Virus record (IMG/VR): IMGVR_UViG_2854558644_000001
Strand: one strand, 5' to 3'
Source of the DNA: a virus
Taxonomy: Duplodnaviria; Heunggongvirae; Uroviricota; Caudoviricetes
DNA: 64,000 bases
Shown here: piece after piece, positions 1-64,000 of the stretch
Layout: each line of letters begins with the position of its first letter
Position numbering within the stretch: position 1 is the first letter of the stretch
Position numbers and translations under genes: made by a program
Notes under the pieces: generated by a model
The model's database searches: none
The model's input: the letters and a program-made list of their open reading frames with translations, nothing else
What the model was told of the DNA's origin: nothing

Positions 1-547
1 TAAATCATATGATGTAAGAAACTTTAATCCATTTTTGCTTTTATCTTGATATGCGTATATTGGTTGATAGAATTCGGTAAAAAGTCCTGTGTTAAATAGT
101 GCATATTCATTATTAATAATTACGTTCTTTTCAGAAGATAATTTTTTATATGTGTGAACCATATAATTTGTAAGAATTTTATTATTAGGGTATGTATCAT
201 TAGACCAATTTTCTTTATCTGCTATTTTAATTAGATCTTCTATATAATCATTCCAGTTTACATTGAAATACGCCATATATTCTGCTCCTTCTGTATTTTT
301 AAATGCTTCTGTAAGTATATCATATTTTCTTGATTCATGGAACGGGAAAATATCTGTATCATCTGGCTTGTACAATTTAAATGGATATAATTCATATTCT
401 TGTGATTCAAGTGGTATATATTCTCCTTGTAATTTCGTACATGCTTTTATATAAGCTTCTTGTGGTGTATCAGCATAAACAAAATAAATGTAATCATATG
501 GTTCATAACAATATGCTGCTGTTGTTGGTATTAAATATGTATTCATT
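1..547 (-). CDS. hypothetical protein, N-terminal part (gene continues past window start)
   Basis: minus-strand open frame from ATG (compl. 545-547) with AGGAGGG SD 6 nt upstream (compl. 554-560); >180 codons open to position 1; not in ORF track because no stop in window. Confidence 0.55.
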
Positions 548-1609
548 TGAAACCCTCCTTAGAAATGTGTTTTATACAATTTTATATTCTCTTTTTTAAA
601 TTTGTTTTAAGATAAAATTCTTTACATGGGATATAAGGCAAAAAATGTATGATTTTGAGTCTATTTTGGATTTTTATATGTCAGGTGGCTAGTTGTTAGG
701 GTAGAGGGTAAAAATTGAAATTTGAGCTGTGAGAGTGGATTTTTATATAGGCGTGAGAATTGATAATATTATTTATAGTAAATGTATGTGAATGTATATA
801 GATAGTTAATGTAATTTTGGGTGATGTAAAAAATTGACCTTGTATTTTGAGCATTTAGGTGGGTAAAAATGATTTTAGGTATTATTGGTAGGGTGGAATG
901 AAAAGACTGTGTATGGGCGTGATAGAGGGTTTAGATGAGAAATGGAATTTTTGAGTATTGCTATAGTAGGATTTTTTTATGGTTTGTATTGGATTTTTTT
1001 GGCTGTTTTTGTGATGTATATAGGTAATTTTAGATTTTTTGATGTGGTTTTTATGTAGCCCCCTTATTGTTGATTAGAGATTTATGATTTATGTAATTGA
1101 TTATAATGATGATTCTGGATTAAAAATGGTTATCGGTAAAAGTGCTTATAAATAAGGATAATTTTGGATTTGTGAGTGAATTTTTGATGAAATGAAAGTT
1201 TGATTTTTGGATTGTAAGATGGGTGAAAGTGGCTTGGTTAGTAGGTTTGAGCGATATGGGGTACGATAAGGGATTTGAGATGGGAAAATTGGGATTTTGC
1301 TTGATTTTATTGGGGATTTAATGGATTGAGAATAAGATAATTTATTTTTAATAAAAAATTTTTTGACTTGGTGTGTAAATAAACCTGCTATACCTGGTTT
1401 TACATTTCATAAGGGTTTAATCCGTTTTTGCCACCCCCATTCTCGCCATACTCAAAACCACGAAAAATAAGCATTTTTGGAAGTTTTGCACCGAAACAAG
1501 CAGAATTTTTTTGTGATAAGGTGTAGCCAAGCTGAACGGCTGACGAGCAGTTCAGTGAACAAAAAATATTTTTTTAAGTCTCTAAGATGAGACAGAAAGG
1601 TTGATAATT

Positions 1610-2038
1610 ATGAAAGAATTAAAGAATGCAGTTATCGTTAATGGAGTAGCTTATCAGATTAACGCTACAGAAGCACAGAAAATCGCTAAACTCTTAGGAC
1701 TTGGAGCAGTTGAACAGCCTAAGACAGAGACACCTAAAGACACAACACCTAAGTCAGAGCCTAAGACAGCATCTAAGAAGTCTACACGGATTGTCGGCTC
1801 TCTTGAGTGCGATGGCAAGTTCGTCCGTACAATCAAGGGTGCATTTCTGTCAAGCAAGGCTAGGTTTGCCATCAAGATGTCTGCGACCGAAGACTTTGGT
1901 GCAACTAAGCTTGGCAAGGGCAACAAGACATATGACGCACTTGCAAAGGATGACAAGTATGTGCAGATTTACGAGTTCAAGTCTGCTGAAGATGCTACAA
2001 AATTCATGGATAATCAGCAGAGCCGTATGGTTAAATAA
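1610..2038 (+). CDS. hypothetical protein (GC-richer than neighbours)
   Basis: ORF with GAAAGG SD 9 nt upstream of ATG 1610 (track ORF begins at TTG 1601); composition ~45% GC vs ~30% elsewhere. Confidence 0.55.
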   Translation: MKELKNAVIVNGVAYQINATEAQKIAKLLGLGAVEQPKTETPKDTTPKSEPKTASKKSTRIVGSLECDGKFVRTIKGAFLSSKARFAIKMSATEDFGATKLGKGNKTYDALAKDDKYVQIYEFKSAEDATKFMDNQQSRMVK

Positions 2039-3223
2039 CTCGACTAGGCGAGTATAAACCGTGTCAAGCCTAGTGCGTTACCCACTCTTTGAGTGGGTAG
2101 GTCACAAAATCTACATCATCATTTTGTGATGGGTTCTCCATCATCAACCCTATTTTTGACTTACATTTTCGTCAAGATAGGGTTCTTTTTTACTCAACCC
2201 ATAAGTCAATAAAAATACATAACATTAAACGCAATACAAATAAAACCGTGATAAGCCGTAGAGGTACGACAGTTCTTCCCAAACGGTCTATTAAAGTCAC
2301 CCAAAATTTAAAGACGCAATGCATAAAGGTTACTGTATGTGTATTCTAGTGTGATTAACCTACACACGACATCAATACACTTACACAAAATACAACCTAG
2401 TTAGGAGGTGTGCGTTAATAAGTAGGTGACGATAGACTTCAGGTTTTGTGGACAAGTAGATGTTCTGCTCTAAACTATCAGCACAACACTACAAGAATAC
2501 ATATGATTGAACGGTCAAGGGTGTGGTTTGCGAGAACCATAAACGAGGAGATGTCGTATAGGGCTGACAAGGGTGTTACGGAGCACTCCCAAGTGGCTAG
2601 GTCAGCGAATATAAACTCTATATTCGGGAAAACTTGGTGAACAGCGCATGAAAAGTGGTGGCTGGTGGCAAGTACATAATACATAGTGTGTAAACACTAT
2701 CACATAGCATCTTGGTACAAATATAGTGAGTGATTGACACAATTCACTATCATAAAAATTAACAATGATTCGATAGCTCAGTATATAGTTAGCGACTGGC
2801 GTTTCGGTAAAACGATGAAAACTTATGCTTGGTTATTTGAAAAGTTGCTAGTGGAACAATACACAAGAATTAGTGGTAACACTAATGTTGAATGTATCTA
2901 TCTACATTCGTGTATGAGGTATGAGCAGTACAATCCCTGCCTATAAATCCTACTGTCTAGTGTAACTAGGTTGATAGTATATTCTGTAATCAGTTCGAGA
3001 ATAATGTCACTGATAAAACCGTATGTCTTGCAATCGGTTTGTATAAAACAGTGTAAGGTATTCGTAACAGTTGGAGCGAATTAAAATAATAAACTGTTGA
3101 CTGCATAAGGGTTAGTCACCTGATGATAAGTAATAAGTGAATATACCATTTAATGTTTGAGGTCTACCTAATAGGAAATAAGTGAATATATAACAGAGGA
3201 TGTGAGGGCTACTTATCTTATTT

Positions 3224-3297
3224 GTGCTTATATGTGGTGAATAATATAATGCTAACAACATTATACTTATCAGTAGGTTCGATTCCTACAAGCACAT
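3224..3297 (+). tRNA. tRNA-like element (degenerate D-arm), anticodon loop cuAACaa
   Basis: 74 nt: 7-bp acceptor TGTGCTT/AAGCACA, perfect T-arm GTAGG-TTCGATT-CCTAC, 5-7 bp anticodon stem TAATG/CATTA with loop CTAACAA; D-stem only 2-4 bp. Confidence 0.3.
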
Positions 3298-3348
3298 TGA
3301 CATTTAATGTCGAAAATAAAATATAAATTATATAGGAGGGTTAATACT

Positions 3349-3564
3349 ATGAACAAAGAAGAACTTAAAAGGCAGTATTCAGTAAATGCCGAAAAGGTGG
3401 CATGGAAAGAATGTGAAAACGAAGGCTATAAATGGAAAACATCAAAAGTAAACAAAGATGGATTCTATATCAATGAAGAGAAAGGGAAATATACTGTTGT
3501 AGACAGTAAAACCAATAGTCGAACAAGATTCAGACATAATCTTGCAGACTTAGAAGAATTATAA
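3349..3564 (+). CDS. hypothetical protein
   Basis: ORF; AGGAGGG SD 8 nt upstream of ATG 3349. Confidence 0.5.
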   Translation: MNKEELKRQYSVNAEKVAWKECENEGYKWKTSKVNKDGFYINEEKGKYTVVDSKTNSRTRFRHNLADLEEL

Positions 3565-3574
3565 TATTCAAGAA

Positions 3575-3610
3575 AGCACCCAAAGCAAAACGCAAAGGGT
3601 GCTATTTTTA
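3575..3610 (+). terminator. rho-independent terminator
   Basis: 7-bp stem AGCACCC/GGGTGCT, 15-nt loop, followed by ATTTTTA. Confidence 0.5.
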
Positions 3611-3648
3611 TACCCAAAAAGCATATCATAAGAAAGGAAACTAAAGTA

Positions 3649-3984
3649 ATGCGAAAAGAAATCAAATTTACACATCAGGAAAAGAGAAAACTGCTCATGG
3701 CAACCTTAACAGTAACACTCTCAATTTCTGCCTTATTTATAGGTAGAGCAGTTCAAAAGGTAACTTACAACAATCACACATACCCACTATCAACAGTGAT
3801 TGAGTGTGTAAACGGAAATGAAATAACAGCCAAGGATTTCAACGGAAACCTTTGGACATTCACAGATAACACAGAAGATTGGCTCAAGGGAGATATCTGT
3901 TCATTAATAATGCACGACAATTATACAGATATCATCTATGACGACACAATTATCAAAGCTCAATATTCAGGTTTTGTAAGATAA
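3649..3984 (+). CDS. hypothetical protein with N-terminal TM helix
   Basis: ORF+SD (AGAAAGGAAA). Confidence 0.55.
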   Translation: MRKEIKFTHQEKRKLLMATLTVTLSISALFIGRAVQKVTYNNHTYPLSTVIECVNGNEITAKDFNGNLWTFTDNTEDWLKGDICSLIMHDNYTDIIYDDTIIKAQYSGFVR

Positions 3985-4002
3985 AGAAGGGAGAATATAA
4001 CT

Positions 4003-4158
4003 ATGTCAAAAGAAACCTACAATTACAAGAGAACGGCAATCACAACAGCAAGAGATTTATGTTATTCGGATGAAGTAATAATACAGATTCATAATGCAAA
4101 AACGGAAAATGAAATATCACGGATAATGCGTGATGCAAGATTAGCACAGGAGGTATAA
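4003..4158 (+). CDS. small hypothetical protein (51 aa)
   Basis: ORF+SD AAGGGAGAA; below 60-aa track cutoff. Confidence 0.4.
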   Translation: MSKETYNYKRTAITTARDLCYSDEVIIQIHNAKTENEISRIMRDARLAQEV

Positions 4159-4163
4159 AGGAA

Positions 4164-4397
4164 ATGGAAATGTTTAATTTTAGAATCATTAAATGTGCAA
4201 ATGGAGCAGAAATTATAGACAATACGCTGTCAACTCCATACAATTCATTAACTCCAATACAGATGGTGGATTATATCAATGTCGAGGATTCATTGTTTGC
4301 AATGGAAAGGAAAGCAAAGGTAAATGCTAAAAAGGCAAATACAGATAATACTATATTACATAGAATCAAGTCAGTATTAAGAAGGGCGTTAGCATGA
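4164..4397 (+). CDS. hypothetical protein
   Basis: ORF+SD AGGAGG. Confidence 0.5.
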   Translation: MEMFNFRIIKCANGAEIIDNTLSTPYNSLTPIQMVDYINVEDSLFAMERKAKVNAKKANTDNTILHRIKSVLRRALA

Positions 4398-4522
4398 TTA
4401 ATATAAAGGGATTTTATAACGGATTCGCATACATGGGTTATATTCCATCACTATGCAAATATCAGCAGTTTGAAAGCGAAGTTGAATACAGAAATTATCT
4501 AAAAGAAAGAGGTGAAGTGTAA
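4394..4522 (+). CDS. small hypothetical protein (42 aa)
   Basis: ATGA overlap with upstream stop; small ORF fills gap. Confidence 0.3.
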   Translation: MINIKGFYNGFAYMGYIPSLCKYQQFESEVEYRNYLKERGEV

Positions 4523-4683
4523 TGTATATCACATATGAAGAACCACTTAAATGCAAAACATTTACAGAAAAGCAAATGCATGAAGTCTACAGAAATATGG
4601 TAGACAAAACAGAATATCCAGATTTTGAGTGTTGGAAAACAGATATGCTCAAGTCAGGAGTGTTTGAAAAGTCTAGTAACTAA
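4522..4683 (+). CDS. small hypothetical protein (53 aa)
   Basis: ORF+SD AGAGGTGAAG; TAATG overlap. Confidence 0.4.
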   Translation: MYITYEEPLKCKTFTEKQMHEVYRNMVDKTEYPDFECWKTDMLKSGVFEKSSN

Positions 4684-4760
4684 ACGGCAAGCGAAAGCGA
4701 GCCGTTATTTTTTACTTAAAATACATATCAAAAATATTAAAAGAAAAGAGGTAGTTAATT

Positions 4761-5693
4761 ATGTGCAAAATGTTTGAAGTAGTAACAGGAAGAAAGTCAA
4801 AGGGAAGTGTTGACAAGTTAGAAGGTCTTACAAAGGCATACACTGATATACATGAAGACATTGCAATTATTAGAATACCTGTTGAGTTAATGGAAGTTGA
4901 TTCACGGTATCAGACAGACGAAAGAACGGAAAGGGATTTAAAATATCTAACTAATAATTGGGATGAAAGAAAGCTCATGCCTTTACTTGGTGTACCACAT
5001 TGGGAAGAAGGCAAAGTGTATATAGTTGATGGTTATGGAAGATGGATTGCAAGTCAGATTGTAGATAAGGATAAATATAAGGATTTAAAGGTGCAACTAA
5101 TTTTAAATGCACCAACGGAAGATTCTGAAAGAGTTGCATTTGAAGCTGAATTATATGCATTTCAGGGTGTATCAGTTAGAAAGGTAACGCCAATTCAGAA
5201 GCATGGTGCAATGCTTGTATTACATGATCCAGCAACGGAAACACTTGAAAAAATGAAAAATATCTATGGCTTTGAGTATAGAGAAAATGCAGGTAATAGA
5301 GGAAGTGGAGTTCTTGGTTCATATACAGAAGCATTGAGTCTCTGTTCAATCGACAATGGAGCTTGTGCAGAATATGTATATGACATAATAAGAGATTCTG
5401 GATTTGATAGAAAACATAGCGGATATGTAAGTTATATAACTCGTGCATTAAGAGATATGTATAAGTTATATGCACAGGATAGAAGCGAAACAAAGAGTTT
5501 TTTATCAAATGAGTTTAGAAAAATTACACCAGAAAATTTAAAGGCAAATGCTTGTGCAAAATATCCTATTTTAGATTTTAGAACAGCGGTATCTCTTTAT
5601 GTTGAGGATATGATTGTAGAAGGACTTGGACTTGAACAGTCAAGAGTGATTGAAGGTACAAAGGTTATATTTATCAAGAAGAGAACAGCATAA
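4761..5693 (+). CDS. ParB-like nuclease (ParB N-terminal domain) protein
   Basis: ParB/Srx-type motif IVDGYGRWIASQ; ORF+SD. Confidence 0.6.
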   Translation: MCKMFEVVTGRKSKGSVDKLEGLTKAYTDIHEDIAIIRIPVELMEVDSRYQTDERTERDLKYLTNNWDERKLMPLLGVPHWEEGKVYIVDGYGRWIASQIVDKDKYKDLKVQLILNAPTEDSERVAFEAELYAFQGVSVRKVTPIQKHGAMLVLHDPATETLEKMKNIYGFEYRENAGNRGSGVLGSYTEALSLCSIDNGACAEYVYDIIRDSGFDRKHSGYVSYITRALRDMYKLYAQDRSETKSFLSNEFRKITPENLKANACAKYPILDFRTAVSLYVEDMIVEGLGLEQSRVIEGTKVIFIKKRTA

Positions 5694-5758
5694 GAGAGAA
5701 CATATACATATAAAGCTGCACTATCAGGCTATACGGGTAACAGAAAGGAGTGAGATTT

Positions 5759-5956
5759 ATGCACAATTTTAGAAAGTCAAAGCGAATGCGTGACTTTGAT
5801 ATGATATTACGGAAGAACGGTTATACGCCGACAAGGTGCAAGGGAAGTCATTTCGTATATATCAACAGAAATACGCATAGGATAATGCCTGTTAATAAAG
5901 ATTTAAACGACATGGTAAGACAGAGATTAATTAAAGAGTATAACTTGGAGGTGTGA
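5759..5956 (+). CDS. hicA: HicA-family mRNA interferase toxin-like protein
   Basis: KGSHFVY...P...DL motif typical of HicA/YcfA; AAAGGAG SD 8 nt upstream of ATG 5759 (track started at GTG 5750). Confidence 0.6.
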   Translation: MHNFRKSKRMRDFDMILRKNGYTPTRCKGSHFVYINRNTHRIMPVNKDLNDMVRQRLIKEYNLEV

Positions 5957-5957
5957 T

Positions 5958-6434
5958 ATGAAAGAAAATCATAGAGAAATATTAGTGGTATCAAACACAA
6001 AAGGCAAAAAGTTCTCTCTTATTGAAACAAGTGATAATTATATTGTTGCTTGCGGTTATGATTCATCCCAAAGATGGGGTAGACAGTGGGAATATGGTGT
6101 GTATTACATGTTTTCAAACGACAAAGAGAAATTAGTTGCACTTAATAAAGCAACTGAAAAGCTGTTTGAAAAAGTAAATAAGAATTATATTTCACGGACA
6201 AGATTGGAAGAACTTGCAACACTTTTTAAAGATGGACTTATTTCTGATGATAGAGAAAATGCGTTTGAATTTTTCGAAAATTGTTGTGAGATGACAGATA
6301 AAGAGAAAGAGTGGTTCGGTATTGAAGAAGATAGTCCAATAGCAAACACAAAGTTCGAGAATCCTATGTACAATAAGGGATATGATGATGGGTTCTCTGA
6401 TGGTGCAAACAGCATAGAAAGTGAGAAAGAATGA
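5958..6434 (+). CDS. hypothetical protein (possible HicA partner)
   Basis: ORF+SD GGAGGTG; ATGA-coupled to hicA-like gene. Confidence 0.5.
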   Translation: MKENHREILVVSNTKGKKFSLIETSDNYIVACGYDSSQRWGRQWEYGVYYMFSNDKEKLVALNKATEKLFEKVNKNYISRTRLEELATLFKDGLISDDRENAFEFFENCCEMTDKEKEWFGIEEDSPIANTKFENPMYNKGYDDGFSDGANSIESEKE

Positions 6435-6446
6435 AGGAGAATGATT

Positions 6447-6959
6447 ATGAAATATAATTTAGAATTTAGCGGAAAAGATTGCAATGATGAAAAATATACT
6501 ATGTTAGGAACAGTGGAAATAAGTGAAAGCAAGTGTTTTCAGTATGGAAATGGCAAGATAATAAAATTCAATGTTACTGAAAAAGAGAAGGGATATTCAA
6601 ACACTAATTCATATGATATTAGATACGACACAAGATATAAAAATGATAAGGAAATAGAATACATAAGGAAGTTCATAAAAGATAATTTTTCACAGGTTGT
6701 TGAAACTTCGATTGTTATTTATAAGATAAATGAAAATATGGATATGTCAACATTTATCAAAGTAGGAAACAGAAGAGAAGCCTATAAAGATTATTGTGAG
6801 TTTGAGAGTGACTTTGATGATAACTGTAGAACGGAGTTATCTTATGAAGAGTTTTGTAAGGAACTTAATAAAGGTTATGGAAATTCAGATTGTATACAAA
6901 TTGCTAGATTATATGAAGATACGAAAGGAGTTGTTTGGTATGACAATGAATATATATAA
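6447..6959 (+). CDS. hypothetical protein
   Basis: ORF; SD AAGGAGA, second ATG has proper spacing. Confidence 0.5.
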   Translation: MKYNLEFSGKDCNDEKYTMLGTVEISESKCFQYGNGKIIKFNVTEKEKGYSNTNSYDIRYDTRYKNDKEIEYIRKFIKDNFSQVVETSIVIYKINENMDMSTFIKVGNRREAYKDYCEFESDFDDNCRTELSYEEFCKELNKGYGNSDCIQIARLYEDTKGVVWYDNEYI

Positions 6960-6987
6960 AAACATAGGAAAGATTGGAGAAAATAAA

Positions 6988-7188
6988 ATGAAATATGATG
7001 ATTTCACGAGCGGAGAATATGTGAAAAAAGAAGATGTAATGACATATTTAAGAGTGTTTGATTGGACTATGCCAAGAGAAGAATTAATTGAGAAATTTAA
7101 AGGCATTTCATCTATTACTCTTAACGACCAGGACATAAACAAAGTAAAAATAAATAAAGTGTTAAATGGTGAATGGAACAATGATTAA
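6988..7188 (+). CDS. hypothetical protein
   Basis: ORF+SD GGAG; upstream part of track ORF 6796 overlaps previous gene. Confidence 0.45.
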   Translation: MKYDDFTSGEYVKKEDVMTYLRVFDWTMPREELIEKFKGISSITLNDQDINKVKINKVLNGEWNND

Positions 7189-7229
7189 TTAGAAATGGAT
7201 ATTTCATAGTGAAAGGTAGGTAAAAAAGA

Positions 7230-7580
7230 ATGGATAAATTAAGAGTATGGTGGATTCCACAAGCAGGTGCAACAGAGAATTCATTTTATGTTCCTGTAGA
7301 AACAGTTGAAGAAGGCAAAAAAGTAATGGATATGTTAGCAGCATATGATGCATATCAAAGACAGAATAGAATTAAGCCTGATTATTGTAATTGCGGTGGA
7401 ATTCAGAGATGGGATGAAGACTCTCAGGACTGGGAAGATTGGCATATGGAAACAGAAGATGGCTACTTTGATGATGTGGATGATTATTGTGAGCAGTGTG
7501 AAAAGGCAGATAAACTTGAAGAGTTTAGAAATGAATTGTTTAAACAGATTGATTGGGAAAAGATAATGGAAATGTCTTAA
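7230..7580 (+). CDS. hypothetical Cys-rich protein
   Basis: ORF+SD. Confidence 0.55.
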   Translation: MDKLRVWWIPQAGATENSFYVPVETVEEGKKVMDMLAAYDAYQRQNRIKPDYCNCGGIQRWDEDSQDWEDWHMETEDGYFDDVDDYCEQCEKADKLEEFRNELFKQIDWEKIMEMS

Positions 7581-7613
7581 TAAATGCATGTTTTTTGGAT
7601 TGGAGGTATTTAT

Positions 7614-7862
7614 ATGAAAACATATTTTGATAAAAAAACAGATGAAATAAAAAGTTATTGGTATAAGAGATGTGAAAAACTTCTTAAAAAGTGCGAGAAG
7701 TTAGAAAGTGAAGCAGACAAACTTAATGAAAAGGCAGAAGAGCATCTTTCTAATGGCAATGAGTTAGAATGGGAAGAAGCCATAAAAGAAGCCATTGAAA
7801 AAGAGAACTATGCTTTAGGTATTAAAGAAGCGTTAAAAGAACTTGGATTCTTTTTAGAGTAA
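7614..7862 (+). CDS. hypothetical protein
   Basis: ORF+SD GGAGG. Confidence 0.5.
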   Translation: MKTYFDKKTDEIKSYWYKRCEKLLKKCEKLESEADKLNEKAEEHLSNGNELEWEEAIKEAIEKENYALGIKEALKELGFFLE

Positions 7863-7900
7863 ATGCGTGTTTTCTTGGATTAGAAAGGAAGGTAAGAAGA

Positions 7901-8215
7901 ATGAAATTAGTACAAGAAATTAAAAGGAATGAGTTATTAGGAAGTAGTTGGGGAATCTACGAATTAAACACCAACGAGAAAAAGAAATACGGAAATAATT
8001 ACGCATTGTCTCAGGGTGTGTTTTCTGAATATGCAATAAAAGAATTTGGTGCAGATGAACTGTTATCTAATCTTAAAGACTTTGCTTATGAAGGCTTTTT
8101 TGAAACACAAAAAGAAGCATATATGCAGGTAAAGTTAGTGGAAATGAAGAGTAAGATTGAAAGAATGGAACTTACCATGAAGGACGTATTGAAATTACAA
8201 ACACCAGAATGGTAA
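7901..8215 (+). CDS. hypothetical protein
   Basis: ORF+SD AAAGGAAGG. Confidence 0.55.
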   Translation: MKLVQEIKRNELLGSSWGIYELNTNEKKKYGNNYALSQGVFSEYAIKEFGADELLSNLKDFAYEGFFETQKEAYMQVKLVEMKSKIERMELTMKDVLKLQTPEW

Positions 8216-8253
8216 CAAAAATGTGTATTTTATTAGAGTTGGAGAAATAGAAA

Positions 8254-8403
8254 ATGAATAGAATTGATGAAATTATTTATAAAGAGACACAGAAGGCAGC
8301 TTATGAGGAACAGTGTGAACAGGGATTTGTTCATCAGGAACAGCCAAACGAAGATTATTTTGAAGGCTTAAATGATTATTTGGATGGAACAATGAGTATT
8401 TGA
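8254..8403 (+). CDS. small hypothetical protein (49 aa)
   Basis: ORF+SD GGAGAAA. Confidence 0.4.
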   Translation: MNRIDEIIYKETQKAAYEEQCEQGFVHQEQPNEDYFEGLNDYLDGTMSI

Positions 8404-8437
8404 AATTCGCATTTCTTTAAAAGATTGGAGGAAATAT

Positions 8438-8743
8438 ATGTTTGAATATAATGGATATCATTTTGAGTCAGTAAGAAAACTAAAAGAATCAGAAAAGAAG
8501 GATATATGCACATTCTCTAAACATATCAGAAGCGATAGAGAACTTGGGATATGTGATTATGATGTTGATTGGAAAAAACATGATTATAGTTGGAAAGATT
8601 TTTATTCAGCAAGTAATGACAGTCAATTAGACATATTCTTATGCAAAGAAAATGGAAAATTATATGTTCCTTGTGAACATGAATTATTTCAGTTTGAAGA
8701 AAAAGAACATAAACTACCTACTGCAAAGAAAATAAAGCGTTGA
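8438..8743 (+). CDS. hypothetical protein
   Basis: ORF+SD GGAGG. Confidence 0.55.
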   Translation: MFEYNGYHFESVRKLKESEKKDICTFSKHIRSDRELGICDYDVDWKKHDYSWKDFYSASNDSQLDIFLCKENGKLYVPCEHELFQFEEKEHKLPTAKKIKR

Positions 8744-8775
8744 AACTAACATTTACAAAGATTGGAGTAATTAAA

Positions 8776-9027
8776 ATGATAACAGAAAATGTACGGAAAC
8801 AGTTAGCAGATTATAGAAAGCATGGTAAAAAGTTAAAATATCTCATCAATTATCTTATGGGATTAATTGATGATGAGGATGATTTTGAAAATATCATCAT
8901 AAGGGAAATGAAAGCACTTGCATTTAATGAAGATGAAATTGTTGAATGTTTGGAGTATCATTTTGGGTTTGACATGAGTTGGCATCCAATGAGTGTGAAT
9001 TATAGAAAGGATGAGAATAATGGCTAA
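8776..9027 (+). CDS. hypothetical protein
   Basis: ORF+SD TGGAG. Confidence 0.5.
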   Translation: MITENVRKQLADYRKHGKKLKYLINYLMGLIDDEDDFENIIIREMKALAFNEDEIVECLEYHFGFDMSWHPMSVNYRKDENNG

Positions 9028-9163
9028 AGGAAAACCACGGTGGAAAGACTTACCATTTTATGAACGCTTTGCAAAACAGTTAAAACAGCATGGCGTTTCG
9101 GATGAAATGTGTGAGCATATTAGAGAAAGAGGAAAGAAAAAGGAAGAACAGAATAACAAGTAA
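9020..9163 (+). CDS. small basic protein (47 aa)
   Basis: ORF overlapping upstream stop; followed by terminator. Confidence 0.4.
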   Translation: MAKGKPRWKDLPFYERFAKQLKQHGVSDEMCEHIRERGKKKEEQNNK

Positions 9164-9170
9164 CCGCAAA

Positions 9171-9209
9171 GGCAGTTAGGAGAATAAATACCTAGCTGCC
9201 TATTTTATT
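9171..9209 (+). terminator. rho-independent terminator
   Basis: GGCAGTTAGG...CCTAGCTGCC 9/10 stem then TATTTTATT. Confidence 0.55.
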
Positions 9210-9226
9210 ACAAGGAGGAATACAGA

Positions 9227-9499
9227 ATGTTGAAGGTAAATGACAAAGTAAAAGTGCACATGTATGACACATGTAACAGAGAGATTAAGACACGGAACTA
9301 TGGAACTATATTTACAGTTCATGAAGATAATGGAAAGCTTGGTATTGATTGGAATACAGAGAAGTCACCGACAACTTGCAACGGAGAAGTGTTCACACCA
9401 TTTGAAACATTTTCATATTCAGTAATCTTTGAGAATGTGGAGAATGGAAAGAAGTACCATTGGAGTAACGCAAAAAACGGAATTGTAGAGGAGGTTTAA
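9227..9499 (+). CDS. hypothetical protein
   Basis: ORF+SD AAGGAGG. Confidence 0.55.
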   Translation: MLKVNDKVKVHMYDTCNREIKTRNYGTIFTVHEDNGKLGIDWNTEKSPTTCNGEVFTPFETFSYSVIFENVENGKKYHWSNAKNGIVEEV

Positions 9500-9500
9500 T

Positions 9501-9773
9501 ATGAGTAGATGGTTATATGATCCTGAAACGGATTCACGGAATGGAAAAGAGTTTACTTATAACTCACCAATACATGAGAATGACACATTATTTAATGGCT
9601 TTTCGTATAGAGAAGTTATGGATGTTGTGATTGCAAATTATGGTCATGACATTACAGAAAAACAGTTTGATAAGGCACTTAAAGAATTTATGGATATGCG
9701 AATTGAAGATATGAAAGAAAATCTGATATTGTGTAAGGCAAATATGTTAAAGGAAATTAGAAAGGCAGGTTGA
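9501..9773 (+). CDS. hypothetical protein
   Basis: ORF+SD GGAGG. Confidence 0.55.
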   Translation: MSRWLYDPETDSRNGKEFTYNSPIHENDTLFNGFSYREVMDVVIANYGHDITEKQFDKALKEFMDMRIEDMKENLILCKANMLKEIRKAG

Positions 9774-9778
9774 TTAGT

Positions 9779-10813
9779 ATGAGAGAAATTAAAGTTCAGT
9801 TATATAGAGGCGAAGATGACAATTATGTAGAACTTTGGAAAACAGTTGAAGAAATTGAAGGAAAACATAGATATTACGGAAGATATACATATGGAAATGA
9901 GGGAACTTGGTATTCAGTATGCGATCCGCTTGGTTACTGTGAATTAAATGCACCAATGGCAGATGATGTAATGTTTATCTGTTGTGATGAAAATGGAAAT
10001 GAAGTAATCAGATATTCAAATGCGGATGGAAATAAACTTCCAAAATTTGAAACGATAATCAAAAGAGAATGGAACAAGGTAAAGGAAAAGCTTCAGTATA
10101 ATGTGGAAGACTTGACTAAGAACTTTTGGGCTGAGTGTTGGAACGGAGATACCACAATGAAAATAAATCAGTGGTTGTTATCTTATAAAGATCCAGATTT
10201 ATATCCTGAAAAGGCAAAAGATTATGACGAAAATTGGACAGGATGTTGGGCAGAAAAGGAAATTGAATATGAACCTATTCCAGATACAGAATTTGAGTAT
10301 TTAGGTCATAAATATCAGTTCACGAAGGTAAAACATAAACATGAATATTGTGGTGTTGAGTGGTACGAGTTTGTATGTACTGATTCACCTTATGTAATGC
10401 AGGATACACCTTGGGTAAAGGATAGAGCATGGATTCAGTCTTATATGTATCTTGGAAATTGGTTTGATGATAAGACTTATGGAACAATGTATGATCAAAG
10501 AACTGCAAGAGAAAAGGTGGTTGCAGCACTTATCAAAAAGTTTCCTATGAAAGAGAAATGGGATAAGTTACTTTATGTAAAGAAGAGAACAGGAAATGAA
10601 TTTTATAATTGTGATTGCTGTTATGAAAAATCATATTCTGATATGGCAGATGTGCTTATTAACAGAAATTATCACAGAAAGGATGTTGACCATCTTTGTA
10701 AGTTCATCAACAAGGAAACGGAAGATATAGTGTTTGCAAGTAACAGAGGCAATAAATATACAATTAGACAGACTTATCCAGATATTTATGATTATGATAA
10801 TTGTCTGATATAA
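9779..10813 (+). CDS. hypothetical Trp/Cys-rich protein
   Basis: ORF; SD AAAGGCAGG 9 nt upstream of ATG 9779. Confidence 0.55.
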   Translation: MREIKVQLYRGEDDNYVELWKTVEEIEGKHRYYGRYTYGNEGTWYSVCDPLGYCELNAPMADDVMFICCDENGNEVIRYSNADGNKLPKFETIIKREWNKVKEKLQYNVEDLTKNFWAECWNGDTTMKINQWLLSYKDPDLYPEKAKDYDENWTGCWAEKEIEYEPIPDTEFEYLGHKYQFTKVKHKHEYCGVEWYEFVCTDSPYVMQDTPWVKDRAWIQSYMYLGNWFDDKTYGTMYDQRTAREKVVAALIKKFPMKEKWDKLLYVKKRTGNEFYNCDCCYEKSYSDMADVLINRNYHRKDVDHLCKFINKETEDIVFASNRGNKYTIRQTYPDIYDYDNCLI

Positions 10814-10830
10814 GAATTGAGGTGATTAAT

Positions 10831-11151
10831 ATGCAAATTCTTGATAAAGCAATTACACCAGATGGAATTGAAATTGAGTTACACGATTTAAGTAGAGAAC
10901 ACAAATTACCCGATTACAACGGAATGATAATTACATTTTGTACAGTTGCTAAAAATACTTTTCCGGAAGGTAAAGGGTGGTATTCACAAAAAGGGAAAGA
11001 ATTTCGGTCATCTATTTATAGTTGGGGAGAATATACAAAAGACATGATAAAGGCAGATTATGAAGCGTTGAAGAATGGGACAAAAACTCTTGCAGATTTA
11101 AAAGCACATCTTTGGAATCATCAGAGAGATTGTTTTGTACTTGGATTATAG
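10831..11151 (+). CDS. hypothetical protein
   Basis: ORF+SD GAGGTGATTAAT. Confidence 0.55.
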   Translation: MQILDKAITPDGIEIELHDLSREHKLPDYNGMIITFCTVAKNTFPEGKGWYSQKGKEFRSSIYSWGEYTKDMIKADYEALKNGTKTLADLKAHLWNHQRDCFVLGL

Positions 11152-11163
11152 GAGAAAACGCAA

Positions 11164-11553
11164 ATGGCAGCACAGAAATTTGAATTATTTATGGGTTGTA
11201 TGGGTAATGGAACTACTGTATGTAATAAAGCAGTATATGAACATGGAGATTATAAAACTATTGCACATATTTCTAATCATGGGGTAATTAAGTTTTATGT
11301 TCCTGAAGATTATATTCCAGCCGATGCAATGGAAAAGATAAAGAAAACAGCAGAACGAAGCAAGGCAGAATTTTTAGAGAAATGGAATCAGAAAACTACA
11401 AGACAGAAGTGTGAATATATGTTAGATATTCCTAGTATTGGCTATGGTGGAGTTATGAATCCATTTTATGTAATATGGGACAACAATAGAGATTTACCAT
11501 TTGAAGAAAGAGTTAAGTTGATGGAAGAGAAATTCTTTCAGACACACATGTAA
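11164..11553 (+). CDS. hypothetical protein
   Basis: ORF+SD. Confidence 0.55.
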   Translation: MAAQKFELFMGCMGNGTTVCNKAVYEHGDYKTIAHISNHGVIKFYVPEDYIPADAMEKIKKTAERSKAEFLEKWNQKTTRQKCEYMLDIPSIGYGGVMNPFYVIWDNNRDLPFEERVKLMEEKFFQTHM

Positions 11554-11565
11554 AGGAGTGATACT

Positions 11566-11889
11566 ATGGCACAGCAAATATATTATTTACATAGCTGTAA
11601 TGAATGGAAAGAGTATTCTAGTATGCGACTTCTTTTCATTGGAACATCACAACAAAAGTTAAAAATGAAAATCTCAAAGGAAATTGAAGAAGGTAACATG
11701 GAATATAAACCAGTTACTACTTATCATGATTGGGATGGAGAACATATTATATGTAAAGAAAAAGAGAATACTCCGAAACAACAAGCGAAATTATTTAGAC
11801 AGGATTGGGAAACGGAAACAAGAGACAATATTAATTCTGAATTAAAATATGGAGATTTTGATTATACATACAATAACGAAGAAATGTAG
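11566..11889 (+). CDS. hypothetical protein
   Basis: ORF+SD AAGGAG. Confidence 0.55.
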   Translation: MAQQIYYLHSCNEWKEYSSMRLLFIGTSQQKLKMKISKEIEEGNMEYKPVTTYHDWDGEHIICKEKENTPKQQAKLFRQDWETETRDNINSELKYGDFDYTYNNEEM

Positions 11890-11939
11890 TCTTAGGAAAT
11901 TGTAATTTACTTAGAAAGAGTGTGATTGAAATGGAATTT

Positions 11940-12077
11940 AGATTGACAAGTGAAAGTATGGAGTTGCTAATTGAATCTATTGTAGATGCAGTTGAAAATA
12001 CAGAAGATAGAGATATGCAATTTGAAATGGTAAAGACAATTCTTGAAGATAATGGAATTGTAGAAATTAAAGACTAA
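11940..12077 (+). CDS. small acidic protein (45 aa)
   Basis: small ORF filling gap. Confidence 0.35.
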   Translation, partial: RLTSESMELLIESIVDAVENTEDRDMQFEMVKTILEDNGIVEIKD

Positions 12078-12142
12078 TACAGAGAATAACAAGGCAGACG
12101 CAAACAAATGTGTCTGTCTTATTTATTAGAAAGGAAAATGAA

Positions 12143-12349
12143 ATGACTGATTATGATAATGCAGAAAGATTACGGAAACACTATTTATTAGACACAACAA
12201 AACATAAAACAAAAAATATTTGTAGAGCAAAGCCAAATTGGAATGGTTGCGATTATTGTGATGTCTATGCAGGAAGTGGTGAAGAATGTTGGAATCAGAA
12301 AAGTGATTTCAAATGTTGTCACTGTGAAAGAATCGAGGTGATTAAATGA
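12143..12349 (+). CDS. hypothetical Cys-rich protein
   Basis: ORF+SD AAGGAAA. Confidence 0.5.
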   Translation: MTDYDNAERLRKHYLLDTTKHKTKNICRAKPNWNGCDYCDVYAGSGEECWNQKSDFKCCHCERIEVIK

Positions 12350-12519
12350 AAACATTACGAAAAGGTACAAAAGTAAAATTACTTAATCCTGATGAAACAT
12401 GGGGAGAATATTTTACAGTACATAAAAAGGAAAAAGATTTTGTATATCTTGTTTCTGATAACAAACCAGATTTTGGTATATGTATGACGATTTCAATCAA
12501 CAAAGTAAAGTTAATATAA
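12346..12519 (+). CDS. small hypothetical protein (57 aa)
   Basis: ATGA overlap, SD GAGGTGA. Confidence 0.45.
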   Translation: MKTLRKGTKVKLLNPDETWGEYFTVHKKEKDFVYLVSDNKPDFGICMTISINKVKLI

Positions 12520-12538
12520 GAAAGGTTGGTAGATAACT

Positions 12539-13726
12539 ATGATGAAATTTACAATGAATGCAAAGGATTTAAAGGTAATGATGGAGAAGGGAATGGCTGC
12601 AATTAATAAAAAAGCACCTCTTTCTACACTGACAAGATTGTATTTCCAGATAGATGAAAATGGAATTCTCAAAGTTTGGGGAACTGATATAGAGCATTGG
12701 GTAGAAGTCAGAACAGATAATGTTTATGATGCTCACCCAGGAGTTCTTGGAATTGATGTGGATGATATTAAAATCATTTCAAAAATGAGTGGTGAAATTA
12801 CATTAGAGGATGTAACCACAGAAGATATGGAAGTAGGTAAAATCAATATTAAGTGTGGAAAGAAAATTGTTACAATCCCACGTTATCAGAACACAGATAT
12901 TTTCCTTCCGTCAATGGATGAAAGTGAAAAGAAAATCATGTCTATAAAGGGAAATTGGTTACTTGAAACGGTTGTTAATCTTAATACATATACAGCAGAT
13001 GATGACAACCGAAAGATGATGCAGGTATTTAATTTTAATACAAAGTCAAAGAGAATTGAAGCTCTTGATGGTCATAGAATTGGAATGAGAACACTTGAAA
13101 ATCAGACCATTTATGAGACAACGGAAAGTCCATTTGATACAGTAAAAATTCATAACAAGTGTGTTCCTGTATTTAAGAAGCTGATGGATAAGAAATCTGA
13201 AAAGGAAATTGAAATCTATCAGGATAAGAAATATATCAAGGTTGAAGGAAATGATTTTACATACATTATCCGTAGAATTGACGGAGAGTATTTCAAAGTA
13301 GATTCAATGCTTGATATGTCTGATGATTATAGATTTGTACCTGATAGAAAACAGATTCTTGATGCAATGAAGTATGACACAGAATTAAGAAAAACATCTG
13401 GTGCAGATAAGAAACCAGTCGTATTACATAGTGAGAATGGAAATTTATATTCATACATTGCAGCAGGTAAATATGAGGCATTTGATGAATTTGAGACAAG
13501 CGAAAATAACATGAAGGACAACTTCTATATTGGTTTTGATCCGCAGTTTCTAACAGATGCATTTAACATTGTTGATTCTGATAACCCTTTATGTTTTGGT
13601 ACAGGTAACAAAGCACCATTACTTATCAATGGAGATGAGTACAAGATTTTAGTATTACCTGTAAACATTGGGAGTGAAGATTATAGTGCAGAATTTACAA
13701 AGAGAATTAGAGGTGAGGTGGCATAA
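12539..13726 (+). CDS. DNA polymerase sliding clamp (DnaN/beta-clamp-like)
   Basis: 395 aa; N-terminal pattern MKFTMNAKDL...L...TLTRLYFQIDENGILKVWGTD resembles DnaN domain I. Confidence 0.5.
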   Translation: MMKFTMNAKDLKVMMEKGMAAINKKAPLSTLTRLYFQIDENGILKVWGTDIEHWVEVRTDNVYDAHPGVLGIDVDDIKIISKMSGEITLEDVTTEDMEVGKINIKCGKKIVTIPRYQNTDIFLPSMDESEKKIMSIKGNWLLETVVNLNTYTADDDNRKMMQVFNFNTKSKRIEALDGHRIGMRTLENQTIYETTESPFDTVKIHNKCVPVFKKLMDKKSEKEIEIYQDKKYIKVEGNDFTYIIRRIDGEYFKVDSMLDMSDDYRFVPDRKQILDAMKYDTELRKTSGADKKPVVLHSENGNLYSYIAAGKYEAFDEFETSENNMKDNFYIGFDPQFLTDAFNIVDSDNPLCFGTGNKAPLLINGDEYKILVLPVNIGSEDYSAEFTKRIRGEVA

Positions 13727-13755
13727 GCCACCTCACTTTTGGAAGGAGTGGTTAT

Positions 13756-13962
13756 ATGTTGGAAAGTTATGTTATGGAAAGTGCAGATTATGCAAAGATT
13801 AAGAAATTAAGGACACTACACAATATGGAAACATTTTGGGATGACGTTAGAAAATTTACAAAAAATGTGAGATCGGATCATAGTTTAGGAAGATGGCAGA
13901 TATTAGCAGAAGCGAGATATGGTGAACTGATGCAGGCAAAACGTAGTTTTTATGAAGATTAA
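13756..13962 (+). CDS. hypothetical protein
   Basis: ORF+SD GGAAGGAGTGG. Confidence 0.5.
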   Translation: MLESYVMESADYAKIKKLRTLHNMETFWDDVRKFTKNVRSDHSLGRWQILAEARYGELMQAKRSFYED

Positions 13963-14006
13963 AACCAAAAGAAAGAACTGTTTACAAAGAATAGGAGACA
14001 ATAATT

Positions 14007-14201
14007 ATGAAAGAAAAAGATATTAGAATTTGTCCAGTATGTAATAAGGAAGTAGAAAGAAATGATATGAATTTCACAAGAGACTGTCATGGAATCACTT
14101 TTAGATTAGTGTGTAATGATTGTTGGGAAAAATTAATGGAAAAAGGATATGACGGTCAATATTATAGTGAAGCAGATGAATGTATTGATGAAAATTATTA
14201 G
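14007..14201 (+). CDS. zinc-ribbon protein
   Basis: CPVCNK...CNDCWEK; ORF+SD. Confidence 0.5.
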   Translation: MKEKDIRICPVCNKEVERNDMNFTRDCHGITFRLVCNDCWEKLMEKGYDGQYYSEADECIDENY

Positions 14202-14214
14202 GAGGTAGCGTAAT

Positions 14215-14628
14215 ATGACATACTACGAAACAAAAATAGGAAAGATTATTGAGGAAGAGTTCGATTCACGAATGGGAAATGCAGTTATTTCTTACATTAT
14301 GGATAAAGGTATGAGTAACGTAAAAGAGGTTACTGACGAGCAGATTGAAAAGCTCGAAGGTAACGGACTTATGACACAGGATTTTGTTCAGTCATTAGTA
14401 AGGTGTGCAAGACGGATATGTAATGAATGCGAATGGATTGAACTAATAGAGTTCATTAGATTGCATTTATGGTGTACTCCAATAGTACATGATGTGTATT
14501 TATATAAGGAAGATTTTACTGATGAATCGTTTGCAGAATTGCTTGATAATCTGGATCTTGATGAAAGCGAAGCCGGTGAAGAGATTAAGTTATTTGCAGT
14601 AGTTGATAGTGATTGTTTAAAGGAGTGA
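14215..14628 (+). CDS. hypothetical protein
   Basis: ORF+SD AGGAGG. Confidence 0.55.
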   Translation: MTYYETKIGKIIEEEFDSRMGNAVISYIMDKGMSNVKEVTDEQIEKLEGNGLMTQDFVQSLVRCARRICNECEWIELIEFIRLHLWCTPIVHDVYLYKEDFTDESFAELLDNLDLDESEAGEEIKLFAVVDSDCLKE

Positions 14629-14633
14629 TTTAT

Positions 14634-14807
14634 ATGATGACAGAAGAGAGATTTAAAGAGACAAATTATAAAATGAGTTACGAGGAATACAAAAAGTGCG
14701 ATTGTACTGAATGTGATCAGGAAGATTGTATTCACAGAAACGCTTATAGAAGAGTGCCTGAGATTGATGGTGGACTTGGTTTATGTCCTAATCTGAAAGG
14801 AGAGTGA
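14634..14807 (+). CDS. small Cys-rich protein
   Basis: ORF+SD AAGGAGTGA. Confidence 0.45.
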   Translation: MMTEERFKETNYKMSYEEYKKCDCTECDQEDCIHRNAYRRVPEIDGGLGLCPNLKGE

Positions 14808-14812
14808 TTGAA

Positions 14813-15061
14813 ATGGTACAACCTACAAGCGGATTTCATGTCTATTCAGATTTGAATACATGGATTGATTTTATGATTGTAATTGATATATACGAAAATT
14901 TTTCAAAAGCAGAAAAAATTATAAGGGAAGCAGAAGAAACTTATTGGACGGATGAGGATGCTTATAGCGAAACAATGGCAGATTGGATTGGTAGTAAATT
15001 AGAAGATAACAATATTTCGTTTGAGATTTTCTTTAAAGATGAAGATGAGGAGAGTGATTAA
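14813..15061 (+). CDS. hypothetical acidic protein
   Basis: ORF+SD AAAGGAGAGTGA. Confidence 0.5.
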   Translation: MVQPTSGFHVYSDLNTWIDFMIVIDIYENFSKAEKIIREAEETYWTDEDAYSETMADWIGSKLEDNNISFEIFFKDEDEESD

Positions 15062-15062
15062 A

Positions 15063-15251
15063 ATGTACAAACTACGAATATATAAGTTGTCTGGTGCAGA
15101 TAAAGGAAACTTAGATCACGAAGAATTGTTTAATACCAAAGAGCAGATGGACAAAAGATATGACGAGTTATTCAAAAAGGATTTGTATGGCTTAAATCCG
15201 ACTGCATGGGAACAGAAAAATGGTGGATGGAAACGATTGGAAGGATATTAA
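15063..15251 (+). CDS. hypothetical protein
   Basis: ORF+SD GAGGAGAGTGA. Confidence 0.5.
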   Translation: MYKLRIYKLSGADKGNLDHEELFNTKEQMDKRYDELFKKDLYGLNPTAWEQKNGGWKRLEGY

Positions 15252-15324
15252 TGTTTAAGTATATTATCAGCTATAATGGCGGTCAATTAAGAGATAATGG
15301 AGAATAACTTAATAGTGATAGTTA

Positions 15325-15355
15325 AAGCAGAGATTTAATTATCTCTGCTTTTTCT
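15325..15355 (+). terminator. rho-independent terminator
   Basis: perfect 10-bp stem AAGCAGAGAT/ATCTCTGCTT, loop TTAATT, T-run. Confidence 0.7.
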
Positions 15356-15607
15356 ATAAATACATATGAGGAGGTGTTAGAGTGATTAAACCTTACAAAA
15401 TGTACGGCGACTTCTATGTACCAGGTTGTCCAAATGCTTTTCCAACTGAAGAAGAAGCATGGGAATACATAGAAGAGAATTGCTAACACAAGAGGCATCG
15501 GCTGGTGACACAGCCGTGTAAGTCCTCGCTCCTATATTAGTATTATAACACAAAATGGAAAGGAATAGTAATGTTTTTGTATTTATCTAAATTGAAGAGG
15601 TGAGAAG

Positions 15608-15907
15608 ATGACAAGCACAATAGAAAGAGACTTTGTAGTAAAAAATGATGTAGCAAGTTTCCCAATGAAAGAATATCCAAACTATTGCGGAATTGAAGAT
15701 ATTGGATATATTTCACACGGAGAATGGTCAGATGCAGAACTTGAATACAAGGGAAAATTATTCAATGAAAATGTGGTGTCAGATGCAATGTGGGAAAGAT
15801 TTATTGAAGAATTTCCTGATAAAGATGGAGATTACGAAGCGTTTAATCAGTATATGTACGACAATAAGGATGAAGTGTATGAGTTATTAGAAGATTGGAG
15901 TAATTAA
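15608..15907 (+). CDS. hypothetical protein
   Basis: ORF+SD GAGGTGAGAAG. Confidence 0.55.
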   Translation: MTSTIERDFVVKNDVASFPMKEYPNYCGIEDIGYISHGEWSDAELEYKGKLFNENVVSDAMWERFIEEFPDKDGDYEAFNQYMYDNKDEVYELLEDWSN

Positions 15908-15908
15908 T

Positions 15909-16202
15909 ATGGTAGATCAGTGGACAGGTAAATGGACGGAAGAAAAAGATTATAGTACATATCCAAAAGAGAAATGGTGTGACTATGATTGTATGGCTGC
16001 ATGGATCAGAGAACAGAAATATGAGCCAAAAACATCAATGGAAAACTTGATCACGAATATTTTCTTACATTATGATTGTGAAATTGAAGAAGAGTCAAGT
16101 AGTTATAATGCAGAGAATGGAAACTTTGATGGAACATATGTGGAAGCTGTACAGGCATATGTAACTGATACAGGATTAAGCGAATTTGATTATGAAGCAT
16201 AG
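15909..16202 (+). CDS. hypothetical protein
   Basis: ORF, coupled start. Confidence 0.5.
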   Translation: MVDQWTGKWTEEKDYSTYPKEKWCDYDCMAAWIREQKYEPKTSMENLITNIFLHYDCEIEEESSSYNAENGNFDGTYVEAVQAYVTDTGLSEFDYEA

Positions 16203-16208
16203 AGTGGA

Positions 16209-16415
16209 GTGATGGAAATGAAAATTACACAGACAAGAGTAAAACAATATAACAGTACATACAAAACAGTTATTGCAATTGATGGTGTTCCTGTATGTAT
16301 TACACGGAGTAATAAGAGAGCAAGTGACATTGTTTCTTATCTATCAGGATACGAGGTTGAAATTAACGATGGAAAATTAAAGAAGCAGTTGGATAAGATT
16401 AGAGATAAGAAATAG
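16209..16415 (+). CDS. hypothetical protein
   Basis: ORF+SD GGAGTGA. Confidence 0.5.
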   Translation: MMEMKITQTRVKQYNSTYKTVIAIDGVPVCITRSNKRASDIVSYLSGYEVEINDGKLKKQLDKIRDKK

Positions 16416-16446
16416 CAATTTCATTTTAAGATTGGAGAACAAAATT

Positions 16447-16665
16447 ATGGATAATATCACAGTAATTACATTAAATGCAAACGATGAACAAATAGAAACA
16501 GTCTTGACGGTGGATGAATTAATCTATGCTTGGCAGCACGATATAGATATTCCAACCAATGACGATACTGTTGTTAGTTGCGTGTTAAGTGAAACGCAGT
16601 TGTATTTTGAAACATTTGGTGAATTAATGGAAGCTTTGACTGGAAGCGATAGAAAGGATAGTTGA
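16447..16665 (+). CDS. hypothetical acidic protein
   Basis: ORF+SD TTGGAGAAC. Confidence 0.5.
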   Translation: MDNITVITLNANDEQIETVLTVDELIYAWQHDIDIPTNDDTVVSCVLSETQLYFETFGELMEALTGSDRKDS

Positions 16666-16670
16666 TTTAT

Positions 16671-17528
16671 ATGATATTTAATATAAAATTTTGGAGCATG
16701 GAAAAGTATTTACCTACAAAAAGATGTAGAAATTTAAGGCAGCGTTATGTAAAAAATAATATAGATGTAAATATTAAAGAATTGATTGAAACAGATTTTC
16801 CAGTTGCTTTTATTATACATGATTATCAAAGTGTATATGAAAATGCAAAATCTTATGATGATTTTTATGGAAACGGTGAATATAAAATGTTTTCGGAAGA
16901 AATGAGAACATACAACGGAAAATTATTCAAGCCAGTAAGAATTTCGCATGGAACGGCAATTAGTACAAACTTTGAGTCGTTTGACTATATTAAGCAGAGA
17001 ATACAAGATTATGATCCATATTGGAAAGGTGGAGAAGATTTCACCGAAAAATCTATTGTAAAGGAAAGCAATATAGAAGAATGTAAACAAATTATTTTTT
17101 CAAGAGCAGAAAATTATGTGATTTTCGATGGTAAGGTTTGGGAAACTTGCGGAGAACCAATGTACAATGTTACAACTTTTGGACTTGGACACAATCACGG
17201 AGGAACAGGATTTTTTATACAGTATAATTACAATTCAAACATTAGTAATAAAAATTATTTTAATGCTCTTGAAAGAGAAAAGGCGATTACATATGGAAAA
17301 CAAGTTGCTTTAAATCGTGGTGATACAAATAGTATTGATAATATGGGAGAACATGATATTATTGAAGTTTTGATGCCAGAAATGGTCACAAGAAACCCAC
17401 AGAAAGAACACGGAGAAGGAGATTCTTTTATGAATTTAATAGAAGATGTAATTACCAATACAGATAGTAGTATGGAAGCTGGATTATTAACAGCTTGTCT
17501 ATGTGCAAATGAAATTAGTAAGGAGTGA
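16671..17528 (+). CDS. hypothetical protein
   Basis: ORF; SD AGAAAGGATA 10 nt upstream of ATG 16671. Confidence 0.55.
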   Translation: MIFNIKFWSMEKYLPTKRCRNLRQRYVKNNIDVNIKELIETDFPVAFIIHDYQSVYENAKSYDDFYGNGEYKMFSEEMRTYNGKLFKPVRISHGTAISTNFESFDYIKQRIQDYDPYWKGGEDFTEKSIVKESNIEECKQIIFSRAENYVIFDGKVWETCGEPMYNVTTFGLGHNHGGTGFFIQYNYNSNISNKNYFNALEREKAITYGKQVALNRGDTNSIDNMGEHDIIEVLMPEMVTRNPQKEHGEGDSFMNLIEDVITNTDSSMEAGLLTACLCANEISKE

Positions 17529-17532
17529 TGAG

Positions 17533-17910
17533 ATGACAAAAAATGAATTAAAAATGAAATTAGAAGCAGGTGCATTTCTTGTAGATTTATTTGATTTGAC
17601 GTATGGACAGGAATGTTTGATTTATAAGGGAAATTTTGAAACCTCTGATCAGATTATTTATATTCCAGATGTTGATCTGAACGAAATTGATACAGAATCT
17701 GTATTAGAGGATGAAGAAATTGAAAATGTGCTTAATCATTGTTATACAGGAAATGATTTTGTTGATGAATGTAACGGTCATAGAGAAGTAGCAAAAGAAT
17801 TATTTGATTTTGTCGATTGGCAGAATCCAAATGTTCAGGATTTATTAGATGGATATGATGATGAAGAATTTGAAGAAAGATATGGATTTTCAATGGAAGA
17901 GTTACTATGA
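17533..17910 (+). CDS. hypothetical acidic protein
   Basis: ORF+SD AAGGAGTGATGAG. Confidence 0.5.
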   Translation: MTKNELKMKLEAGAFLVDLFDLTYGQECLIYKGNFETSDQIIYIPDVDLNEIDTESVLEDEEIENVLNHCYTGNDFVDECNGHREVAKELFDFVDWQNPNVQDLLDGYDDEEFEERYGFSMEELL

Positions 17911-17945
17911 AACAAGAGTTTCTTTGGAAGAATGGAGGATATAAT

Positions 17946-18224
17946 ATGCGATTACCACAAGAATTATTTGCAGAAGCCTTATGGTTGGAATGGGATAATC
18001 ATTATGGAATTATCCATAAAGAAAAATTACCAGATCTTCTCAGACGATACAATCTAAAATTAAAAAAGGAAAAGACTTTGGATGATATACAACTAGCTTT
18101 CGGTCGAGGTCTTAAAGGTACGTTTTGTAATACGGCAAAACAAATAGAGCAAATTGCTGAAGAAATTGACAAAATCTGTATCATTGCCAATTGGGAAGAT
18201 GCGGTTGCAAAGTATAAAATTTGA
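17946..18224 (+). CDS. hypothetical protein
   Basis: ORF; SD GGAGG 7 nt upstream; leader carries TTTCTTTGGAAGA motif. Confidence 0.5.
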   Translation: MRLPQELFAEALWLEWDNHYGIIHKEKLPDLLRRYNLKLKKEKTLDDIQLAFGRGLKGTFCNTAKQIEQIAEEIDKICIIANWEDAVAKYKI

Positions 18225-18263
18225 TGAAATGAGGATTTACTGTGAAGAATGGAGGTATATATT

Positions 18264-18512
18264 ATGAGTAACTATGTTGACGAATTGAGAAGAATTCAAA
18301 ATTTAACAAACGAAGAAATAAACGAAGGAAAGAAAAATAAATTGGCAACAGAAATTGTCGAATTATTTGAAGAACTTTTAGATAAAAAAGGAATTGAAAT
18401 TCCTTGTGAGGATGCGACTGAGCAAAAAGAAAGATACGATGGAAATAATGTCGCCAAACTATACGGAATGGAATATTTTGATTTAGTATCAAATGTTCAG
18501 AGCTTATTATAA
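18264..18512 (+). CDS. hypothetical protein
   Basis: ORF+SD GGAGG; leader nearly identical to that of 17946 gene. Confidence 0.5.
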   Translation: MSNYVDELRRIQNLTNEEINEGKKNKLATEIVELFEELLDKKGIEIPCEDATEQKERYDGNNVAKLYGMEYFDLVSNVQSLL

Positions 18513-18526
18513 AGGAGAGATGCATT

Positions 18527-18718
18527 ATGGTAAGAATTAAAGATGGAAATTATATAGCAATATTCCACGATAGAATGATTGAAGTAAAAGCAGATTCAAA
18601 AAGAGATGCTTATAATAAAGCAAAAAGATATTTTGAATCCAGAGAACATAGAGAATTATTTGATGGTGAGCTAAAAGTGTGTCAAATACCATCTATGATA
18701 GGTATTCTTGATGAGTAA
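18527..18718 (+). CDS. hypothetical protein
   Basis: ORF+SD AAAGGAGAG. Confidence 0.5.
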   Translation: MVRIKDGNYIAIFHDRMIEVKADSKRDAYNKAKRYFESREHRELFDGELKVCQIPSMIGILDE

Positions 18719-18767
18719 ATGAAACGATGATTTACAAGGAAATTAGAAAGGTTAAAATGGTGATAAT

Positions 18768-19400
18768 ATGGGACAGAGAAGCCAAATTTATATAAGATAT
18801 AATGTAAACTATGTGTATGGTTCGGCAACGGATCATCCAAAAACGCAGAACTTTAAAGGTTTAATCGCAAGATATTTCCAGTGGAATTACGGTGAGAGAA
18901 TGATTAGTCGTGCAAGATACATTATAGAGGAAATTAAAGATGAATTTATGGAATATAAATACTGTTTCAATGACAATGAAAAGCTTGAAAAGCTAAAACG
19001 TTTCTGTGAAACGAATTTTGACATGAAGGATATTGTATTTAGTTCTGATATTCTTAAAGAAGTTGAAGAATTTGACGGAGACTTACAGCTTTTATTTGGA
19101 CAACCAAATAATGATGGACAGCTTTTTATTGATATAACAGATGCTGGAATTAAATATTGCTTTATGAAATATTATAATGAAGGCGAGCCTATGAATGGCG
19201 AGAATTACATGAAATGGAATTGTGAAAATAAAGATCATCCAGATTGGCATATTCCTTATGAGTATATGAATAAGAAAACAATCTCATATACCGAAAGGAA
19301 TATTAAAAAGATTGATAAAATGGCTACACTTATGACACCTGAAGAAATTAAATCGTTTGTAGAAGATGATTATTCTTATTTATTTGCACCATTATTCTAA
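18768..19400 (+). CDS. hypothetical protein
   Basis: 210-aa ORF. Confidence 0.55.
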   Translation: MGQRSQIYIRYNVNYVYGSATDHPKTQNFKGLIARYFQWNYGERMISRARYIIEEIKDEFMEYKYCFNDNEKLEKLKRFCETNFDMKDIVFSSDILKEVEEFDGDLQLLFGQPNNDGQLFIDITDAGIKYCFMKYYNEGEPMNGENYMKWNCENKDHPDWHIPYEYMNKKTISYTERNIKKIDKMATLMTPEEIKSFVEDDYSYLFAPLF

Positions 19401-19437
19401 AAGCAACGAAACGGAAATTTCAGAAGGAGTTATTAAA

Positions 19438-19592
19438 TGAAAATAAAATTTAAAGACTTATATATGGATGGAGAAGTCGTAATACTTGACGTAAGCGATA
19501 TAAGAATGATGACAGGCGATCAGGATGAAACAATATTGATTGAGAATGTCGATGGAGTATTTTATAGGGCAATTGTCATTGAATTTGTTTAA
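19438..19592 (+). CDS. small hypothetical protein (51 aa)
   Basis: ORF+SD GAAGGAG. Confidence 0.4.
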
Positions 19593-19609
19593 GGAAAGGT
19601 AGAAAAGTT

Positions 19610-19807
19610 ATGGATAGGAAAGAATATTTATTAAGACAGGTACTAAAGTTATTTAAGCAACAGAAAGAAAGCCGTTATGTTTTAAATGTTGAAGAGATGA
19701 CTGTTATGTATGATGGAGCTGAATGCGATGGAAGTTGTCTTTGTGAAGATATTATGGATGAGTTAGGAATTGACAGCTTAGAAGATATTGAGGATGAGAA
19801 ATTATAA
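19610..19807 (+). CDS. hypothetical acidic Cys-containing protein
   Basis: ORF+SD AAGGAAAGG. Confidence 0.5.
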   Translation: MDRKEYLLRQVLKLFKQQKESRYVLNVEEMTVMYDGAECDGSCLCEDIMDELGIDSLEDIEDEKL

Positions 19808-19830
19808 TAATTGAATAATTTAGAGAACAT

Positions 19831-19867
19831 ATAAGAGATTGAAAATATCCAGTCTCTTATTTTTTTA
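19831..19867 (+). terminator. rho-independent terminator
   Basis: ATAAGAGATT/AGTCTCTTAT stem 9/10 then TTTTTTT. Confidence 0.65.
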
Positions 19868-19900
19868 TGGAAAGGAATGGATAATTTACAGTGAAAGGTT

Positions 19901-20134
19901 GTGATGAATATGTTTGATTACAAAGAATTTAAGAAGGAAATGGCTAAGAGAGGACATGAAGTACATAAGAATGGAAAGTACGTTACAATTATTCCTAATA
20001 ATAATTACGAGGGATACAGTAAAGGATTTTTGTTTGCAACGGATGTAATAAAGGGATTTGAGAATGTATTAAATTTCATTACTATGGATCACTACAATAC
20101 TTGGATATATAGTGCAAAATTTAAAATCATATGA
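19901..20134 (+). CDS. hypothetical protein
   Basis: ORF+SD GAAAGG. Confidence 0.5.
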   Translation: MMNMFDYKEFKKEMAKRGHEVHKNGKYVTIIPNNNYEGYSKGFLFATDVIKGFENVLNFITMDHYNTWIYSAKFKII

Positions 20135-20189
20135 TAGAATTAGAATAGTAATAGTGATACGTGAATAGTTAAATAGGAGGATTTGGATT

Positions 20190-20330
20190 ATGGGTACAGT
20201 TATAAGTATAATAATATTAATGTTTGTAATCGCAATATTTATAGATAATAAAAAAGAAGAAAAAAATAATGCAGAAAGAAATGCAGAAGAATTTATGAAA
20301 AAACATTTTGGTGAAGATTATAAAGAATAA
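20190..20330 (+). CDS. small single-TM membrane protein (46 aa)
   Basis: ORF+SD TAGGAGGA; hydrophobic core VISIIILMFVIAIF. Confidence 0.45.
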   Translation: MGTVISIIILMFVIAIFIDNKKEEKNNAERNAEEFMKKHFGEDYKE

Positions 20331-20347
20331 GAAAGGCGGTTAATTAT

Positions 20348-21109
20348 ATGAGTTTATTCGGATTATTTTATACAATATTTGGAATTGGTTGTAAAGGTGT
20401 CAATGATGTAAAAAATATTATAGAAGATAATGATCATAAGACGAGATATAGAAATAATGAAACCAACACTTATTTAGATCATAATATGAACAAAAGAGAC
20501 TTGTCTACCAATCATATTATGGTAACTGAGAGAGATTATAATGGTGATGTTTGGCTTAAAGATGCACAAACTGGTAGATATACTCAAAATATTACAGTTC
20601 GTAGAGTTGAACAAAAATATCAGGAAGAAAAAGCGAAAGCATTACGAGGGGAAAGTGATAGAACACATATTAAATACGGAGACGATGAGCATAGAAAAGA
20701 AGAATATCCAGGAATAAAATATAAAGATTTTAAAACGGGAAAATTATACGTTGAAAGATATATGATTTTTACTGAAGAACATTATAAAATGTTACATTTA
20801 TGGTCTGGCTATGGAATTTGTCAACAATCATTTTCCGTATTATTTGATCCTGAAACAAAGAAAATTGTTCGACTATCAGATGGAACAATTGAACAAATGC
20901 TAGGTCAAGGTGCTTTAATAGAAGATATAAATAAATTTTTCCATAAATATGTAAAAGAATATTATGAACATATGGCTGAACCATATAGTACATGGTATAA
21001 ACAAAAATTATATTACGAAACAACTTTACGCCCAATGGCTGACTCTTTAAAAGATAAATTTATAGAAGAAGGGGAAGCAAGAGTAAAATATAGACGAAGT
21101 GAAAAATAA
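20348..21109 (+). CDS. hypothetical protein
   Basis: 253-aa ORF+SD AAAGGCGG; very AT-rich islet. Confidence 0.55.
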   Translation: MSLFGLFYTIFGIGCKGVNDVKNIIEDNDHKTRYRNNETNTYLDHNMNKRDLSTNHIMVTERDYNGDVWLKDAQTGRYTQNITVRRVEQKYQEEKAKALRGESDRTHIKYGDDEHRKEEYPGIKYKDFKTGKLYVERYMIFTEEHYKMLHLWSGYGICQQSFSVLFDPETKKIVRLSDGTIEQMLGQGALIEDINKFFHKYVKEYYEHMAEPYSTWYKQKLYYETTLRPMADSLKDKFIEEGEARVKYRRSEK

Positions 21110-21122
21110 AGGAGATAAAATA

Positions 21123-21476
21123 ATGAAAGAATGGTATTATATTGCAAGTGATAAACCAGAGAAAAAAAATTATTTTGACAGCTATGATGATACGCAATTT
21201 GCTATTTTATGTATATTTAGATTTAAAGCGCCTATAAATGAAGTACCTGATTACGAGATTTATCATAATGGAAAATTATTTGAAACAGTTCCAGGTGATA
21301 TGTTGTTTAATATGTATATTGAAAATGGTGGTCATGTTTTTGAAGACTGCTTAAATAAGGAAACTGATAAAAAAGAAAATGAAGATGTAGAAGATTTATC
21401 TAAAACAATTGAAGACACTACAAATAGTTTGAAAAAATTATTAGATAGCATTGAAAAATTAAATAATATGCTATAA
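21123..21476 (+). CDS. hypothetical protein
   Basis: ORF+SD AAGGAGA. Confidence 0.5.
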   Translation: MKEWYYIASDKPEKKNYFDSYDDTQFAILCIFRFKAPINEVPDYEIYHNGKLFETVPGDMLFNMYIENGGHVFEDCLNKETDKKENEDVEDLSKTIEDTTNSLKKLLDSIEKLNNML

Positions 21477-21491
21477 AGGATGGTGATAAAA

Positions 21492-22502
21492 ATGAAAGGT
21501 AGATTAGAGCATTCATTACAAATTGAAAAAAATATAAAAGAAATATTATCTACATTACCACAATATGTAACTGAATATTATTATGAGTTCAAATCAGGAA
21601 GGCAACCAACAGCATGTAGAGAATATATAAGAAAAATAGCAAAATTTTTATATTTTATTGATTCGAGTGATATTAGACATATTAAAGCTACAGAAGTAAC
21701 AAAGTTTGATATTACTCGTTTTTTGGATTCAATAGAATATATAACAGATAACAATGGAAATAAAAAACAATCTTCATTATCTTATAGGAAGTGTTATCAT
21801 AGTGTACTAAAAAGTTTTTTTGATTTCTTAATAGAGAATGATTATATAACTGAAAATCCTATGAATAAAATAAAAAGGGTTCGTGGAGAAGATTTTGTTA
21901 ATAGAAAATTCTTAGACGAAGATGATTTAAAAGAAGTACTATTGGCTGTAGAATGTGGAGCAGGAAATAGAAGGTCAGTTGCTATGCAATATAAATGGAA
22001 ATCGAGAGACAGAGCAATTATGATGCTATTTATGCAAACTGGAATACGTGAAACAGCATTAAGCGAAATAAATATTGAAGATATCGACTTTGAGAATCAT
22101 TCTATTAAAAGTGTTATAGAGAAAGGACATAAAGAAAAAACATTTTCTATGAGTTCTCAATTAGAAAATGCAGTCTCAGAATGGATAAGTGATCGAAAAA
22201 GAATTATAGATAAAAATGAAGATGCATTATTCATTTCAAAATCAAAAACTCGTATGACACAAAGATCATTGTCGGATATTGTAATAAAATACACAAAGGA
22301 AGCTCTTGGATATTCGGTAACGCCCCATAAGTTAAGAGCATCATTTGCTAATATTATGTTGGAAAAGACAGATGAAAATATATATGTGGTTCAGCAGTTA
22401 TTAGGACATGCTAGAACAGAAACAACAAAAATATATTTGAAAAATAATTTAAATCAGTATAATGATATGGCTGCTGATATAATTGCTAAATCTATTTTTT
22501 AA
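21492..22502 (+). CDS. tyrosine recombinase / phage integrase family protein
   Basis: C-terminal HKLRASFA...LLGHARTETTKIYL (R-H-R-Y catalytic signature). Confidence 0.7.
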   Translation: MKGRLEHSLQIEKNIKEILSTLPQYVTEYYYEFKSGRQPTACREYIRKIAKFLYFIDSSDIRHIKATEVTKFDITRFLDSIEYITDNNGNKKQSSLSYRKCYHSVLKSFFDFLIENDYITENPMNKIKRVRGEDFVNRKFLDEDDLKEVLLAVECGAGNRRSVAMQYKWKSRDRAIMMLFMQTGIRETALSEINIEDIDFENHSIKSVIEKGHKEKTFSMSSQLENAVSEWISDRKRIIDKNEDALFISKSKTRMTQRSLSDIVIKYTKEALGYSVTPHKLRASFANIMLEKTDENIYVVQQLLGHARTETTKIYLKNNLNQYNDMAADIIAKSIF

Positions 22503-22516
22503 AGGAGAATAACATA

Positions 22517-23035
22517 ATGGAAATTAAAAGATATATTACGTTTAGAAATAAGAAAAATAATTTTCCAATTTTAAAAGAAAAAGAAAAAATACAATGGAAT
22601 TCAGATTTTTCAACATACGATAAAATTATTGATTTTTTAAATAAAACGTTTGAGATGGAATATTTAGAAGAGGAATATGTTTATATTATATCATTTAATT
22701 GTCAAATGATTCCGCAAGGAGTGTTTGAACTATCACATGGAACAGCAGATACTTCTATAATAAAAATGAGAGAGCTTGCAATATTTCTATTATTGTCTGG
22801 TGCGAATAAATTTATTGTAGCTCATAATCATCCAAATGGTTCAAAAGATGCAAGTGTAAATGATATTAATATCACAAGAAAAATTCAAGAAATGGCGAAT
22901 TTTATTGAAGTTGATTTTCTTCAACATTTTACAATAGGAAATGATGGTTATGATACTTGTATTGATAATGGAGAAGATGACGATATTTTTAAGAAAAATG
23001 GTGAAGAGGACGAAGACTATATGCCATTCAATTAA
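22517..23035 (+). CDS. RadC-like JAB/MPN domain protein
   Basis: HNHPNGSKDASVNDINITRKI JAMM-like motif typical of RadC/DUF2466. Confidence 0.7.
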   Translation: MEIKRYITFRNKKNNFPILKEKEKIQWNSDFSTYDKIIDFLNKTFEMEYLEEEYVYIISFNCQMIPQGVFELSHGTADTSIIKMRELAIFLLLSGANKFIVAHNHPNGSKDASVNDINITRKIQEMANFIEVDFLQHFTIGNDGYDTCIDNGEDDDIFKKNGEEDEDYMPFN

Positions 23036-23121
23036 ACGTAATGAAGTAATTGAGTTGTCTAATGATATCATGTAGAATAGAAACAAGTAAATTTAACTTT
23101 CTTTAGTTTGGAGGTAATGAT

Positions 23122-23412
23122 ATGACAAAAAGTCAAATAGAAAAATTCGCAGTAGGTTATTCTTCTTATCCTACAGACTGTGTGGAAGAAGTATTAAAAG
23201 TTACTAATTTCGATGAAGATGTGGCGAGAGAAATTTTAGATGACAAAGAGAAAACATTAGCAATTTGGCAGAATGGAACAATAATGATTGATGGAGTAAC
23301 ACTTTGTTGTGGATATGATTTCGCAGAAGATGCTTTTAGCAAAAAGATAAATATTGGTTATTGCCCGATTTGTGGAAGAAAAATTGTAATTAAGAAGCCA
23401 ATGAATGAATGA
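23122..23412 (+). CDS. zinc-ribbon protein
   Basis: C-terminal CPICGRK; ORF+SD TGGAGG. Confidence 0.5.
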   Translation: MTKSQIEKFAVGYSSYPTDCVEEVLKVTNFDEDVAREILDDKEKTLAIWQNGTIMIDGVTLCCGYDFAEDAFSKKINIGYCPICGRKIVIKKPMNE

Positions 23413-23442
23413 TTTACTCGGAAGATTGGAAGAGGTGATATA

Positions 23443-23631
23443 GTGAAAGAATTTAGAAATACTGACGAGATTACAAAAGAAGACCTTGAGAAAATGTATA
23501 ACGCAATCGTTAAATTTGATAATTATATTTCATCAGCAACAAGGAAGCCAACAGATGAAAACATTGGACTATATGAACATTGGATTGATTGCAGGTATGA
23601 TATAGAAAATTTAATTGTAACTGAAAGATAA
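23443..23631 (+). CDS. hypothetical protein (GTG start)
   Basis: ORF; SD AGAGGTGA 4 nt upstream of GTG. Confidence 0.45.
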   Translation: MKEFRNTDEITKEDLEKMYNAIVKFDNYISSATRKPTDENIGLYEHWIDCRYDIENLIVTER

Positions 23632-23643
23632 GAGGTGATACAT

Positions 23644-23811
23644 ATGTCAAAAACAATGAATAACCCCAATAAGGTAAAAGCAAAACTTATTGTAGAAGTT
23701 GAAGGAGAATTCTATGATGATGAGTCATCAGAAGAAACATTGAGATATTGTGTTGAACAGGATTTAGAAGATGCTGGATTAAATGTTATTGATGTGTCAG
23801 TAATGAAGTGA
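23644..23811 (+). CDS. small acidic protein (55 aa)
   Basis: ORF+SD GAGGTGATACAT. Confidence 0.45.
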   Translation: MSKTMNNPNKVKAKLIVEVEGEFYDDESSEETLRYCVEQDLEDAGLNVIDVSVMK

Positions 23812-23821
23812 GGTGTGATTG

Positions 23822-24028
23822 ATGGAAAGATATATGGAGTGTTCTAAATGTGGTAAGTCATTACTTGAAAATTCAATTATTGTTGTAAGAACTGGGTTTA
23901 CAGATAAATATTGTTCATATGGTTGTGCAGCAATTGATAGTGGACTTTTTAAAAATATAAAATTAACTGATGAAATTGTCCAAGAACACAAATCTTGTGA
24001 TGGAAGAGATTGGTTAATAGGAAATTGA
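23822..24028 (+). CDS. zinc-ribbon protein
   Basis: CSKCGK...CSYGC; SD GAGGTGTGA. Confidence 0.5.
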   Translation: MERYMECSKCGKSLLENSIIVVRTGFTDKYCSYGCAAIDSGLFKNIKLTDEIVQEHKSCDGRDWLIGN

Positions 24029-24038
24029 GGTGATATAA

Positions 24039-24326
24039 ATGTATGAAGAAGAAATAAATGCGGCATTGATATCCATACAACAATTTAAAATCGCATATAG
24101 TAATGAAAATGGAGTTATTGCAGTTGGTGATATTGAAGATTTAATGGCTAATATTGATACCATAGAAGAATGTGTAAGAAAACAAAAGAGATTTCCAACA
24201 AATAATAAAAGAGAATTTAGCTTATTTGGAAAATCAACAATTGTACATCAGTGCGGTATTTGTGGTAGTAATGTATATTCTACAAATACATATTGTCCTC
24301 AATGTGGGCAAAAATTTTGTATGTGA
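24039..24326 (+). CDS. zinc-ribbon protein
   Basis: CGICGS...CPQCGQK; ORF+SD GAGGTGATATAA. Confidence 0.5.
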   Translation: MYEEEINAALISIQQFKIAYSNENGVIAVGDIEDLMANIDTIEECVRKQKRFPTNNKREFSLFGKSTIVHQCGICGSNVYSTNTYCPQCGQKFCM

Positions 24327-24369
24327 AGTATTGGATTTGATTAATGAGCAGAAGAAACGAGGTGATATA

Positions 24370-24567
24370 ATGATAAATATGACACTAAAAGAGTTGATAG
24401 AATATGAAAGAGAATTGTGCAGCTTACAACAAGAATATGAGGGTAAACTGACTAAGATATATGGAGAGACTGATTCCTCAAGTGAAAAGAGGAGACTAAC
24501 AATTGTTTTGAATCTTATTATTGAAGAAAGACAGAAAGTAAATCGTCAAAAATATAAACCAGTGTAG
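24370..24567 (+). CDS. hypothetical protein
   Basis: ORF+SD GAGGTGATATA. Confidence 0.5.
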   Translation: MINMTLKELIEYERELCSLQQEYEGKLTKIYGETDSSSEKRRLTIVLNLIIEERQKVNRQKYKPV

Positions 24568-24606
24568 TAAATGACGATTTCTTGGTAAATAGAAGGAGAT
24601 GATTAA

Positions 24607-25407
24607 ATGGCGAGAAAGAAAGTAAATAAAGAATTAACCATAGAAGAACAGTTACAGAAAGAAAGAGAAAATGGATTAAGTTTTATTAAAGATGAAGTGT
24701 TACATCTGAATGAACCAACTTATAGATTTGAAGTAGGAGATAAGGTAAAATATGGTGCATTAAAAGACTGTACAGTAAAAGAAGTGTTATATGATGGAAA
24801 GGTATACGGATTACATTGTATTTCTACTGAAGAAAATTATGGGAATCCTTATGATAGAGAAGTATATAGAGTTGCTGAATGGACTAGCGTTAGACCGCTT
24901 ACTAATGGGGATTCAAGGTTTAGTAAAAATCAGGATGTAAAAATCAATTTTATCAATTCAATGATTGAGTCTCTTATCCATAAATATTATGCATTTGGAG
25001 TAGATATGAATCCTGAATATCAGAGAGGATATGTATGGGAGTTAGAAGATAAACAGTTGCTTATAGACAGTATTTTTAACAATATTGATATAGGTAAATT
25101 TGCTTTTATTCATTTGGATGATAAGAAATGGACTGAGACGGGTAATGGATATGAAATACTTGATGGTAAGCAGAGATTAAGCACAATTATTGATTTTTAC
25201 GAGAATAGATTTCCATATAACGGAGTTTATTACAATGACTTATCGGCTAAAGATAAGAATGTTTTCTTAAACCATCATATTGTACAAGGGGAAGTAAGAG
25301 AAGCAGATAGAAGGGCAGTATTAAAATATTTCTTAATGCTCAATAGAACTGGAAAGTCAATGGATCAGTCACACCTTGATAAAGTTGAGAAAATGTTAGA
25401 AGAATAA
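24607..25407 (+). CDS. DUF262 (ParB-like nuclease superfamily, GmrSD N-domain-like) protein
   Basis: LDGKQRLSTI matches DGQQR signature of DUF262. Confidence 0.55.
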   Translation: MARKKVNKELTIEEQLQKERENGLSFIKDEVLHLNEPTYRFEVGDKVKYGALKDCTVKEVLYDGKVYGLHCISTEENYGNPYDREVYRVAEWTSVRPLTNGDSRFSKNQDVKINFINSMIESLIHKYYAFGVDMNPEYQRGYVWELEDKQLLIDSIFNNIDIGKFAFIHLDDKKWTETGNGYEILDGKQRLSTIIDFYENRFPYNGVYYNDLSAKDKNVFLNHHIVQGEVREADRRAVLKYFLMLNRTGKSMDQSHLDKVEKMLEE

Positions 25408-25514
25408 CCCAAAGAAAAATTGCTTTCTTATTGAAAACAAATCAAATATAGAAACAAGTATTAGAAGCAGAAATACCTGCTTCTTTTTTATTGCGGAAAT
25501 GAGGTGAATAATTT

Positions 25515-25820
25515 TTGAGTAGATATAAGAATGGAAATCCAAAACATGCAAGCAGATTCATATGTATGAAATGTATGAATGAAAATATGTTAGCCAGTGG
25601 AATTCAGAGACAGAGACAAAGAGAACGAAAACATATTAAAGATTTGTATTGTTTGAAGTGCGGAGAGGTAACGAAGTGTATCGAAGTAAGATTTTGTGAT
25701 TCATATGAAGAAATTTTTGAGGCTGCAAAGATAAAAAGAGAGAATTATTACATAGACGAATATGAAAGTGAGGTTGATGAATATGTGTTACAAAATAGAA
25801 GTACAAAACAAAAATGCTGA
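25515..25820 (+). CDS. zinc-ribbon protein (TTG start)
   Basis: CMKCMNEN...CLKCGE; SD GAGGTGA 7 nt upstream of TTG. Confidence 0.45.
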   Translation: MSRYKNGNPKHASRFICMKCMNENMLASGIQRQRQRERKHIKDLYCLKCGEVTKCIEVRFCDSYEEIFEAAKIKRENYYIDEYESEVDEYVLQNRSTKQKC

Positions 25821-26763
25821 AAAGCTTAATAGGAAGTTGGATGAGTTAAATTTTCCTATATATATGAGAAAATATTTCACTGTTAAAATTGAAAGTAAAG
25901 CAGGTGCTTTAAATTATCTTGGAGTTATTGTAGATTTGCTCAATTGGTTTATTGAAGAGAAACTTATTGATAAAACAAATATTTCAGATATTGAGCCATC
26001 AGATTTTACTGACATTATGGCAGAAGATATCACGTTATATTTAAAGACTAAAGAACAGAATGGAATGTCACCTACGACATTAGAAACTAGAAAACATATA
26101 ATAAGTAGTTTTTGGGATTATATGAGTAGAGTGAAGGGAACTGAAATTAAAGATGGATTCTTTAAAGATGTAACTTATAAAGGGATTCCATCTGGAAACA
26201 AGTTAACTAAAAAACTTCCAACAGAAAAGCAACTTAATGATATGGAAGAAAAAATAATGTGGAAAAAGGATATTTCAGTAAGAAATAGAAATATTGCTAT
26301 TTTTCGAGTATTAAGAGGAACTGGAATAAGAGAATCTGAACTTGCTGGTTTGGATTTATCTAATTTGCATTTAGATGAAGAAATGCCTTATATTACTATT
26401 CTTGGTAAAGGTGTGTACAGAGAAATGCAAAATAGAATGGTATATCTTAGCGGATCTGCTTTAAAAGCTATAAGAGAGTGGTTAGAATACAGAAGCACAT
26501 TAAGTAACATTATTGATACAGAAGCTGTGTTTGTAAATAAAAATGGAACTCGTACAACAGAAAGAAATATCAAACAGATATTTGAGAATTATGGAAATGG
26601 TATAACACCACATATGATGCGTCATTATTATGCTAGTATAATGAACAGAAATGGAAATCTTGCATTTGTACAGCAGCAGTTAGGACATAGTAATGTAAAT
26701 ACAACAGTTAATAATTATGCAAATGGTGCAGTGGGGATGAAAGATGTGTTAAACAATATGTAA
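25777..26763 (+). CDS. tyrosine recombinase / phage integrase family protein
   Basis: HMMRHYYAS...LGHSNVNTTVNNY catalytic signature; overlaps upstream gene by ~40 nt. Confidence 0.7.
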   Translation: MNMCYKIEVQNKNAEKLNRKLDELNFPIYMRKYFTVKIESKAGALNYLGVIVDLLNWFIEEKLIDKTNISDIEPSDFTDIMAEDITLYLKTKEQNGMSPTTLETRKHIISSFWDYMSRVKGTEIKDGFFKDVTYKGIPSGNKLTKKLPTEKQLNDMEEKIMWKKDISVRNRNIAIFRVLRGTGIRESELAGLDLSNLHLDEEMPYITILGKGVYREMQNRMVYLSGSALKAIREWLEYRSTLSNIIDTEAVFVNKNGTRTTERNIKQIFENYGNGITPHMMRHYYASIMNRNGNLAFVQQQLGHSNVNTTVNNYANGAVGMKDVLNNM

Positions 26764-26777
26764 AGGATGATACAAAG

Positions 26778-26999
26778 TTATTTTGTATCGTCCTTAATAA
26801 ATAATTCGCATGGTGTACATTCTAATGCTTCACACAATTTATTAATTGTATCAAGTCTAATATTGATTGTTTCTCCATTATAGATTTTGCTTACATTATT
26901 TGCGGATATCCCTGTTTGTTTAGAAAGCCAATATTGTGTTTTACCTTTTGCATCTAAAAGATTTTTTACATTAAGCTTGTACATATAGCACCTCTTCAT
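26778..26999 (-). CDS. XRE-family helix-turn-helix transcriptional regulator
   Basis: LSKQTGISANNVSKIYNGE HTH; divergent from MazF-like gene. Confidence 0.7.
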   Translation of the reverse strand: MKRCYMYKLNVKNLLDAKGKTQYWLSKQTGISANNVSKIYNGETINIRLDTINKLCEALECTPCELFIKDDTK

Positions 27000-27052
27000 A
27001 TATTATTTATTTGTATTATAGTAAAAAATAATATATTAATCAATAATATATG

Positions 27053-27081
27053 TTGACATATATTATAATATGATGTATTAT
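27053..27081 (+). promoter_or_regulatory. sigma-70-type promoter for mazF-like gene
   Basis: TTGACA-17 nt-TATTAT with A/T-rich upstream. Confidence 0.5.
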
Positions 27082-27125
27082 ATAAAATATCAAAAGGGAC
27101 AAACAGAGAAAGGAGGGCTAACATA

Positions 27126-27476
27126 ATGGAAATTAAACGTGGTGAAATATATTTCGCTGATATAACTAAATACGATTCTAAAGGCTCAGAACAGAGTGGT
27201 AAAAGACCGGTACTGATATTGCAAAACAATATTGGCAATAAGTTTAGCCCTACCACTATAATTGCCATTATAACAACCAAGTCTAAAAGAGAATTGCCAA
27301 CACATGTAGAAATACATAAAGATGAGCTTAATGGACTAAAATATGATTCTGTTGTGGCATTAGAGCAGATTACAACGATTGATAAAGATCGGATTCAATT
27401 TAAAATTGGTGAATTATCTGCTGAAGATAGTTTAAAGGTTATGGAAGCGATGAAAATAAGTTTGGCTTTGATATAA
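27126..27476 (+). CDS. MazF/PemK-family endoribonuclease toxin-like protein
   Basis: EIKRGEIYFADI...SGKRPVLILQNN...TTIIAIITTK pattern of PemK/MazF. Confidence 0.7.
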   Translation: MEIKRGEIYFADITKYDSKGSEQSGKRPVLILQNNIGNKFSPTTIIAIITTKSKRELPTHVEIHKDELNGLKYDSVVALEQITTIDKDRIQFKIGELSAEDSLKVMEAMKISLALI

Positions 27477-27494
27477 GGGAGAGGAGAGAATATC

Positions 27495-27791
27495 ATGAAG
27501 ACAGAAACATATGATTATACCTCAATTGACGAAGCAATTGAAAGATTACAAAAGCTGAAAGCTGAAGGGAAAAATCCTAAGAATGTAGTAATACTTACAA
27601 TGGATTTTGATAATAATACTTCTTCAAAGAAAATTGCAACACCTGATGATGGGTGCTTATTAGTTAGAAAATCAAAAACAATAATTGTGAATGAGGATGA
27701 GTACATTCCTCATATGCAACTATTTAATGTCGAACAGGACATAAAAAATATTATTAAGAAGGGAATTATGCATGATATTTTGCTAAGATAA
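27495..27791 (+). CDS. hypothetical protein
   Basis: ORF+SD GGGAGAGGAG. Confidence 0.5.
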   Translation: MKTETYDYTSIDEAIERLQKLKAEGKNPKNVVILTMDFDNNTSSKKIATPDDGCLLVRKSKTIIVNEDEYIPHMQLFNVEQDIKNIIKKGIMHDILLR

Positions 27792-27818
27792 TTTCTCGAA
27801 TTTTTGTTCGAATTTATA

Positions 27819-27849
27819 TTGACACAAACACATGTTCGGAGTAATATAA
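27819..27849 (+). promoter_or_regulatory. sigma-70-type promoter
   Basis: TTGACA-17 nt-TAATAT (TATAAT with 19 nt). Confidence 0.5.
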
Positions 27850-27869
27850 TGGAAAAGAAAATAAAAAAT

Positions 27870-27905
27870 GCTTGACTAGCCAGCTACCAACTTTCTAGTC
27901 AAGCA
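27870..27905. repeat. 10-bp perfect inverted repeat GCTTGACTAG/CTAGTCAAGC (16-nt loop)
   Basis: seen directly; downstream of promoter in 300-nt intergenic. Confidence 0.6.
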
Positions 27906-28092
27906 ACATACAAAATCTATTTCTTGGGGGAAAAAGACTAGTACGCATTTAAATTATACATATCAATTATATAAAAATCAATGCATTCGCAGAATTTTTC
28001 CAAATTTTAACAATTTAATAGCATTTTAATTTTTCTTTGGTATACCCAAGGCTTATTAAAGTGCGTCAAAAATCAGAGAGGAGTGATGTTTT

Positions 28093-28761
28093 TTGTTTAT
28101 TCTAACAGATGGAAAAAATTATGTTATGGAGAATCCTATGAAGTCAGGTGAGTATATGATAACGACTTCGAGTTCTATGGCAAAGGAGTTTACTTACAAA
28201 CAAGCGAGGTCATTAGTACAGAACAGCAGAAAGAAGTATTCATGGATTAAGAAATATAATCTTATTGATGTGGATACGGGGCAGAAGTCTGATAAATCTC
28301 TTTATTATAGAGGAAATGCAGATATCTATATAGGAGATAAAAATAATTTTGATTATGCCTTATTAGACAAGATTGAATCAGAAGCTAATTCCATTTTGGG
28401 ATTAGTGGGTTGGGACGACAATCAACTTATAACATATAAAAATTTATTAAATACGGAGTTGTCAAAGTGTGATAGTGCTGAGAGTGATATTAATCATGCA
28501 TTAGAAAAATATAAGAAAATACATAATGGTAAGAAACCACAAGCTCATAAGGTAGCAAAGATAGGATATTTACTTGATGATATACGAGATAAGCATAAAC
28601 GAATAAAGCAATGTATAAGGTACGTTCAGGTTATGCAAGATGCGATAGTCAAAGGATACAACATCGAGAAGATAAAATTAGAACTTAGTAAAGTCACTAG
28701 CGATGATTACAAAGGAAGAACGGAATATTGGAAAATGGCTAATGATATATTGGAGGATTAA
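28093..28761 (+). CDS. hypothetical protein (TTG start or internal ATG 28138)
   Basis: ORF; SD AGAGGAG 7 nt upstream of TTG 28093. Confidence 0.5.
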   Translation: MFILTDGKNYVMENPMKSGEYMITTSSSMAKEFTYKQARSLVQNSRKKYSWIKKYNLIDVDTGQKSDKSLYYRGNADIYIGDKNNFDYALLDKIESEANSILGLVGWDDNQLITYKNLLNTELSKCDSAESDINHALEKYKKIHNGKKPQAHKVAKIGYLLDDIRDKHKRIKQCIRYVQVMQDAIVKGYNIEKIKLELSKVTSDDYKGRTEYWKMANDILED

Positions 28762-28763
28762 TT

Positions 28764-28964
28764 ATGGTGATATGTAGAAACTGTTTAATTCCTATGGTAG
28801 AGACTATGAGTTTTCAACCAGGAGAAAGAAATCGACATAATAGATATTGTAAGTGTCCAAAATGTAAAAGAGAAACTAAGCATATTAAAATTATGAATTC
28901 TGAATTGTCTTTCGGGGAATATATGAATAAAGAAATTCAAAAGGCGGGTAGAAGAAATGATTAA
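28764..28964 (+). CDS. zinc-ribbon protein
   Basis: CRNC...CKCPKCKRE. Confidence 0.5.
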   Translation: MVICRNCLIPMVETMSFQPGERNRHNRYCKCPKCKRETKHIKIMNSELSFGEYMNKEIQKAGRRND

Positions 28965-29598
28965 TGAAGAGATGATGAGGGTTATTAACAATAATCCTGA
29001 AATGATGAAAATTATTAATGATTATTCAGACAACGAAAACAAAAAATTAAAAAGAATATGTCATAAGATTTGGCATGGAAAAGTTGAAGTTAGTGAATAC
29101 GATGATTTATATGAGGTGGCAATGGATTGTCTTATGGAAGCAGTAGTCTCATTTGATCAAAATAAATCTCGTTTTGAAACTTTTCTGACGGGTAATATTG
29201 CAAGAAAGACAAGCACATGGATGAGAGACAACAAATATAGGTTAAAGCGTCAGAATCTCTTAAGGGACGAAAATGGAAAACTAATTCTTGATGAAAAGGG
29301 TAATCCTCAAATTATTATGAATGTCTCATTGGATGTTAATACAGATGAGGTGAAAAGTATTAAAGAGAATTTACCTTCAAGAGAGAATGTAGAAAGAGAA
29401 ATATTCACAGAAGAATATACTGACAAGGTTGAGTTATATTTACAGCAATTACCACGAAAACAGGAAAGGGTAGCGAGGTTATTATCTCAACAATATACAA
29501 AAGATGAGATATTGAAAATATTACATATAACTGCAAATGAATACAATGATTGTTTATCAGGGTTAAGAAAATATGAATACATATCATTATTATTTTAA
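28957..29598 (+). CDS. sigma-70 family RNA polymerase sigma factor-like protein
   Basis: region-2-like DDLYEVAMDCLMEAVVSFDQNKSRFETFLTGNIARK and region-4-like LPRKQERVARLL...TKDEILKILHIT. Confidence 0.5.
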   Translation: MINEEMMRVINNNPEMMKIINDYSDNENKKLKRICHKIWHGKVEVSEYDDLYEVAMDCLMEAVVSFDQNKSRFETFLTGNIARKTSTWMRDNKYRLKRQNLLRDENGKLILDEKGNPQIIMNVSLDVNTDEVKSIKENLPSRENVEREIFTEEYTDKVELYLQQLPRKQERVARLLSQQYTKDEILKILHITANEYNDCLSGLRKYEYISLLF

Positions 29599-29615
29599 TT
29601 AGGAGGAAACAAGTT

Positions 29616-31052
29616 ATGACAATGGTGGGAAGAGACAAAGTTAAAAAAGATCAGATGATGTTAGGAACATTACTTAATCAGTTTAAAAGAGGTCAGATTA
29701 ATAAGAATCATCCTTTGCAGAGAAAGCCTGATCAATGGTCAGATGAGGCAAAGTCAGGACTTGCTGCCACTATAATCAAAGGAGAGGATATTGATTCCAT
29801 TAAAATATGTGAGCAGATTGTAAGCTCGACAGAGTTCATTCTTTGGCTTATTGATGGATTGCAGAGATTAACTGTTCTTGAATCATTTAAGAATAATGCT
29901 TTTGAAATTAAGAAGAGTCTTGAAATGCCAATTATGTACTATCAAGGAGTTGATGAGAATGGAAAAGTTGGAGTTATTAAATATGATCTTAGAGGTAAAA
30001 AATACAAAGATTTACCAGATGAATTAAAGGAAAAATTCGATAGTTATGCTGTTGATATAGTCAAACATCTTGATTGTACAGATGAAGAAATAGCCTATCA
30101 TATTGCAAGATATAACAGACAGACAAGTATGAATGTAAATCAGAAAAATATTTTGGTTGCTTGGAAGATAGCACCTGAGATAAAAAAACTCGTCAGCAAT
30201 CGTTTCTTTATGGATTGTGGAAATTATAATCCAAAAGAAGATACAAAGGAAGTATTTAACAGAATTGTGTGTGAATCTATTATGACTATGTTTCATCTTG
30301 ATAACTGGAAGAAATCAAAACAAATGAGTTTGTATCTTAATGAAAATGCAACGAAAGATGAATTTGAGGTATTTGAGAATGAACTCAATAGGTTGTATGA
30401 GATTACTGATCAAGACACAGTAGGTAAATTGTTTAATTCAAAAAATTCATTTATATGGTTCGCTGCTTTTCATACATTTACACAGTTTGGAATTGAAGAT
30501 ATTAAATTTATTGATTTTCTTGAAGAGTTTCAGAAAACATTACATAGCAAGACATTTGTAGAATATGAGAATAAGAGTTTCGATACTTATGATGATGGTA
30601 AGGGAACTAAAGATAAGAAAGTTGTTAAGGCAAAACTTAACATGCTCGAACAGCTTATGAAGGAATATTTACATATTACAGAAGAAACTAATTCAGAAAC
30701 AGAGAATAATATAAATGAGTCTGATACAAAGTCGTGTGAATCAGATTCAACGCTTGAATTTATTCAGAATAATGTTTCAAAAGATGTATCAAATGAAGAT
30801 ATTGAAGAATATCAGGATTTTATGGATTCATATGTAAACATTGATTCTGAATTATACAAGCAGTGTTCTATAGCATTAATGGCTTTAACTGCTTATGCTT
30901 ACAAATGCGATAGAGATGTTGAATTAGGAAAATGGATTGAAAATTGTCAGTCAAGAAAGTGGCAGAATCTCAGTCCTTCGCAGGAAGTCAATTTCAAATA
31001 TATGAAGAGAAGTTTTGATAATTTCGTCAATGCAAATGGAGGAGCTGCTTAA
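29616..31052 (+). CDS. DUF262 domain protein with long C-terminal extension
   Basis: LIDGLQRLTVL matches DGQQR motif of DUF262. Confidence 0.55.
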   Translation: MTMVGRDKVKKDQMMLGTLLNQFKRGQINKNHPLQRKPDQWSDEAKSGLAATIIKGEDIDSIKICEQIVSSTEFILWLIDGLQRLTVLESFKNNAFEIKKSLEMPIMYYQGVDENGKVGVIKYDLRGKKYKDLPDELKEKFDSYAVDIVKHLDCTDEEIAYHIARYNRQTSMNVNQKNILVAWKIAPEIKKLVSNRFFMDCGNYNPKEDTKEVFNRIVCESIMTMFHLDNWKKSKQMSLYLNENATKDEFEVFENELNRLYEITDQDTVGKLFNSKNSFIWFAAFHTFTQFGIEDIKFIDFLEEFQKTLHSKTFVEYENKSFDTYDDGKGTKDKKVVKAKLNMLEQLMKEYLHITEETNSETENNINESDTKSCESDSTLEFIQNNVSKDVSNEDIEEYQDFMDSYVNIDSELYKQCSIALMALTAYAYKCDRDVELGKWIENCQSRKWQNLSPSQEVNFKYMKRSFDNFVNANGGAA

Positions 31053-31294
31053 TGGATATAACAATGTGTACAAGCCAAAGTTGTCAGAATAGAAAACAAT
31101 GTTATAGAGCTATGGCAAAGCCAGATAAGTATCAATCATATGCTGATTTTACCAAGCTCTGTGCTGAGAAAGATTATCAGTGTATGTGGGTAATTAAGGG
31201 TGGAGATGTTCTTATAAGTGATATAGATAATATTAAGACGAGGTGTCGATATGAACAAAGAAGAATTAAGAGAACAATTACAGAATTATTCTAA
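31052..31294 (+). CDS. Cys-rich hypothetical protein
   Basis: ORF, ATGA-like coupling. Confidence 0.5.
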   Translation: MDITMCTSQSCQNRKQCYRAMAKPDKYQSYADFTKLCAEKDYQCMWVIKGGDVLISDIDNIKTRCRYEQRRIKRTITELF

Positions 31295-31423
31295 ACCGAA
31301 GCTTGTTGAGATGTGTATTAAGTTATTGGAAGAGAAAGAAAAGAGTCTGTCTGATAATGCTGCTACATATGATGAGCTATTGGAAATGGAATGGAATGAT
31401 AAGTAAAAAGGAGAATAATTAAA

Positions 31424-31582
31424 TGGAAGTATTTTTTATATTAATTGCAGTTGGATTAATGATTATATGGTTTCTACTGTCAAGATTTTTTCAAAAAATA
31501 GGGAATTCTACTATTAATAAAATAAAAGATGTTGTAACAGATGAAATAAATAACGAAGAAGAAAAGGAGACAAAACAACAAT
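31424..31582 (+). CDS. small membrane protein (52 aa) upstream of SPFH gene
   Basis: ORF+SD GGAGAATAA; TM segment; ATGA overlap with next gene. Confidence 0.45.
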
Positions 31583-32450
31583 GAAGAAAGTTGTAGGTGG
31601 CGTTGTATCTGCCATAGTGATACTATTTTTAGCAATAATTTTATTTAAGTCAACAGTTCGTGTTCCAGCGGGATATGTTGCAATCCAGTACAGTATGTCG
31701 GGTGGAATCAAAGGTGACGTATTAACACAGGGATGGCATTTCAAGTCACCCACAGTAAAGACTACATTATATTCTGTAAGCTTAGAACAGTCATATCTTA
31801 CAGCAGGTAAGGACGGAGACTCTAAAGATGATGATAGTTTTTCAGCTAGTTCATCTGAAGGTAAGGCTATGACATTAGATTTAACATTTACATATCAGTA
31901 CAACACTGAAAAGGTCGCTGATTTATTTACAAGGTTTAGAGGACAATCTGGTAAGGAAGTAAGAGATAGTTTTATTAAGCCTAATATCATTTCTTGGACA
32001 AAAGAAGTCGTGGCGCAGTATAAAGTATCTGATATTCTCGGTTCTGAAAGAGCAAATGTTAATGCAGCATTAACAGATTATCTTAATAAAAGATTTTCTA
32101 CATATGGAATTAATATTACAAATGTATCTCTTATTAATATTACTGTAGATGAAAATACGATGGAAGCTATTAATGCAAAGATTACAGCACAGCAGGCAGC
32201 CGAAACTCAGGAAATTAATAATCAGACAGCTATTAATAAGGCAAAGGCTGATGCAGAAGTAACTAAGGCAGAAGCACAAGCAAAGGCTGATGCACAGTTA
32301 ATCGAAGCCAAAGCACAGGCAGAGGCGAATAATAAGTTAAGTTCTTCTATTACAGATGAGCTTATAAGAATGAAGGAAGCCGAAGCAAGAAATAAATTTG
32401 GTTGGGTTACTATTTCTGGAACTAACAATACAGTTGTAACAGATAAGTAA
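31581..32450 (+). CDS. SPFH/band-7 (prohibitin/flotillin-like) membrane protein
   Basis: N-terminal TM, band-7 core and Ala/Gln/Lys-rich coiled coil. Confidence 0.7.
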   Translation: MKKVVGGVVSAIVILFLAIILFKSTVRVPAGYVAIQYSMSGGIKGDVLTQGWHFKSPTVKTTLYSVSLEQSYLTAGKDGDSKDDDSFSASSSEGKAMTLDLTFTYQYNTEKVADLFTRFRGQSGKEVRDSFIKPNIISWTKEVVAQYKVSDILGSERANVNAALTDYLNKRFSTYGINITNVSLINITVDENTMEAINAKITAQQAAETQEINNQTAINKAKADAEVTKAEAQAKADAQLIEAKAQAEANNKLSSSITDELIRMKEAEARNKFGWVTISGTNNTVVTDK

Positions 32451-32488
32451 TTAATAATAAGGGCGTAGTTAATTCTACGCCTTGCTAA

Positions 32489-32561
32489 TGGGATGTGGTG
32501 AAGCGGTCAACACATCAGATTTTGATTCTGACATTCGTGGGTTCGAATCCCACCATCCTAG
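32489..32561 (+). tRNA. tRNA-Gln (anticodon UUG)
   Basis: cloverleaf: acceptor TGGGATG/CATCCTA, D-loop AAGCGGTCAA, anticodon stem TCAGA/TCTGA loop TTTTGAT, T-arm GTGGG-TTCGAAT-CCCAC. Confidence 0.85.
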
Positions 32562-32565
32562 CTGT

Positions 32566-32638
32566 GTGCCATTAGCTCAATAGGTAGAGCACTTGACTTT
32601 TAATCAAGATGTTGAGGGTTCAAGTCCCTTATGGCACA
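32566..32638 (+). tRNA. tRNA-Lys (anticodon UUU)
   Basis: acceptor GTGCCAT/ATGGCAC, D-arm GCTC-AATAGGTA-GAGC, anticodon stem CTTGA/TCAAG loop CTTTTAA, T-arm GAGGG-TTCAAGT-CCCTT. Confidence 0.9.
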
Positions 32639-32693
32639 TTAAATATTAAAGAAAGGAGAAATAATGGTTTTAGATTCAAATGGAGGTACTTAA

Positions 32694-32987
32694 ATGATTT
32701 TAGCAGCAGCTATTAAATATCACATAGATAAAACTGATTCAGATGTTGTTTTATGTGGTGCAAGACATGGTGATGTATTCGTTCAATTGGAGCAGCTAGG
32801 ATTTGAACCAAGAAAAGGATATCAGGAAATTGAACAAGGTTTTATTGATCATAAGAACAATTTTCTTACAAGAGAAGAAGCATACGAACATGCAAAAATG
32901 TGTGGTCAGATATGTGAGAAGATTATTGATGAACGAGAGAATAAAAGTATGTTTGGTAAACAGATGATATCTGAAGATTTGTGGTAG
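32694..32987 (+). CDS. hypothetical protein
   Basis: ORF+SD GGAGG. Confidence 0.55.
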   Translation: MILAAAIKYHIDKTDSDVVLCGARHGDVFVQLEQLGFEPRKGYQEIEQGFIDHKNNFLTREEAYEHAKMCGQICEKIIDERENKSMFGKQMISEDLW

Positions 32988-33026
32988 GAAGAATGTTCGA
33001 TTTCTTTAGAAGAGAGGTGAATATAA

Positions 33027-33182
33027 ATGGCATGTGATTATTGTGCGTATCGTTATTCTTATGATTGTGATGATGGTTGGAATCAGCATAAAAATTGTGA
33101 AAGTTTTAAGTTGGATTGGGATAGTTTATCTGATAAAGATAAGAAAACTATTCAGAAGATTTTAGATAGAAGAGGAGGCTAA
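33027..33182 (+). CDS. small Cys-rich protein (51 aa)
   Basis: ORF+SD GAGGTGAATATAA. Confidence 0.4.
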   Translation: MACDYCAYRYSYDCDDGWNQHKNCESFKLDWDSLSDKDKKTIQKILDRRGG

Positions 33183-33185
33183 GTT

Positions 33186-33395
33186 ATGGAACAGATTCAG
33201 GAAAATGAACAGTGGAAATTGAATGGCAACTGTGAAAAATGTAGAAGGAATAATTATTGTTCAAAAACATGTACTCGTCATAATAGGCGAATAAGAGCAG
33301 AATTTAAAGGTCTTGTTGCAGATACAATGAATAAAATGACTGGTGGTGTAATGAGGGAAGCTATTGATAAGACGGTAAATGGAATTTTTTGGTAA
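33186..33395 (+). CDS. Cys-rich hypothetical protein
   Basis: ORF+SD GGAGG. Confidence 0.5.
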   Translation: MEQIQENEQWKLNGNCEKCRRNNYCSKTCTRHNRRIRAEFKGLVADTMNKMTGGVMREAIDKTVNGIFW

Positions 33396-33413
33396 ATTAG
33401 AAAGGAGATTTAC

Positions 33414-33788
33414 ATGAAAGGCTATACAGATTTTGCAATGGGATTTTTGGGAGCAAGTGTAGTAGCAACAAAACCTATTGGTGCAATGAAATTTATGGAT
33501 TGGAACAAAGTTAAAGAGGTTGTAGAAAGTCATCCTAATTCAATAATTTACGCTGGACTTATGGAAGATTGGAATAATACGAGTGGTCTTATTTATGCAA
33601 AAGGCAAGTATTATAACGGATATGTCTATGGTTGTTCAAATTGGGCTACACCAATTGTAGATGTAGATGGTGAAGAAATTGAATGTTGGACTAATAATGA
33701 AACTGAATGGGGTTCTGACAAACCTAGTTGGTGGGGTAACGGAGAAAAATTATATGATGCATGGGATTTTGATGAGGACGAAAATTAA
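33414..33788 (+). CDS. hypothetical protein
   Basis: ORF+SD AAAGGAG. Confidence 0.55.
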   Translation: MKGYTDFAMGFLGASVVATKPIGAMKFMDWNKVKEVVESHPNSIIYAGLMEDWNNTSGLIYAKGKYYNGYVYGCSNWATPIVDVDGEEIECWTNNETEWGSDKPSWWGNGEKLYDAWDFDEDEN

Positions 33789-33888
33789 ATTCCTCAGTAA
33801 AACTTCGTTTCCTTTAGATTATAAACGGAGAATATAACAATAGAAGTAATTAATAAAAAATAAATATAAGAAAGAAGAGGTACAAAAC

Positions 33889-35946
33889 ATGGATGGATTT
33901 ATGATGTTTAAGAAGGCTTTACAGAAGCACTTCGATGAAATGCAGAAAGAGGCAACACATTTATTTGAGGTAAATGTAGATAAGGACGAATTATGGAATA
34001 CATATCTTGATAGCTTCCCTGCCGGTACAAATGAGATTTTCAGGGAACGTAGAGAGCATGATTGCAGTTGTTGTAGACAGTTTATTAAGAATATTGGTTC
34101 TGCTGTCACTATCAAGGATAATCAGATCCACACAATCTGGGAACTGAATCTTGGTGATACAACATATCAGTCAGTATGTGATGCACTTGATACTTTTGTA
34201 AAAGCTCATACAGTTACAGATATTTATACAACCAAGTTCCCTAAGATTGGTACAGATTTTAACTTTGAGGAAATTAATGGAAAGTCTCATCAGTGGGATC
34301 ATTTATTCTTAGAGCTTCCAAGCAAGTTCGTAAATAGAAGTAGTCGTTCAAACGAGGAAGTTAAGGGACAGTTCAGGGACACAAGAAATGTATTTAAGCG
34401 TTCTCTTGATGAGATTACTATGGAAGCACTTGATACAATTCTTGAACTTATCAATTCAAATACACTTTACAAGGGTGAAGAGTGGAAAGGTGTACTCACA
34501 GAGTTCAAGAAGTATAAGAAGGAATATGATAAGCTGACTTCTGATACTGAAAAGGACTTATATGCTTGGGAGAAGTCGGTAACATCAGGCATGGCTATCG
34601 GTAGAATTAGAAATCATTCTATTGGAACACTTCTTATTAATGTAAGCGAGGATATGGATCTTGACACAGCAGTTAAGAAGTATGAGCAGATTACAGCACC
34701 GAGCAACTATAAAAGACCAAAGGCTATTTTTACAAAGAAAATGCTTGAGGATGCAAAGAAGACTATTACAGAACTTGGATATATGGATTCATTACAGAGA
34801 AGATTTGCTAATCTGAATGATATTACTGTAAATAATGTACTGTTCTCAAATAAGAGTGCTGCAAGAAGAATGGTTGGTGCAGATGATATTTTTGGTCAGA
34901 TGGAAAAGGATATTGCTGTAAGTCCTAAAAAATTCTCTAAGGTTGAAGAGATTTCAGCACAGGATTTTATTGATAAGGTGCTTCCAACTGCAAAGGAGAT
35001 TGAAGCATTTGTAGAGAATAAGCATGAGAAGAACTTTGTATCTATGATTGCACCAGTTAATCCAGATGCTAAGACAATGTTTAAGTGGAACAATGGATTA
35101 TCTTGGGCTTATTCAGGAAACATTACAGACTCAGATATGAAACAGAATGTCAAAGCGGCTGGCGGTAATGTTGATGGTGTACTCAGATTTTCTATTCAGT
35201 GGAATGAAGATGGTCATGATAATTACGACCTTGATGCACATTGTATTGAGCCAGATAAGAATGAAATTTTCTTTAGAAATTGTAGAAAGCCAAGTGTTTC
35301 AAGAATGGGTGGTCAGTTAGACGTTGATATTATTCATCCAAATGGAAAGGTTGCAGTAGAGAATATTACTTGGGAAGACCTGTCAAGAATGAAACCAGGT
35401 GTTTATAAATTCTTTGTACATCAGTATTCGGGAAGCGTAAGGCATGGATTTAGAGCTGAGATTGAATTTAATGGAGAAATTTACAAGTTTGATTACGATA
35501 AGTCAATGAGAACTGATGAAAAGGTTCAGGTTGCAGAAGTAACACTCGATGAGAATGGAAACTTCTCAATTAAGGAGAAATTAGCAGGAAATTCATCTAT
35601 TTCAAGCCGTGAGATTTGGAGTGTAAATACAAATCAGTTCGTTCCTGTATCAGTAATCAGTTATAGTCCAAACTATTTTGACGAGCAGGACGGAATTGGT
35701 CATAGACATTTATTCTTCTTCCTGAAGGATTGTGTGAACAATGAAGAGCCTAATGGATTCTATCTTGAGTTCCTTGACAATGATTTAATGAAGCATAAGA
35801 GAGTATTTGAAGCTTTAGGGGCTAAATGTCATGTAGCAGACACAAAAGATCAGTTATCAGGCATTGGTTTTTCGATGACAAAAAGAGCTGAATTGGTTGT
35901 TAAAGTAAAAAGTAATATTGAGAGAGTGGTGAAAATTAAATTTTAA
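33889..35946 (+). CDS. large hypothetical protein (685 aa) with HDCSCCRQF Cys cluster
   Basis: long ORF+SD AAGAGG. Confidence 0.6.
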   Translation: MDGFMMFKKALQKHFDEMQKEATHLFEVNVDKDELWNTYLDSFPAGTNEIFRERREHDCSCCRQFIKNIGSAVTIKDNQIHTIWELNLGDTTYQSVCDALDTFVKAHTVTDIYTTKFPKIGTDFNFEEINGKSHQWDHLFLELPSKFVNRSSRSNEEVKGQFRDTRNVFKRSLDEITMEALDTILELINSNTLYKGEEWKGVLTEFKKYKKEYDKLTSDTEKDLYAWEKSVTSGMAIGRIRNHSIGTLLINVSEDMDLDTAVKKYEQITAPSNYKRPKAIFTKKMLEDAKKTITELGYMDSLQRRFANLNDITVNNVLFSNKSAARRMVGADDIFGQMEKDIAVSPKKFSKVEEISAQDFIDKVLPTAKEIEAFVENKHEKNFVSMIAPVNPDAKTMFKWNNGLSWAYSGNITDSDMKQNVKAAGGNVDGVLRFSIQWNEDGHDNYDLDAHCIEPDKNEIFFRNCRKPSVSRMGGQLDVDIIHPNGKVAVENITWEDLSRMKPGVYKFFVHQYSGSVRHGFRAEIEFNGEIYKFDYDKSMRTDEKVQVAEVTLDENGNFSIKEKLAGNSSISSREIWSVNTNQFVPVSVISYSPNYFDEQDGIGHRHLFFFLKDCVNNEEPNGFYLEFLDNDLMKHKRVFEALGAKCHVADTKDQLSGIGFSMTKRAELVVKVKSNIERVVKIKF

Positions 35947-36098
35947 CTAGAGAAGAATTAATTTCCCAATATCAGCTTATAGAGAACACATCTAAAAAAT
36001 ATTATAATGGTTCGATTTGGAACTCTATAAGCTGTGGACGTTTTAAAATAATTGGGAAAACGAATAGATGTAACAAAAAGGGATCGTATATTTATTGT

Positions 36099-36710
36099 TT
36101 GTGTGAATTTGAAGATGGGGCAATCGTTGAAAGTGATTTTACCAACATAAGTAAAGGAAACCTCAAAAGTCCTAATTTTCCAAATGTGTTTAATGTAGGA
36201 TATTTGGGTCAGGGTAAGTGGAAATGTAAAATAAATGGAAGCGTCACTAAAGAATATACTACATGGCATCATATGATAGAAAGATGTTATTCTGAAAAAG
36301 CACATTTAAAAAGTAATGCGTATGTAGGTGTAACAGTTTGTGATAGGTGGCATAATTTTCAGAATTTTTGTGACGATATCGTTTATTTAGATGGATATGA
36401 TCTTTGGAAAAATGGAGAATATGAATTAGATAAAGATTTTTTGTGTGAGAAATTAGGCTTAAAAAATAAAATATATTCCCCTGTCACATGTAAATTTATT
36501 CCAAGACCTATGAATATATCAGAAGCTACAACAAGAAAAAATTTAACTGGTAATACATACGTTGGAATTTCACCAAATGGAACAATATATGAATTTAAAA
36601 ATAAAAAGAAATTTGCAAGTGAACATACTGACATAAGTTATAGTTCGATTGACAGATGTTTAAATGAAAATAGGAAAATTAAAGGTTGGATATTTAAAAT
36701 TAAAAATTAG
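36099..36710 (+). CDS. putative free-standing homing-endonuclease-like protein (HNH_3/AP2-like)
   Basis: YTTWHHMIERCY...YVGVTVCDRW motifs; frame open from 35940 without ATG, TTG 36099 as possible start. Confidence 0.4.
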   Translation: MCEFEDGAIVESDFTNISKGNLKSPNFPNVFNVGYLGQGKWKCKINGSVTKEYTTWHHMIERCYSEKAHLKSNAYVGVTVCDRWHNFQNFCDDIVYLDGYDLWKNGEYELDKDFLCEKLGLKNKIYSPVTCKFIPRPMNISEATTRKNLTGNTYVGISPNGTIYEFKNKKKFASEHTDISYSSIDRCLNENRKIKGWIFKIKN

Positions 36711-36727
36711 AAAAGGAGATTATTATT

Positions 36728-37114
36728 ATGACAAACAATGAATTATTTATCAATGCAACAAGAGCAAACTATCAGTTCCCATTCAGAGGAATGATTAACG
36801 TAATTGATTTGTGGGATTTATCTCTCACAAATCTGGACTCAGTATTTAAGACACTCAATGCAGAAGTAAAGAAGTCTGAAGAAGAGAGTCTTCTGAATAC
36901 TAAGTCAAAGGAAGATGAAGAGATTTCTAATAAGATTGAAATTGTTAAGTATATTGTTGGTGTGAAGCTGGATGAAAAGAAGAAGAGAGAAGACGCTAAA
37001 AAGAACGCTGAGATGAGACAGAGATTGCTCGAAATCAAGGCTAAGAGACAGGATGCTGCACTTGAGAATATGTCTGATGAGGATCTTGATAAGGCACTTG
37101 CAGAGTTAAAGTAA
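36728..37114 (+). CDS. hypothetical coiled-coil protein
   Basis: ORF+SD AAAAGGAG. Confidence 0.55.
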   Translation: MTNNELFINATRANYQFPFRGMINVIDLWDLSLTNLDSVFKTLNAEVKKSEEESLLNTKSKEDEEISNKIEIVKYIVGVKLDEKKKREDAKKNAEMRQRLLEIKAKRQDAALENMSDEDLDKALAELK

Positions 37115-37123
37115 TGTTTTATG

Positions 37124-37158
37124 GGCTGGCTGACGAACAGTTGGTCAGTCCTTTTTTA
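37124..37158 (+). terminator. rho-independent terminator
   Basis: GGCTGAC...GTCAGTCC stem then TTTTTT. Confidence 0.6.
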
Positions 37159-37182
37159 CAATAGAAAGAGAGAGGTACATAC

Positions 37183-37396
37183 TATGACTGAAAAGAAATT
37201 ATATACCTGCGATATTTGTAAGACTGATTATGCGGATAAGGAAAAGGCTAAACAGTGCGAGAAAAATCACAAGCTTTTAGAAAAAGCTACGATTGTTGGC
37301 GACTATAAATCTATGGGTAGTATTCCAATAGGAGAACCAATTAAAATTCGAGTTAAATTTCCAAACACAGATAAATGGATCGAATACAAGCGATAG
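37183..37396 (+). CDS. zinc-ribbon-like small protein
   Basis: ORF+SD AGAGAGAGG; CDICK...C. Confidence 0.5.
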
Positions 37397-37450
37397 TTTT
37401 GTTTAACTTGAATTTCACGATTCATGTGGAATTTAGAAAGGAAAGAATAT

Positions 37451-37696
37451 ATGGTTAGATATTTTTGCGATTTATGTGATAAGGAAGTTGATAAATATAA
37501 TGAGTATTCGTTGCCGATTGCAGTCACTTTTATAAATGGTGAACCATGTGATTTAATTCAAGTTCCTGGGTTTAATTTGTGTAAAGATTGTAGAAGTAGG
37601 TTTTACGGAGTCGTTGAAAGTATTGTTCCAAAGCAGAAGATTGAAGAATTAAATAAGAGGGCTTTGGATATAAAAATGGGAAGATGTGATGAGTAA
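37451..37696 (+). CDS. zinc-ribbon small protein
   Basis: CDLCDK...CKDC; ORF+SD AGAAAGGAAAG. Confidence 0.5.
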   Translation: MVRYFCDLCDKEVDKYNEYSLPIAVTFINGEPCDLIQVPGFNLCKDCRSRFYGVVESIVPKQKIEELNKRALDIKMGRCDE

Positions 37697-37736
37697 CAAG
37701 AATCGCACATTTCTTCAGGAATTTTGGAGGTGAAAT

Positions 37737-37916
37737 ATGAATATTTTAAACATTATTTTATTAATTATGGGAATTTTTAACCTTATTGTTGGGATAACAT
37801 GGACGAAAAAGAATGTTGTCAACTTTGTGTTCAAATTATTATTCTTGGCAGGTGGTGGGTATTTAGTCTTCTATGCTTTATATCTAAGTAACATTCTGAT
37901 TGTTTTGAATAAGTAA
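37737..37916 (+). CDS. small two-TM membrane protein (59 aa)
   Basis: ORF+SD GGAGGTGA; hydrophobic. Confidence 0.45.
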   Translation: MNILNIILLIMGIFNLIVGITWTKKNVVNFVFKLLFLAGGGYLVFYALYLSNILIVLNK

Positions 37917-37928
37917 GAGGAGAATAGC

Positions 37929-38090
37929 ATGTATAAATCTACAATAAGATTTTTAATATGGCTTATGACATTAAATTTATTAATGAATTTTATTTTTCCT
38001 GAACCAGTTGAATTATGGAAAATTTTATTAATAGAGCCATGTTTGGGATTTTTATCATTTATTATGGTTGATTGGAAAGAAGATAAGTGA
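37929..38090 (+). CDS. small membrane protein (53 aa)
   Basis: ORF+SD GAGGAGAA. Confidence 0.4.
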   Translation: MYKSTIRFLIWLMTLNLLMNFIFPEPVELWKILLIEPCLGFLSFIMVDWKEDK

Positions 38091-38099
38091 GGTGAGAGA

Positions 38100-38245
38100 A
38101 TGAAAATATTTTTAGCAATTTTGATTCTAATTTCAGCATTGAATATAAATCTGACTTTAGAAAAGTTAAATGGTACAAAAAAGAGATATGATTTGCATTG
38201 TATCGTGTCGTTATTAGCATTTGTTTTGTTTATATTTTTCTTTTA
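38100..38245 (+). CDS. small membrane protein (48 aa)
   Basis: ORF+SD GGTGAGAGA. Confidence 0.4.
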
Positions 38246-38337
38246 AATAGAGAATAATCTAATATAGAAGTAATTCTATTCATGGCTGATCAGCCAAATT
38301 TTCCAAAAAAGTAACAAGAAATATTTTTTCATTCGAT

Positions 38338-38358
38338 TAGGCAGACGTGCCTATTTTC
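38338..38358 (+). terminator. rho-independent terminator
   Basis: TAGGCA-GACG-TGCCTA then TTTTCG. Confidence 0.45.
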
Positions 38359-38452
38359 GAGTGATTTTACAACAAAATAATATTAAGAAGAAAGGATTTA
38401 ACAGTAACTCCTAGGTATAAATGATTGCGCAATCTCTGTAGATTAAAGGATT

Positions 38453-39961
38453 TTGACAGAGAATAAAGAAAAAAATAATTATTGTGAGTTAAGTGTAATT
38501 GAACTTTGCAGTGGCATTGGAGCACAGATGAAGGGTATTGATAATACTCATCTATTTAATGCAAATATGATTGCAACAGCAGATTTAGATAAAGAAGTCG
38601 TGGTTAGTTATGCTGCAATTCATTGTGGTTTGACTAATGAAATGATTGAAAACTATGAAGATTATCCAAGCAAAGAAGAAATGGTAAAACAGCTTACAGA
38701 TAAGAGACTTGGATATGATTTTAAGAAAGATGTTCTGTATGATTGGGAGAAACTTTCACGAAAGAAGGACAAAACGAAAGGTATTGAGAAATATTGGTTA
38801 GCAGACCATATTTCACATAATCTTGGCGATATGATGCAGATTGAGTCACTGCCATATAGTGATTTACTTACATACTCGACTCCATGTACAGATCTTTCCA
38901 TTGCTGGTAAGCAAGAAGGATTAAAGTGGACATGTCATGATTGTGGTTGTGAATATGATCCATCAGAATTAGATGTAGATACTCGTTATACTTGCCCTAA
39001 TTGTGGCAGCCACAATATTAAATCAACTCGTTCAGGTTTATTGTATGAAGTTGAGAGACTTCTTGTAAAAGCAAAAGAGAATAATACATTACCAAAGTAT
39101 TTGCTTATGGAGAATGTAGATGCTCTTGTATCAAAGAAGTATATTGACAGTTTTAAGGATTGGTTGATTCGACTTGATAACTTGGGATATAACTCATATT
39201 ATCAGACAATCAATGCAAAGAATACTGGTATTCCACAGAATCGTAATAGAATCTTCTGTATCTCTATTCGTAAGGATATTGATACCAAGTCATTTGAATT
39301 TCCACAGCCTTTTGATACAGGAATCAGATTAAAGGATTTATTAGAAACAGATAGCAGTGTTCTGGAGAAATATTTCTTATCTGATGAAGTACAAAAAAGA
39401 CTTCAGATAACAGATCCAAAATTTGAAAAGAATGTAGTAGGAACAACAATTGGACAAAATTGTACCAGGTTAGGTAACAGAGATTTAGTTTATCAGCAGG
39501 ATTCAGTAATGGGTGCTTTAGTGGCAACTGATTATAAACAACCAAAACAGATTTTTGCCAATTCAAACGAACCAATACATATTGCTGATTTATGCAGCGA
39601 AAAGTTTCAGAGAATGCATGAGCAGTCTCGCAGAGTATATAGCGAAGATGGAATTGCACCAGCTATGCATACTTGCGGTGGTGGTAATACAGAACCAAAG
39701 GTTGAGAGAGATAATTTAAAAGTCGTAAGAAAGCTTACACCAAAAGAGTGTCATAGGCTCATGGGATTCAATGATATTGATTATGAGAATTGTAAAGCAG
39801 TTGGAATGTCTGATACTCAGGGATATAAACAAAGCGGTAACAGTATAGTGACAACTTGCATCTCTTTGTTGATTGAGCATTTATATAAGGCTCAGTATGA
39901 TAATACATATATTTGTACAGATGAGAAGATGGTAAATTTTCATCAGCCACAAGTGGATTAA
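38453..39961 (+). CDS. DNA (cytosine-5)-methyltransferase with zinc-ribbon insertion
   Basis: motif I LCSGIGAQ, motif IV TPCTDLSIAGK, motif VI LLMENVDAL, motif VIII GIPQNRNRIF, TRD-end RRVYSEDGIAPAMHTCGGG, IX RKLTPKECHRLMGF, X GNSIVTT; starts at TTG (first ATG would delete motif I). Confidence 0.8.
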   Translation: MTENKEKNNYCELSVIELCSGIGAQMKGIDNTHLFNANMIATADLDKEVVVSYAAIHCGLTNEMIENYEDYPSKEEMVKQLTDKRLGYDFKKDVLYDWEKLSRKKDKTKGIEKYWLADHISHNLGDMMQIESLPYSDLLTYSTPCTDLSIAGKQEGLKWTCHDCGCEYDPSELDVDTRYTCPNCGSHNIKSTRSGLLYEVERLLVKAKENNTLPKYLLMENVDALVSKKYIDSFKDWLIRLDNLGYNSYYQTINAKNTGIPQNRNRIFCISIRKDIDTKSFEFPQPFDTGIRLKDLLETDSSVLEKYFLSDEVQKRLQITDPKFEKNVVGTTIGQNCTRLGNRDLVYQQDSVMGALVATDYKQPKQIFANSNEPIHIADLCSEKFQRMHEQSRRVYSEDGIAPAMHTCGGGNTEPKVERDNLKVVRKLTPKECHRLMGFNDIDYENCKAVGMSDTQGYKQSGNSIVTTCISLLIEHLYKAQYDNTYICTDEKMVNFHQPQVD

Positions 39962-40748
39962 GTTCTGCTTGTGGTGATAAACCACAATTAGTTGGTGGTG
40001 TCGGTGAAATAAATTTTGGGAAGCAATTTCGTCAGGGTAATAGAGTATATGATTCAGATCATGTAGCAATGTGTTTATTAGCACAGCCTGTAGGTAATGC
40101 TGGTGGGTTCAGTTACTTGTATACGGTGGCAAAAAATTTTAATTTGCCCTCTATTCTAAATGTAACTTATGAAAATGATGTTCAAAGAGTTGGAACTGTA
40201 AGTGAGAATAGTCTTATTGGCGGTAGAGTTATAGGAATAGAGGGTATTTGTTTCACATTAATGGCTTGTACTCATGGTTATGGTATGGAAAACATCTATG
40301 ACAGTAGAAAGTTGGTGTTAGATGAAAAATTCAGAAAATACACCAAATGAATTGATTTTTGTTGGTGGTATAGATAGTAAGTTATGGTTGGATAATGGCA
40401 AACAGTTATCTAGGAACTTTAAACAAGGATACAGAGTTTACAGTAGTGAAGGAGTTGCCTGTTCTATTACGACAAATGGTGGAGGTCTAGGTGGTTGTAC
40501 TGGACTCTATCTTATAGAAAGAGAGAATAATGAATAAGAATATACAATTTGAATCATTAACTCGAAGTAAGTGGGTTAATGATAAATATAAAGAGTTTTA
40601 TCGTAAAAATGGTTATCTTCCTAAATATTTTGATGTATATAATGGTACAGAAATTACAGATTATGCACCTACATTGTCAACAAGAAGTAATGGAGCAATG
40701 GGAAGTGGTACTGTATTGATTATGATTGATAAACATGATATTGAATAG
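39925..40748 (+). pseudogene. tandem C5-MTase TRD-end fragments in three overlapping frames (decayed multispecific MTase or silent TRD cassettes)
   Basis: four copies of TRD-end block: QGNRVYDSDHVAMCLLAQPVGNAGG, GGRVIGIEGICFTLMACTHGYG, QGYRVYSSEGVACSITTNGGGLGG, ITDYAPTLSTRSNGAMGSG; no motifs I-X. Confidence 0.5.
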
Positions 40749-40754
40749 AAAATA

Positions 40755-40797
40755 ACAATATATAGCGATTATAAATACAATACATACTATATATTGT
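40755..40797. repeat. 11-bp perfect inverted repeat ACAATATATAG/CTATATATTGT (21-nt spacer)
   Basis: seen directly upstream of gene 40860. Confidence 0.6.
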
Positions 40798-40859
40798 ATA
40801 AAAATTAAGACCAAAAGAAAGCGGAATTTCTTGCGATGAAACATGAAGGGAGAAAGAAT

Positions 40860-41588
40860 ATGTATCCAGAATACGATGATTTTTATGAGCCAAGTGAAGG
40901 CGAAATGTTTTTTGATGAAATGAAAGAAAAGTTCAGAGAGATTTTACGTGAAGATGTAAACTCTGAAATTAACAGATTAACAGAAGAAAATGCAGAATTA
41001 AGGCAAAAGGTTAAAGAGTACAATGATAAAAATTTAAATCTTTCTTGTAGAGAAAGAGATTTGCAGTACAAAATGGACAATTACAAACGAGAGGTAGAAA
41101 ACGATTTTTATAATAAAACAATGGAAGAAGTTTTTGAGAAATTATTAGAAGACTCAGAAGTGTGGTATGCAGAACATGTTCCTCATGAGAAACCAAAATG
41201 TAATTTATGTAACGAAGAAAGAAAACTCGTTGCAGTATATCCAAATGGTGAAACTGTGACCAAGGAGTGTGAATGTTCTCGACCAACATATATTTATGAG
41301 CCAGTAATTTCATTGAATAAAGAGATTAAGTTTCATAAAGCATATAAGCCAAGATACAGTGATAAAAAGAAAATCTATTTTACTAAAAATCACAGACCAA
41401 ACAAGGATTATGCAGATGCGTATGATTATTATAGTGAATTCAGAATAGAAAATATTTTTGATGATTTTAATGATGATGTAATTGCATATCACAATGGTAA
41501 AAGATATGGAGAAAAAATTGCATTCAGAAGCAAAGAGGCTTGTCAGAAATATTGTGATTGGCTTAATGTTAATGAGGAGTATAAGTAA
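40860..41588 (+). CDS. hypothetical coiled-coil protein with CxxC pair
   Basis: ORF+SD GAAGGGAG. Confidence 0.55.
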   Translation: MYPEYDDFYEPSEGEMFFDEMKEKFREILREDVNSEINRLTEENAELRQKVKEYNDKNLNLSCRERDLQYKMDNYKREVENDFYNKTMEEVFEKLLEDSEVWYAEHVPHEKPKCNLCNEERKLVAVYPNGETVTKECECSRPTYIYEPVISLNKEIKFHKAYKPRYSDKKKIYFTKNHRPNKDYADAYDYYSEFRIENIFDDFNDDVIAYHNGKRYGEKIAFRSKEACQKYCDWLNVNEEYK

Positions 41589-41933
41589 ATGGTAGTTAAA
41601 GTAAATTTAAGTGAAGTTAATAAAACAATAAAAGAATATGAAGACCTCGGATATTTACACGTTGCAACTGTTCCAAGTATTGATGGTGTAATTCTTAGGT
41701 TCAGAGATCCAATTGTTCCAGAAGAGAATTTGATTAAAATACCGAATGTTTCATCTGCTGTTATAAGTACAACTCCAAGAGTATTTCTTTTTAAAACAGA
41801 TTTACCATTTGACGATGCCGAGAAAATAGGTGAATGGATTTATAAAAGCATTAAGAAAGGTGTGCTTGTTATTCCAGAATGTGTTGAATTTATAGGCGTA
41901 GAAGATTTGTTTAAGACAGAAAGGACAGAGTGA
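41589..41933 (+). CDS. hypothetical protein
   Basis: coupled ORF (TAAATG). Confidence 0.55.
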   Translation: MVVKVNLSEVNKTIKEYEDLGYLHVATVPSIDGVILRFRDPIVPEENLIKIPNVSSAVISTTPRVFLFKTDLPFDDAEKIGEWIYKSIKKGVLVIPECVEFIGVEDLFKTERTE

Positions 41934-41937
41934 GTAA

Positions 41938-42144
41938 ATGAACAAAGAAAAACAAATTGAGGTATTAGAAGACCTAAAATCTTATGTAAATGAAGAGTGG
42001 GATGAGTATGAATACGCAGATGATATAAAGGATGCCAATGTAGCACTGGATGTAGCAATAGCTTTAATCAAATCGTCTAATGTTGCAGGTACATTATCTA
42101 TAAATGATAAAAATTATATAGTTCTTGAAGGTCAAGAATCATAG
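41938..42144 (+). CDS. hypothetical acidic protein
   Basis: ORF. Confidence 0.5.
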   Translation: MNKEKQIEVLEDLKSYVNEEWDEYEYADDIKDANVALDVAIALIKSSNVAGTLSINDKNYIVLEGQES

Positions 42145-42182
42145 ATTTCCTTTGGAGAATAAATTAGTAGGAGGTAAGCAAT

Positions 42183-42719
42183 ATGGAATATAGAAAGATT
42201 GATTTTCTTTGCGGTTGGACTATTAAACGAGCTGTAAAGGAATTGCACGAAAGAGCAAAGGATGGAAATAAATATTGCGGTGAATTCAATGAGAATAAAC
42301 TAACATCTGATATGTCTTTAGATGATGCTTATATGCTTTGTATAGGTAAAACTTTTGACGAATTTAATAAAGAGCAAGAAGAAAGTCGTCAAAGATTAAT
42401 TCGTGAAGAGGAAGAACATAAAAGAAAAATCCCTGAATTATCAAAGTATTGGATAGAAGAAGGTCATAAGGTTTTATCTAAAGATAAGTGGGATATGTGG
42501 GATAAATGTGTTTCTATTCGACTTAATGATCTATACAGGGGAATGGAACTTGGTCAGTGCTTAGATATTATCAAAACTGTTAAAGAAAAATCTATCCAAG
42601 ATGGAATTAAAATTATGAAAAATCAGGGACATTCTGGTATGTCATGGGGATTAATGAAGTCTATGATTAGAGAATTTTGTGATTATGGAAATGAATTCTT
42701 AGAACAGTTGGGAGAATAA
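42183..42719 (+). CDS. hypothetical protein
   Basis: ORF+SD TAGGAGG. Confidence 0.55.
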   Translation: MEYRKIDFLCGWTIKRAVKELHERAKDGNKYCGEFNENKLTSDMSLDDAYMLCIGKTFDEFNKEQEESRQRLIREEEEHKRKIPELSKYWIEEGHKVLSKDKWDMWDKCVSIRLNDLYRGMELGQCLDIIKTVKEKSIQDGIKIMKNQGHSGMSWGLMKSMIREFCDYGNEFLEQLGE

Positions 42720-42720
42720 T

Positions 42721-42981
42721 ATGGCAGGATTTATATCAAAACAACCGAATGGATTATATTGTAGATTTTCGAGTGTCACGGATTGTCCTACAGCATGGAA
42801 TATGACACGAGAAGATTATATCAATATGAAAATGCAAGAAGCAAAAGAAGATGCTGAAGATGTGTTGGATAATTATTTGAAGCCGTTTGATATGGTGGTG
42901 GATATGTATTATCCAAACAATATGACAAAAGAGGAATTTGATGAGTTCCTTGAAGAGACTGGCTATAGTAAAGGAGAATAA
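42721..42981 (+). CDS. hypothetical protein
   Basis: ORF+SD GGAGAATAA. Confidence 0.5.
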   Translation: MAGFISKQPNGLYCRFSSVTDCPTAWNMTREDYINMKMQEAKEDAEDVLDNYLKPFDMVVDMYYPNNMTKEEFDEFLEETGYSKGE

Positions 42982-42986
42982 ACCAT

Positions 42987-43136
42987 ATGAAGAAATGTGT
43001 AATTTTAGAAATGGAAAACAGCAATGATTTTGAGAATGCTATGAATGATTATTTGAATGATGGATACAAAGTAGAATCTAGTTCATGCAATAGTAGATAC
43101 TATAAAGCAATTCTTGTATTAAAGGAGGACGAGTAA
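42987..43136 (+). CDS. small hypothetical protein (49 aa)
   Basis: ORF+SD AAGGAGAATAA. Confidence 0.4.
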   Translation: MKKCVILEMENSNDFENAMNDYLNDGYKVESSSCNSRYYKAILVLKEDE

Positions 43137-43141
43137 ATCAT

Positions 43142-43414
43142 ATGAAGAAGAAAATTTTAGCAGTTGTATTAGGATTAACATTGTGTTTTGGAATGACTGG
43201 ATGCCAGTCTGTTACAAAAGATTTTGGTGGATCAACAACAATTGAGCTTGCACCAAACCAGAAACTTGAAGAGATTACATGGAAAGATGATTCATTATGG
43301 TATCTTACAAGACCTATGACAGATGATGACATTGCGGAAACACATACCTTTCAACAGTCATCAAATTTTGGTGTATTTGAGGGTACTGTAACTATTATTG
43401 AAAAGAAGGAATAA
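43142..43414 (+). CDS. putative lipoprotein
   Basis: signal peptide MKKKILAVVLGLTLCFGMTGC with lipobox-like Cys. Confidence 0.55.
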   Translation: MKKKILAVVLGLTLCFGMTGCQSVTKDFGGSTTIELAPNQKLEEITWKDDSLWYLTRPMTDDDIAETHTFQQSSNFGVFEGTVTIIEKKE

Positions 43415-43419
43415 GTAAA

Positions 43420-43653
43420 ATGAAAGTTAAAGAATTAATCGAAAAATTATCGACTATGCCACCTGATGCAGAATTAGTTTCATATCAAAGTGATCTTGAA
43501 AAAAGTGGAATAAAACCAATAAATTATTCACCAACTTTGAAAAATTTTAAGGTTGAAACTCATTATGTATATGATGTGTTTAATCATACACATATTCCAT
43601 TTGATATTTTGGAAGAGGATGAAGATGGCGAATTTATAGGTGTAGAAATGTAG
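43420..43653 (+). CDS. hypothetical protein
   Basis: ORF+SD GAAGGAATAAG. Confidence 0.5.
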   Translation: MKVKELIEKLSTMPPDAELVSYQSDLEKSGIKPINYSPTLKNFKVETHYVYDVFNHTHIPFDILEEDEDGEFIGVEM

Positions 43654-43695
43654 GCACAGTAAACCGAAGTTTCTTGGTGATTTAGGAGGTGGAAG

Positions 43696-44004
43696 ATGGG
43701 CAAAAATTATGAATTAGAGCTGTATAAATTACTAATCAATCCAGAAGAAGACGACATTGACATCCAATATGTAGAAGAATTTGGATGGGTTAGTAATACA
43801 GAGTTTTATGTTTGGATTAATCTTAATTGGTTTAATGAATTTGTCAAACGATTGAATGATATTTTTGGCTATTCGCTTTTTGATGAAGGTGGAATTGAAG
43901 CAAGAATTTGTAGTGATTGTGTATGTATCGACTTAGAAGAAGTTATTTCTGGATATGGAGTTGATCTTGAAGAAGTATTTCCAAGAAGTAAATATACACA
44001 TTAA
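43696..44004 (+). CDS. hypothetical protein
   Basis: ORF+SD AGGAGGTGGAAG. Confidence 0.55.
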   Translation: MGKNYELELYKLLINPEEDDIDIQYVEEFGWVSNTEFYVWINLNWFNEFVKRLNDIFGYSLFDEGGIEARICSDCVCIDLEEVISGYGVDLEEVFPRSKYTH

Positions 44005-44035
44005 GAGAATAATATATCGAAAGGAGCATGAGATT

Positions 44036-44266
44036 TTGCAGAATAAATATTCTAAAAAGCAATTAGAAGAATTGTATAATTGCGATATTTTTAAAGATTC
44101 AGGCTTTGATGATAGTCACTTATTTTGGGTAGCGCAGGGATTACCATTTACAGAAGATGGAGATGATTGCTTATTCGTACATGCAGATGGATGGGATCTG
44201 GATGAGTTACACGAAAATATCAGAGAAGCAATTAGAGAGCATTGCATCGTATTTGATGGAGAATAA
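44036..44266 (+). CDS. hypothetical acidic protein (TTG start)
   Basis: SD AAAGGAG 9 nt upstream of in-frame TTG; no in-frame ATG near. Confidence 0.45.
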   Translation: MQNKYSKKQLEELYNCDIFKDSGFDDSHLFWVAQGLPFTEDGDDCLFVHADGWDLDELHENIREAIREHCIVFDGE

Positions 44267-44327
44267 TACATTGAAAGGAGCGAGAGATTTGCTGCAGCAT
44301 TAAATCTGGATTTGCTCTGAGTAAGAA

Positions 44328-45071
44328 ATGTTAGAAATTAACAAAATATACAATGAAGATTGCCTTGAAGGTATGAAAAAGATTGATGATAAATCGGTCG
44401 ATGCGATTATTACGGATCTTCCTTATGGACAAACTTCACGAAATAAATGGGATTCAGTTATTCCATTTAAACCATTATGGGAACAGTATGAAAGAATCAT
44501 TAAAAACAATGGTGCAATTATTCTATTTGCGAATGGTATGTTTACTGCAGATTTAATGCAAAGCAATCGTAAGCTTTGGAAATATAATCTGATTTGGGAG
44601 AAAACACAGCCAACAGGATTTCTAAATGCTAAGAAAATGCCATTACGCTCACACGAAGATATCTGTATTTTCTATAAAAAACTTCCAACTTATAATCCAC
44701 AGAAAACAACTGGACATCCAAGAAAAGTTAGCAAAGCAGAACATAAGACTAACTGTAAAGAGACTACTGATTATGGAGAACATGGTCTTACTACTTATGA
44801 TAGTACAGAAAGATACCCTAAGTCGGTATGGACATTTGCAAAGGATATCCAAAAGTCGGCACTTCATCCGACACAAAAGCCTGTAGCACTGATTGAAGAG
44901 TTGATCAAGACCTACACAAATCCAGGAGATTTAGTTCTTGATTCATGTGCAGGAAGTTGTACAACTGCAGTTGCAGCTTTGAATACAGGTAGAAATTACA
45001 TATGTTTTGAGAAGGACAAGGATATTTTTGAGGTTGGAAGTAAGAGAGTGAGAGAATACATAAATGAGTAA
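44328..45071 (+). CDS. beta-class DNA methyltransferase (N6-adenine or N4-cytosine; N6_N4_Mtase family)
   Basis: motif IV AIITDLPYG N-terminal and motif I VLDSCAGSCTTAVAA C-terminal. Confidence 0.75.
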   Translation: MLEINKIYNEDCLEGMKKIDDKSVDAIITDLPYGQTSRNKWDSVIPFKPLWEQYERIIKNNGAIILFANGMFTADLMQSNRKLWKYNLIWEKTQPTGFLNAKKMPLRSHEDICIFYKKLPTYNPQKTTGHPRKVSKAEHKTNCKETTDYGEHGLTTYDSTERYPKSVWTFAKDIQKSALHPTQKPVALIEELIKTYTNPGDLVLDSCAGSCTTAVAALNTGRNYICFEKDKDIFEVGSKRVREYINE

Positions 45072-45261
45072 ATGCGGTAATAATGACTGCCAATGGCACA
45101 AATATTGCGAAGGCGGTTTGATGTGGTATGACGAAGATATTACAGAATGTCGTAGTTGGATTAAGCCAAAACCAACTAAGATGAAAAACATCAAAGTAGC
45201 TGAATCAGATTATGATAAGGCAGTTAAGGTATTAAAAAGAAATAAGATAGAGTTCAAATGA
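45064..45261 (+). CDS. Cys-rich small protein
   Basis: ORF overlapping MTase stop. Confidence 0.45.
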   Translation: MSKCGNNDCQWHKYCEGGLMWYDEDITECRSWIKPKPTKMKNIKVAESDYDKAVKVLKRNKIEFK

Positions 45262-45293
45262 TACATTGAAAGAAATCTTTCTTTGGAAGAGAG

Positions 45294-45686
45294 GTGATAA
45301 CAATCAAGAAAGAAACAAAGCAAAGTATTCAATATTTAATGATTATTATATGTATATTAGCATCTATATTTTTTGGTGCTTATAAGTTTTCATTATATGC
45401 AGATTATACAGAAGAATACTCGTATGAGTTAGAAGAAGTGAAGTCAGGAACTTATGCAATATATAATACCGTTTCTTCTACTGTTCCTGCTCATAATTAT
45501 AACATGGTTACGATTTGTTACAATGGTCAAATTCATGTATTTCAAGGAACTGTGAATATTTGTCAGACAAGCAATAAACCTCATGCAGATATTATAAGCA
45601 AACCTCATAAGAATTATAGCGATGAGATAACAATTTATGTTCCAAAAGGAACTATTGAGTTTGCTGAAGGCGTTGGAGTTAAATAA
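45294..45686 (+). CDS. hypothetical membrane-anchored protein (non-ATG start)
   Basis: frame opens at GTG inside SD GAGAGGTG; in-frame ATA/ATC at ideal spacing; TM helix. Confidence 0.45.
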   Translation: MITIKKETKQSIQYLMIIICILASIFFGAYKFSLYADYTEEYSYELEEVKSGTYAIYNTVSSTVPAHNYNMVTICYNGQIHVFQGTVNICQTSNKPHADIISKPHKNYSDEITIYVPKGTIEFAEGVGVK

Positions 45687-45711
45687 GGAATAGGAATAGA
45701 GGTGAATAAAT

Positions 45712-45903
45712 TTGAGAGTAGAATTAAGAGAATATATTCCACCAGAATCGGTTGATGAAAATATCATCAAAGCTATTAATACTGTAAAAGAATATTGTAA
45801 AACTCATGCAGAATATGAAGACTGTAGAAGATGTGTATTGGGTGATGGTATTCATAATTGTGGATGTAGTAGCCCTTATTTATGGAGTATACGAAAGGAA
45901 TAA
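45712..45903 (+). CDS. Cys-rich small protein (TTG start)
   Basis: SD GAGGTGA 7 nt upstream of TTG. Confidence 0.45.
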   Translation: MRVELREYIPPESVDENIIKAINTVKEYCKTHAEYEDCRRCVLGDGIHNCGCSSPYLWSIRKE

Positions 45904-45907
45904 TTAA

Positions 45908-46177
45908 ATGACAGAAAAATTTTCAATAGTAAGACAGCTTGATACAGAGAAATTAAGTGGAAGAATTGCTTATTTTGTATATGAGAATGGACACAATCCA
46001 TATATTTTTGCGAATAATGCAACTTTAGAAGCATTAAAGAAGCCATATGAACAGGAAATGGTGTTTACCAGTTTTGATGGTAAGAAAACTCTTTGTAAAG
46101 GTCTAATTGGTAGGTATCAAGGTTACAAGATGTTTGAAGATAACACATTAAAATATGGTGAGATTGAATTGAGATAA
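45908..46177 (+). CDS. hypothetical protein
   Basis: ORF+SD AAAGGAATAA. Confidence 0.5.
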   Translation: MTEKFSIVRQLDTEKLSGRIAYFVYENGHNPYIFANNATLEALKKPYEQEMVFTSFDGKKTLCKGLIGRYQGYKMFEDNTLKYGEIELR

Positions 46178-46203
46178 GAGAATAAAGATTGTGAGGGAAT
46201 AAA

Positions 46204-46596
46204 ATGTATGATTTGTTTGAAGATATTTGTATGGAACGTTTGATATTTGATGATGTTCCGTCTGACGACATACTATTAATGTATCCATATAAATTACGAA
46301 ATGAATCAATATTACGAGATAATATCTGTAATATGAAGAATGTTATTAGAGAATATATCAAAGAAGTGGAACAATATTCTATGTGTGTTAGCGTTATTTC
46401 AAAATTGATATGGGATTCTCAGAAAATATCTATGCAGAACGAAGCAGATGAACATCAGAGAAAAGCAGATAAACTAGCAGAGCAAATGAATGATGGGATT
46501 AGTCCTTATGCTTGGTGTATCAAGAAAAATTTTGATAAATACATAGATTATATTCATTATAAGGCTGATTATCTTGTTTATTTGGATAAGATATGA
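46204..46596 (+). CDS. hypothetical protein
   Basis: ORF+SD GTGAGGGAATAA. Confidence 0.55.
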   Translation: MYDLFEDICMERLIFDDVPSDDILLMYPYKLRNESILRDNICNMKNVIREYIKEVEQYSMCVSVISKLIWDSQKISMQNEADEHQRKADKLAEQMNDGISPYAWCIKKNFDKYIDYIHYKADYLVYLDKI

Positions 46597-46877
46597 CAAC
46601 CAATGAATCTCGCATTTCACAAGGAGGCAAAATATTGAGGATTGGTGACAAAGAAAATGTTAATGAAATCACACTCAGACATAAGGGCAGAGATATTAAA
46701 TTTGAATGTTTTATCAAACCATTTCCTTACGCAGAAAGATTGGATTTAAAAGAAAAAGATCCAGTTGAGATTCTTTTTGATGATTTGACAGAAGTAGATG
46801 CATTAATTGATATGTTAAAAAGATTCAAACAGGAGTCACAGGAATATATAGGCGTTTGGAAGAGGAGTGGAAATTAA
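46593..46877 (+). CDS. hypothetical protein
   Basis: ATGA-coupled ORF. Confidence 0.5.
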   Translation: MTTNESRISQGGKILRIGDKENVNEITLRHKGRDIKFECFIKPFPYAERLDLKEKDPVEILFDDLTEVDALIDMLKRFKQESQEYIGVWKRSGN

Positions 46878-47090
46878 ATGGATATTTATAATACAAAACG
46901 AAGAAAAATTAAATGTGTTAGAAACGATGATGACGTATGGGGTGGTGGCGGTGAAAATCATCACTTATTGGAAGTTGGTAAAGAATATACATTGGAAGAT
47001 ATTGTAGTTCATTCTTGGCACACAATTGTATATATAAAAGAGTTTCCAGATGTGGAATTCAATAGTGTTGCATTTGAAGAAATTGAATAG
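46878..47090 (+). CDS. hypothetical protein
   Basis: ORF+SD GGAGTGGAAA. Confidence 0.5.
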   Translation: MDIYNTKRRKIKCVRNDDDVWGGGGENHHLLEVGKEYTLEDIVVHSWHTIVYIKEFPDVEFNSVAFEEIE

Positions 47091-47100
47091 GAGGGAAATC

Positions 47101-47457
47101 ATGTATCAGAATTGTTGTAAAAAGTGTGGAAGTGTTGCACTTCATACAGAAGTAAAAGGTAATAATACAGGATTGTATTGTGATGATTGTGGTGCTTGGG
47201 TGAAATGGCTTGGCAAGGATGAACTGAGAGCATTTGAATATTCTCAGAAATCAAAGTTACCAAAGACAAGTTGTAACATTCCAATGCCAAAAGTGGCTGT
47301 TGTTGGTGCTCCTGGTATTATTGCAAAAATCAAATTATGTGGTGGTGCTTTTACAATTAATGTAGACGAAACAATGCAGTGGAAGAAACCAACTGATGAA
47401 CAGATTAAGAATTTGCATGATATGTTATGTATTGATGTGGAAATGTTAGGAGAATAA
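47101..47457 (+). CDS. zinc-ribbon protein
   Basis: CCKKCGS...CDDCGAW; SD GAGGAGGGAAA. Confidence 0.5.
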   Translation: MYQNCCKKCGSVALHTEVKGNNTGLYCDDCGAWVKWLGKDELRAFEYSQKSKLPKTSCNIPMPKVAVVGAPGIIAKIKLCGGAFTINVDETMQWKKPTDEQIKNLHDMLCIDVEMLGE

Positions 47458-47461
47458 CCAT

Positions 47462-47812
47462 ATGGAAGATTCAGTGAGATTTATGCTGTTTTACGCCTCA
47501 ATACTATTATCTTGTAAGGATGAAGAATTAGCTGATTTTATTGATAATACAGCAAGTGTTAATTATGTTGGTGGAATTCCAATTGATTTACATGAATGTT
47601 CTATTGAAGAATTAAGTGGTATTAGAGAAGGATTTGTGAGGCAAGTTCTGAGTCAAGCAAAAGATGAACTGGATAAATTGGCAACAGTGCAGCCATTAAG
47701 ATACAAACCTGTATATGATGGACAAATTGATATGTGGGATGAATTTTATAGGATAAATGGAATGGTAAGGATGAAAGATGCTATTGTTAGATTGGTTAAA
47801 GAAGGAGAATAA
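47462..47812 (+). CDS. hypothetical protein
   Basis: ORF+SD GGAGAATAA. Confidence 0.55.
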   Translation: MEDSVRFMLFYASILLSCKDEELADFIDNTASVNYVGGIPIDLHECSIEELSGIREGFVRQVLSQAKDELDKLATVQPLRYKPVYDGQIDMWDEFYRINGMVRMKDAIVRLVKEGE

Positions 47813-47817
47813 TTATA

Positions 47818-48269
47818 TGAGCAAGAAAGAAGAATGGATGGTTCATATTTGGGGTGGTGCATGGAATCACGATGCCAATCCATCCATCGAGAAAGATTTA
47901 GGTATAAAAGAGGGCTATTACTATTTTAATACTGAAGAAGAAAAGAACAAGTTTATTCAGTTAATCAGACAGGATAAATATGAGAAACAAGGACTGGCAA
48001 CTGATTGTAAACATGGAATTATGACTCATAAGAGGACAATTTTTGTTGCCACTCTTAAATACAGGGACAAAACATTTGTCATTCATTATGACTTAGGATA
48101 TGAATATCCAGAAGATAGCGCAATTTTTTATTTCACAGAAGGTAATTTTGGTTGTGATTGTAATAGAAGCCTTGCTATCAGATGGGAATATGGAGAAGAT
48201 GCTATTCCTGAATTACCTTGTGGAGATGAGATTGAAATGACAGATTATCATGTCGAGTATCAAGATTAG
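47818..48269 (+). CDS. hypothetical Cys/Trp-rich protein
   Basis: ORF+SD GAAGGAGAATAA. Confidence 0.55.
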
Positions 48270-48482
48270 TAAATAATAATAAAAAGCAAGGTCTTAAAAA
48301 TAAGGGCTTTTGAAAATGAATTTTGACTTGAAATTTTGGTTTCATGACTTGTCACGAAAACTATACAATATTCGAGACAAAAGAGAATAAATAATCAGAT
48401 AGTTGCAAATATCTGAAAATATTGAAATAGGAGGAAATGAGGTTTGAAGCTTCGTTAAATGTACATTTACTCCTAAATAAGA

Positions 48483-49370
48483 TTGAAACAAAAATATGAA
48501 TGTATTGTATCACCCATATTTTATATGGGTAATAAGAAAAAACTTATTCAAAGGGGATTAATAGAACTATTCCCAAAGGACATTGATTGCTTTATTGATG
48601 TTTTTGCAGGTAGTTCAGTAGTCTCTATGAATACAAAAGCTAATAAATATTTCATTAATGATAATGATAAAAACTTAAAGCAGTTATATAAGTTATTCAA
48701 AATATATAATTCTGATACAATTATTAATCATATCATTTCCAGAATTGATGAATATGGATTAGCGCAAGAAAGAACAAGTCATAAAGTATTTAATGATGAC
48801 AGAAAAGATAGATATAAAAATTCTTATTATGAATTTAGGAATTATTATAACACTCATAAAAATGCTCTTGATTTCTACACGCTTATGTTTTATTCATTTT
48901 CACAACAGTTTAGGTTCAATGATAAAGGTGAATTTAATATGCCATGTGGTAACGATTGTTTTTCTGATAAAAATCAAAAATATATTCGTAATGGTTGCAC
49001 ATTTTATCATTCTGATAATGTCCATATATTCAGTATGGACTTTCGCTCAATTCCAATAGATTCGATTACAACTAAAGATTTTGTATATTTAGATCCTCCA
49101 TATTTTAATACCACTGCTACATACAACGAGGCAGGTGGTTGGACTGAAAATGACGAAAATGATTTATATGATTTTTGTGAAAGACTTTCTGAGAATAATA
49201 TAAAATGGGGAATGTCTAATGTGTTTGAGAATAAAGGAATTATAAATCAAAAGTTGGTTGATTGGTGTGATAAGAACAATTTAAATGTATATACATTTGA
49301 TAAATTTACATATATGGCTTGTGGTAAAGGTAATTCAAATGCTAAAGAAGTATTTATAACAAACTATTAG
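48483..49370 (+). CDS. Dam-like (D12 class) N6-adenine DNA methyltransferase
   Basis: N-terminal SPIFYMGNKKKLI (FLKWAGGK-like), FAGSSVV motif I, YLDPPYF motif IV; TTG start needed to retain N-terminal motif. Confidence 0.75.
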   Translation: MKQKYECIVSPIFYMGNKKKLIQRGLIELFPKDIDCFIDVFAGSSVVSMNTKANKYFINDNDKNLKQLYKLFKIYNSDTIINHIISRIDEYGLAQERTSHKVFNDDRKDRYKNSYYEFRNYYNTHKNALDFYTLMFYSFSQQFRFNDKGEFNMPCGNDCFSDKNQKYIRNGCTFYHSDNVHIFSMDFRSIPIDSITTKDFVYLDPPYFNTTATYNEAGGWTENDENDLYDFCERLSENNIKWGMSNVFENKGIINQKLVDWCDKNNLNVYTFDKFTYMACGKGNSNAKEVFITNY

Positions 49371-49434
49371 AGAATAAATATAAGGAAAGGATAAGAGTAC
49401 CATGGGTAAGCTGCGCAGCACTTAGGTATAAGTA

Positions 49435-49977
49435 TTGGCATTAAATGTAGGATATTTAACATCAGATAAAGAAGACAATGAGTTATACACACCTTATTAT
49501 GCAGTGGATCACATTGTAAAATATCTCCCAAAAGATAAGACTATATGGCTTCCATTCGATGAGGAGTGGTCGTCTTTTAACAAAAGATTGACAGAATTAG
49601 GTTACAAAGTAGTCAGAAGTTCATTAGCTGAAGGTCAGGATTTCTTCAATTACGAACCTGAAAAATGGGATATTATAGTTAGTAATCCACCTTTCTCAAT
49701 CAAAGATAAAGTCCTAGAAAGACTCTATTCATTCAATAAACCATTTGCGGTTCTTCTACCGCTTAATTCCCTACAAGGTAAAACAAGATATAAATATTTC
49801 AAAGATGGTATTCAGATTCTTAGTTTTGATGCAAGAATTTGTTATCACGATAAAGATCATATGGATTCAGTTGTTAAAGGTAGTCCATTTGCAACGGCAT
49901 ATTTCTGTAGAGATTTATTACCAAAGGATCTAATTGTTGAAAAATTGATTACATATGAAAGACCATTAGGAGAATAA
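49435..49977 (+). CDS. small gamma-like N6-adenine methyltransferase domain protein (TTG start)
   Basis: IIVSNPPFS (NPPF motif IV); no in-frame ATG near start. Confidence 0.5.
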   Translation: MALNVGYLTSDKEDNELYTPYYAVDHIVKYLPKDKTIWLPFDEEWSSFNKRLTELGYKVVRSSLAEGQDFFNYEPEKWDIIVSNPPFSIKDKVLERLYSFNKPFAVLLPLNSLQGKTRYKYFKDGIQILSFDARICYHDKDHMDSVVKGSPFATAYFCRDLLPKDLIVEKLITYERPLGE

Positions 49978-49981
49978 AAGT

Positions 49982-50170
49982 ATGGGAGCGACAAAAATAT
50001 CAAAAGGTATCTACAAGTATAAAGGGTACAGAATTAGTAATTATGGTTATTATGAACCCGATCATTGTGTATGGTGGGAAGCTGTTGATATGCAGACAGG
50101 ATGCGCTGATTATCATGCAACTACAAAGAAGTTTCTAATGGAACAAATTGATGATGATTTAAAAAAATAA
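49982..50170 (+). CDS. hypothetical protein
   Basis: ORF+SD GGAGAATAA. Confidence 0.5.
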   Translation: MGATKISKGIYKYKGYRISNYGYYEPDHCVWWEAVDMQTGCADYHATTKKFLMEQIDDDLKK

Positions 50171-50209
50171 AACTAAGTAAAACCACGTTTCTTTCGAGGA
50201 GGTGATTGA

Positions 50210-50371
50210 TTGGATACATCATGTGAAACTTGTAAATGTAATACCTGTAAGATGAATGAAAATGGTGGTATTTATGGTGGATGTTTTGATTGTGAAGATT
50301 GCAAAGAACAAAATCTTTATTGTGAAGATTGTTCAATGTATGAATATGACAAATACAGACTGAGTAATTAG
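50210..50371 (+). CDS. small 4xCxxC zinc-binding protein (TTG start, 53 aa)
   Basis: SD GAGGAGG 7 nt upstream of TTG; CETCKCNTC...CFDCEDC...CEDC. Confidence 0.4.
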   Translation: MDTSCETCKCNTCKMNENGGIYGGCFDCEDCKEQNLYCEDCSMYEYDKYRLSN

Positions 50372-50383
50372 GAGAATAACAAT

Positions 50384-50662
50384 ATGAATAAAAGACAGAA
50401 AAAGAAGTTATTTAAACAGACACTTATTAAGGTTAGAAAACTGCATCCACAGAAGGGTGATGTGATTTGTTTTCAGCCAAATTTAAATTGGATTGATGTC
50501 GAGACTATGTGCCAGTTTATGAATTTATACGCTGACAATAAAGTTTTTGGTGAAACAATATTGGCTTTTGTACCTGCTGATATTAAGCAGCTTAGACATA
50601 AAAAGGATGCTCAGATATATGTTGATAAGTTACAAAGCATTGTAGATCAGATGGGAGAATAA
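50384..50662 (+). CDS. hypothetical protein
   Basis: ORF+SD AGGAGAATAA. Confidence 0.55.
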   Translation: MNKRQKKKLFKQTLIKVRKLHPQKGDVICFQPNLNWIDVETMCQFMNLYADNKVFGETILAFVPADIKQLRHKKDAQIYVDKLQSIVDQMGE

Positions 50663-51013
50663 ATGTTTAGTCAAGTTGAGTCAAAAAGCATAGATATTGG
50701 TGAAAAGAAATATTATCTTGTAACTCCTGAAGGTCTAATATTCCATGAAATTCCATTTGAAGAAATACACAACCTAACAAGAGAAGTATGGGTATCAAGC
50801 TGTCCTTGTTGTGGTGGAATTCAAGGATATTATTATTCAAAAAATGAAGCCAAACAAATTAGCAAATTTTGTGTTCAATGTAGTTGTATTCATTTGTTTC
50901 CAGTAAAGAGATACAAAGGGTATTATAAACAGAATGTGAATTTCAGACTTTTGACAAAAGGTTATAAGGAATATAGAGGAATTAAGTATCCTTATATGGA
51001 TATTCACGGTTAG
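50663..51013 (+). CDS. zinc-ribbon protein
   Basis: CPCCGG...CVQCSC; SD GGGAGAATAA. Confidence 0.5.
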   Translation: MFSQVESKSIDIGEKKYYLVTPEGLIFHEIPFEEIHNLTREVWVSSCPCCGGIQGYYYSKNEAKQISKFCVQCSCIHLFPVKRYKGYYKQNVNFRLLTKGYKEYRGIKYPYMDIHG

Positions 51014-51096
51014 CAGGAATGAAGCATTTCCTTCGGAGTTTTGTAAAAATAAGAGAGAATACATAGGTGACATTAAATTATAAGGAGATATGTTTT

Positions 51097-51720
51097 ATGC
51101 GAAGAAAAGATAAAAAATTTAAAATCCAATACAAAGTCGATGATAAGGTATTGTCTTTGAGGTTCGAGACAATACGGGATTTTTTAGAAACCGATTTTCC
51201 TAAGAATAATAATTCAATGTCACCTACAAACGATACGGAATTATTATCCGTAACTTGGCACAAGCAACCGCTATTTGAAAAATGTTTTAAATTAGGTGAA
51301 GTAAAAACGCTTTTAAAAGATTTTAATCCTACAAAATTACTTAGGAAAGAAATCTATTCAATAGAAGAAGCCAGAGATAAGGTTAAAGATGTTTTATTTG
51401 AGAAAGATAAAAAACTTGTAAAAGTTGATTTTGATGGAGATTTGATTAAGGGCAATAGCCAAAGATATCAAACATTTTTTACTAAAGGTTGTAAATGTGT
51501 AGTTTGTGGAATTGAAGGAAAATATTTTGCAAAAGAAAGACATTTACAGGATAAAAGTTATCATCTGAATTTGTATGCAGTTGATAATAATGGTGATGAA
51601 ATTTTAATGACAAAAGATCATATTATGCCACGCTCAAAAGGTGGTATTGATGATATTAGTAACTATCAAACGATGTGTAAGCTTTGTAATGAGGCAAAAG
51701 GCAACAAATTAGAAGATTAA
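51097..51720 (+). CDS. HNH endonuclease
   Basis: C-terminal CKCVVCG...DHIMPRSKGG...CKLCNEAKGNK HNH His-Me finger. Confidence 0.7.
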   Translation: MRRKDKKFKIQYKVDDKVLSLRFETIRDFLETDFPKNNNSMSPTNDTELLSVTWHKQPLFEKCFKLGEVKTLLKDFNPTKLLRKEIYSIEEARDKVKDVLFEKDKKLVKVDFDGDLIKGNSQRYQTFFTKGCKCVVCGIEGKYFAKERHLQDKSYHLNLYAVDNNGDEILMTKDHIMPRSKGGIDDISNYQTMCKLCNEAKGNKLED

Positions 51721-51789
51721 AGAAGAAAGGAAAAATAGAAAGTTCCTATAGGATAAAGTGCGCACTACTTACTAAGGTAAGAGGAACTT

Positions 51790-53109
51790 ATGTATTGTGC
51801 TTATATCACAACATTAAAAGGATTAAGAAAACATAGTAACGCTGATAGATTACAGTGTGTAGAAGTATTTGGACAGAATGTAATTGTAGATTTGAGTTAT
51901 CAGGAAGGACAGAAAGTAGTCTTCTTCCCATCTGATGGTCAGTTGTCACTTGAATACGCAACAGATAATAACCTTGTTAGGAAGAAAGACGAGAATGGAA
52001 ACAATATTGGTGGCTACATGGATGCTGAAAAAAGAAACGTAACTGCCATTAGACTTAGAGGCGAGAAGTCAGAAGGTCTTGTGTTGCCAATTGAGACACT
52101 TGCTAAGTATACAGATATTTCAAAATTAAAAGATGGCGATCAGATTACAGTTCTTGGTGGTCATGAAATTTGTCAGAAATATATCCCAAGAGGAAAGAGT
52201 CGTTCAAAAAACAATGGAAACAATTCAAATAAGAAGAACAAGTTTCAGAAAGAGACAATATCATATCCATTTTTTGAAGAACATAAGGATACTGCACAGC
52301 TTGCATATAATATGTCAGCATTTAAGCCAGGAGATACGATTTATATTACTCGTAAGCTCCACGGAACATCAGCTCGTACTATGAAGACTGTCAAGGTTAC
52401 AAAGAAGAATAGTAAGCTGAGAAAGTTTTTACATATAAAGCCAAAGGTTATAAGAGAAGTTTCTGTTGTATCTGGTAGCAGAAGAGTTGTGTTAAAGGAT
52501 ATGACAAAGAATGATGGATATTATGCTGATAATGGATTTAGAAAGAAGTACCACGATTTATTAAAAGATAAGCTTCCTGAAGGGGCTGAAATTTTCTATG
52601 AAATTGTTGGTTATGTAAATGAAACAACACCTATTATGGGTTCTGTGTCTAATAAAGGTGTTAAAGAAAAGAAATTTACAAAGAAGTTTGGCGACACTAC
52701 AACATTCTCATATGGTTGTGAACCAGGTGAAAATGAGATGTATGTATATCGAATGACAATGACAACAGCAGATGGAACAGTTGTTGAAGTACCTTGGGAG
52801 ACTGTAGAAGTATGGTGTGACAAGTTAGGTGTTAAGCATGTACCTGATTTAGAGAAGTTTATCTATACTACACCAGAAGATTTGAAAGAAAGAGTAAATA
52901 AATATCTTGATGGTATGCCAGCAGATGAAATCGGCAAGACACATGTTGCCGAAGGTATAGTTGTTCGTATTGATAACAGAGCAACATTCACGGCTTATAA
53001 GGATAAGGTGTTTGAATTTAAGGTAATTGAGGGAATCGCCAAAGATACATCTGATGTACCTGATATGGAAGAAGCTGAAGAATTATTTGAGGAGACATTA
53101 AATGAATAA
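51790..53109 (+). CDS. ATP-dependent RNA ligase (Rnl family, KxHG motif I)
   Basis: YITRKLHGTSAR nucleotidyltransferase motif I like T4 Rnl2 KIHGTN; adjacent to polynucleotide kinase. Confidence 0.55.
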   Translation: MYCAYITTLKGLRKHSNADRLQCVEVFGQNVIVDLSYQEGQKVVFFPSDGQLSLEYATDNNLVRKKDENGNNIGGYMDAEKRNVTAIRLRGEKSEGLVLPIETLAKYTDISKLKDGDQITVLGGHEICQKYIPRGKSRSKNNGNNSNKKNKFQKETISYPFFEEHKDTAQLAYNMSAFKPGDTIYITRKLHGTSARTMKTVKVTKKNSKLRKFLHIKPKVIREVSVVSGSRRVVLKDMTKNDGYYADNGFRKKYHDLLKDKLPEGAEIFYEIVGYVNETTPIMGSVSNKGVKEKKFTKKFGDTTTFSYGCEPGENEMYVYRMTMTTADGTVVEVPWETVEVWCDKLGVKHVPDLEKFIYTTPEDLKERVNKYLDGMPADEIGKTHVAEGIVVRIDNRATFTAYKDKVFEFKVIEGIAKDTSDVPDMEEAEELFEETLNE

Positions 53110-53992
53110 ACCTACATTATGGGTTATGTGTGGTTTGAGTGGTAGTGGCAAATCAACCATTGCCACTCAGATTGCTAATGAAAATCCAAATACAATAATC
53201 GTATCATCAGATGCAATTCGTGAAGAATTAACTGGTAATTACGAAGACCAAGAACATAATGAAGAAGTGTTTAAAATTTTTCACAATAGAATCCGTAAGA
53301 ATTTGGAGAATAAAAAGAATGTAATTGCAGATGCAACTAATCTGACTATGAAATCTCGTAGAGCAATTATGATGAAAGTAAATGGTTTAAATGTTAGAAA
53401 AGTGTGTGTGATTATTCCAAAGCCATTTGAACAGTGTAAGATTGATAATAAAAATCGTGAGCATCCTGTTCCTAATGAAGTATTGGATAAACAGATTAGA
53501 AGATTTCAGATCCCATTTTACGAAGAAAAATTTGATGAGATTCAGATAAATGTATTTCATAAAGAGAATCGTTTAACTCTTGGAGAAATGTTTTCTATGA
53601 TGGAAGGGTTTGATCAGAAAAACCCTCATCATACTATGGATTTATATAATCACTCATTTCATACATATGAGTTATTTAGTAGTAAATGCTATCCAGCAAA
53701 ATATAATATAGCTGCATTATTACACGATTTTGGAAAAATGTATTGTCAAACATTTGATGAGAATGGCATAGCTCATTACTATGAACATCATGCAATCGGT
53801 TCTTATTTAATTTTAGAGAACCTATCAGGTATATTTTACGAAAATATTGGTGACATATGTTTTCTTATCAACTATCATATGATGCCTTTTAGTTGGGATA
53901 CTGATAAAGCAAAGCAGCGTTGGAAAGAAAGATTTGGAGAATATAAATATAAGATGCTTTTAGATTTTAACGAATGTGATAGAGCGAGGTAA
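53102..53992 (+). CDS. polynucleotide kinase (P-loop) fused to HD-domain phosphohydrolase
   Basis: Walker A GLSGSGKST; HD motifs HHTMDLYNH...LLHDFGK. Confidence 0.65.
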   Translation: MNKPTLWVMCGLSGSGKSTIATQIANENPNTIIVSSDAIREELTGNYEDQEHNEEVFKIFHNRIRKNLENKKNVIADATNLTMKSRRAIMMKVNGLNVRKVCVIIPKPFEQCKIDNKNREHPVPNEVLDKQIRRFQIPFYEEKFDEIQINVFHKENRLTLGEMFSMMEGFDQKNPHHTMDLYNHSFHTYELFSSKCYPAKYNIAALLHDFGKMYCQTFDENGIAHYYEHHAIGSYLILENLSGIFYENIGDICFLINYHMMPFSWDTDKAKQRWKERFGEYKYKMLLDFNECDRAR

Positions 53993-53996
53993 GTGT

Positions 53997-54173
53997 ATGT
54001 GTAATCGTTGTGATTATGACTCACCAGACAATCAGATATATGTAGATCCATTAACAAATGAATATTATTTGAATATTGAAACATCTGAATGGGATGAGTA
54101 TGATGACGGATTTGTTCATCAGAAAGAGTATATTGCGTATTGTCCTTGGTGTGGTAGGAAGTTAGGAGGATAA
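53997..54173 (+). CDS. zinc-ribbon small protein
   Basis: CNRCDY...CPWCGRK; SD GAGGTAAGTG. Confidence 0.5.
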   Translation: MCNRCDYDSPDNQIYVDPLTNEYYLNIETSEWDEYDDGFVHQKEYIAYCPWCGRKLGG

Positions 54174-54177
54174 AGAT

Positions 54178-54642
54178 ATGAAGATAGAATTAATTAGATT
54201 AAAATTTAATAATACTCATTCGTACAAGTACAAGTTATTTACACATTGCTGCAATAAAATTCAGAATGATAAAGCTATTATATTTACAGGTGAAGATTTA
54301 ATTCATAGCGATGATTGTTTGGATGACGAAAGATATGTTCCACAGTTTTGTACTTCGCATACAGAAGTTATTACTTCATATGAAGACGAGTGGGAGCAGA
54401 CAAACAATTATCCAATCCAGTTTTGTCCTCATTGTGGAAAAAAGATTGATATTGCAGTTGTAGATGAGATTGATGTATCTGATAAGTACAAAGAATTATC
54501 TAAGCAACGTGATGAATTATGGAGGAAATGTCAGAGAACAGATAGCAAGAAGAAAGAATCTGAATTAAGAGAGCAAGTTAGAAAGCTGGATGACCAGATA
54601 AACGATTTCTATGAATTGTGTGAGTGGAAAGGAGAATATTAA
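54178..54642 (+). CDS. hypothetical protein with CPHCGKK zinc ribbon
   Basis: ORF+SD TAGGAGGATAA. Confidence 0.55.
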   Translation: MKIELIRLKFNNTHSYKYKLFTHCCNKIQNDKAIIFTGEDLIHSDDCLDDERYVPQFCTSHTEVITSYEDEWEQTNNYPIQFCPHCGKKIDIAVVDEIDVSDKYKELSKQRDELWRKCQRTDSKKKESELREQVRKLDDQINDFYELCEWKGEY

Positions 54643-54979
54643 AATAGCAAATAGATTATTATTTGAGAGTGAAGTGATTAAAACAGTAGATAAACATACA
54701 AACGATGAGAATCAGTTAGATAATGACATTAGCTGTATTCTTGAAGAAGCAAAGACAGCCACAGTAGAACTTCCACCTATTTTATTAGAGAACAAAGTAG
54801 AGAATAAACCAGTAAAAAAACAGAAACGAGTTCAGTTATTCGAAAATGAAGATGTTGTATTAGAGCAACGTGGCAACAGATATTATTTGTCTTTGTATGA
54901 TAAGGAAGGAAAATTTCAAAGAGAAGTTACTATTGATGTTAAGGATGATTACAAGGTTGGACTTGGGAATTGCAAGTAA
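54611..54979 (+). CDS. hypothetical protein (start uncertain)
   Basis: ORF; ATG 54611 overlaps upstream gene by 32 nt, no clear SD. Confidence 0.4.
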   Translation: MNCVSGKENIKIANRLLFESEVIKTVDKHTNDENQLDNDISCILEEAKTATVELPPILLENKVENKPVKKQKRVQLFENEDVVLEQRGNRYYLSLYDKEGKFQREVTIDVKDDYKVGLGNCK

Positions 54980-55035
54980 ATTCAGGTTTCATTTGACTGA
55001 AAGAGAGAATATTAAAGTGAGGAGGTATTTAAAAA

Positions 55036-55685
55036 TGTCTAGTTGGACTTATATCAATGGCACAGTAACAGTTCGCCCTATGGGGAGAACACAGCCTGAG
55101 AAGAGATATATTCTTGAAACAGTGCTAAATCATCTGCCAAGAGCAACAGGTTCTGAAGGTGATATGGATGTATATATCATCCAGAAAAATGGTCACAACG
55201 GTTCATGCTCATGCGATGAATTTGGTGAAGTGACAAACAATTTGGTAGATAGATATGGGAATAAGAGTCGCAATAGAGGATGGTTACAGACACAAGATGA
55301 ATATATCATTGTTGTAAATGCAGCTTTAAGAGACAGAGAATTTGAAGAAACCTACAGAGAATTTATGAAATGGTTTGTAAGGCTCTGCAAGAGAGTAGGT
55401 TGTGAAGATATCCTTGTAGAAATAAAAGGATATGACAAATCAACTATTATTAAAGACAGGAATATTCAGAGAAAAAAGTATTCTTGGAAGAGTGTGTTTG
55501 ATGACTTATTTGAAGATCCAAGCTGGTGTAATAACAATAAAAACGGATATAAAGAACCGAATTGGTGTGAATTTATGATGTGGGATAGAGCAAAAGATTC
55601 AAATTATCCTATGACTCTTGCTTATAAATATTTCAACGGTGAAGAAAACGACAAGGAAGTTGAGAGAAGAATGAATTATAGATAG
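55036..55685 (+). CDS. hypothetical protein
   Basis: ORF+SD GTGAGGAGG. Confidence 0.55.
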
Positions 55686-55729
55686 CTTCATTAAGAAAGT
55701 AGCATATCCTTGGAGTGTAGAGGTGATAT

Positions 55730-56020
55730 ATGAAACGAGAAAATTTAGAAAAAGCAACAAAAATTAATCAAGAAATCAAGAGACTTGAACAGGAAATTGA
55801 TTTTCTTGACGATGCAAATATGAGAAGAACACATTCAATAGTTAAGGCGTTGATGCCAAAGAAGTATACATATAAAGGTTATTTTTGTTCAGAAAGAGAC
55901 ATTGACTGTGTTGACTCATGTATATATTTAGATCATAAAGAATGTGTATCTCTTGCAGATTTTAAACGAAATGAAATTGAAGAATTGCAGAAGCAATATG
56001 AATTATTGGATTCTGAATAA
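55730..56020 (+). CDS. hypothetical protein
   Basis: ORF+SD AGAGGTGATATA. Confidence 0.5.
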   Translation: MKRENLEKATKINQEIKRLEQEIDFLDDANMRRTHSIVKALMPKKYTYKGYFCSERDIDCVDSCIYLDHKECVSLADFKRNEIEELQKQYELLDSE

Positions 56021-56052
56021 AAGAGAATAATACATTGGAGGTGAAAATATAA

Positions 56053-56313
56053 ATGAAGATTCTTTCAGTAATGAACAATCATATTGAAGAAGCGGAAAAG
56101 AAAGATTACGGATATGGATGTACTTGTGATAATTGTGGAACAACTTTTATTTTTGAGAGTTCAGAAGCCGCATATCCAAGGCACATTAATCCTAAACCGA
56201 ATGAATGTTATGTGTCTTGCCCAAATTGCAAACATATTATTACTTTAGCAAAATGTACTAAATTTAAAACATTATATGAGTTGAATGATTTTAAAAGAAT
56301 TTATGACGAATAA
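56053..56313 (+). CDS. zinc-ribbon protein
   Basis: CTCDNCG...CPNCKH; SD GGAGGTGAAAA. Confidence 0.5.
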   Translation: MKILSVMNNHIEEAEKKDYGYGCTCDNCGTTFIFESSEAAYPRHINPKPNECYVSCPNCKHIITLAKCTKFKTLYELNDFKRIYDE

Positions 56314-56448
56314 GTTAATTCGCAGTAAACCAATCTTTCTTTGGAAAATTTTTAATCGTATCTAAGCCATTCGGCTATGGGAATCCCAACAAATAAGAGA
56401 ATATTACAGTGTAACTAATAAAAATATTACATATAAAGGAGATTTTAA

Positions 56449-57000
56449 ATGAAGAACACAAATTGGAAAGTGCCAGTAATTATTGGCGTAGGAGTATTAG
56501 CGGTTATTTTGATGATTGTATTTGGTGTACAGAGTTCGCAGAATAAAGCTATTGCACTTGAGGAGCAGGTAAATACAGCATCATCAGATATTAAAGTACA
56601 GGAAAAGCGAAGAGTTGACCTTGTGTATAACCTTGCTGATTGCGTAAAACAGTATGACAAACATGAAGCTGATACATTGACAGCAGTTGCGGATGGTCGT
56701 GGATCAACAGGAGATATTGAGAATGTAACAACAGCTATTACGGCAGTTGCAGAAGCATATCCTGAGCTGAAGTCCAATGAGAATTATAAGACTCTTATGA
56801 ATGAATTATCTATGACAGAGAATATGATTGCAGAGTATCGCAGCAATTACAATAAACAGATTAAGGAATACAAACGATATGTGAGAAAGTTCCCTACAAG
56901 ACAGTTTCTTGGATTGCTTGGATACGAAGTGCAGGAATATGAGTATCTGGATTACAATGCGCCAGTTGATGCTCCACAGGATTTGTTTAAAGAGGATTAG
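56449..57000 (+). CDS. lemA: LemA-family membrane protein
   Basis: N-terminal TM then RRVDLVYNLADCVKQYDKHE...EAYPELKSNENYKTLMNELSMTENMIAEYRSNYN...FPTRQF, matches LemA family along its length. Confidence 0.75.
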   Translation: MKNTNWKVPVIIGVGVLAVILMIVFGVQSSQNKAIALEEQVNTASSDIKVQEKRRVDLVYNLADCVKQYDKHEADTLTAVADGRGSTGDIENVTTAITAVAEAYPELKSNENYKTLMNELSMTENMIAEYRSNYNKQIKEYKRYVRKFPTRQFLGLLGYEVQEYEYLDYNAPVDAPQDLFKED

Positions 57001-57003
57001 TAT

Positions 57004-57756
57004 ATGAGATATGGTTTTGATTTTGGCGATTTTGAAATAACAAAACGTGAAATCTTGGCTAGTATTTCTATCATTGCAGTTATGATTCTGTTTGGTATTC
57101 TGATTTCTTCTAAGATTTCAGAACACCAAATGGATAAAAATGAAATTTATAACAAAGCTGTTAAGATAGAAAGTCAAGAAATGTTCCAATATGGAATGGA
57201 TACAAATGTTGGTAATGCATTTGTATATGGTGATTTGAAAGCAGTAGATGCAGTTACATATCCTGAAATTAGTGGAGAATATATGTATGTAGAAAAAGTC
57301 AAAGAGCGATACACAATGCATACAAGACAAGTAGCTCATACAAGAACTGTTAATGGCAAATCACAAACTTATTATACAACAGAAACATATTGGACTTGGG
57401 ATAGAGTCGGAAGTGAAAATATTAAGTGTAAAGAAGTATCATTTTGTGGAGTAAATTTCACAAGTAATAAAATTAATTTACCTGGTACTGATTATATTGA
57501 CACAATTAAAGAGTCGAGTCATGTAAGATATAAATATTATGGTGTTGGTACTGAATATAAAGGAACAATTTTTACAGATTTGAGAGATAAAACCATTTCT
57601 GATAACACATCATTTTATAATAATTCGACTATTGACGAGACGATAGAAAGATTAGAATCTGATTTTCCAATTATTATTTTCTGGTTCTTTTGGGTTATTT
57701 TAATCGGTGGAATGGTATTTGGGTTCTACTATTTGGATAACAGGTGGTTAGATTAA
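57004..57756 (+). CDS. membrane protein (N- and C-terminal TM helices), LemA operon partner
   Basis: ORF+SD GAGGATTAG; TM at both ends. Confidence 0.55.
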   Translation: MRYGFDFGDFEITKREILASISIIAVMILFGILISSKISEHQMDKNEIYNKAVKIESQEMFQYGMDTNVGNAFVYGDLKAVDAVTYPEISGEYMYVEKVKERYTMHTRQVAHTRTVNGKSQTYYTTETYWTWDRVGSENIKCKEVSFCGVNFTSNKINLPGTDYIDTIKESSHVRYKYYGVGTEYKGTIFTDLRDKTISDNTSFYNNSTIDETIERLESDFPIIIFWFFWVILIGGMVFGFYYLDNRWLD

Positions 57757-57775
57757 GGATAAGAAAGGAGAACAA

Positions 57776-58414
57776 ATGAGTAGCAGTGGCATTTATGGAA
57801 TAAGAAAAGATTATACAGGAGAAGAGATATTTGAATATAAAAACTCATGGTGGTTTTCTCCTATAATTTGGAGTGTCTTACCAGATAAATATATTCATGA
57901 TTACATTCAAACACCATTTGGTTTTAAAAAGGGAATTATTGGAATGGATGGGAACGATGTATGGACAAGAACTAACAAATCCATTAATGAGTGCGATAAC
58001 ACACCTGATAGGGTTTGTTGGGAGATGTCGAATCAACAGATTTTTCATACATCTGACAAACAAATTATTTCAGATTCTATTATGCAATTCTTAAAACAAA
58101 ATGATACTTATGATGTATCAGAAGAAGATAATGTTCCCGTTTTAAAAAGAGAACATATCATTGAGAGATTTACAGAAATAGCAAATGATATTTTATCAAT
58201 TGATGAAAATGAATTTCCATATTTTGTATTTAAAAATACAACAGTGGATGATGGTGTTGAGAGATGGTTTGAAAAATATGACGAGGAATCTGATGAATAT
58301 GTTTCGTGTGCAATGTCAGAAAATACAGATGATTTTTATGCAGAATTTGTATTTTTCAAAGATGGAAAAATTAACAAATTTGTAAGTAACAAAGATTATC
58401 AGTTTGAATCATAG
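57776..58414 (+). CDS. hypothetical protein
   Basis: ORF+SD AAAGGAGAACAA. Confidence 0.55.
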   Translation: MSSSGIYGIRKDYTGEEIFEYKNSWWFSPIIWSVLPDKYIHDYIQTPFGFKKGIIGMDGNDVWTRTNKSINECDNTPDRVCWEMSNQQIFHTSDKQIISDSIMQFLKQNDTYDVSEEDNVPVLKREHIIERFTEIANDILSIDENEFPYFVFKNTTVDDGVERWFEKYDEESDEYVSCAMSENTDDFYAEFVFFKDGKINKFVSNKDYQFES

Positions 58415-58438
58415 AAAGAAATTTTTCTTTCTTGGGAG

Positions 58439-58630
58439 GTGATTAATATATTTCGTATAGAGAAAACTGAAGTTGTAAATGGATGTGATTGTTGGGGAAG
58501 ACCAGAATATGATGATGTATATGAAGTTTATTGTAATGATGAATTTGTATGTCGTATGTCAAGTGATCCAACAATATTAGTTGATAAGATAAATGATGTT
58601 TTAAATAGTTATAGGAGAATAATTATATAG
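58439..58630 (+). CDS. hypothetical protein (non-ATG start)
   Basis: frame opens at GTG inside SD GGGAGGTG; in-frame ATA 8 nt after SD; CDCWG motif. Confidence 0.45.
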   Translation: MINIFRIEKTEVVNGCDCWGRPEYDDVYEVYCNDEFVCRMSSDPTILVDKINDVLNSYRRIII

Positions 58631-58677
58631 GACAGCTAATTAATAAAACAGTATTATGAAAAATCGGAGGAAAAAGA

Positions 58678-58881
58678 ATGAAAAGAGGAGATATTATTGA
58701 ATTAATTGAGGATACAACATTTTATAAAAAAGGTAAGAAGGCTTATTTTATTGGTAGATCAAATTTTAATCCTAATAAAATTGAAATTGTTTGGGTTGGT
58801 GAAGAACAGGCTTATAAAGATGGCGATATAGACGAATTTCCAGCTAGATTGTTTAAGCAGGTTGAACATGGCGATAGGTGA
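58678..58881 (+). CDS. hypothetical protein
   Basis: ORF+SD CGGAGGAAAAAG. Confidence 0.55.
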   Translation: MKRGDIIELIEDTTFYKKGKKAYFIGRSNFNPNKIEIVWVGEEQAYKDGDIDEFPARLFKQVEHGDR

Positions 58882-59158
58882 TGGAAGAAGAACATATTCA
58901 GATAGTACATTAAAGTCTATGACAAAAGATGAGCTGATTGATATTATTCGCTGCTTAGAAAGTAATCTTAGAAATGCACATGAGACAAATGATATTCAGT
59001 ATGAGAATTGTAAGAGGTTGCTAAGTGAAAATGGGATAATTCAAGGTGGATATAAGAAGAAAATTGATGAACAGACAGAGGCTTGGATTAAAGCAGGATT
59101 GACATTATCAGAAGCAGACAAAGAAGAATTGATGAGAATGTCGCAGTTAAGAGAATAA
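58868..59158 (+). CDS. hypothetical protein
   Basis: ORF overlapping upstream gene by 14 nt. Confidence 0.45.
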   Translation: MAIGDGRRTYSDSTLKSMTKDELIDIIRCLESNLRNAHETNDIQYENCKRLLSENGIIQGGYKKKIDEQTEAWIKAGLTLSEADKEELMRMSQLRE

Positions 59159-59200
59159 GTAATTGTAAACAATAATTTTATATCATAGGAGGAAATAAAT

Positions 59201-59818
59201 ATGATGAACAATTTTTTAAATGGCATGTTTGGTAAGGTAGGAAGTGGAATGTGTAGACTTTCTATGAATGGTGGAATTGCAGTTAAGACAAATGGTGGTT
59301 ATAAGACATATAACATCAAGACTGGCAAGCTCACAAACTGTAGTAACTTTGTATTTGATATTGGAGAGGAATTCTTCTTTATTATTCCAACTAATAAGGT
59401 AGAGAAGGGTGACATCATTCTTGTAAATGGTAAGCCAAGATGTGTTATTGAAGCCGATAAGACAAAGATTACAGTAATCAATTATGAGGACTCAACAATT
59501 GAAACCGTGCTTCCTGAAAGACATGTATTTATGGGCAATACATATTTTTATGGAAAGATTGTTTCGATGTTTGGAAGTGATGTTATTAAAGGTAAGAAAG
59601 GTACAAATAATATCTTTAAGTACATGATGCTTTCTCAGATGATGAAAAGTGATAATGGTTCTGCTGGCATGATGAATGGCAATGGTGGAATGAGTTCTAT
59701 GTTACCACTTATGATGATGGGTGGAAATATGGGTGATATGTTTGACGGAATGTTCGACTTTGATATGAGTAGCAATGATGACGATGATACAGAAGTAGAT
59801 GAAGAGGAGGAGGCATAA
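59201..59818 (+). CDS. hypothetical protein with Gly/Met-rich and poly-acidic C-terminus
   Basis: ORF+SD TAGGAGGAAATAA. Confidence 0.55.
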   Translation: MMNNFLNGMFGKVGSGMCRLSMNGGIAVKTNGGYKTYNIKTGKLTNCSNFVFDIGEEFFFIIPTNKVEKGDIILVNGKPRCVIEADKTKITVINYEDSTIETVLPERHVFMGNTYFYGKIVSMFGSDVIKGKKGTNNIFKYMMLSQMMKSDNGSAGMMNGNGGMSSMLPLMMMGGNMGDMFDGMFDFDMSSNDDDDTEVDEEEEA

Positions 59819-59819
59819 T

Positions 59820-60698
59820 ATGGGATGCGGTTCATGGACAAGAGATAGTTATGTAAGTTATTCAACAACAAAGGGTATGAGTGTTTCAACGGATGGTATG
59901 ATTAGAGGTTCTTATTCTAATCAGGACATGTTTAAGGCAAGAAATATTGATTCTGCACTTGATCCTAAGAATGTTATTAGAGAGTGTTGCGATACAGAGG
60001 AACATCCAAACACAATTCCTGTTATTCTTGCACTTGATGTAACTGGTTCTATGGGACAGGCTGCCGTTGAAGTGGCAAAGAAGTTAAATGTAATTATGAC
60101 TAAGTTATATGAAAAGGTTACAGATGTTGAGTTCCTTATCATGGGTATTGGTGATTTAGCTTGTGATAGCTATCCAATTCAGGCTTCACAGTTTGAGTCA
60201 GATATTCGTATTGCTGAACAGCTTGACAAGATTTATTTTGAATTTGGCGGTGGTGGAAATAGTTATGAATCCTACACAGCAGCATGGTATTTCGGTTCTC
60301 GTCACACAAAGCTTGATTGCTTAAACCGTGGAAGAAAAGGAATTATTATTACAATGGGTGATGAGCAGTTAAATCCATATCTTCCATTTAAGAGTAGAGG
60401 TCATGGCTTATCAGAGGTGACAGGTGATAACCTTCAGTCTGATGTAGAGACTAAGGATTTATACGAAGAGGCTTCTCAGAAGTTTAACATTTATCATTTA
60501 GATGTAAATCACGGTCACAGATGGGATGAAGAAGAAATTGAGAAGTCCTACAAGAAGTATCTTGATGATACACACTTTAGAAGAGTAACTATGGATAGTA
60601 TTACAAATGAGATTGTAGATATTATTGTTAGTGAAGCAGAGAATAATGTTACAGATACAGTTACTACACCTTCTAACTCAGAAGGAATTACTTGGTAG
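59820..60698 (+). CDS. von Willebrand factor A (vWA) domain protein
   Basis: MIDAS-like LALDVTGSMG and downstream ITMGDEQ; SD GAGGAGGAGG. Confidence 0.65.
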   Translation: MGCGSWTRDSYVSYSTTKGMSVSTDGMIRGSYSNQDMFKARNIDSALDPKNVIRECCDTEEHPNTIPVILALDVTGSMGQAAVEVAKKLNVIMTKLYEKVTDVEFLIMGIGDLACDSYPIQASQFESDIRIAEQLDKIYFEFGGGGNSYESYTAAWYFGSRHTKLDCLNRGRKGIIITMGDEQLNPYLPFKSRGHGLSEVTGDNLQSDVETKDLYEEASQKFNIYHLDVNHGHRWDEEEIEKSYKKYLDDTHFRRVTMDSITNEIVDIIVSEAENNVTDTVTTPSNSEGITW

Positions 60699-60715
60699 GA
60701 TAGGAGATTTAAGAG

Positions 60716-61807
60716 ATGAAAGACATTAAGATTGTAATAGGTGCTAACTTTGGAGATTGTGGAAAGGGATTAATGACAGATTATTTCTCACAGAAACCTA
60801 ATAGTATTGTTGTTTGTTCAAATGGTGGTGCTCAGAGAGGACATACCGTAACAACGCCTGATGGAATCAGACATGTCTTTCATCATTTTGGATCTGGAAC
60901 ATTCAATCATGCAAGTACATATTTATCTGAGGATTTTATTGTTAATCCAATTATCTTTAAGCAGGAATATGATGAATTGATGAAATTAGGATATATTACG
61001 AATGTTTATATCAATCAAAATTGTATGTTGACTACACCTTTTGATATGATGGCAAATCAGATTATAGAAGAAAATCGTGGAAAAAATAAACATGGTAGTT
61101 GTGGCTTGGGAATTTTTGAAACTATCAAAAGATATAAAGCTGGCATAACTGATGTAGATAATCATATCAGGGAATACTACTTAGAACAATTTGAAAGAGA
61201 GAATATTATATTAACAGATGAATGGTCAAAAATATTCCTTGATAATGGTATATTTGAACACTTTTTAGATGATTGGGATTTTATGAATAATCACTCATTG
61301 GCTATATCAGATAATTATTTCTTAAATCAATTTGACAATATTGTATTTGAAGCTGCACAAGGTTTATTGCTTGATCAGAACAACACAGAATATTTTCCAC
61401 ATCTAACACCGTCTAATACAGGTATTAAAAATCCCAAGAGAATAATTGAAAATGTTGAATGGAATGATGAGATAAATATTGAAACTTGTTATGTATCTCG
61501 TACTTATTTAACAAGACATGGTGCTGGTAAATTCCCATCTGAATGTAATAAGAGATTTATCAACGAATATATGTTTGATAAAACAAATGTGCCAAATCCA
61601 TTCCAGGATACATTGAGATATGGAACACTGGATTTAGGAGAATTATATAGTAGATGCTCTAATGATATAGGAAACTTTGGAGATAAAAAATCAATCACCA
61701 TTACACATTGTAATGAATATGATTGGGATAATGATAAATTGATTGAGTTATTCAAGGATTGGAATATTTATTACTCAGATGGTGAAACACATAATGATGT
61801 GAACTGA
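60716..61807 (+). CDS. adenylosuccinate synthetase family protein (PurA/PurZ-like, short form)
   Basis: N-terminal VIGANFGDCGKGLMTDYF (GDEGKGK-like P-loop) and NGGAQRGHTV...HVFHHFGSG (QGGHNAGHT...LIPSG-like); 363 aa. Confidence 0.7.
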   Translation: MKDIKIVIGANFGDCGKGLMTDYFSQKPNSIVVCSNGGAQRGHTVTTPDGIRHVFHHFGSGTFNHASTYLSEDFIVNPIIFKQEYDELMKLGYITNVYINQNCMLTTPFDMMANQIIEENRGKNKHGSCGLGIFETIKRYKAGITDVDNHIREYYLEQFERENIILTDEWSKIFLDNGIFEHFLDDWDFMNNHSLAISDNYFLNQFDNIVFEAAQGLLLDQNNTEYFPHLTPSNTGIKNPKRIIENVEWNDEINIETCYVSRTYLTRHGAGKFPSECNKRFINEYMFDKTNVPNPFQDTLRYGTLDLGELYSRCSNDIGNFGDKKSITITHCNEYDWDNDKLIELFKDWNIYYSDGETHNDVN

Positions 61808-61849
61808 GAACAAGAAAGATTCGTTCTTTTGGAAATATGGAGGTAAAAA

Positions 61850-62410
61850 ATGGAGAAATTTTATATTGTAACAAATGAAGATTTTTTAAAAGGGTTACAT
61901 CGTGATGAAGTAATAGAAAAAAACAGAAGAGAATTTATCAAAGATTTTTTCAATCGCATAGGAATAAGTGGAAATCATTATTATATGCGTGGAGATGGTA
62001 ATGTTAATGTTGCGTTTAAGGAAAACACAAAAAGTAATATTGAATTGTATATTGATGATGTGCAGGAAAATAGTGAAAAATTTGGTAATCAATTAAACAA
62101 ACCTAAAATGTTTGAAGGTCAAAGTATGAGAAAGTTTAAAAAAGGTTGCAAAATATTAAAGCAATTTCAAGATGAATGTATTAAAAAGGAGATAGTTATT
62201 AATGCTTATCCTTTGAGGTGTGGAGACTACTTCGAAGAAACGGAAATGGGTGGCTATTCAAGAACAAGTTTTGAATACAATGGAAAACAATACTTACGTA
62301 TGAGTACTAATCGCTATAATTCATTAACTCCTTATGAAAATGGTTTTGAAGAGATAAAAGGCAGTGAGTTTTATAAAGCATTTGAAGAATTTGAATCAAA
62401 AAATAAGTAA
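61850..62410 (+). CDS. hypothetical protein
   Basis: ORF+SD TGGAGGTAAAAA. Confidence 0.55.
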   Translation: MEKFYIVTNEDFLKGLHRDEVIEKNRREFIKDFFNRIGISGNHYYMRGDGNVNVAFKENTKSNIELYIDDVQENSEKFGNQLNKPKMFEGQSMRKFKKGCKILKQFQDECIKKEIVINAYPLRCGDYFEETEMGGYSRTSFEYNGKQYLRMSTNRYNSLTPYENGFEEIKGSEFYKAFEEFESKNK

Positions 62411-62437
62411 TATCGGTTTCGTGTGGAGGTGAAACGA

Positions 62438-62674
62438 ATGATAACACCATCAGTAATGCAAGGATTAACAAATGAAAATACAATGCTGTCAAGTGTTTCT
62501 ATAGAAGATTTAGAAGAGTATAAGAAAAATGCTTGTAAAATTCTTAGAAGTCAGACGCAGTGTGCTACTGCAAAAATCGTAGAAGAATTGATTGATCAGG
62601 AAATTATGAATAGAAGAATTATTGAAGAGTGGAATAAAATCTATGAAAAATTTCCTGAATATGTTGGAATGTAG
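62438..62674 (+). CDS. hypothetical protein
   Basis: ORF+SD GTGGAGGTGAAA. Confidence 0.5.
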   Translation: MITPSVMQGLTNENTMLSSVSIEDLEEYKKNACKILRSQTQCATAKIVEELIDQEIMNRRIIEEWNKIYEKFPEYVGM

Positions 62675-62677
62675 GAG

Positions 62678-63115
62678 GTGATACCAATAGAATTAGAGAA
62701 TAATTCAAAACAGATTGAAGAAAATCTTAAAACTATACTTACATTAGAATATATGGGAATTCATATTGAAGACACAAAAGAGCAAGATTTTAAGCAGTTA
62801 TATTATTTTTCTGTACCAGAAAAATCAACAATAGAAACAAATGATTTTCTAAATGATCAAATCAAGACATCAGACGGATTAATACAGGTTGCAAAAGATT
62901 TTTTAGCTGTGATGATTATTAGTTCATGTAAATCTGAATTTGATGATAGTGAAGAGGACGAAAAATTTTACGAAGATGTGGAAAATAATATTTCAGAATA
63001 TGCTTTATTCTTTGCAAGGGTTAGACAAGGTGAAATATGGAATAAAGAAATGGGCAAGGTTGCTGTTAATAAGGTATTAGGAAAGCTCCAAAATCAGTTA
63101 TATAAACAGGTTTAA
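62678..63115 (+). CDS. hypothetical acidic protein (non-ATG start)
   Basis: frame opens at GTG inside SD AGGAGGTG; in-frame ATA 8 nt after SD. Confidence 0.45.
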   Translation: MIPIELENNSKQIEENLKTILTLEYMGIHIEDTKEQDFKQLYYFSVPEKSTIETNDFLNDQIKTSDGLIQVAKDFLAVMIISSCKSEFDDSEEDEKFYEDVENNISEYALFFARVRQGEIWNKEMGKVAVNKVLGKLQNQLYKQV

Positions 63116-63130
63116 AAGGAGGATGAATAA

Positions 63131-63505
63131 ATGACTTGTAAGTACCCAATAACTAGCAGAAGTTATAAATTTTGTATAGGCTGTAGCGATATAGATTGTT
63201 GTAAAGATGCAGTTACTCCAATCATTTCTATGCCAAAATTTCAGTCACCAAAGAATGTTATTCCGTCTGCATCAGAAGCAAATAAAATGACAAATAATGC
63301 AATTGATAATTGCACTACACAGCAATTAGCAGAGTTATCAAAATTGATTAGAGATGCGATTGCAGATGGCAAATTTTCAATCAGTGAAGATGGTTGTTTA
63401 AAACTTGAAACACGAAAGAAATTAGAGGAATTTGGTTATAAAGTTGAAACTGGGAATCAATACAATGAATCGTATTACAGTATCAGTTGGAGAGAAACGA
63501 AATAA
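63131..63505 (+). CDS. hypothetical Cys-rich protein
   Basis: ORF+SD AAAGGAGGATGAATAA. Confidence 0.55.
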   Translation: MTCKYPITSRSYKFCIGCSDIDCCKDAVTPIISMPKFQSPKNVIPSASEANKMTNNAIDNCTTQQLAELSKLIRDAIADGKFSISEDGCLKLETRKKLEEFGYKVETGNQYNESYYSISWRETK

Positions 63506-63535
63506 ATTTCGATTTTATATGAGGAGGTAAAGATA

Positions 63536-63781
63536 ATGGCATATAAAAATACAAATTATAGAGAACAAATAGACAAAGAAGCATATCAGTATGGTGATTT
63601 AGCTGATTATGAATTTGATGATAGGGAAGAATTTATTCCCAAAAGTGTTGTTATTCAAATAATTGACGAAATTGAATCTGATATAAATGATATCAATCAC
63701 AAGTTAGAACATATAAATGGTTTAACAGAAGTGGATGAAATTAAAAAACAAGTTTCTGAATTAAGTACGAAATTATATTAG
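63536..63781 (+). CDS. hypothetical protein
   Basis: ORF+SD GAGGAGG. Confidence 0.55.
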   Translation: MAYKNTNYREQIDKEAYQYGDLADYEFDDREEFIPKSVVIQIIDEIESDINDINHKLEHINGLTEVDEIKKQVSELSTKLY

Positions 63782-63820
63782 TAAGAGAGAATATAAAAGT
63801 AAAGAAAGAGAGGTACATAT

Positions 63821-64000
63821 ATGCCAGTACATGATGATTTAGGCGTTAGGATGAAGACATTTTATGAGCAGATTCCAAAGACAAAACTGATGAGAAGGTG
63901 TCCAGTTGCTATCAGAATTGATGGAAAAGCGTTCCACACATTCACAAGAGGATTTCAGAAGCCTTTTGATGAAGTTTTGATTAAATCAATGCAGGAAACA
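63821..64000 (+). CDS. Thg1-like protein (tRNA-His guanylyltransferase-like 3'-5' polymerase), N-terminal part; continues past window
   Basis: VRMKTFYEQ...RRCPVAIRIDGKAFHTFTRGFQKPFDEVLIKSMQET matches Thg1 N-terminal RLDGRNFHRF...KPND block. Confidence 0.6.
   Translation, partial: MPVHDDLGVRMKTFYEQIPKTKLMRRCPVAIRIDGKAFHTFTRGFQKPFDEVLIKSMQET

Follow-up and report, generated by a model that had tools for sequence, protein, structure and literature searches.

Initiation at codons that match AUG in the first two bases is known in kind. In Escherichia coli, infC and pcnB begin with AUU, and both are class IIA near-cognate starts, which match in the first two bases, work at low efficiency and are sensitive to IF3. 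Four genes of Staphylococcus aureus, infC (AUA), cvfC1 (AUU), ccpN (AUA) and citZ (AUA), start behind extended, start-proximal Shine-Dalgarno (SD) sequences, and these non-canonical starts were shown by Ribo-Ret, cryo-EM and reporters, with approximately 10 to 30% of the expression obtained from AUG (PMC13009471, Nat Commun 2026). Confirmed sites in Listeria monocytogenes are infC (ATT) and rnhC (ATC), the start of rsbW changes from ATG to ATA or ATT, and ATA and ATT starts lowered translation in reporters (PMC13068326). Rare starts occur in fewer than 0.3% of Listeria core genes and are fixed in 6 of 2,265 (PMC13068326). Finally, in Enterococcus faecalis, a rare ATT start is reported to attenuate expression of ebpA, a gene for which a downstream ATG had been annotated (PMC4447247). 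Our literature search on AUH starts (AUA, AUC or AUU) in phages found no phage survey, and the results were mostly mitochondrial.

Here, we analyze a 64,000-nucleotide stretch of phage DNA (the window), in which three genes, A, B and C, have isoleucine codons where a start codon would be expected. As in S. aureus, the presumed host is a Firmicute, the AUH codon lies at normal spacing behind an extended SD, and the codon is conserved among relatives (PMC13009471). S. aureus cvfC1 encodes a 61-amino-acid putative zinc-finger protein and gene B encodes a small, Cys-rich protein of 60 amino acids, but the AUH-start proteins of S. aureus are unrelated to the proteins here. Moreover, S. aureus has 4 such cellular genes in a whole genome, verified by Ribo-Ret and reporters, whereas we count 3 to 5 among approximately 140 phage genes by sequence comparison alone. 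The mechanism of E. coli infC and pcnB is presumed to operate here too, with the same first-two-base match, low efficiency and IF3 sensitivity; unlike those genes, however, the genes here have no homology to IF3 or poly(A) polymerase, and no autoregulatory loop is evident. In Listeria, ATG-to-ATA changes arise readily and lower translation, and start-codon state follows phylogenetic lines (PMC13068326), as it does here in gene E (described below) and in the gene A clade. ebpA resembles the genes here in having a rare Firmicute start codon, in its case ATT, and differs in being a single chromosomal pilus gene (PMC4447247). What is new is the genes concerned and their unusual density in a phage.

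SD strength and start position in genes A, B and C

The window is AT-rich (31.7% GC), and its plus strand carries nearly all of the genes, tightly packed. We scanned it for orphan SDs, defined as a strong SD followed by an ATH codon (ATA, ATC or ATT) and a long open reading frame (ORF) without a usable canonical start. The scan returned five junctions (A, B, C, E and D), every one of them on the coding strand; the opposite strand gave no match. ATH occupies the start position at each junction, against a background of 7.6% ATH and 2.0% ATA among codons. Control codon sets returned only neighbors of the same five junctions, plus three matches beside the GTG-start gene at 23443. The ATH pattern is non-random.

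The original prediction placed ATA or ATC at the ATG position behind a strong SD at 62687, 58448 and 45303, and the sites read as described. At each, an Ile codon (ATA, ATA and ATC, respectively) lies 4 nt past an extended SD of 8 to 10 nt that includes the start-proximal extension GGAGGUGAU (Table 1). The sole canonical codon near the 5′ end of the three ORFs is a GTG within the SD, in frame and 9 nt (3 codons) upstream of ATH. When ATG, GTG and TTG codons were tested for an SD at workable spacing, no usable one was found at the 5′ end of A, B or C. The first in-frame ATG comes 22 (A), 36 (B) and 12 (C) codons after ATH, or 25, 39 and 15 codons after the GTG. The expected absence of an in-frame ATG for 15 to 25 codons thus fits A and C when counted from the GTG but understates the interval in B. 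The two canonical genes offered for comparison are real, with the sequences quoted for them at 10820 and 23633 (the second had been placed at 23632); their ATG codons, at 10831 and 23644, have the SD and the 4-nt spacer after GGTGAT found in A, B and C. Behind 37 AGGTGA sites on the plus strand, canonical starts lie 7 to 12 nt past the G of GTG, mostly at 8 or 9, and the ATH codons of A, B and C, at +9 from the G of the SD's GTG, fall inside this range. The GTG is in frame because the 9-nt offset is a multiple of three, an offset found in both canonical comparison genes as well.

SD duplex energies were calculated with a 16S tail assumed to be the Firmicute consensus, for a host that is itself only inferred. 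Among approximately 140 genes, C ranked 1st, A 3rd and B 4th, with the TTG gene at 50210 ranked 2nd. The median energy of 113 ATG genes was -10.7 kcal/mol, and no ATG gene reached -17. A Mann-Whitney test on SD strength gave a p of 0.0009, a value that is inflated and partly circular because the scan itself required a strong SD. Extended SD/anti-SD complementarity, of at least 8 nt and including the start-proximal GUGAU, is present in A, B and C. The two remaining junctions have weaker SDs, AAAGGAGAA in E and GGTGA in D, with energies of approximately -13.3 to -13.4 kcal/mol.

Table 1. Coordinates of the candidate AUH-start genes, their initiation regions and two canonical genes in the window
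Feature	Position	Strand	Description
Gene A extended SD AGGAGGTGAT	62673..62682	+	10 nt complementary to Firmicute 16S 3′ tail; -18.2 kcal/mol
Gene A start position ATA	62687..62689	+	4 nt past SD
Gene A ORF	62687..63115	+	142 codons
Gene B leader AAGAAATTTTTCTTTCTT	58416..58433	+	purine/pyrimidine inverted repeat and pyrimidine tract directly 5′ of SD
Gene B extended SD GGGAGGTGAT	58434..58443	+	-17.7 kcal/mol; spacer TAAT
Gene B start position ATA	58448..58450	+	4 nt past SD
Gene B ORF	58448..58630	+	60 codons; small Cys-rich protein; first ATG is codon 37
Gene C leader AAGAAATCTTTCTTT	45270..45284	+	motif as in gene B leader
Gene C extended SD GAGAGGTGAT	45289..45298	+	-18.6 kcal/mol, strongest of the window; spacer AACA
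Gene C start position ATC	45303..45305	+	4 nt past SD
Gene C ORF	45303..45686	+	127 codons; N-terminal transmembrane helix, then beta-rich domain
Gene E	54644..54979	+	111 codons; ATA 7 nt past AAAGGAGAA (54628-54636), 1 nt past upstream stop
Gene D, HNH homing endonuclease	35940..36710	+	phrog_2081, E = 1.6e-51; match from residue 17
Canonical comparison gene	10820..10833	+	AGGTGAT TAAT ATG, AGGTGATTAATATG
Canonical comparison gene	23633..23646	+	AGGTGAT ACAT ATG, AGGTGATACATATG

Start codons among orthologs

Gene A was compared across orthologous loci L001 to L021. In the window, the stop codon of the upstream gene, TAG (62672-62674), overlaps the SD, and the spacer is ACCA. ATA is kept in 11 distinct sequences with 66 to 100% protein identity and intact ORFs. 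More distant orthologs (L009, L015 and L016 to L020) have ATG at the aligned codon and begin MKLNN... or MEITN..., where the ATA form reads IELENN...; one ATA locus (L012) and one ATG locus (L015) have the upstream gene and the position of the SD in common. In five loci (L005 to L008 and L021), GTA replaces the SD's GTG (the SD being GGAGGTAAT), and from the in-frame TAG to the first ATG, at codon 23, no canonical codon of any kind occurs. Residues 1 to 22 are conserved as protein, ATG-start orthologs included. Where the ATA forms have their internal Met, other orthologs have Tyr or Ile, and thus this Met is no conserved start. Gene A had no family match in Pfam or PHROGs. Within the ATA clade, we note that synonymous differences per codon pair amount to 0.048 in the first 22 codons and 0.15 to 0.17 in the rest, approximately 3.5-fold fewer at the 5′ end. 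That deficit could stem from constraint acting on the nucleotides of the initiation region, or it could mark a recombination boundary.

Each of the 15 IMG/VR loci of gene B has ATA, as do L138, L139, L149 and L151. Two loci with 69% identity (L136 and L137) have ATG at that codon, 10 codons before AAT GGA TGT GAT TGY TGG. A still more distant locus, L140 (46% identity), reads TAG GGA GGT GTT TTT ATA, with the in-frame TAG 4 codons upstream, and since the GTG within this SD lies in another frame, ATA is the sole start candidate. A conserved motif, NGCDCWGRPEYDD with core NGCDCWGRPEYDDVYEVYCNDEFVC, precedes the first ATG of gene B, and the AlphaFold model of the protein (pLDDT 91) has its first beta-strand from residue 2. 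As both the conserved motif and the first strand of a confident model fall ahead of the first ATG, that region is, judged by alignment and model, coding. Foldseek, run with this model on the PDB, returned nothing at E < 0.1, and searches of Pfam and PHROGs for a function found no match. Gene B is uncalled in an NCBI assembly.

The gene B leader is invariant in relatives despite differing upstream genes, and a version of it precedes gene C. The sequence common to the two, AAGAAATYTTTCTTT, has no other mismatch-free copy in the window. Rfam gave no match, and RNAalifold applied to 14 gene B leaders predicted an invariant structure that is weak, at -7.5 kcal/mol, and lacks any compensatory pair. 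A similar pyrimidine tract stands before the ATG gene at 33027 and the TTG gene at 50210, and we conclude that the leader is not specific to ATH starts, as similar tracts precede canonical genes.

Gene C is never found with ATG. Its start codon is ATT in L022 and L141 to L148, and Ile (ATC or ATT) occupies the position in every homolog with a full-length N terminus (P0018 to P0034 and P0036 to P0039), none of which has Met. These homologs are 56 to 98% identical, and their ORFs are intact. In L141 to L145 the SD is GG(A/G)GGTGAG, its GTG is out of frame and in-frame stops lie closely upstream; in L148 the SD is GGAGGTAAG, with GTA for GTG. Consequently, gene callers have placed protein starts in this family at no fewer than five mutually inconsistent places. 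The structural model predicts a helix at residues 3 to 33 (pLDDT 79 to 93), the remainder being of low confidence, and neither Pfam nor PHROGs gave a match that would indicate function. Looking for ATG at these positions in orthologs, as had been suggested at the outset, succeeded for some orthologs of A and B, and C was Ile in every homolog with a full-length N terminus.

Genes E and D differ from A, B and C in the state of their orthologs. All 80 orthologous loci of gene E have ATG (GTG in a few) at the ATA codon, behind the same SD as in the window. The exact ATA allele nevertheless occurs in 192 blocks of the assembly collection, one NCBI assembly among them, and by this count it is a common natural allele and not an error. 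An ATG at 54611 is in frame but belongs to the interior of the upstream gene and has no SD, and gene E had no Pfam or PHROGs match from which to assign a function. Gene D has TTA at 35943 where L158 and L159 begin with the aligned TTG, and its first canonical start is codon 54. An in-frame ATT at 35940 adjoins the TTA and overlaps the upstream stop (ATTTTAA), and the G-to-A change that gave TTA also makes that stop, TGA before the change, a TAA. Gene D is best read as having lost its start codon, with the ATT as a possible fallback. In both E (ATG to ATA) and D (TTG to TTA), the ATH state appears to have arisen by a G-to-A change of the start in an AT-rich genome, and D, perhaps E too, may be losing expression.

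Alternative explanations and proposed mechanism

Initiation at ATH might occur only by termination and reinitiation, if a strong SD held ribosomes that have just finished the upstream gene. Such coupling would suit a genome in which genes on one strand are tightly packed and every upstream gene stops 1 to 41 nt before ATH (A, 12 nt; B, 33 nt; C, 41 nt; E, 1 nt) or, in D, overlaps it. Gene B and its leader, however, stand behind at least 10 unrelated upstream genes at varying distances, and the ATA of gene A is kept behind three different upstream contexts. Moreover, the gaps of 33 to 41 nt in B and C are long for coupling, and an extended SD alone was sufficient in the S. aureus examples (PMC13009471). 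We therefore consider strict dependence on reinitiation improbable, and B and C in particular probably do not need coupling to upstream termination; in any event, reinitiation is a variant of the main explanation, not its opposite. A different possibility is that the genes are untranslated or decaying, their starts lost by mutation and their ORFs on the way to becoming pseudogenes. The genome is AT-rich, E and D carry a G-to-A change of a canonical start that their orthologs retain, and one gene B locus (L030) has an in-frame TGA. Yet the ORFs of A, B and C are intact and conserved as protein over many diverged sequences while ATH persists, no gene C ortholog has ATG, and the strongest SDs of the window are maintained before these three genes. 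Even the E allele is intact and widespread. Decay is thus less probable still, and recent start-codon mutation, one of the options originally put forward, fits only the additional genes E and D, the state in A, B and C being old and conserved.

Gene callers place the start at the GTG embedded in the SD, giving proteins that begin MINIF... or MITIKK..., and database proteins are called in that way. The GTG is indeed in frame, 3 codons upstream, in all three genes of the window, but this is automatic from an offset shared by the canonical genes with ATG at 10831 and at 23644. No SD lies upstream of the GTG, which follows the GGAGG core directly, with no spacer. Moreover, the codon is GTA in L005 to L008, L021 and L148 and is out of frame in L140 and L141 to L145, such that initiation within the SD, also among the options first proposed, is refuted by the orthologs. 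Very improbable, too, is an artifact or another mode of decoding, whether sequencing error, read-through of TAG that fuses A and B to their upstream genes, or initiation at the internal ATG. In-frame TAGs do lie closely upstream of A and B, and one database protein (P0016) has been called through a TAG. TAG, however, ends 24 of 140 mapped genes in the 64-kb window, no suppressor tRNA is encoded there, and the in-frame upstream stop is TAA in L013, L025 and L028 and TGA in L035 and in gene C. The internal Met of A is replaced in orthologs, as described above, and that of B lies past the conserved core; an internal ATG start is rejected. Finally, identical ATH states recur in many independent assemblies, which disposes of the concern that these codons were misread.

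Three further accounts of decoding were considered and rejected. Recoding of TAG, as Gln in some gut phages, conflicts with its use as a terminator, with the lack of a suppressor tRNA in the window and with the TAA and TGA stops of orthologs. Reassignment of AUA to Met would not account for gene C, which uses ATC or ATT, and ATA is an ordinary codon (2%) in window genes. A special initiator or suppressor tRNA encoded by the phage was sought among the tRNAs of the window, which are Val-AAC, Gln-TTG and Lys-TTT only.

We think it probable that genes A, B and C are translated from near-cognate AUA, AUC or AUU starts by means of the extended SD, with attenuated expression. Among the three options of the original prediction, genuine AUA/AUC initiation is the best supported by comparative evidence. 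It is favored because ATH occupies the position that aligns with the ATG of orthologs and is kept across deep divergence, and because the codons that follow are conserved as protein. The SD would pair with the 3′ tail of host 16S rRNA and set the codon 4 nt downstream in the 30S P site, where initiator fMet-tRNA would pair with the first two bases of AUH. IF3 normally rejects the mismatch at the third base, and the length of the SD duplex may compensate for it in part. Translation would yield a product that begins with fMet and, extrapolating from S. aureus, where reporters gave approximately 10 to 30%, is made at a fraction of the AUG rate, with an output that is probably IF3-sensitive. A likely purpose would be to supply small accessory proteins at a permanently attenuated level, possibly one sensitive to IF3 or to growth state.

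Relatives, frequency and consequences

The nearest deposited phage relative of the window is MT835469, with 81.7% identity over 38% of a 7-kb query. It is a 176-kb unannotated sequence from human feces, and we note that it carries two tRNA-Met(CAT) genes. Many relatives of 100 to 190 kb are present in IMG/VR, and genes of the window recur identically on contigs of 300 to 500 kb, one of them in NCBI assembly GCA_003466985.1, where gene B and an E allele identical to that of the window are present. A search of genome contigs with gene E located an ortholog in the isolate Eubacterium segne BX4, on a contig of 340 kb, a search of genome contigs with the gene C family found no matches, and one gene C homolog is labeled as coming from a Coprococcus eutactus metagenome-assembled genome. 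From that label and the E. segne ortholog, the host is probably a Lachnospiraceae Firmicute, and the very strong SD usage of the window is consistent with such a host. A scan of the window for promoters and terminators returned nothing informative.

Candidate AUH starts are not confined to the window. The same scan applied to the neighborhoods of fetched orthologs returned L146:617 (ATA), L014:5567 (ATA), L032:3686 (ATT), L032:240 (ATA) and L009:4762 (ATT/ATC), and in MT835469 it returned about 5 candidates, including a 479-codon ORF without a canonical start. Staphylococcus phage K (99 kb; same GC, Firmicute host) had no credible match, its one hit being an unannotated stretch with a nonsense translation. 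The density in the window, about 3 to 5 of roughly 140 genes or approximately 2 to 3.5%, compares with fewer than 0.3% of core genes in Listeria (PMC13068326). With a gene count taken from crude ORF tiling and one control phage scanned, the resulting enrichment of approximately 10-fold over Firmicute chromosomes is indicative, not established.

The main practical consequence is for annotation. Prodigal-type callers accept ATG, GTG and TTG only, and in such genes they call the start at the SD's GTG, shorten the protein, run it into the upstream gene or overlook the gene altogether. The same start errors will occur in metagenomic phage proteomes wherever hosts with strong SDs are involved. Natural pairs of ATA and ATG alleles in similar contexts, such as L012 and L015 for gene A and the alleles of gene E, are suited to reporter tests.

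How a phage might profit from such starts is suggested by their design: when a weak start is conserved and the SD before it is maximal, a protein can easily be kept at a low level, maybe one dependent on IF3. Several such genes in one phage suggest that Firmicute phages use AUH starts more than their hosts do. We speculate, at less than even odds, that a clade of gut phages of approximately 150 to 190 kb, probably infecting Lachnospiraceae, keeps a distinct class of genes, some 2 to 3.5% of the total, in which the strongest SDs are paired with AUH as a translational rheostat, sensitive for example to IF3 or to growth state. If so, AUH would be about 10 times as frequent as on Firmicute chromosomes and fixed, in some families, across more than 40% protein divergence, and standard gene callers would systematically mis-start or miss these genes. 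Ultimately, the rheostat would serve to time or limit accessory proteins during infection or lysogeny.

Further noncanonical junctions and the start of gene A

Strong Shine-Dalgarno (SD) sequences that lead into ATA, ATC or ATT (ATH) without a canonical start are not confined to the window, as more such junctions were found in MT835469, a 176-kb phage sequence from human feces and the closest deposited relative of the window (see the table). One of them opens an ORF of 479 codons with an N-terminal sequence that, by eye, resembles metallo-beta-lactamase-fold enzymes, and another opens an ORF of 74 codons that, again by eye, looks like a helix-turn-helix protein. MT835469 also carries two tRNA-Met(CAT) genes. 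Among those orthologues of gene A in loci L001 to L014 that have ATA at the start position, synonymous differences were approximately 3.5-fold fewer in codons 1 to 22 (window 62687-62752) than in the rest of the gene.

Other genes and RNAs of the window

An RNA ligase (PF09414) adjoins a KTI12/AAA_33 kinase-like gene in the window, with an HNH endonuclease gene just 5' of the pair. Pfam assignments of the pair were taken from identical genes in L149, the locus of a gene B carrier, and the two look like a tRNA-repair module. The window itself encodes three tRNAs and, directly 3' of an ORF ending at 2038, a Pistol self-cleaving ribozyme.

Some phages make 2-aminoadenine DNA with PurZ, a protein of the adenylosuccinate-synthetase kind. 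The window encodes a 363-amino-acid homologue of adenylosuccinate synthetase (PF00709; E=1.2e-34), shorter than the 416 positions of the Pfam model, and its product is predicted to be the kind of protein that PurZ represents. Elsewhere, a long ORF is overlapped in a different frame by a second ORF, the translation of which (…QFRQGNRVYDSDHVAMCLL…) resembles the C-terminal motifs of C5-cytosine methyltransferases. Together, the two ORFs may represent a methyltransferase gene that is frameshifted or split.

Features of the window and ATH junctions of MT835469
Feature	Sequence	Position	Strand	Remark
Pistol ribozyme	window	2038-2106	+	RF02679 (Rfam), 60 bits; gathering score 34.5
tRNA Val(AAC)	window	3223-3297	+	ARAGORN; not confirmed by Rfam at gathering score
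tRNA Gln(TTG)	window	32489-32562	+	ARAGORN; Rfam-confirmed at gathering score
tRNA Lys(TTT)	window	32565-32639	+	ARAGORN; Rfam-confirmed at gathering score
Long ORF	window	38453-39961	+	
Overlapping ORF	window	39925-40350	+	
Leader, gene C	window	45270-45284		
HNH endonuclease	window	51097-51720		
RNA ligase and kinase-like pair	window	51790-53992	+	
Leader, gene B	window	58416-58433		
Adenylosuccinate-synthetase homologue	window	60716-61807	+	
Strong SD, then ATH	MT835469	24956, 55560, 78901	+	L160-L163
Strong SD, then ATH	MT835469	11492, 13943	-	L160-L163; reverse-complement coordinates

The leader and cassette of gene B

Genes B and C, which in the window have ATA and ATC, respectively, at the start position, have a leader in common, AAGAAATYTTTCTTT, just upstream of the SD. 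Gene B and approximately 30 nucleotides of this leader are unchanged in relatives behind at least 10 unrelated upstream genes (loci L024 to L038), and the unit therefore acts like a cassette, either mobile or mosaic. One copy is probably inactivated, as codon 12 has become an in-frame TGA (AAT TGA TGT versus AAT GGA TGT; L030:3031-3036, IMGVR_UViG_3300045988_144802).

Follow-up and report, generated by a model that had tools for sequence, protein, structure and literature searches.

The 64,000-nt stretch of viral DNA analysed in this work (the window) ends inside an open reading frame, whose visible part had been annotated from the letters alone as the N-terminus of a 3'-5' nucleotidyltransferase of the Thg1/TLP family. 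A frame cut off in this way raises the question whether it is the beginning of an intact gene or the remnant of a decayed one and, if the gene is intact, to which branch of the family its product belongs and what it may do in a phage.

The truncated frame and the gene it begins

An ATG at 63821-63823 opens a frame of 60 codons that runs without a stop up to the window edge at 64000. The translation of 63821-64000 is MPVHDDLGVRMKTFYEQIPKTKLMRRCPVAIRIDGKAFHTFTRGFQKPFDEVLIKSMQET, which contains the string quoted in the first-pass annotation. Two features are found at this end of the window:

63807..63813 (+): Shine-Dalgarno-like AGAGAGG, 7 nt 5' of the ATG, read from the sequence; the same motif is carried by the relative L001
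63821..64000 (+): first 60 codons of a 284-aa bacterial-type TLP, assigned by the Pfam Thg1 match, the identical loci and the BtTLP mapping

Against the Pfam family PF04446 (Thg1) the window's 60 residues alone gave an E-value of 1.5e-11 and 44.8 bits, above the curated gathering score of 29.2 bits, with residues 10-60 aligned to profile positions 3-52 of 130. The match is far beyond chance, and the Thg1/TLP block claimed at the window edge is thereby borne out; the pattern cited in support of that claim (V.RLDGRNFHRF...KPND) corresponds to human THG1 at this place of the 3OTB alignment.

The remaining 224 codons lie past the window edge and were taken from near-identical public contigs, used as a proxy for intactness; the gene was read from L005:6286-7140. 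The upstream 81-aa ORF (63536-63781) is present in 660 blocks of the public assembly index, and eight of the loci that share it were fetched (L003-L010). In all eight, the 81-aa ORF is followed at an unchanged offset by a gene annotated as Thg1-family, and the DNA that corresponds to positions 63821-64000 of the window is 100% identical to it; three of them (L005, L009 and L010) are 99.98% identical to the last 6 kb (58001-64000). The ORF comprises 284 aa in these loci, with the exception of L004 (288 aa). Therefore, the frame continues to 284 aa (288 aa in L004) in every available copy of the allele, and the early termination just past the window that the first-pass annotation had allowed for does not occur in any of the eight. 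The exact 284-aa protein (P0241) corresponds to RefSeq WP_118370294.1 and is found on 215 contigs, one of them of 3.09 Mb, while a one-residue variant is the UniRef entry A0A8S5RHC0, named "tRNAHis guanylyltransferase, virus sp. ctiha2". The TLP is thus already known: the exact protein is so annotated in RefSeq and UniRef, and the family has a PHROG of its own. Judged by the near-identical contigs, the gene appears to be intact in the Lachnospira eligens prophage, and the value of the present result is one of confirmation, namely that the ORF cut off by the window edge belongs to a TLP that is both real and intact.

The opposite reading, according to which this genome's copy is a decayed remnant that encodes no functional enzyme, has two observations in its favor. 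The search with the window's 60 residues gave only products of 50-104 aa, some of them on contigs of 40-190 kb, and several relatives carry independent inactivating lesions:

L011-L016: 1-nt deletion at codon 63
L001, L002: 2-nt deletion at codon 76, directly before the QSDE motif
L113: TAG at codon 17
L154 (listed with L155): internal deletion with loss of aa 79-140
L156: N-terminal stub with 75 codons left
L043, L070: also among the relatives with a decayed TLP

The short products turned out to be contig-end fragments together with several independent decayed alleles. Some of the lesions are circulating alleles and not assembly errors, because they are common to contigs from several samples. 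An intron, a programmed frameshift and stop-codon recoding were considered and rejected, as the lesions have no common insertion, slippery site or consistent in-frame stop. A TLP ORF of at least 250 aa, complete within the locus, was found in 138 of the 153 fetched loci, and eight of the 15 exceptions had been fetched from truncated proteins; in searches with the full-length protein at most ~7 of 137 loci were broken or truncated. The gene is normally intact, but occasional decay is tolerated, and its loss in a minority of the relatives shows that the lysogen, at least, can do without it. For the copy studied here, however, decay is exceedingly improbable: with at most 98% identity, no broken allele reproduces the window's 60 residues exactly, each of the eight loci whose DNA is identical has an intact gene, the intact protein is found on the 215 contigs mentioned above, and broken loci are as infrequent as the full-length searches indicate.

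Subtype, active-site residues and variable segments

The full-length protein matches PF04446 with an E-value of 4.9e-30 (104.6 bits, profile positions 3-130 of 130), whereas its score against the Pfam family Thg1C (PF14413, fingers) is 22.2 bits, under the cut-off of 26.3. Since the C-terminal half aligns with BtTLP residues 126-240 (E-value 1.4e-27) despite the sub-cut-off Pfam score, a Thg1C domain is predicted here that has diverged from the Pfam model. None of the NCBIfam models for Thg1/TLP matches the full-length protein, and among the PHROGs the protein belongs to 4717, 'tRNA-His guanylyltransferase' (E-value 3.5e-89).

The closest solved relative is BtTLP, the crystallised Thg1-like protein of Bacillus thuringiensis (PDB 4KGK/4KGM; Hyde et al. 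2013, Rao et al. 2011), with an E-value of 4.8e-62 against the 4KGK sequence across both domains and 49% identity over 231 aligned positions. The archaeal MaTLP of Methanosarcina acetivorans (5AXK) follows with 2.1e-13, and the eukaryotic Thg1 proteins with 4.7e-12 to 3.1e-7. The region that reads DTHINNLYN in eukaryotic Thg1 is DASRNSIQM in the TLP (HINNLYN replaced by SRNSIQM), and the commonest variants of the family at this segment keep the same non-HINNLYN form. Because HINNLYN is absent and the match to BtTLP is far stronger than that to eukaryotic Thg1, the protein is assigned on sequence grounds to the bacterial-type TLPs and not to the bona fide eukaryotic Thg1 enzymes, in agreement with the initial naming as TLP rather than Thg1. 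With eukaryotic Thg1 (human 3OTB, Candida 3WBZ, yeast) it shares the palm catalytic core and the three carboxylates, but the similarity is weak and HINNLYN is missing; tRNA-His specificity and template independence would not be expected of it.

The residue roles established for BtTLP (Hyde et al. 2013, PMC3701042) were transferred to the TLP as follows:

BtTLP E12 = TLP E16, in the window: transfer step
BtTLP R28 = TLP R32, in the window: transfer step
BtTLP D30 (hTHG1 D29) = TLP D34, in the window: metal carboxylate
BtTLP H35 = TLP H39, in the window
BtTLP T38 = TLP T42, in the window
BtTLP K43 = TLP K47, in the window: activation step
BtTLP S74 = TLP S78, past the window: activation step
BtTLP D75 (hTHG1 D76) = TLP D79, past the window: carboxylate
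BtTLP E76 (hTHG1 E77) = TLP E80, past the window: carboxylate
BtTLP R131 = TLP R159, past the window: transfer step
BtTLP R147 = TLP R175, past the window: transfer step
BtTLP M158 = TLP M186, past the window

The Thg1 catalytic carboxylates, whose possible absence from the full-length protein had been raised at the outset, are all present, D34 within the window and D79 and E80 just past its edge. Among 120 distinct relatives (40-97% identity) the mapped functional residues are 93-100% conserved, with D34 kept in 119, D79 in 118 and E80 in all 120, and with K or R at position 47 in 117. The carboxylates and the residues of the activation site (K, S) and the transfer site (R, R, E) are identical between the TLP and BtTLP, and the two proteins also share the TLP-type motif WRQxDAS(K/R)NSI and the equivalent of M158. 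Unlike BtTLP, the window's protein is 39 aa longer, has a hypervariable insertion of ~25-30 aa that follows aa 117, where palm and fingers meet, and a β-hairpin (aa 231-257) that is longer and likewise hypervariable, and is encoded in a gut Lachnospiraceae prophage, with an activity that is predicted. An AlphaFold2 model built on a shallow alignment (22 sequences, 86-96% identity) had a mean pLDDT of 36.7 and was unusable; the putative palm fold is thus predicted solely from the ~49% identity to 4KGK.

Homologous TLPs are encoded in 139-157 GenBank phage records, most of them annotated as tRNA-His guanylyltransferase. PHROG 4717 includes, for instance, proteins of Fusobacterium phage Fnu1 and of the Bacillus phages G (gp378), Bcp1 and FADO. 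The best of these TLPs from isolated phages are 48% (Fnu1) and ~44% (Bacillus phages) identical to the window's protein; they comprise ~240-245 aa and lack its inserts.

The variability of the protein is confined to two segments, as can be seen from the comparison of pairwise identities:

aa 1-116 and 154-230 (core): mean pairwise identity 0.75-0.78
aa 117-153: mean pairwise identity 0.21, length range 24-64 aa
aa 231-257: mean pairwise identity 0.19, length range 5-38 aa

The first variable segment is located past the window (L005:6634-6744) and has no counterpart in the solved structures; proteins that share at least 90% core identity with the reference protein carry 39 variants of it. The genes of L004 (L004:6286-7152) and L005 are 100% identical at the DNA level except for nt ~345-480, where the identity drops to ~45%; this is a sharply bounded exchange of a cassette between the two loci. 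In the alignment the second variable segment corresponds to the β-hairpin with which MaTLP binds the tRNA elbow, a hairpin known to be poorly conserved (PMC4820378).

The prophage and its putative RNA-repair genes

The TLP gene belongs to a large, SPbeta-like integrated prophage (roughly 100-200 kb) of the gut bacterium L. eligens. The window is AT-rich (31.7% GC), and its ORFs of 150 aa or more lie almost without exception on the + strand. In relatives, the loci that flank the TLP contain the SPbeta-type replication genes YorF, YorH and YopX and the DNA polymerase III alpha subunit. Relatives are found on IMG/VR contigs, mostly of 90-200 kb among the matches listed, and in Lachnospiraceae genomes, e.g. 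those of Roseburia, Coprococcus, Blautia, Lacrimispora and Robinsoniella. With the final 2 kb of the window as query, megablast returned no match among GenBank phages, and the element has no close cultured relative.

Several further loci were noted in the window. Those at 21480-22502, 25762-26763, 24607-25407, 29616-31052, 38453-39961, 44328-45071 and 48483-49370 encode two tyrosine integrases, one GmrSD_N-domain protein together with a second match of this kind below the cut-off, and three DNA methyltransferases (C5, N6/N4 and Dam-like); such a dense concentration of accessory and anti-restriction genes is typical of temperate phages of large size. At 2038-2106 (+) there is a Pistol self-cleaving ribozyme (Rfam RF02679), with 60 bits against a gathering score of 34.5, an E-value of 2.1e-08 and a match to the full-length model. 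The ORF at 60716-61807 (+) encodes a short (363 aa) adenylosuccinate synthetase (AdSS) homologue (Pfam E-value 1.2e-34), which was assigned to PHROG 1211, '2-aminooxy adenylosuccinate synthetase' (E-value 1.3e-65). This label is the PurZ-type label of the 2-aminoadenine 'Z-genome' phages. The best PDB matches of the same protein are ordinary PurA enzymes (8.7e-17), and it may be either PurZ or PurA.

The first-pass annotation placed the TLP alongside a ligase/kinase module and tRNAs and argued that it extends the RNA-repair repertoire of the phage. The genes in question are:

51790..53109 (+): RNA ligase, 439 aa, ~10.7 kb upstream of the TLP
53102..53992 (+): P-loop polynucleotide-kinase-like protein with a C-terminal HD domain, 296 aa, overlapping the ligase stop
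32489..32561 (+): tRNA-Gln(UUG), ARAGORN; Rfam tRNA 64.8 bits; acceptor stem fully paired; no CCA encoded
32566..32638 (+): tRNA-Lys(UUU), ARAGORN; Rfam tRNA 76.5 bits; acceptor stem fully paired; no CCA encoded

The ligase was identified by Pfam RNA_ligase (PF09414, E-value 3.4e-10) and PHROG 968, 'RNA ligase' (E-value 4.3e-66), with a weak match to the PHA02142 OB-fold (20.7 bits, under the cut-off of 27); no solved structure was detectable for it by sequence. The kinase/HD protein matches Pfam AAA_33 (E-value 7e-27) and PHROG 505, 'polynucleotide kinase' (E-value 7.4e-25), with a marginal HD match (E-value 2.4e-4, 21.8 bits against a cut-off of 22), and its PDB matches are the kinase domain of Clostridium thermocellum Pnkp (4GP7, E-value 5.6e-10) and Pnkp1 (4XRP). 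As the kinase gene overlaps the stop of the ligase gene, the two likely constitute a two-gene module for end healing and sealing. Both genes are real, as the annotation had it; because they lie ~10 kb from the TLP, the link is one of co-residence and not of operon structure. Seven contigs are common to two IMG/VR lists made up of the best 80 matches each, and in L001 there is also a kinase within 10 kb.

The tRNA-Gln and tRNA-Lys genes are likewise genuine; the latter starts 4 nt after the former, and both are ~31 kb upstream of the TLP. The third tRNA called by ARAGORN, a tRNA-Val with the unusual anticodon AAC at 3223-3297 (+), did not reach the Rfam tRNA gathering score and lacks Rfam support; either a degenerate tRNA or a false call may be behind it. 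Editing of the phage's own tRNAs at the 5' end, as in mitochondria, was considered as a role of the TLP and rejected, because tRNA-Gln and tRNA-Lys, with their perfectly paired acceptor stems, need no 5' editing.

In bacteriophage T4, Pnkp and Rnl1 restore tRNA damaged by the anticodon nuclease PrrC. The window has an analogous pair of ligase and kinase/HD proteins and a tRNA-Lys(UUU), whereas T4 has no TLP, and in the window the TLP is linked to the module by co-residence in the genome alone. Neighborhoods that combine Thg1, PNK and RNA ligase, as well as a phage Thg1, were described by Anantharaman, Iyer and Aravind (2010; PMC2904730), who proposed RNA repair directed against host defences, and Thg1 was listed among the tRNA-repair enzymes of jumbo phages by Iyer et al. 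(2021; PMC7824862). An extension of the RNA-repair repertoire by the TLP would thus be a suggestion that the literature already contains rather than a demonstrated function.

Predicted activity and competing readings

The analysis shows which gene this is, that it is intact as judged by proxy, that its catalytic residues are present, to which subtype it belongs and in what genomic context it sits. We consider it highly probable that the window ends with the start of an intact 284-aa TLP which most likely serves as a tRNA 5'-end repair enzyme in the phage. The enzymatic activity is predicted from the ~49% identity to a characterised enzyme, and the tRNA substrate and the counter-damage role are predictions as well. 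[quoted passage not shown] MaTLP (PDB 5AXK-5AXN with tRNA; Kimura et al. 2016), which is distantly related but of the same fold family and serves as a mechanistic template, sits as a dimer on the acceptor stem and elbow of the tRNA and does not contact the anticodon; its flexible β-hairpin (R198-R215) acts as a ruler that gauges the length of the stem and terminates the reaction (PMC4820378). As the active site is unchanged, the TLP should act like these two enzymes, and the likeliest activity is the templated 3'-5' refilling of 5'-truncated tRNAs. By homology with BtTLP and MaTLP it would be a two-metal-ion, palm-domain 3'-5' nucleotidyltransferase that uses ATP or GTP to activate the 5'-monophosphate of a tRNA missing at least one 5' nucleotide. 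The missing nucleotides would then be added singly, with the 3' strand of the acceptor stem as the Watson-Crick template, and addition would end once the flexible β-hairpin no longer reaches the tRNA elbow. The enzyme would act in this capacity during infection or induction; the Pnkp-type kinase/HD enzyme of the phage could supply the 5'-phosphate, and the kinase/HD enzyme, the RNA ligase and the tRNA genes may serve the same end as the TLP, i.e. to keep translation working in the face of tRNA-damaging nucleases. Several points count against this reading: the elbow-contacting R215 of MaTLP aligns with E257 of the TLP, the Thg1C score is under the Pfam cut-off, the ligase and kinase genes are not adjacent to the TLP, the gene has decayed in some relatives, and its intactness is read from public contigs. 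In the literature searched we found no experimental (biochemical or genetic) study of any phage TLP.

All database names of the protein read tRNA-His guanylyltransferase, and taken literally they would make it a maturation enzyme that adds G-1 to phage or host tRNA-His in which G-1 is not encoded. BtTLP does catalyse a templated N-1 addition to tRNA-His, and it can replace yeast thg1 to a weak degree in complementation (PMC3061083); MaTLP possesses a second, anticodon-dependent binding mode for tRNA-His (PMC4820378). Against this stand the replacement of HINNLYN by SRNSIQM, a likeness to BtTLP that exceeds that to Thg1 by ~50 orders of magnitude in E-value, the fact that G-1 is genome-encoded in most bacteria (PMC3061083), and the finding of no tRNA-His in the window, nor in the 3-10 kb around the gene in any of 54 relatives, so that we regard this role as very unlikely; the name probably mis-states the activity, which would be general repair of tRNA 5' ends. 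An active TLP might also work on something other than tRNA, either on the 5' ends of another small RNA or of phage transcripts, or by forming a 5'-App end that feeds the RNA ligase. RNA ligation via a 5'-App intermediate was proposed by Anantharaman et al. (PMC2904730), some Dictyostelium TLPs are reported to have distinct biological functions (PMC5041481), and both the lineage-specific hypervariable insert at aa 117-153 and the lost equivalent of MaTLP R215 could reflect an altered recognition of the substrate. The closest characterised enzymes nevertheless all use tRNA, the core residues of the activation and transfer sites are unchanged, and the β-hairpin segment is still at the elbow-binding position, which together leave a non-tRNA substrate distinctly unlikely.

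An abundant gut prophage with a cassette-swapping TLP seems a reasonable system in which to ask what damages the 5' ends of bacterial tRNAs, and why a repair polymerase is found in hundreds of large phages. We speculate that in this lineage the TLP may have become a counter-defence enzyme in an arms race. It lies at the edge of a variable accessory-gene slot, which in a close relative is occupied by the Thoeris anti-defence genes Tad2 and Tad4, and it has a recombining hypervariable cassette with dozens of unrelated variants, besides the second variable segment at the tRNA-elbow hairpin. On this reading, the choice of damaged tRNAs for repair could be tuned by the cassettes, or these could evade a sensor or inhibitor of the host. 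The reading is an unlikely one, which we keep open because of the cassette-swapping insert and the location beside the anti-defence gene slot, the only mildly novel thread of the present analysis. If it were true, the host should possess a nuclease, as yet undiscovered, that trims the 5' ends of tRNAs; we know of none with such an activity in this host.

The slot itself, between the AdSS-like gene and the TLP (61850-63781, +), is variable. In L001/L002 (L001:8566-9884) it contains a 202-aa ORF together with the Thoeris anti-defence protein Tad4 (PF25186) and a Tad2-like protein (PF11195). In the window it is occupied by five small ORFs with no Pfam match and one marginal PHROG match, which are candidate anti-defence genes.
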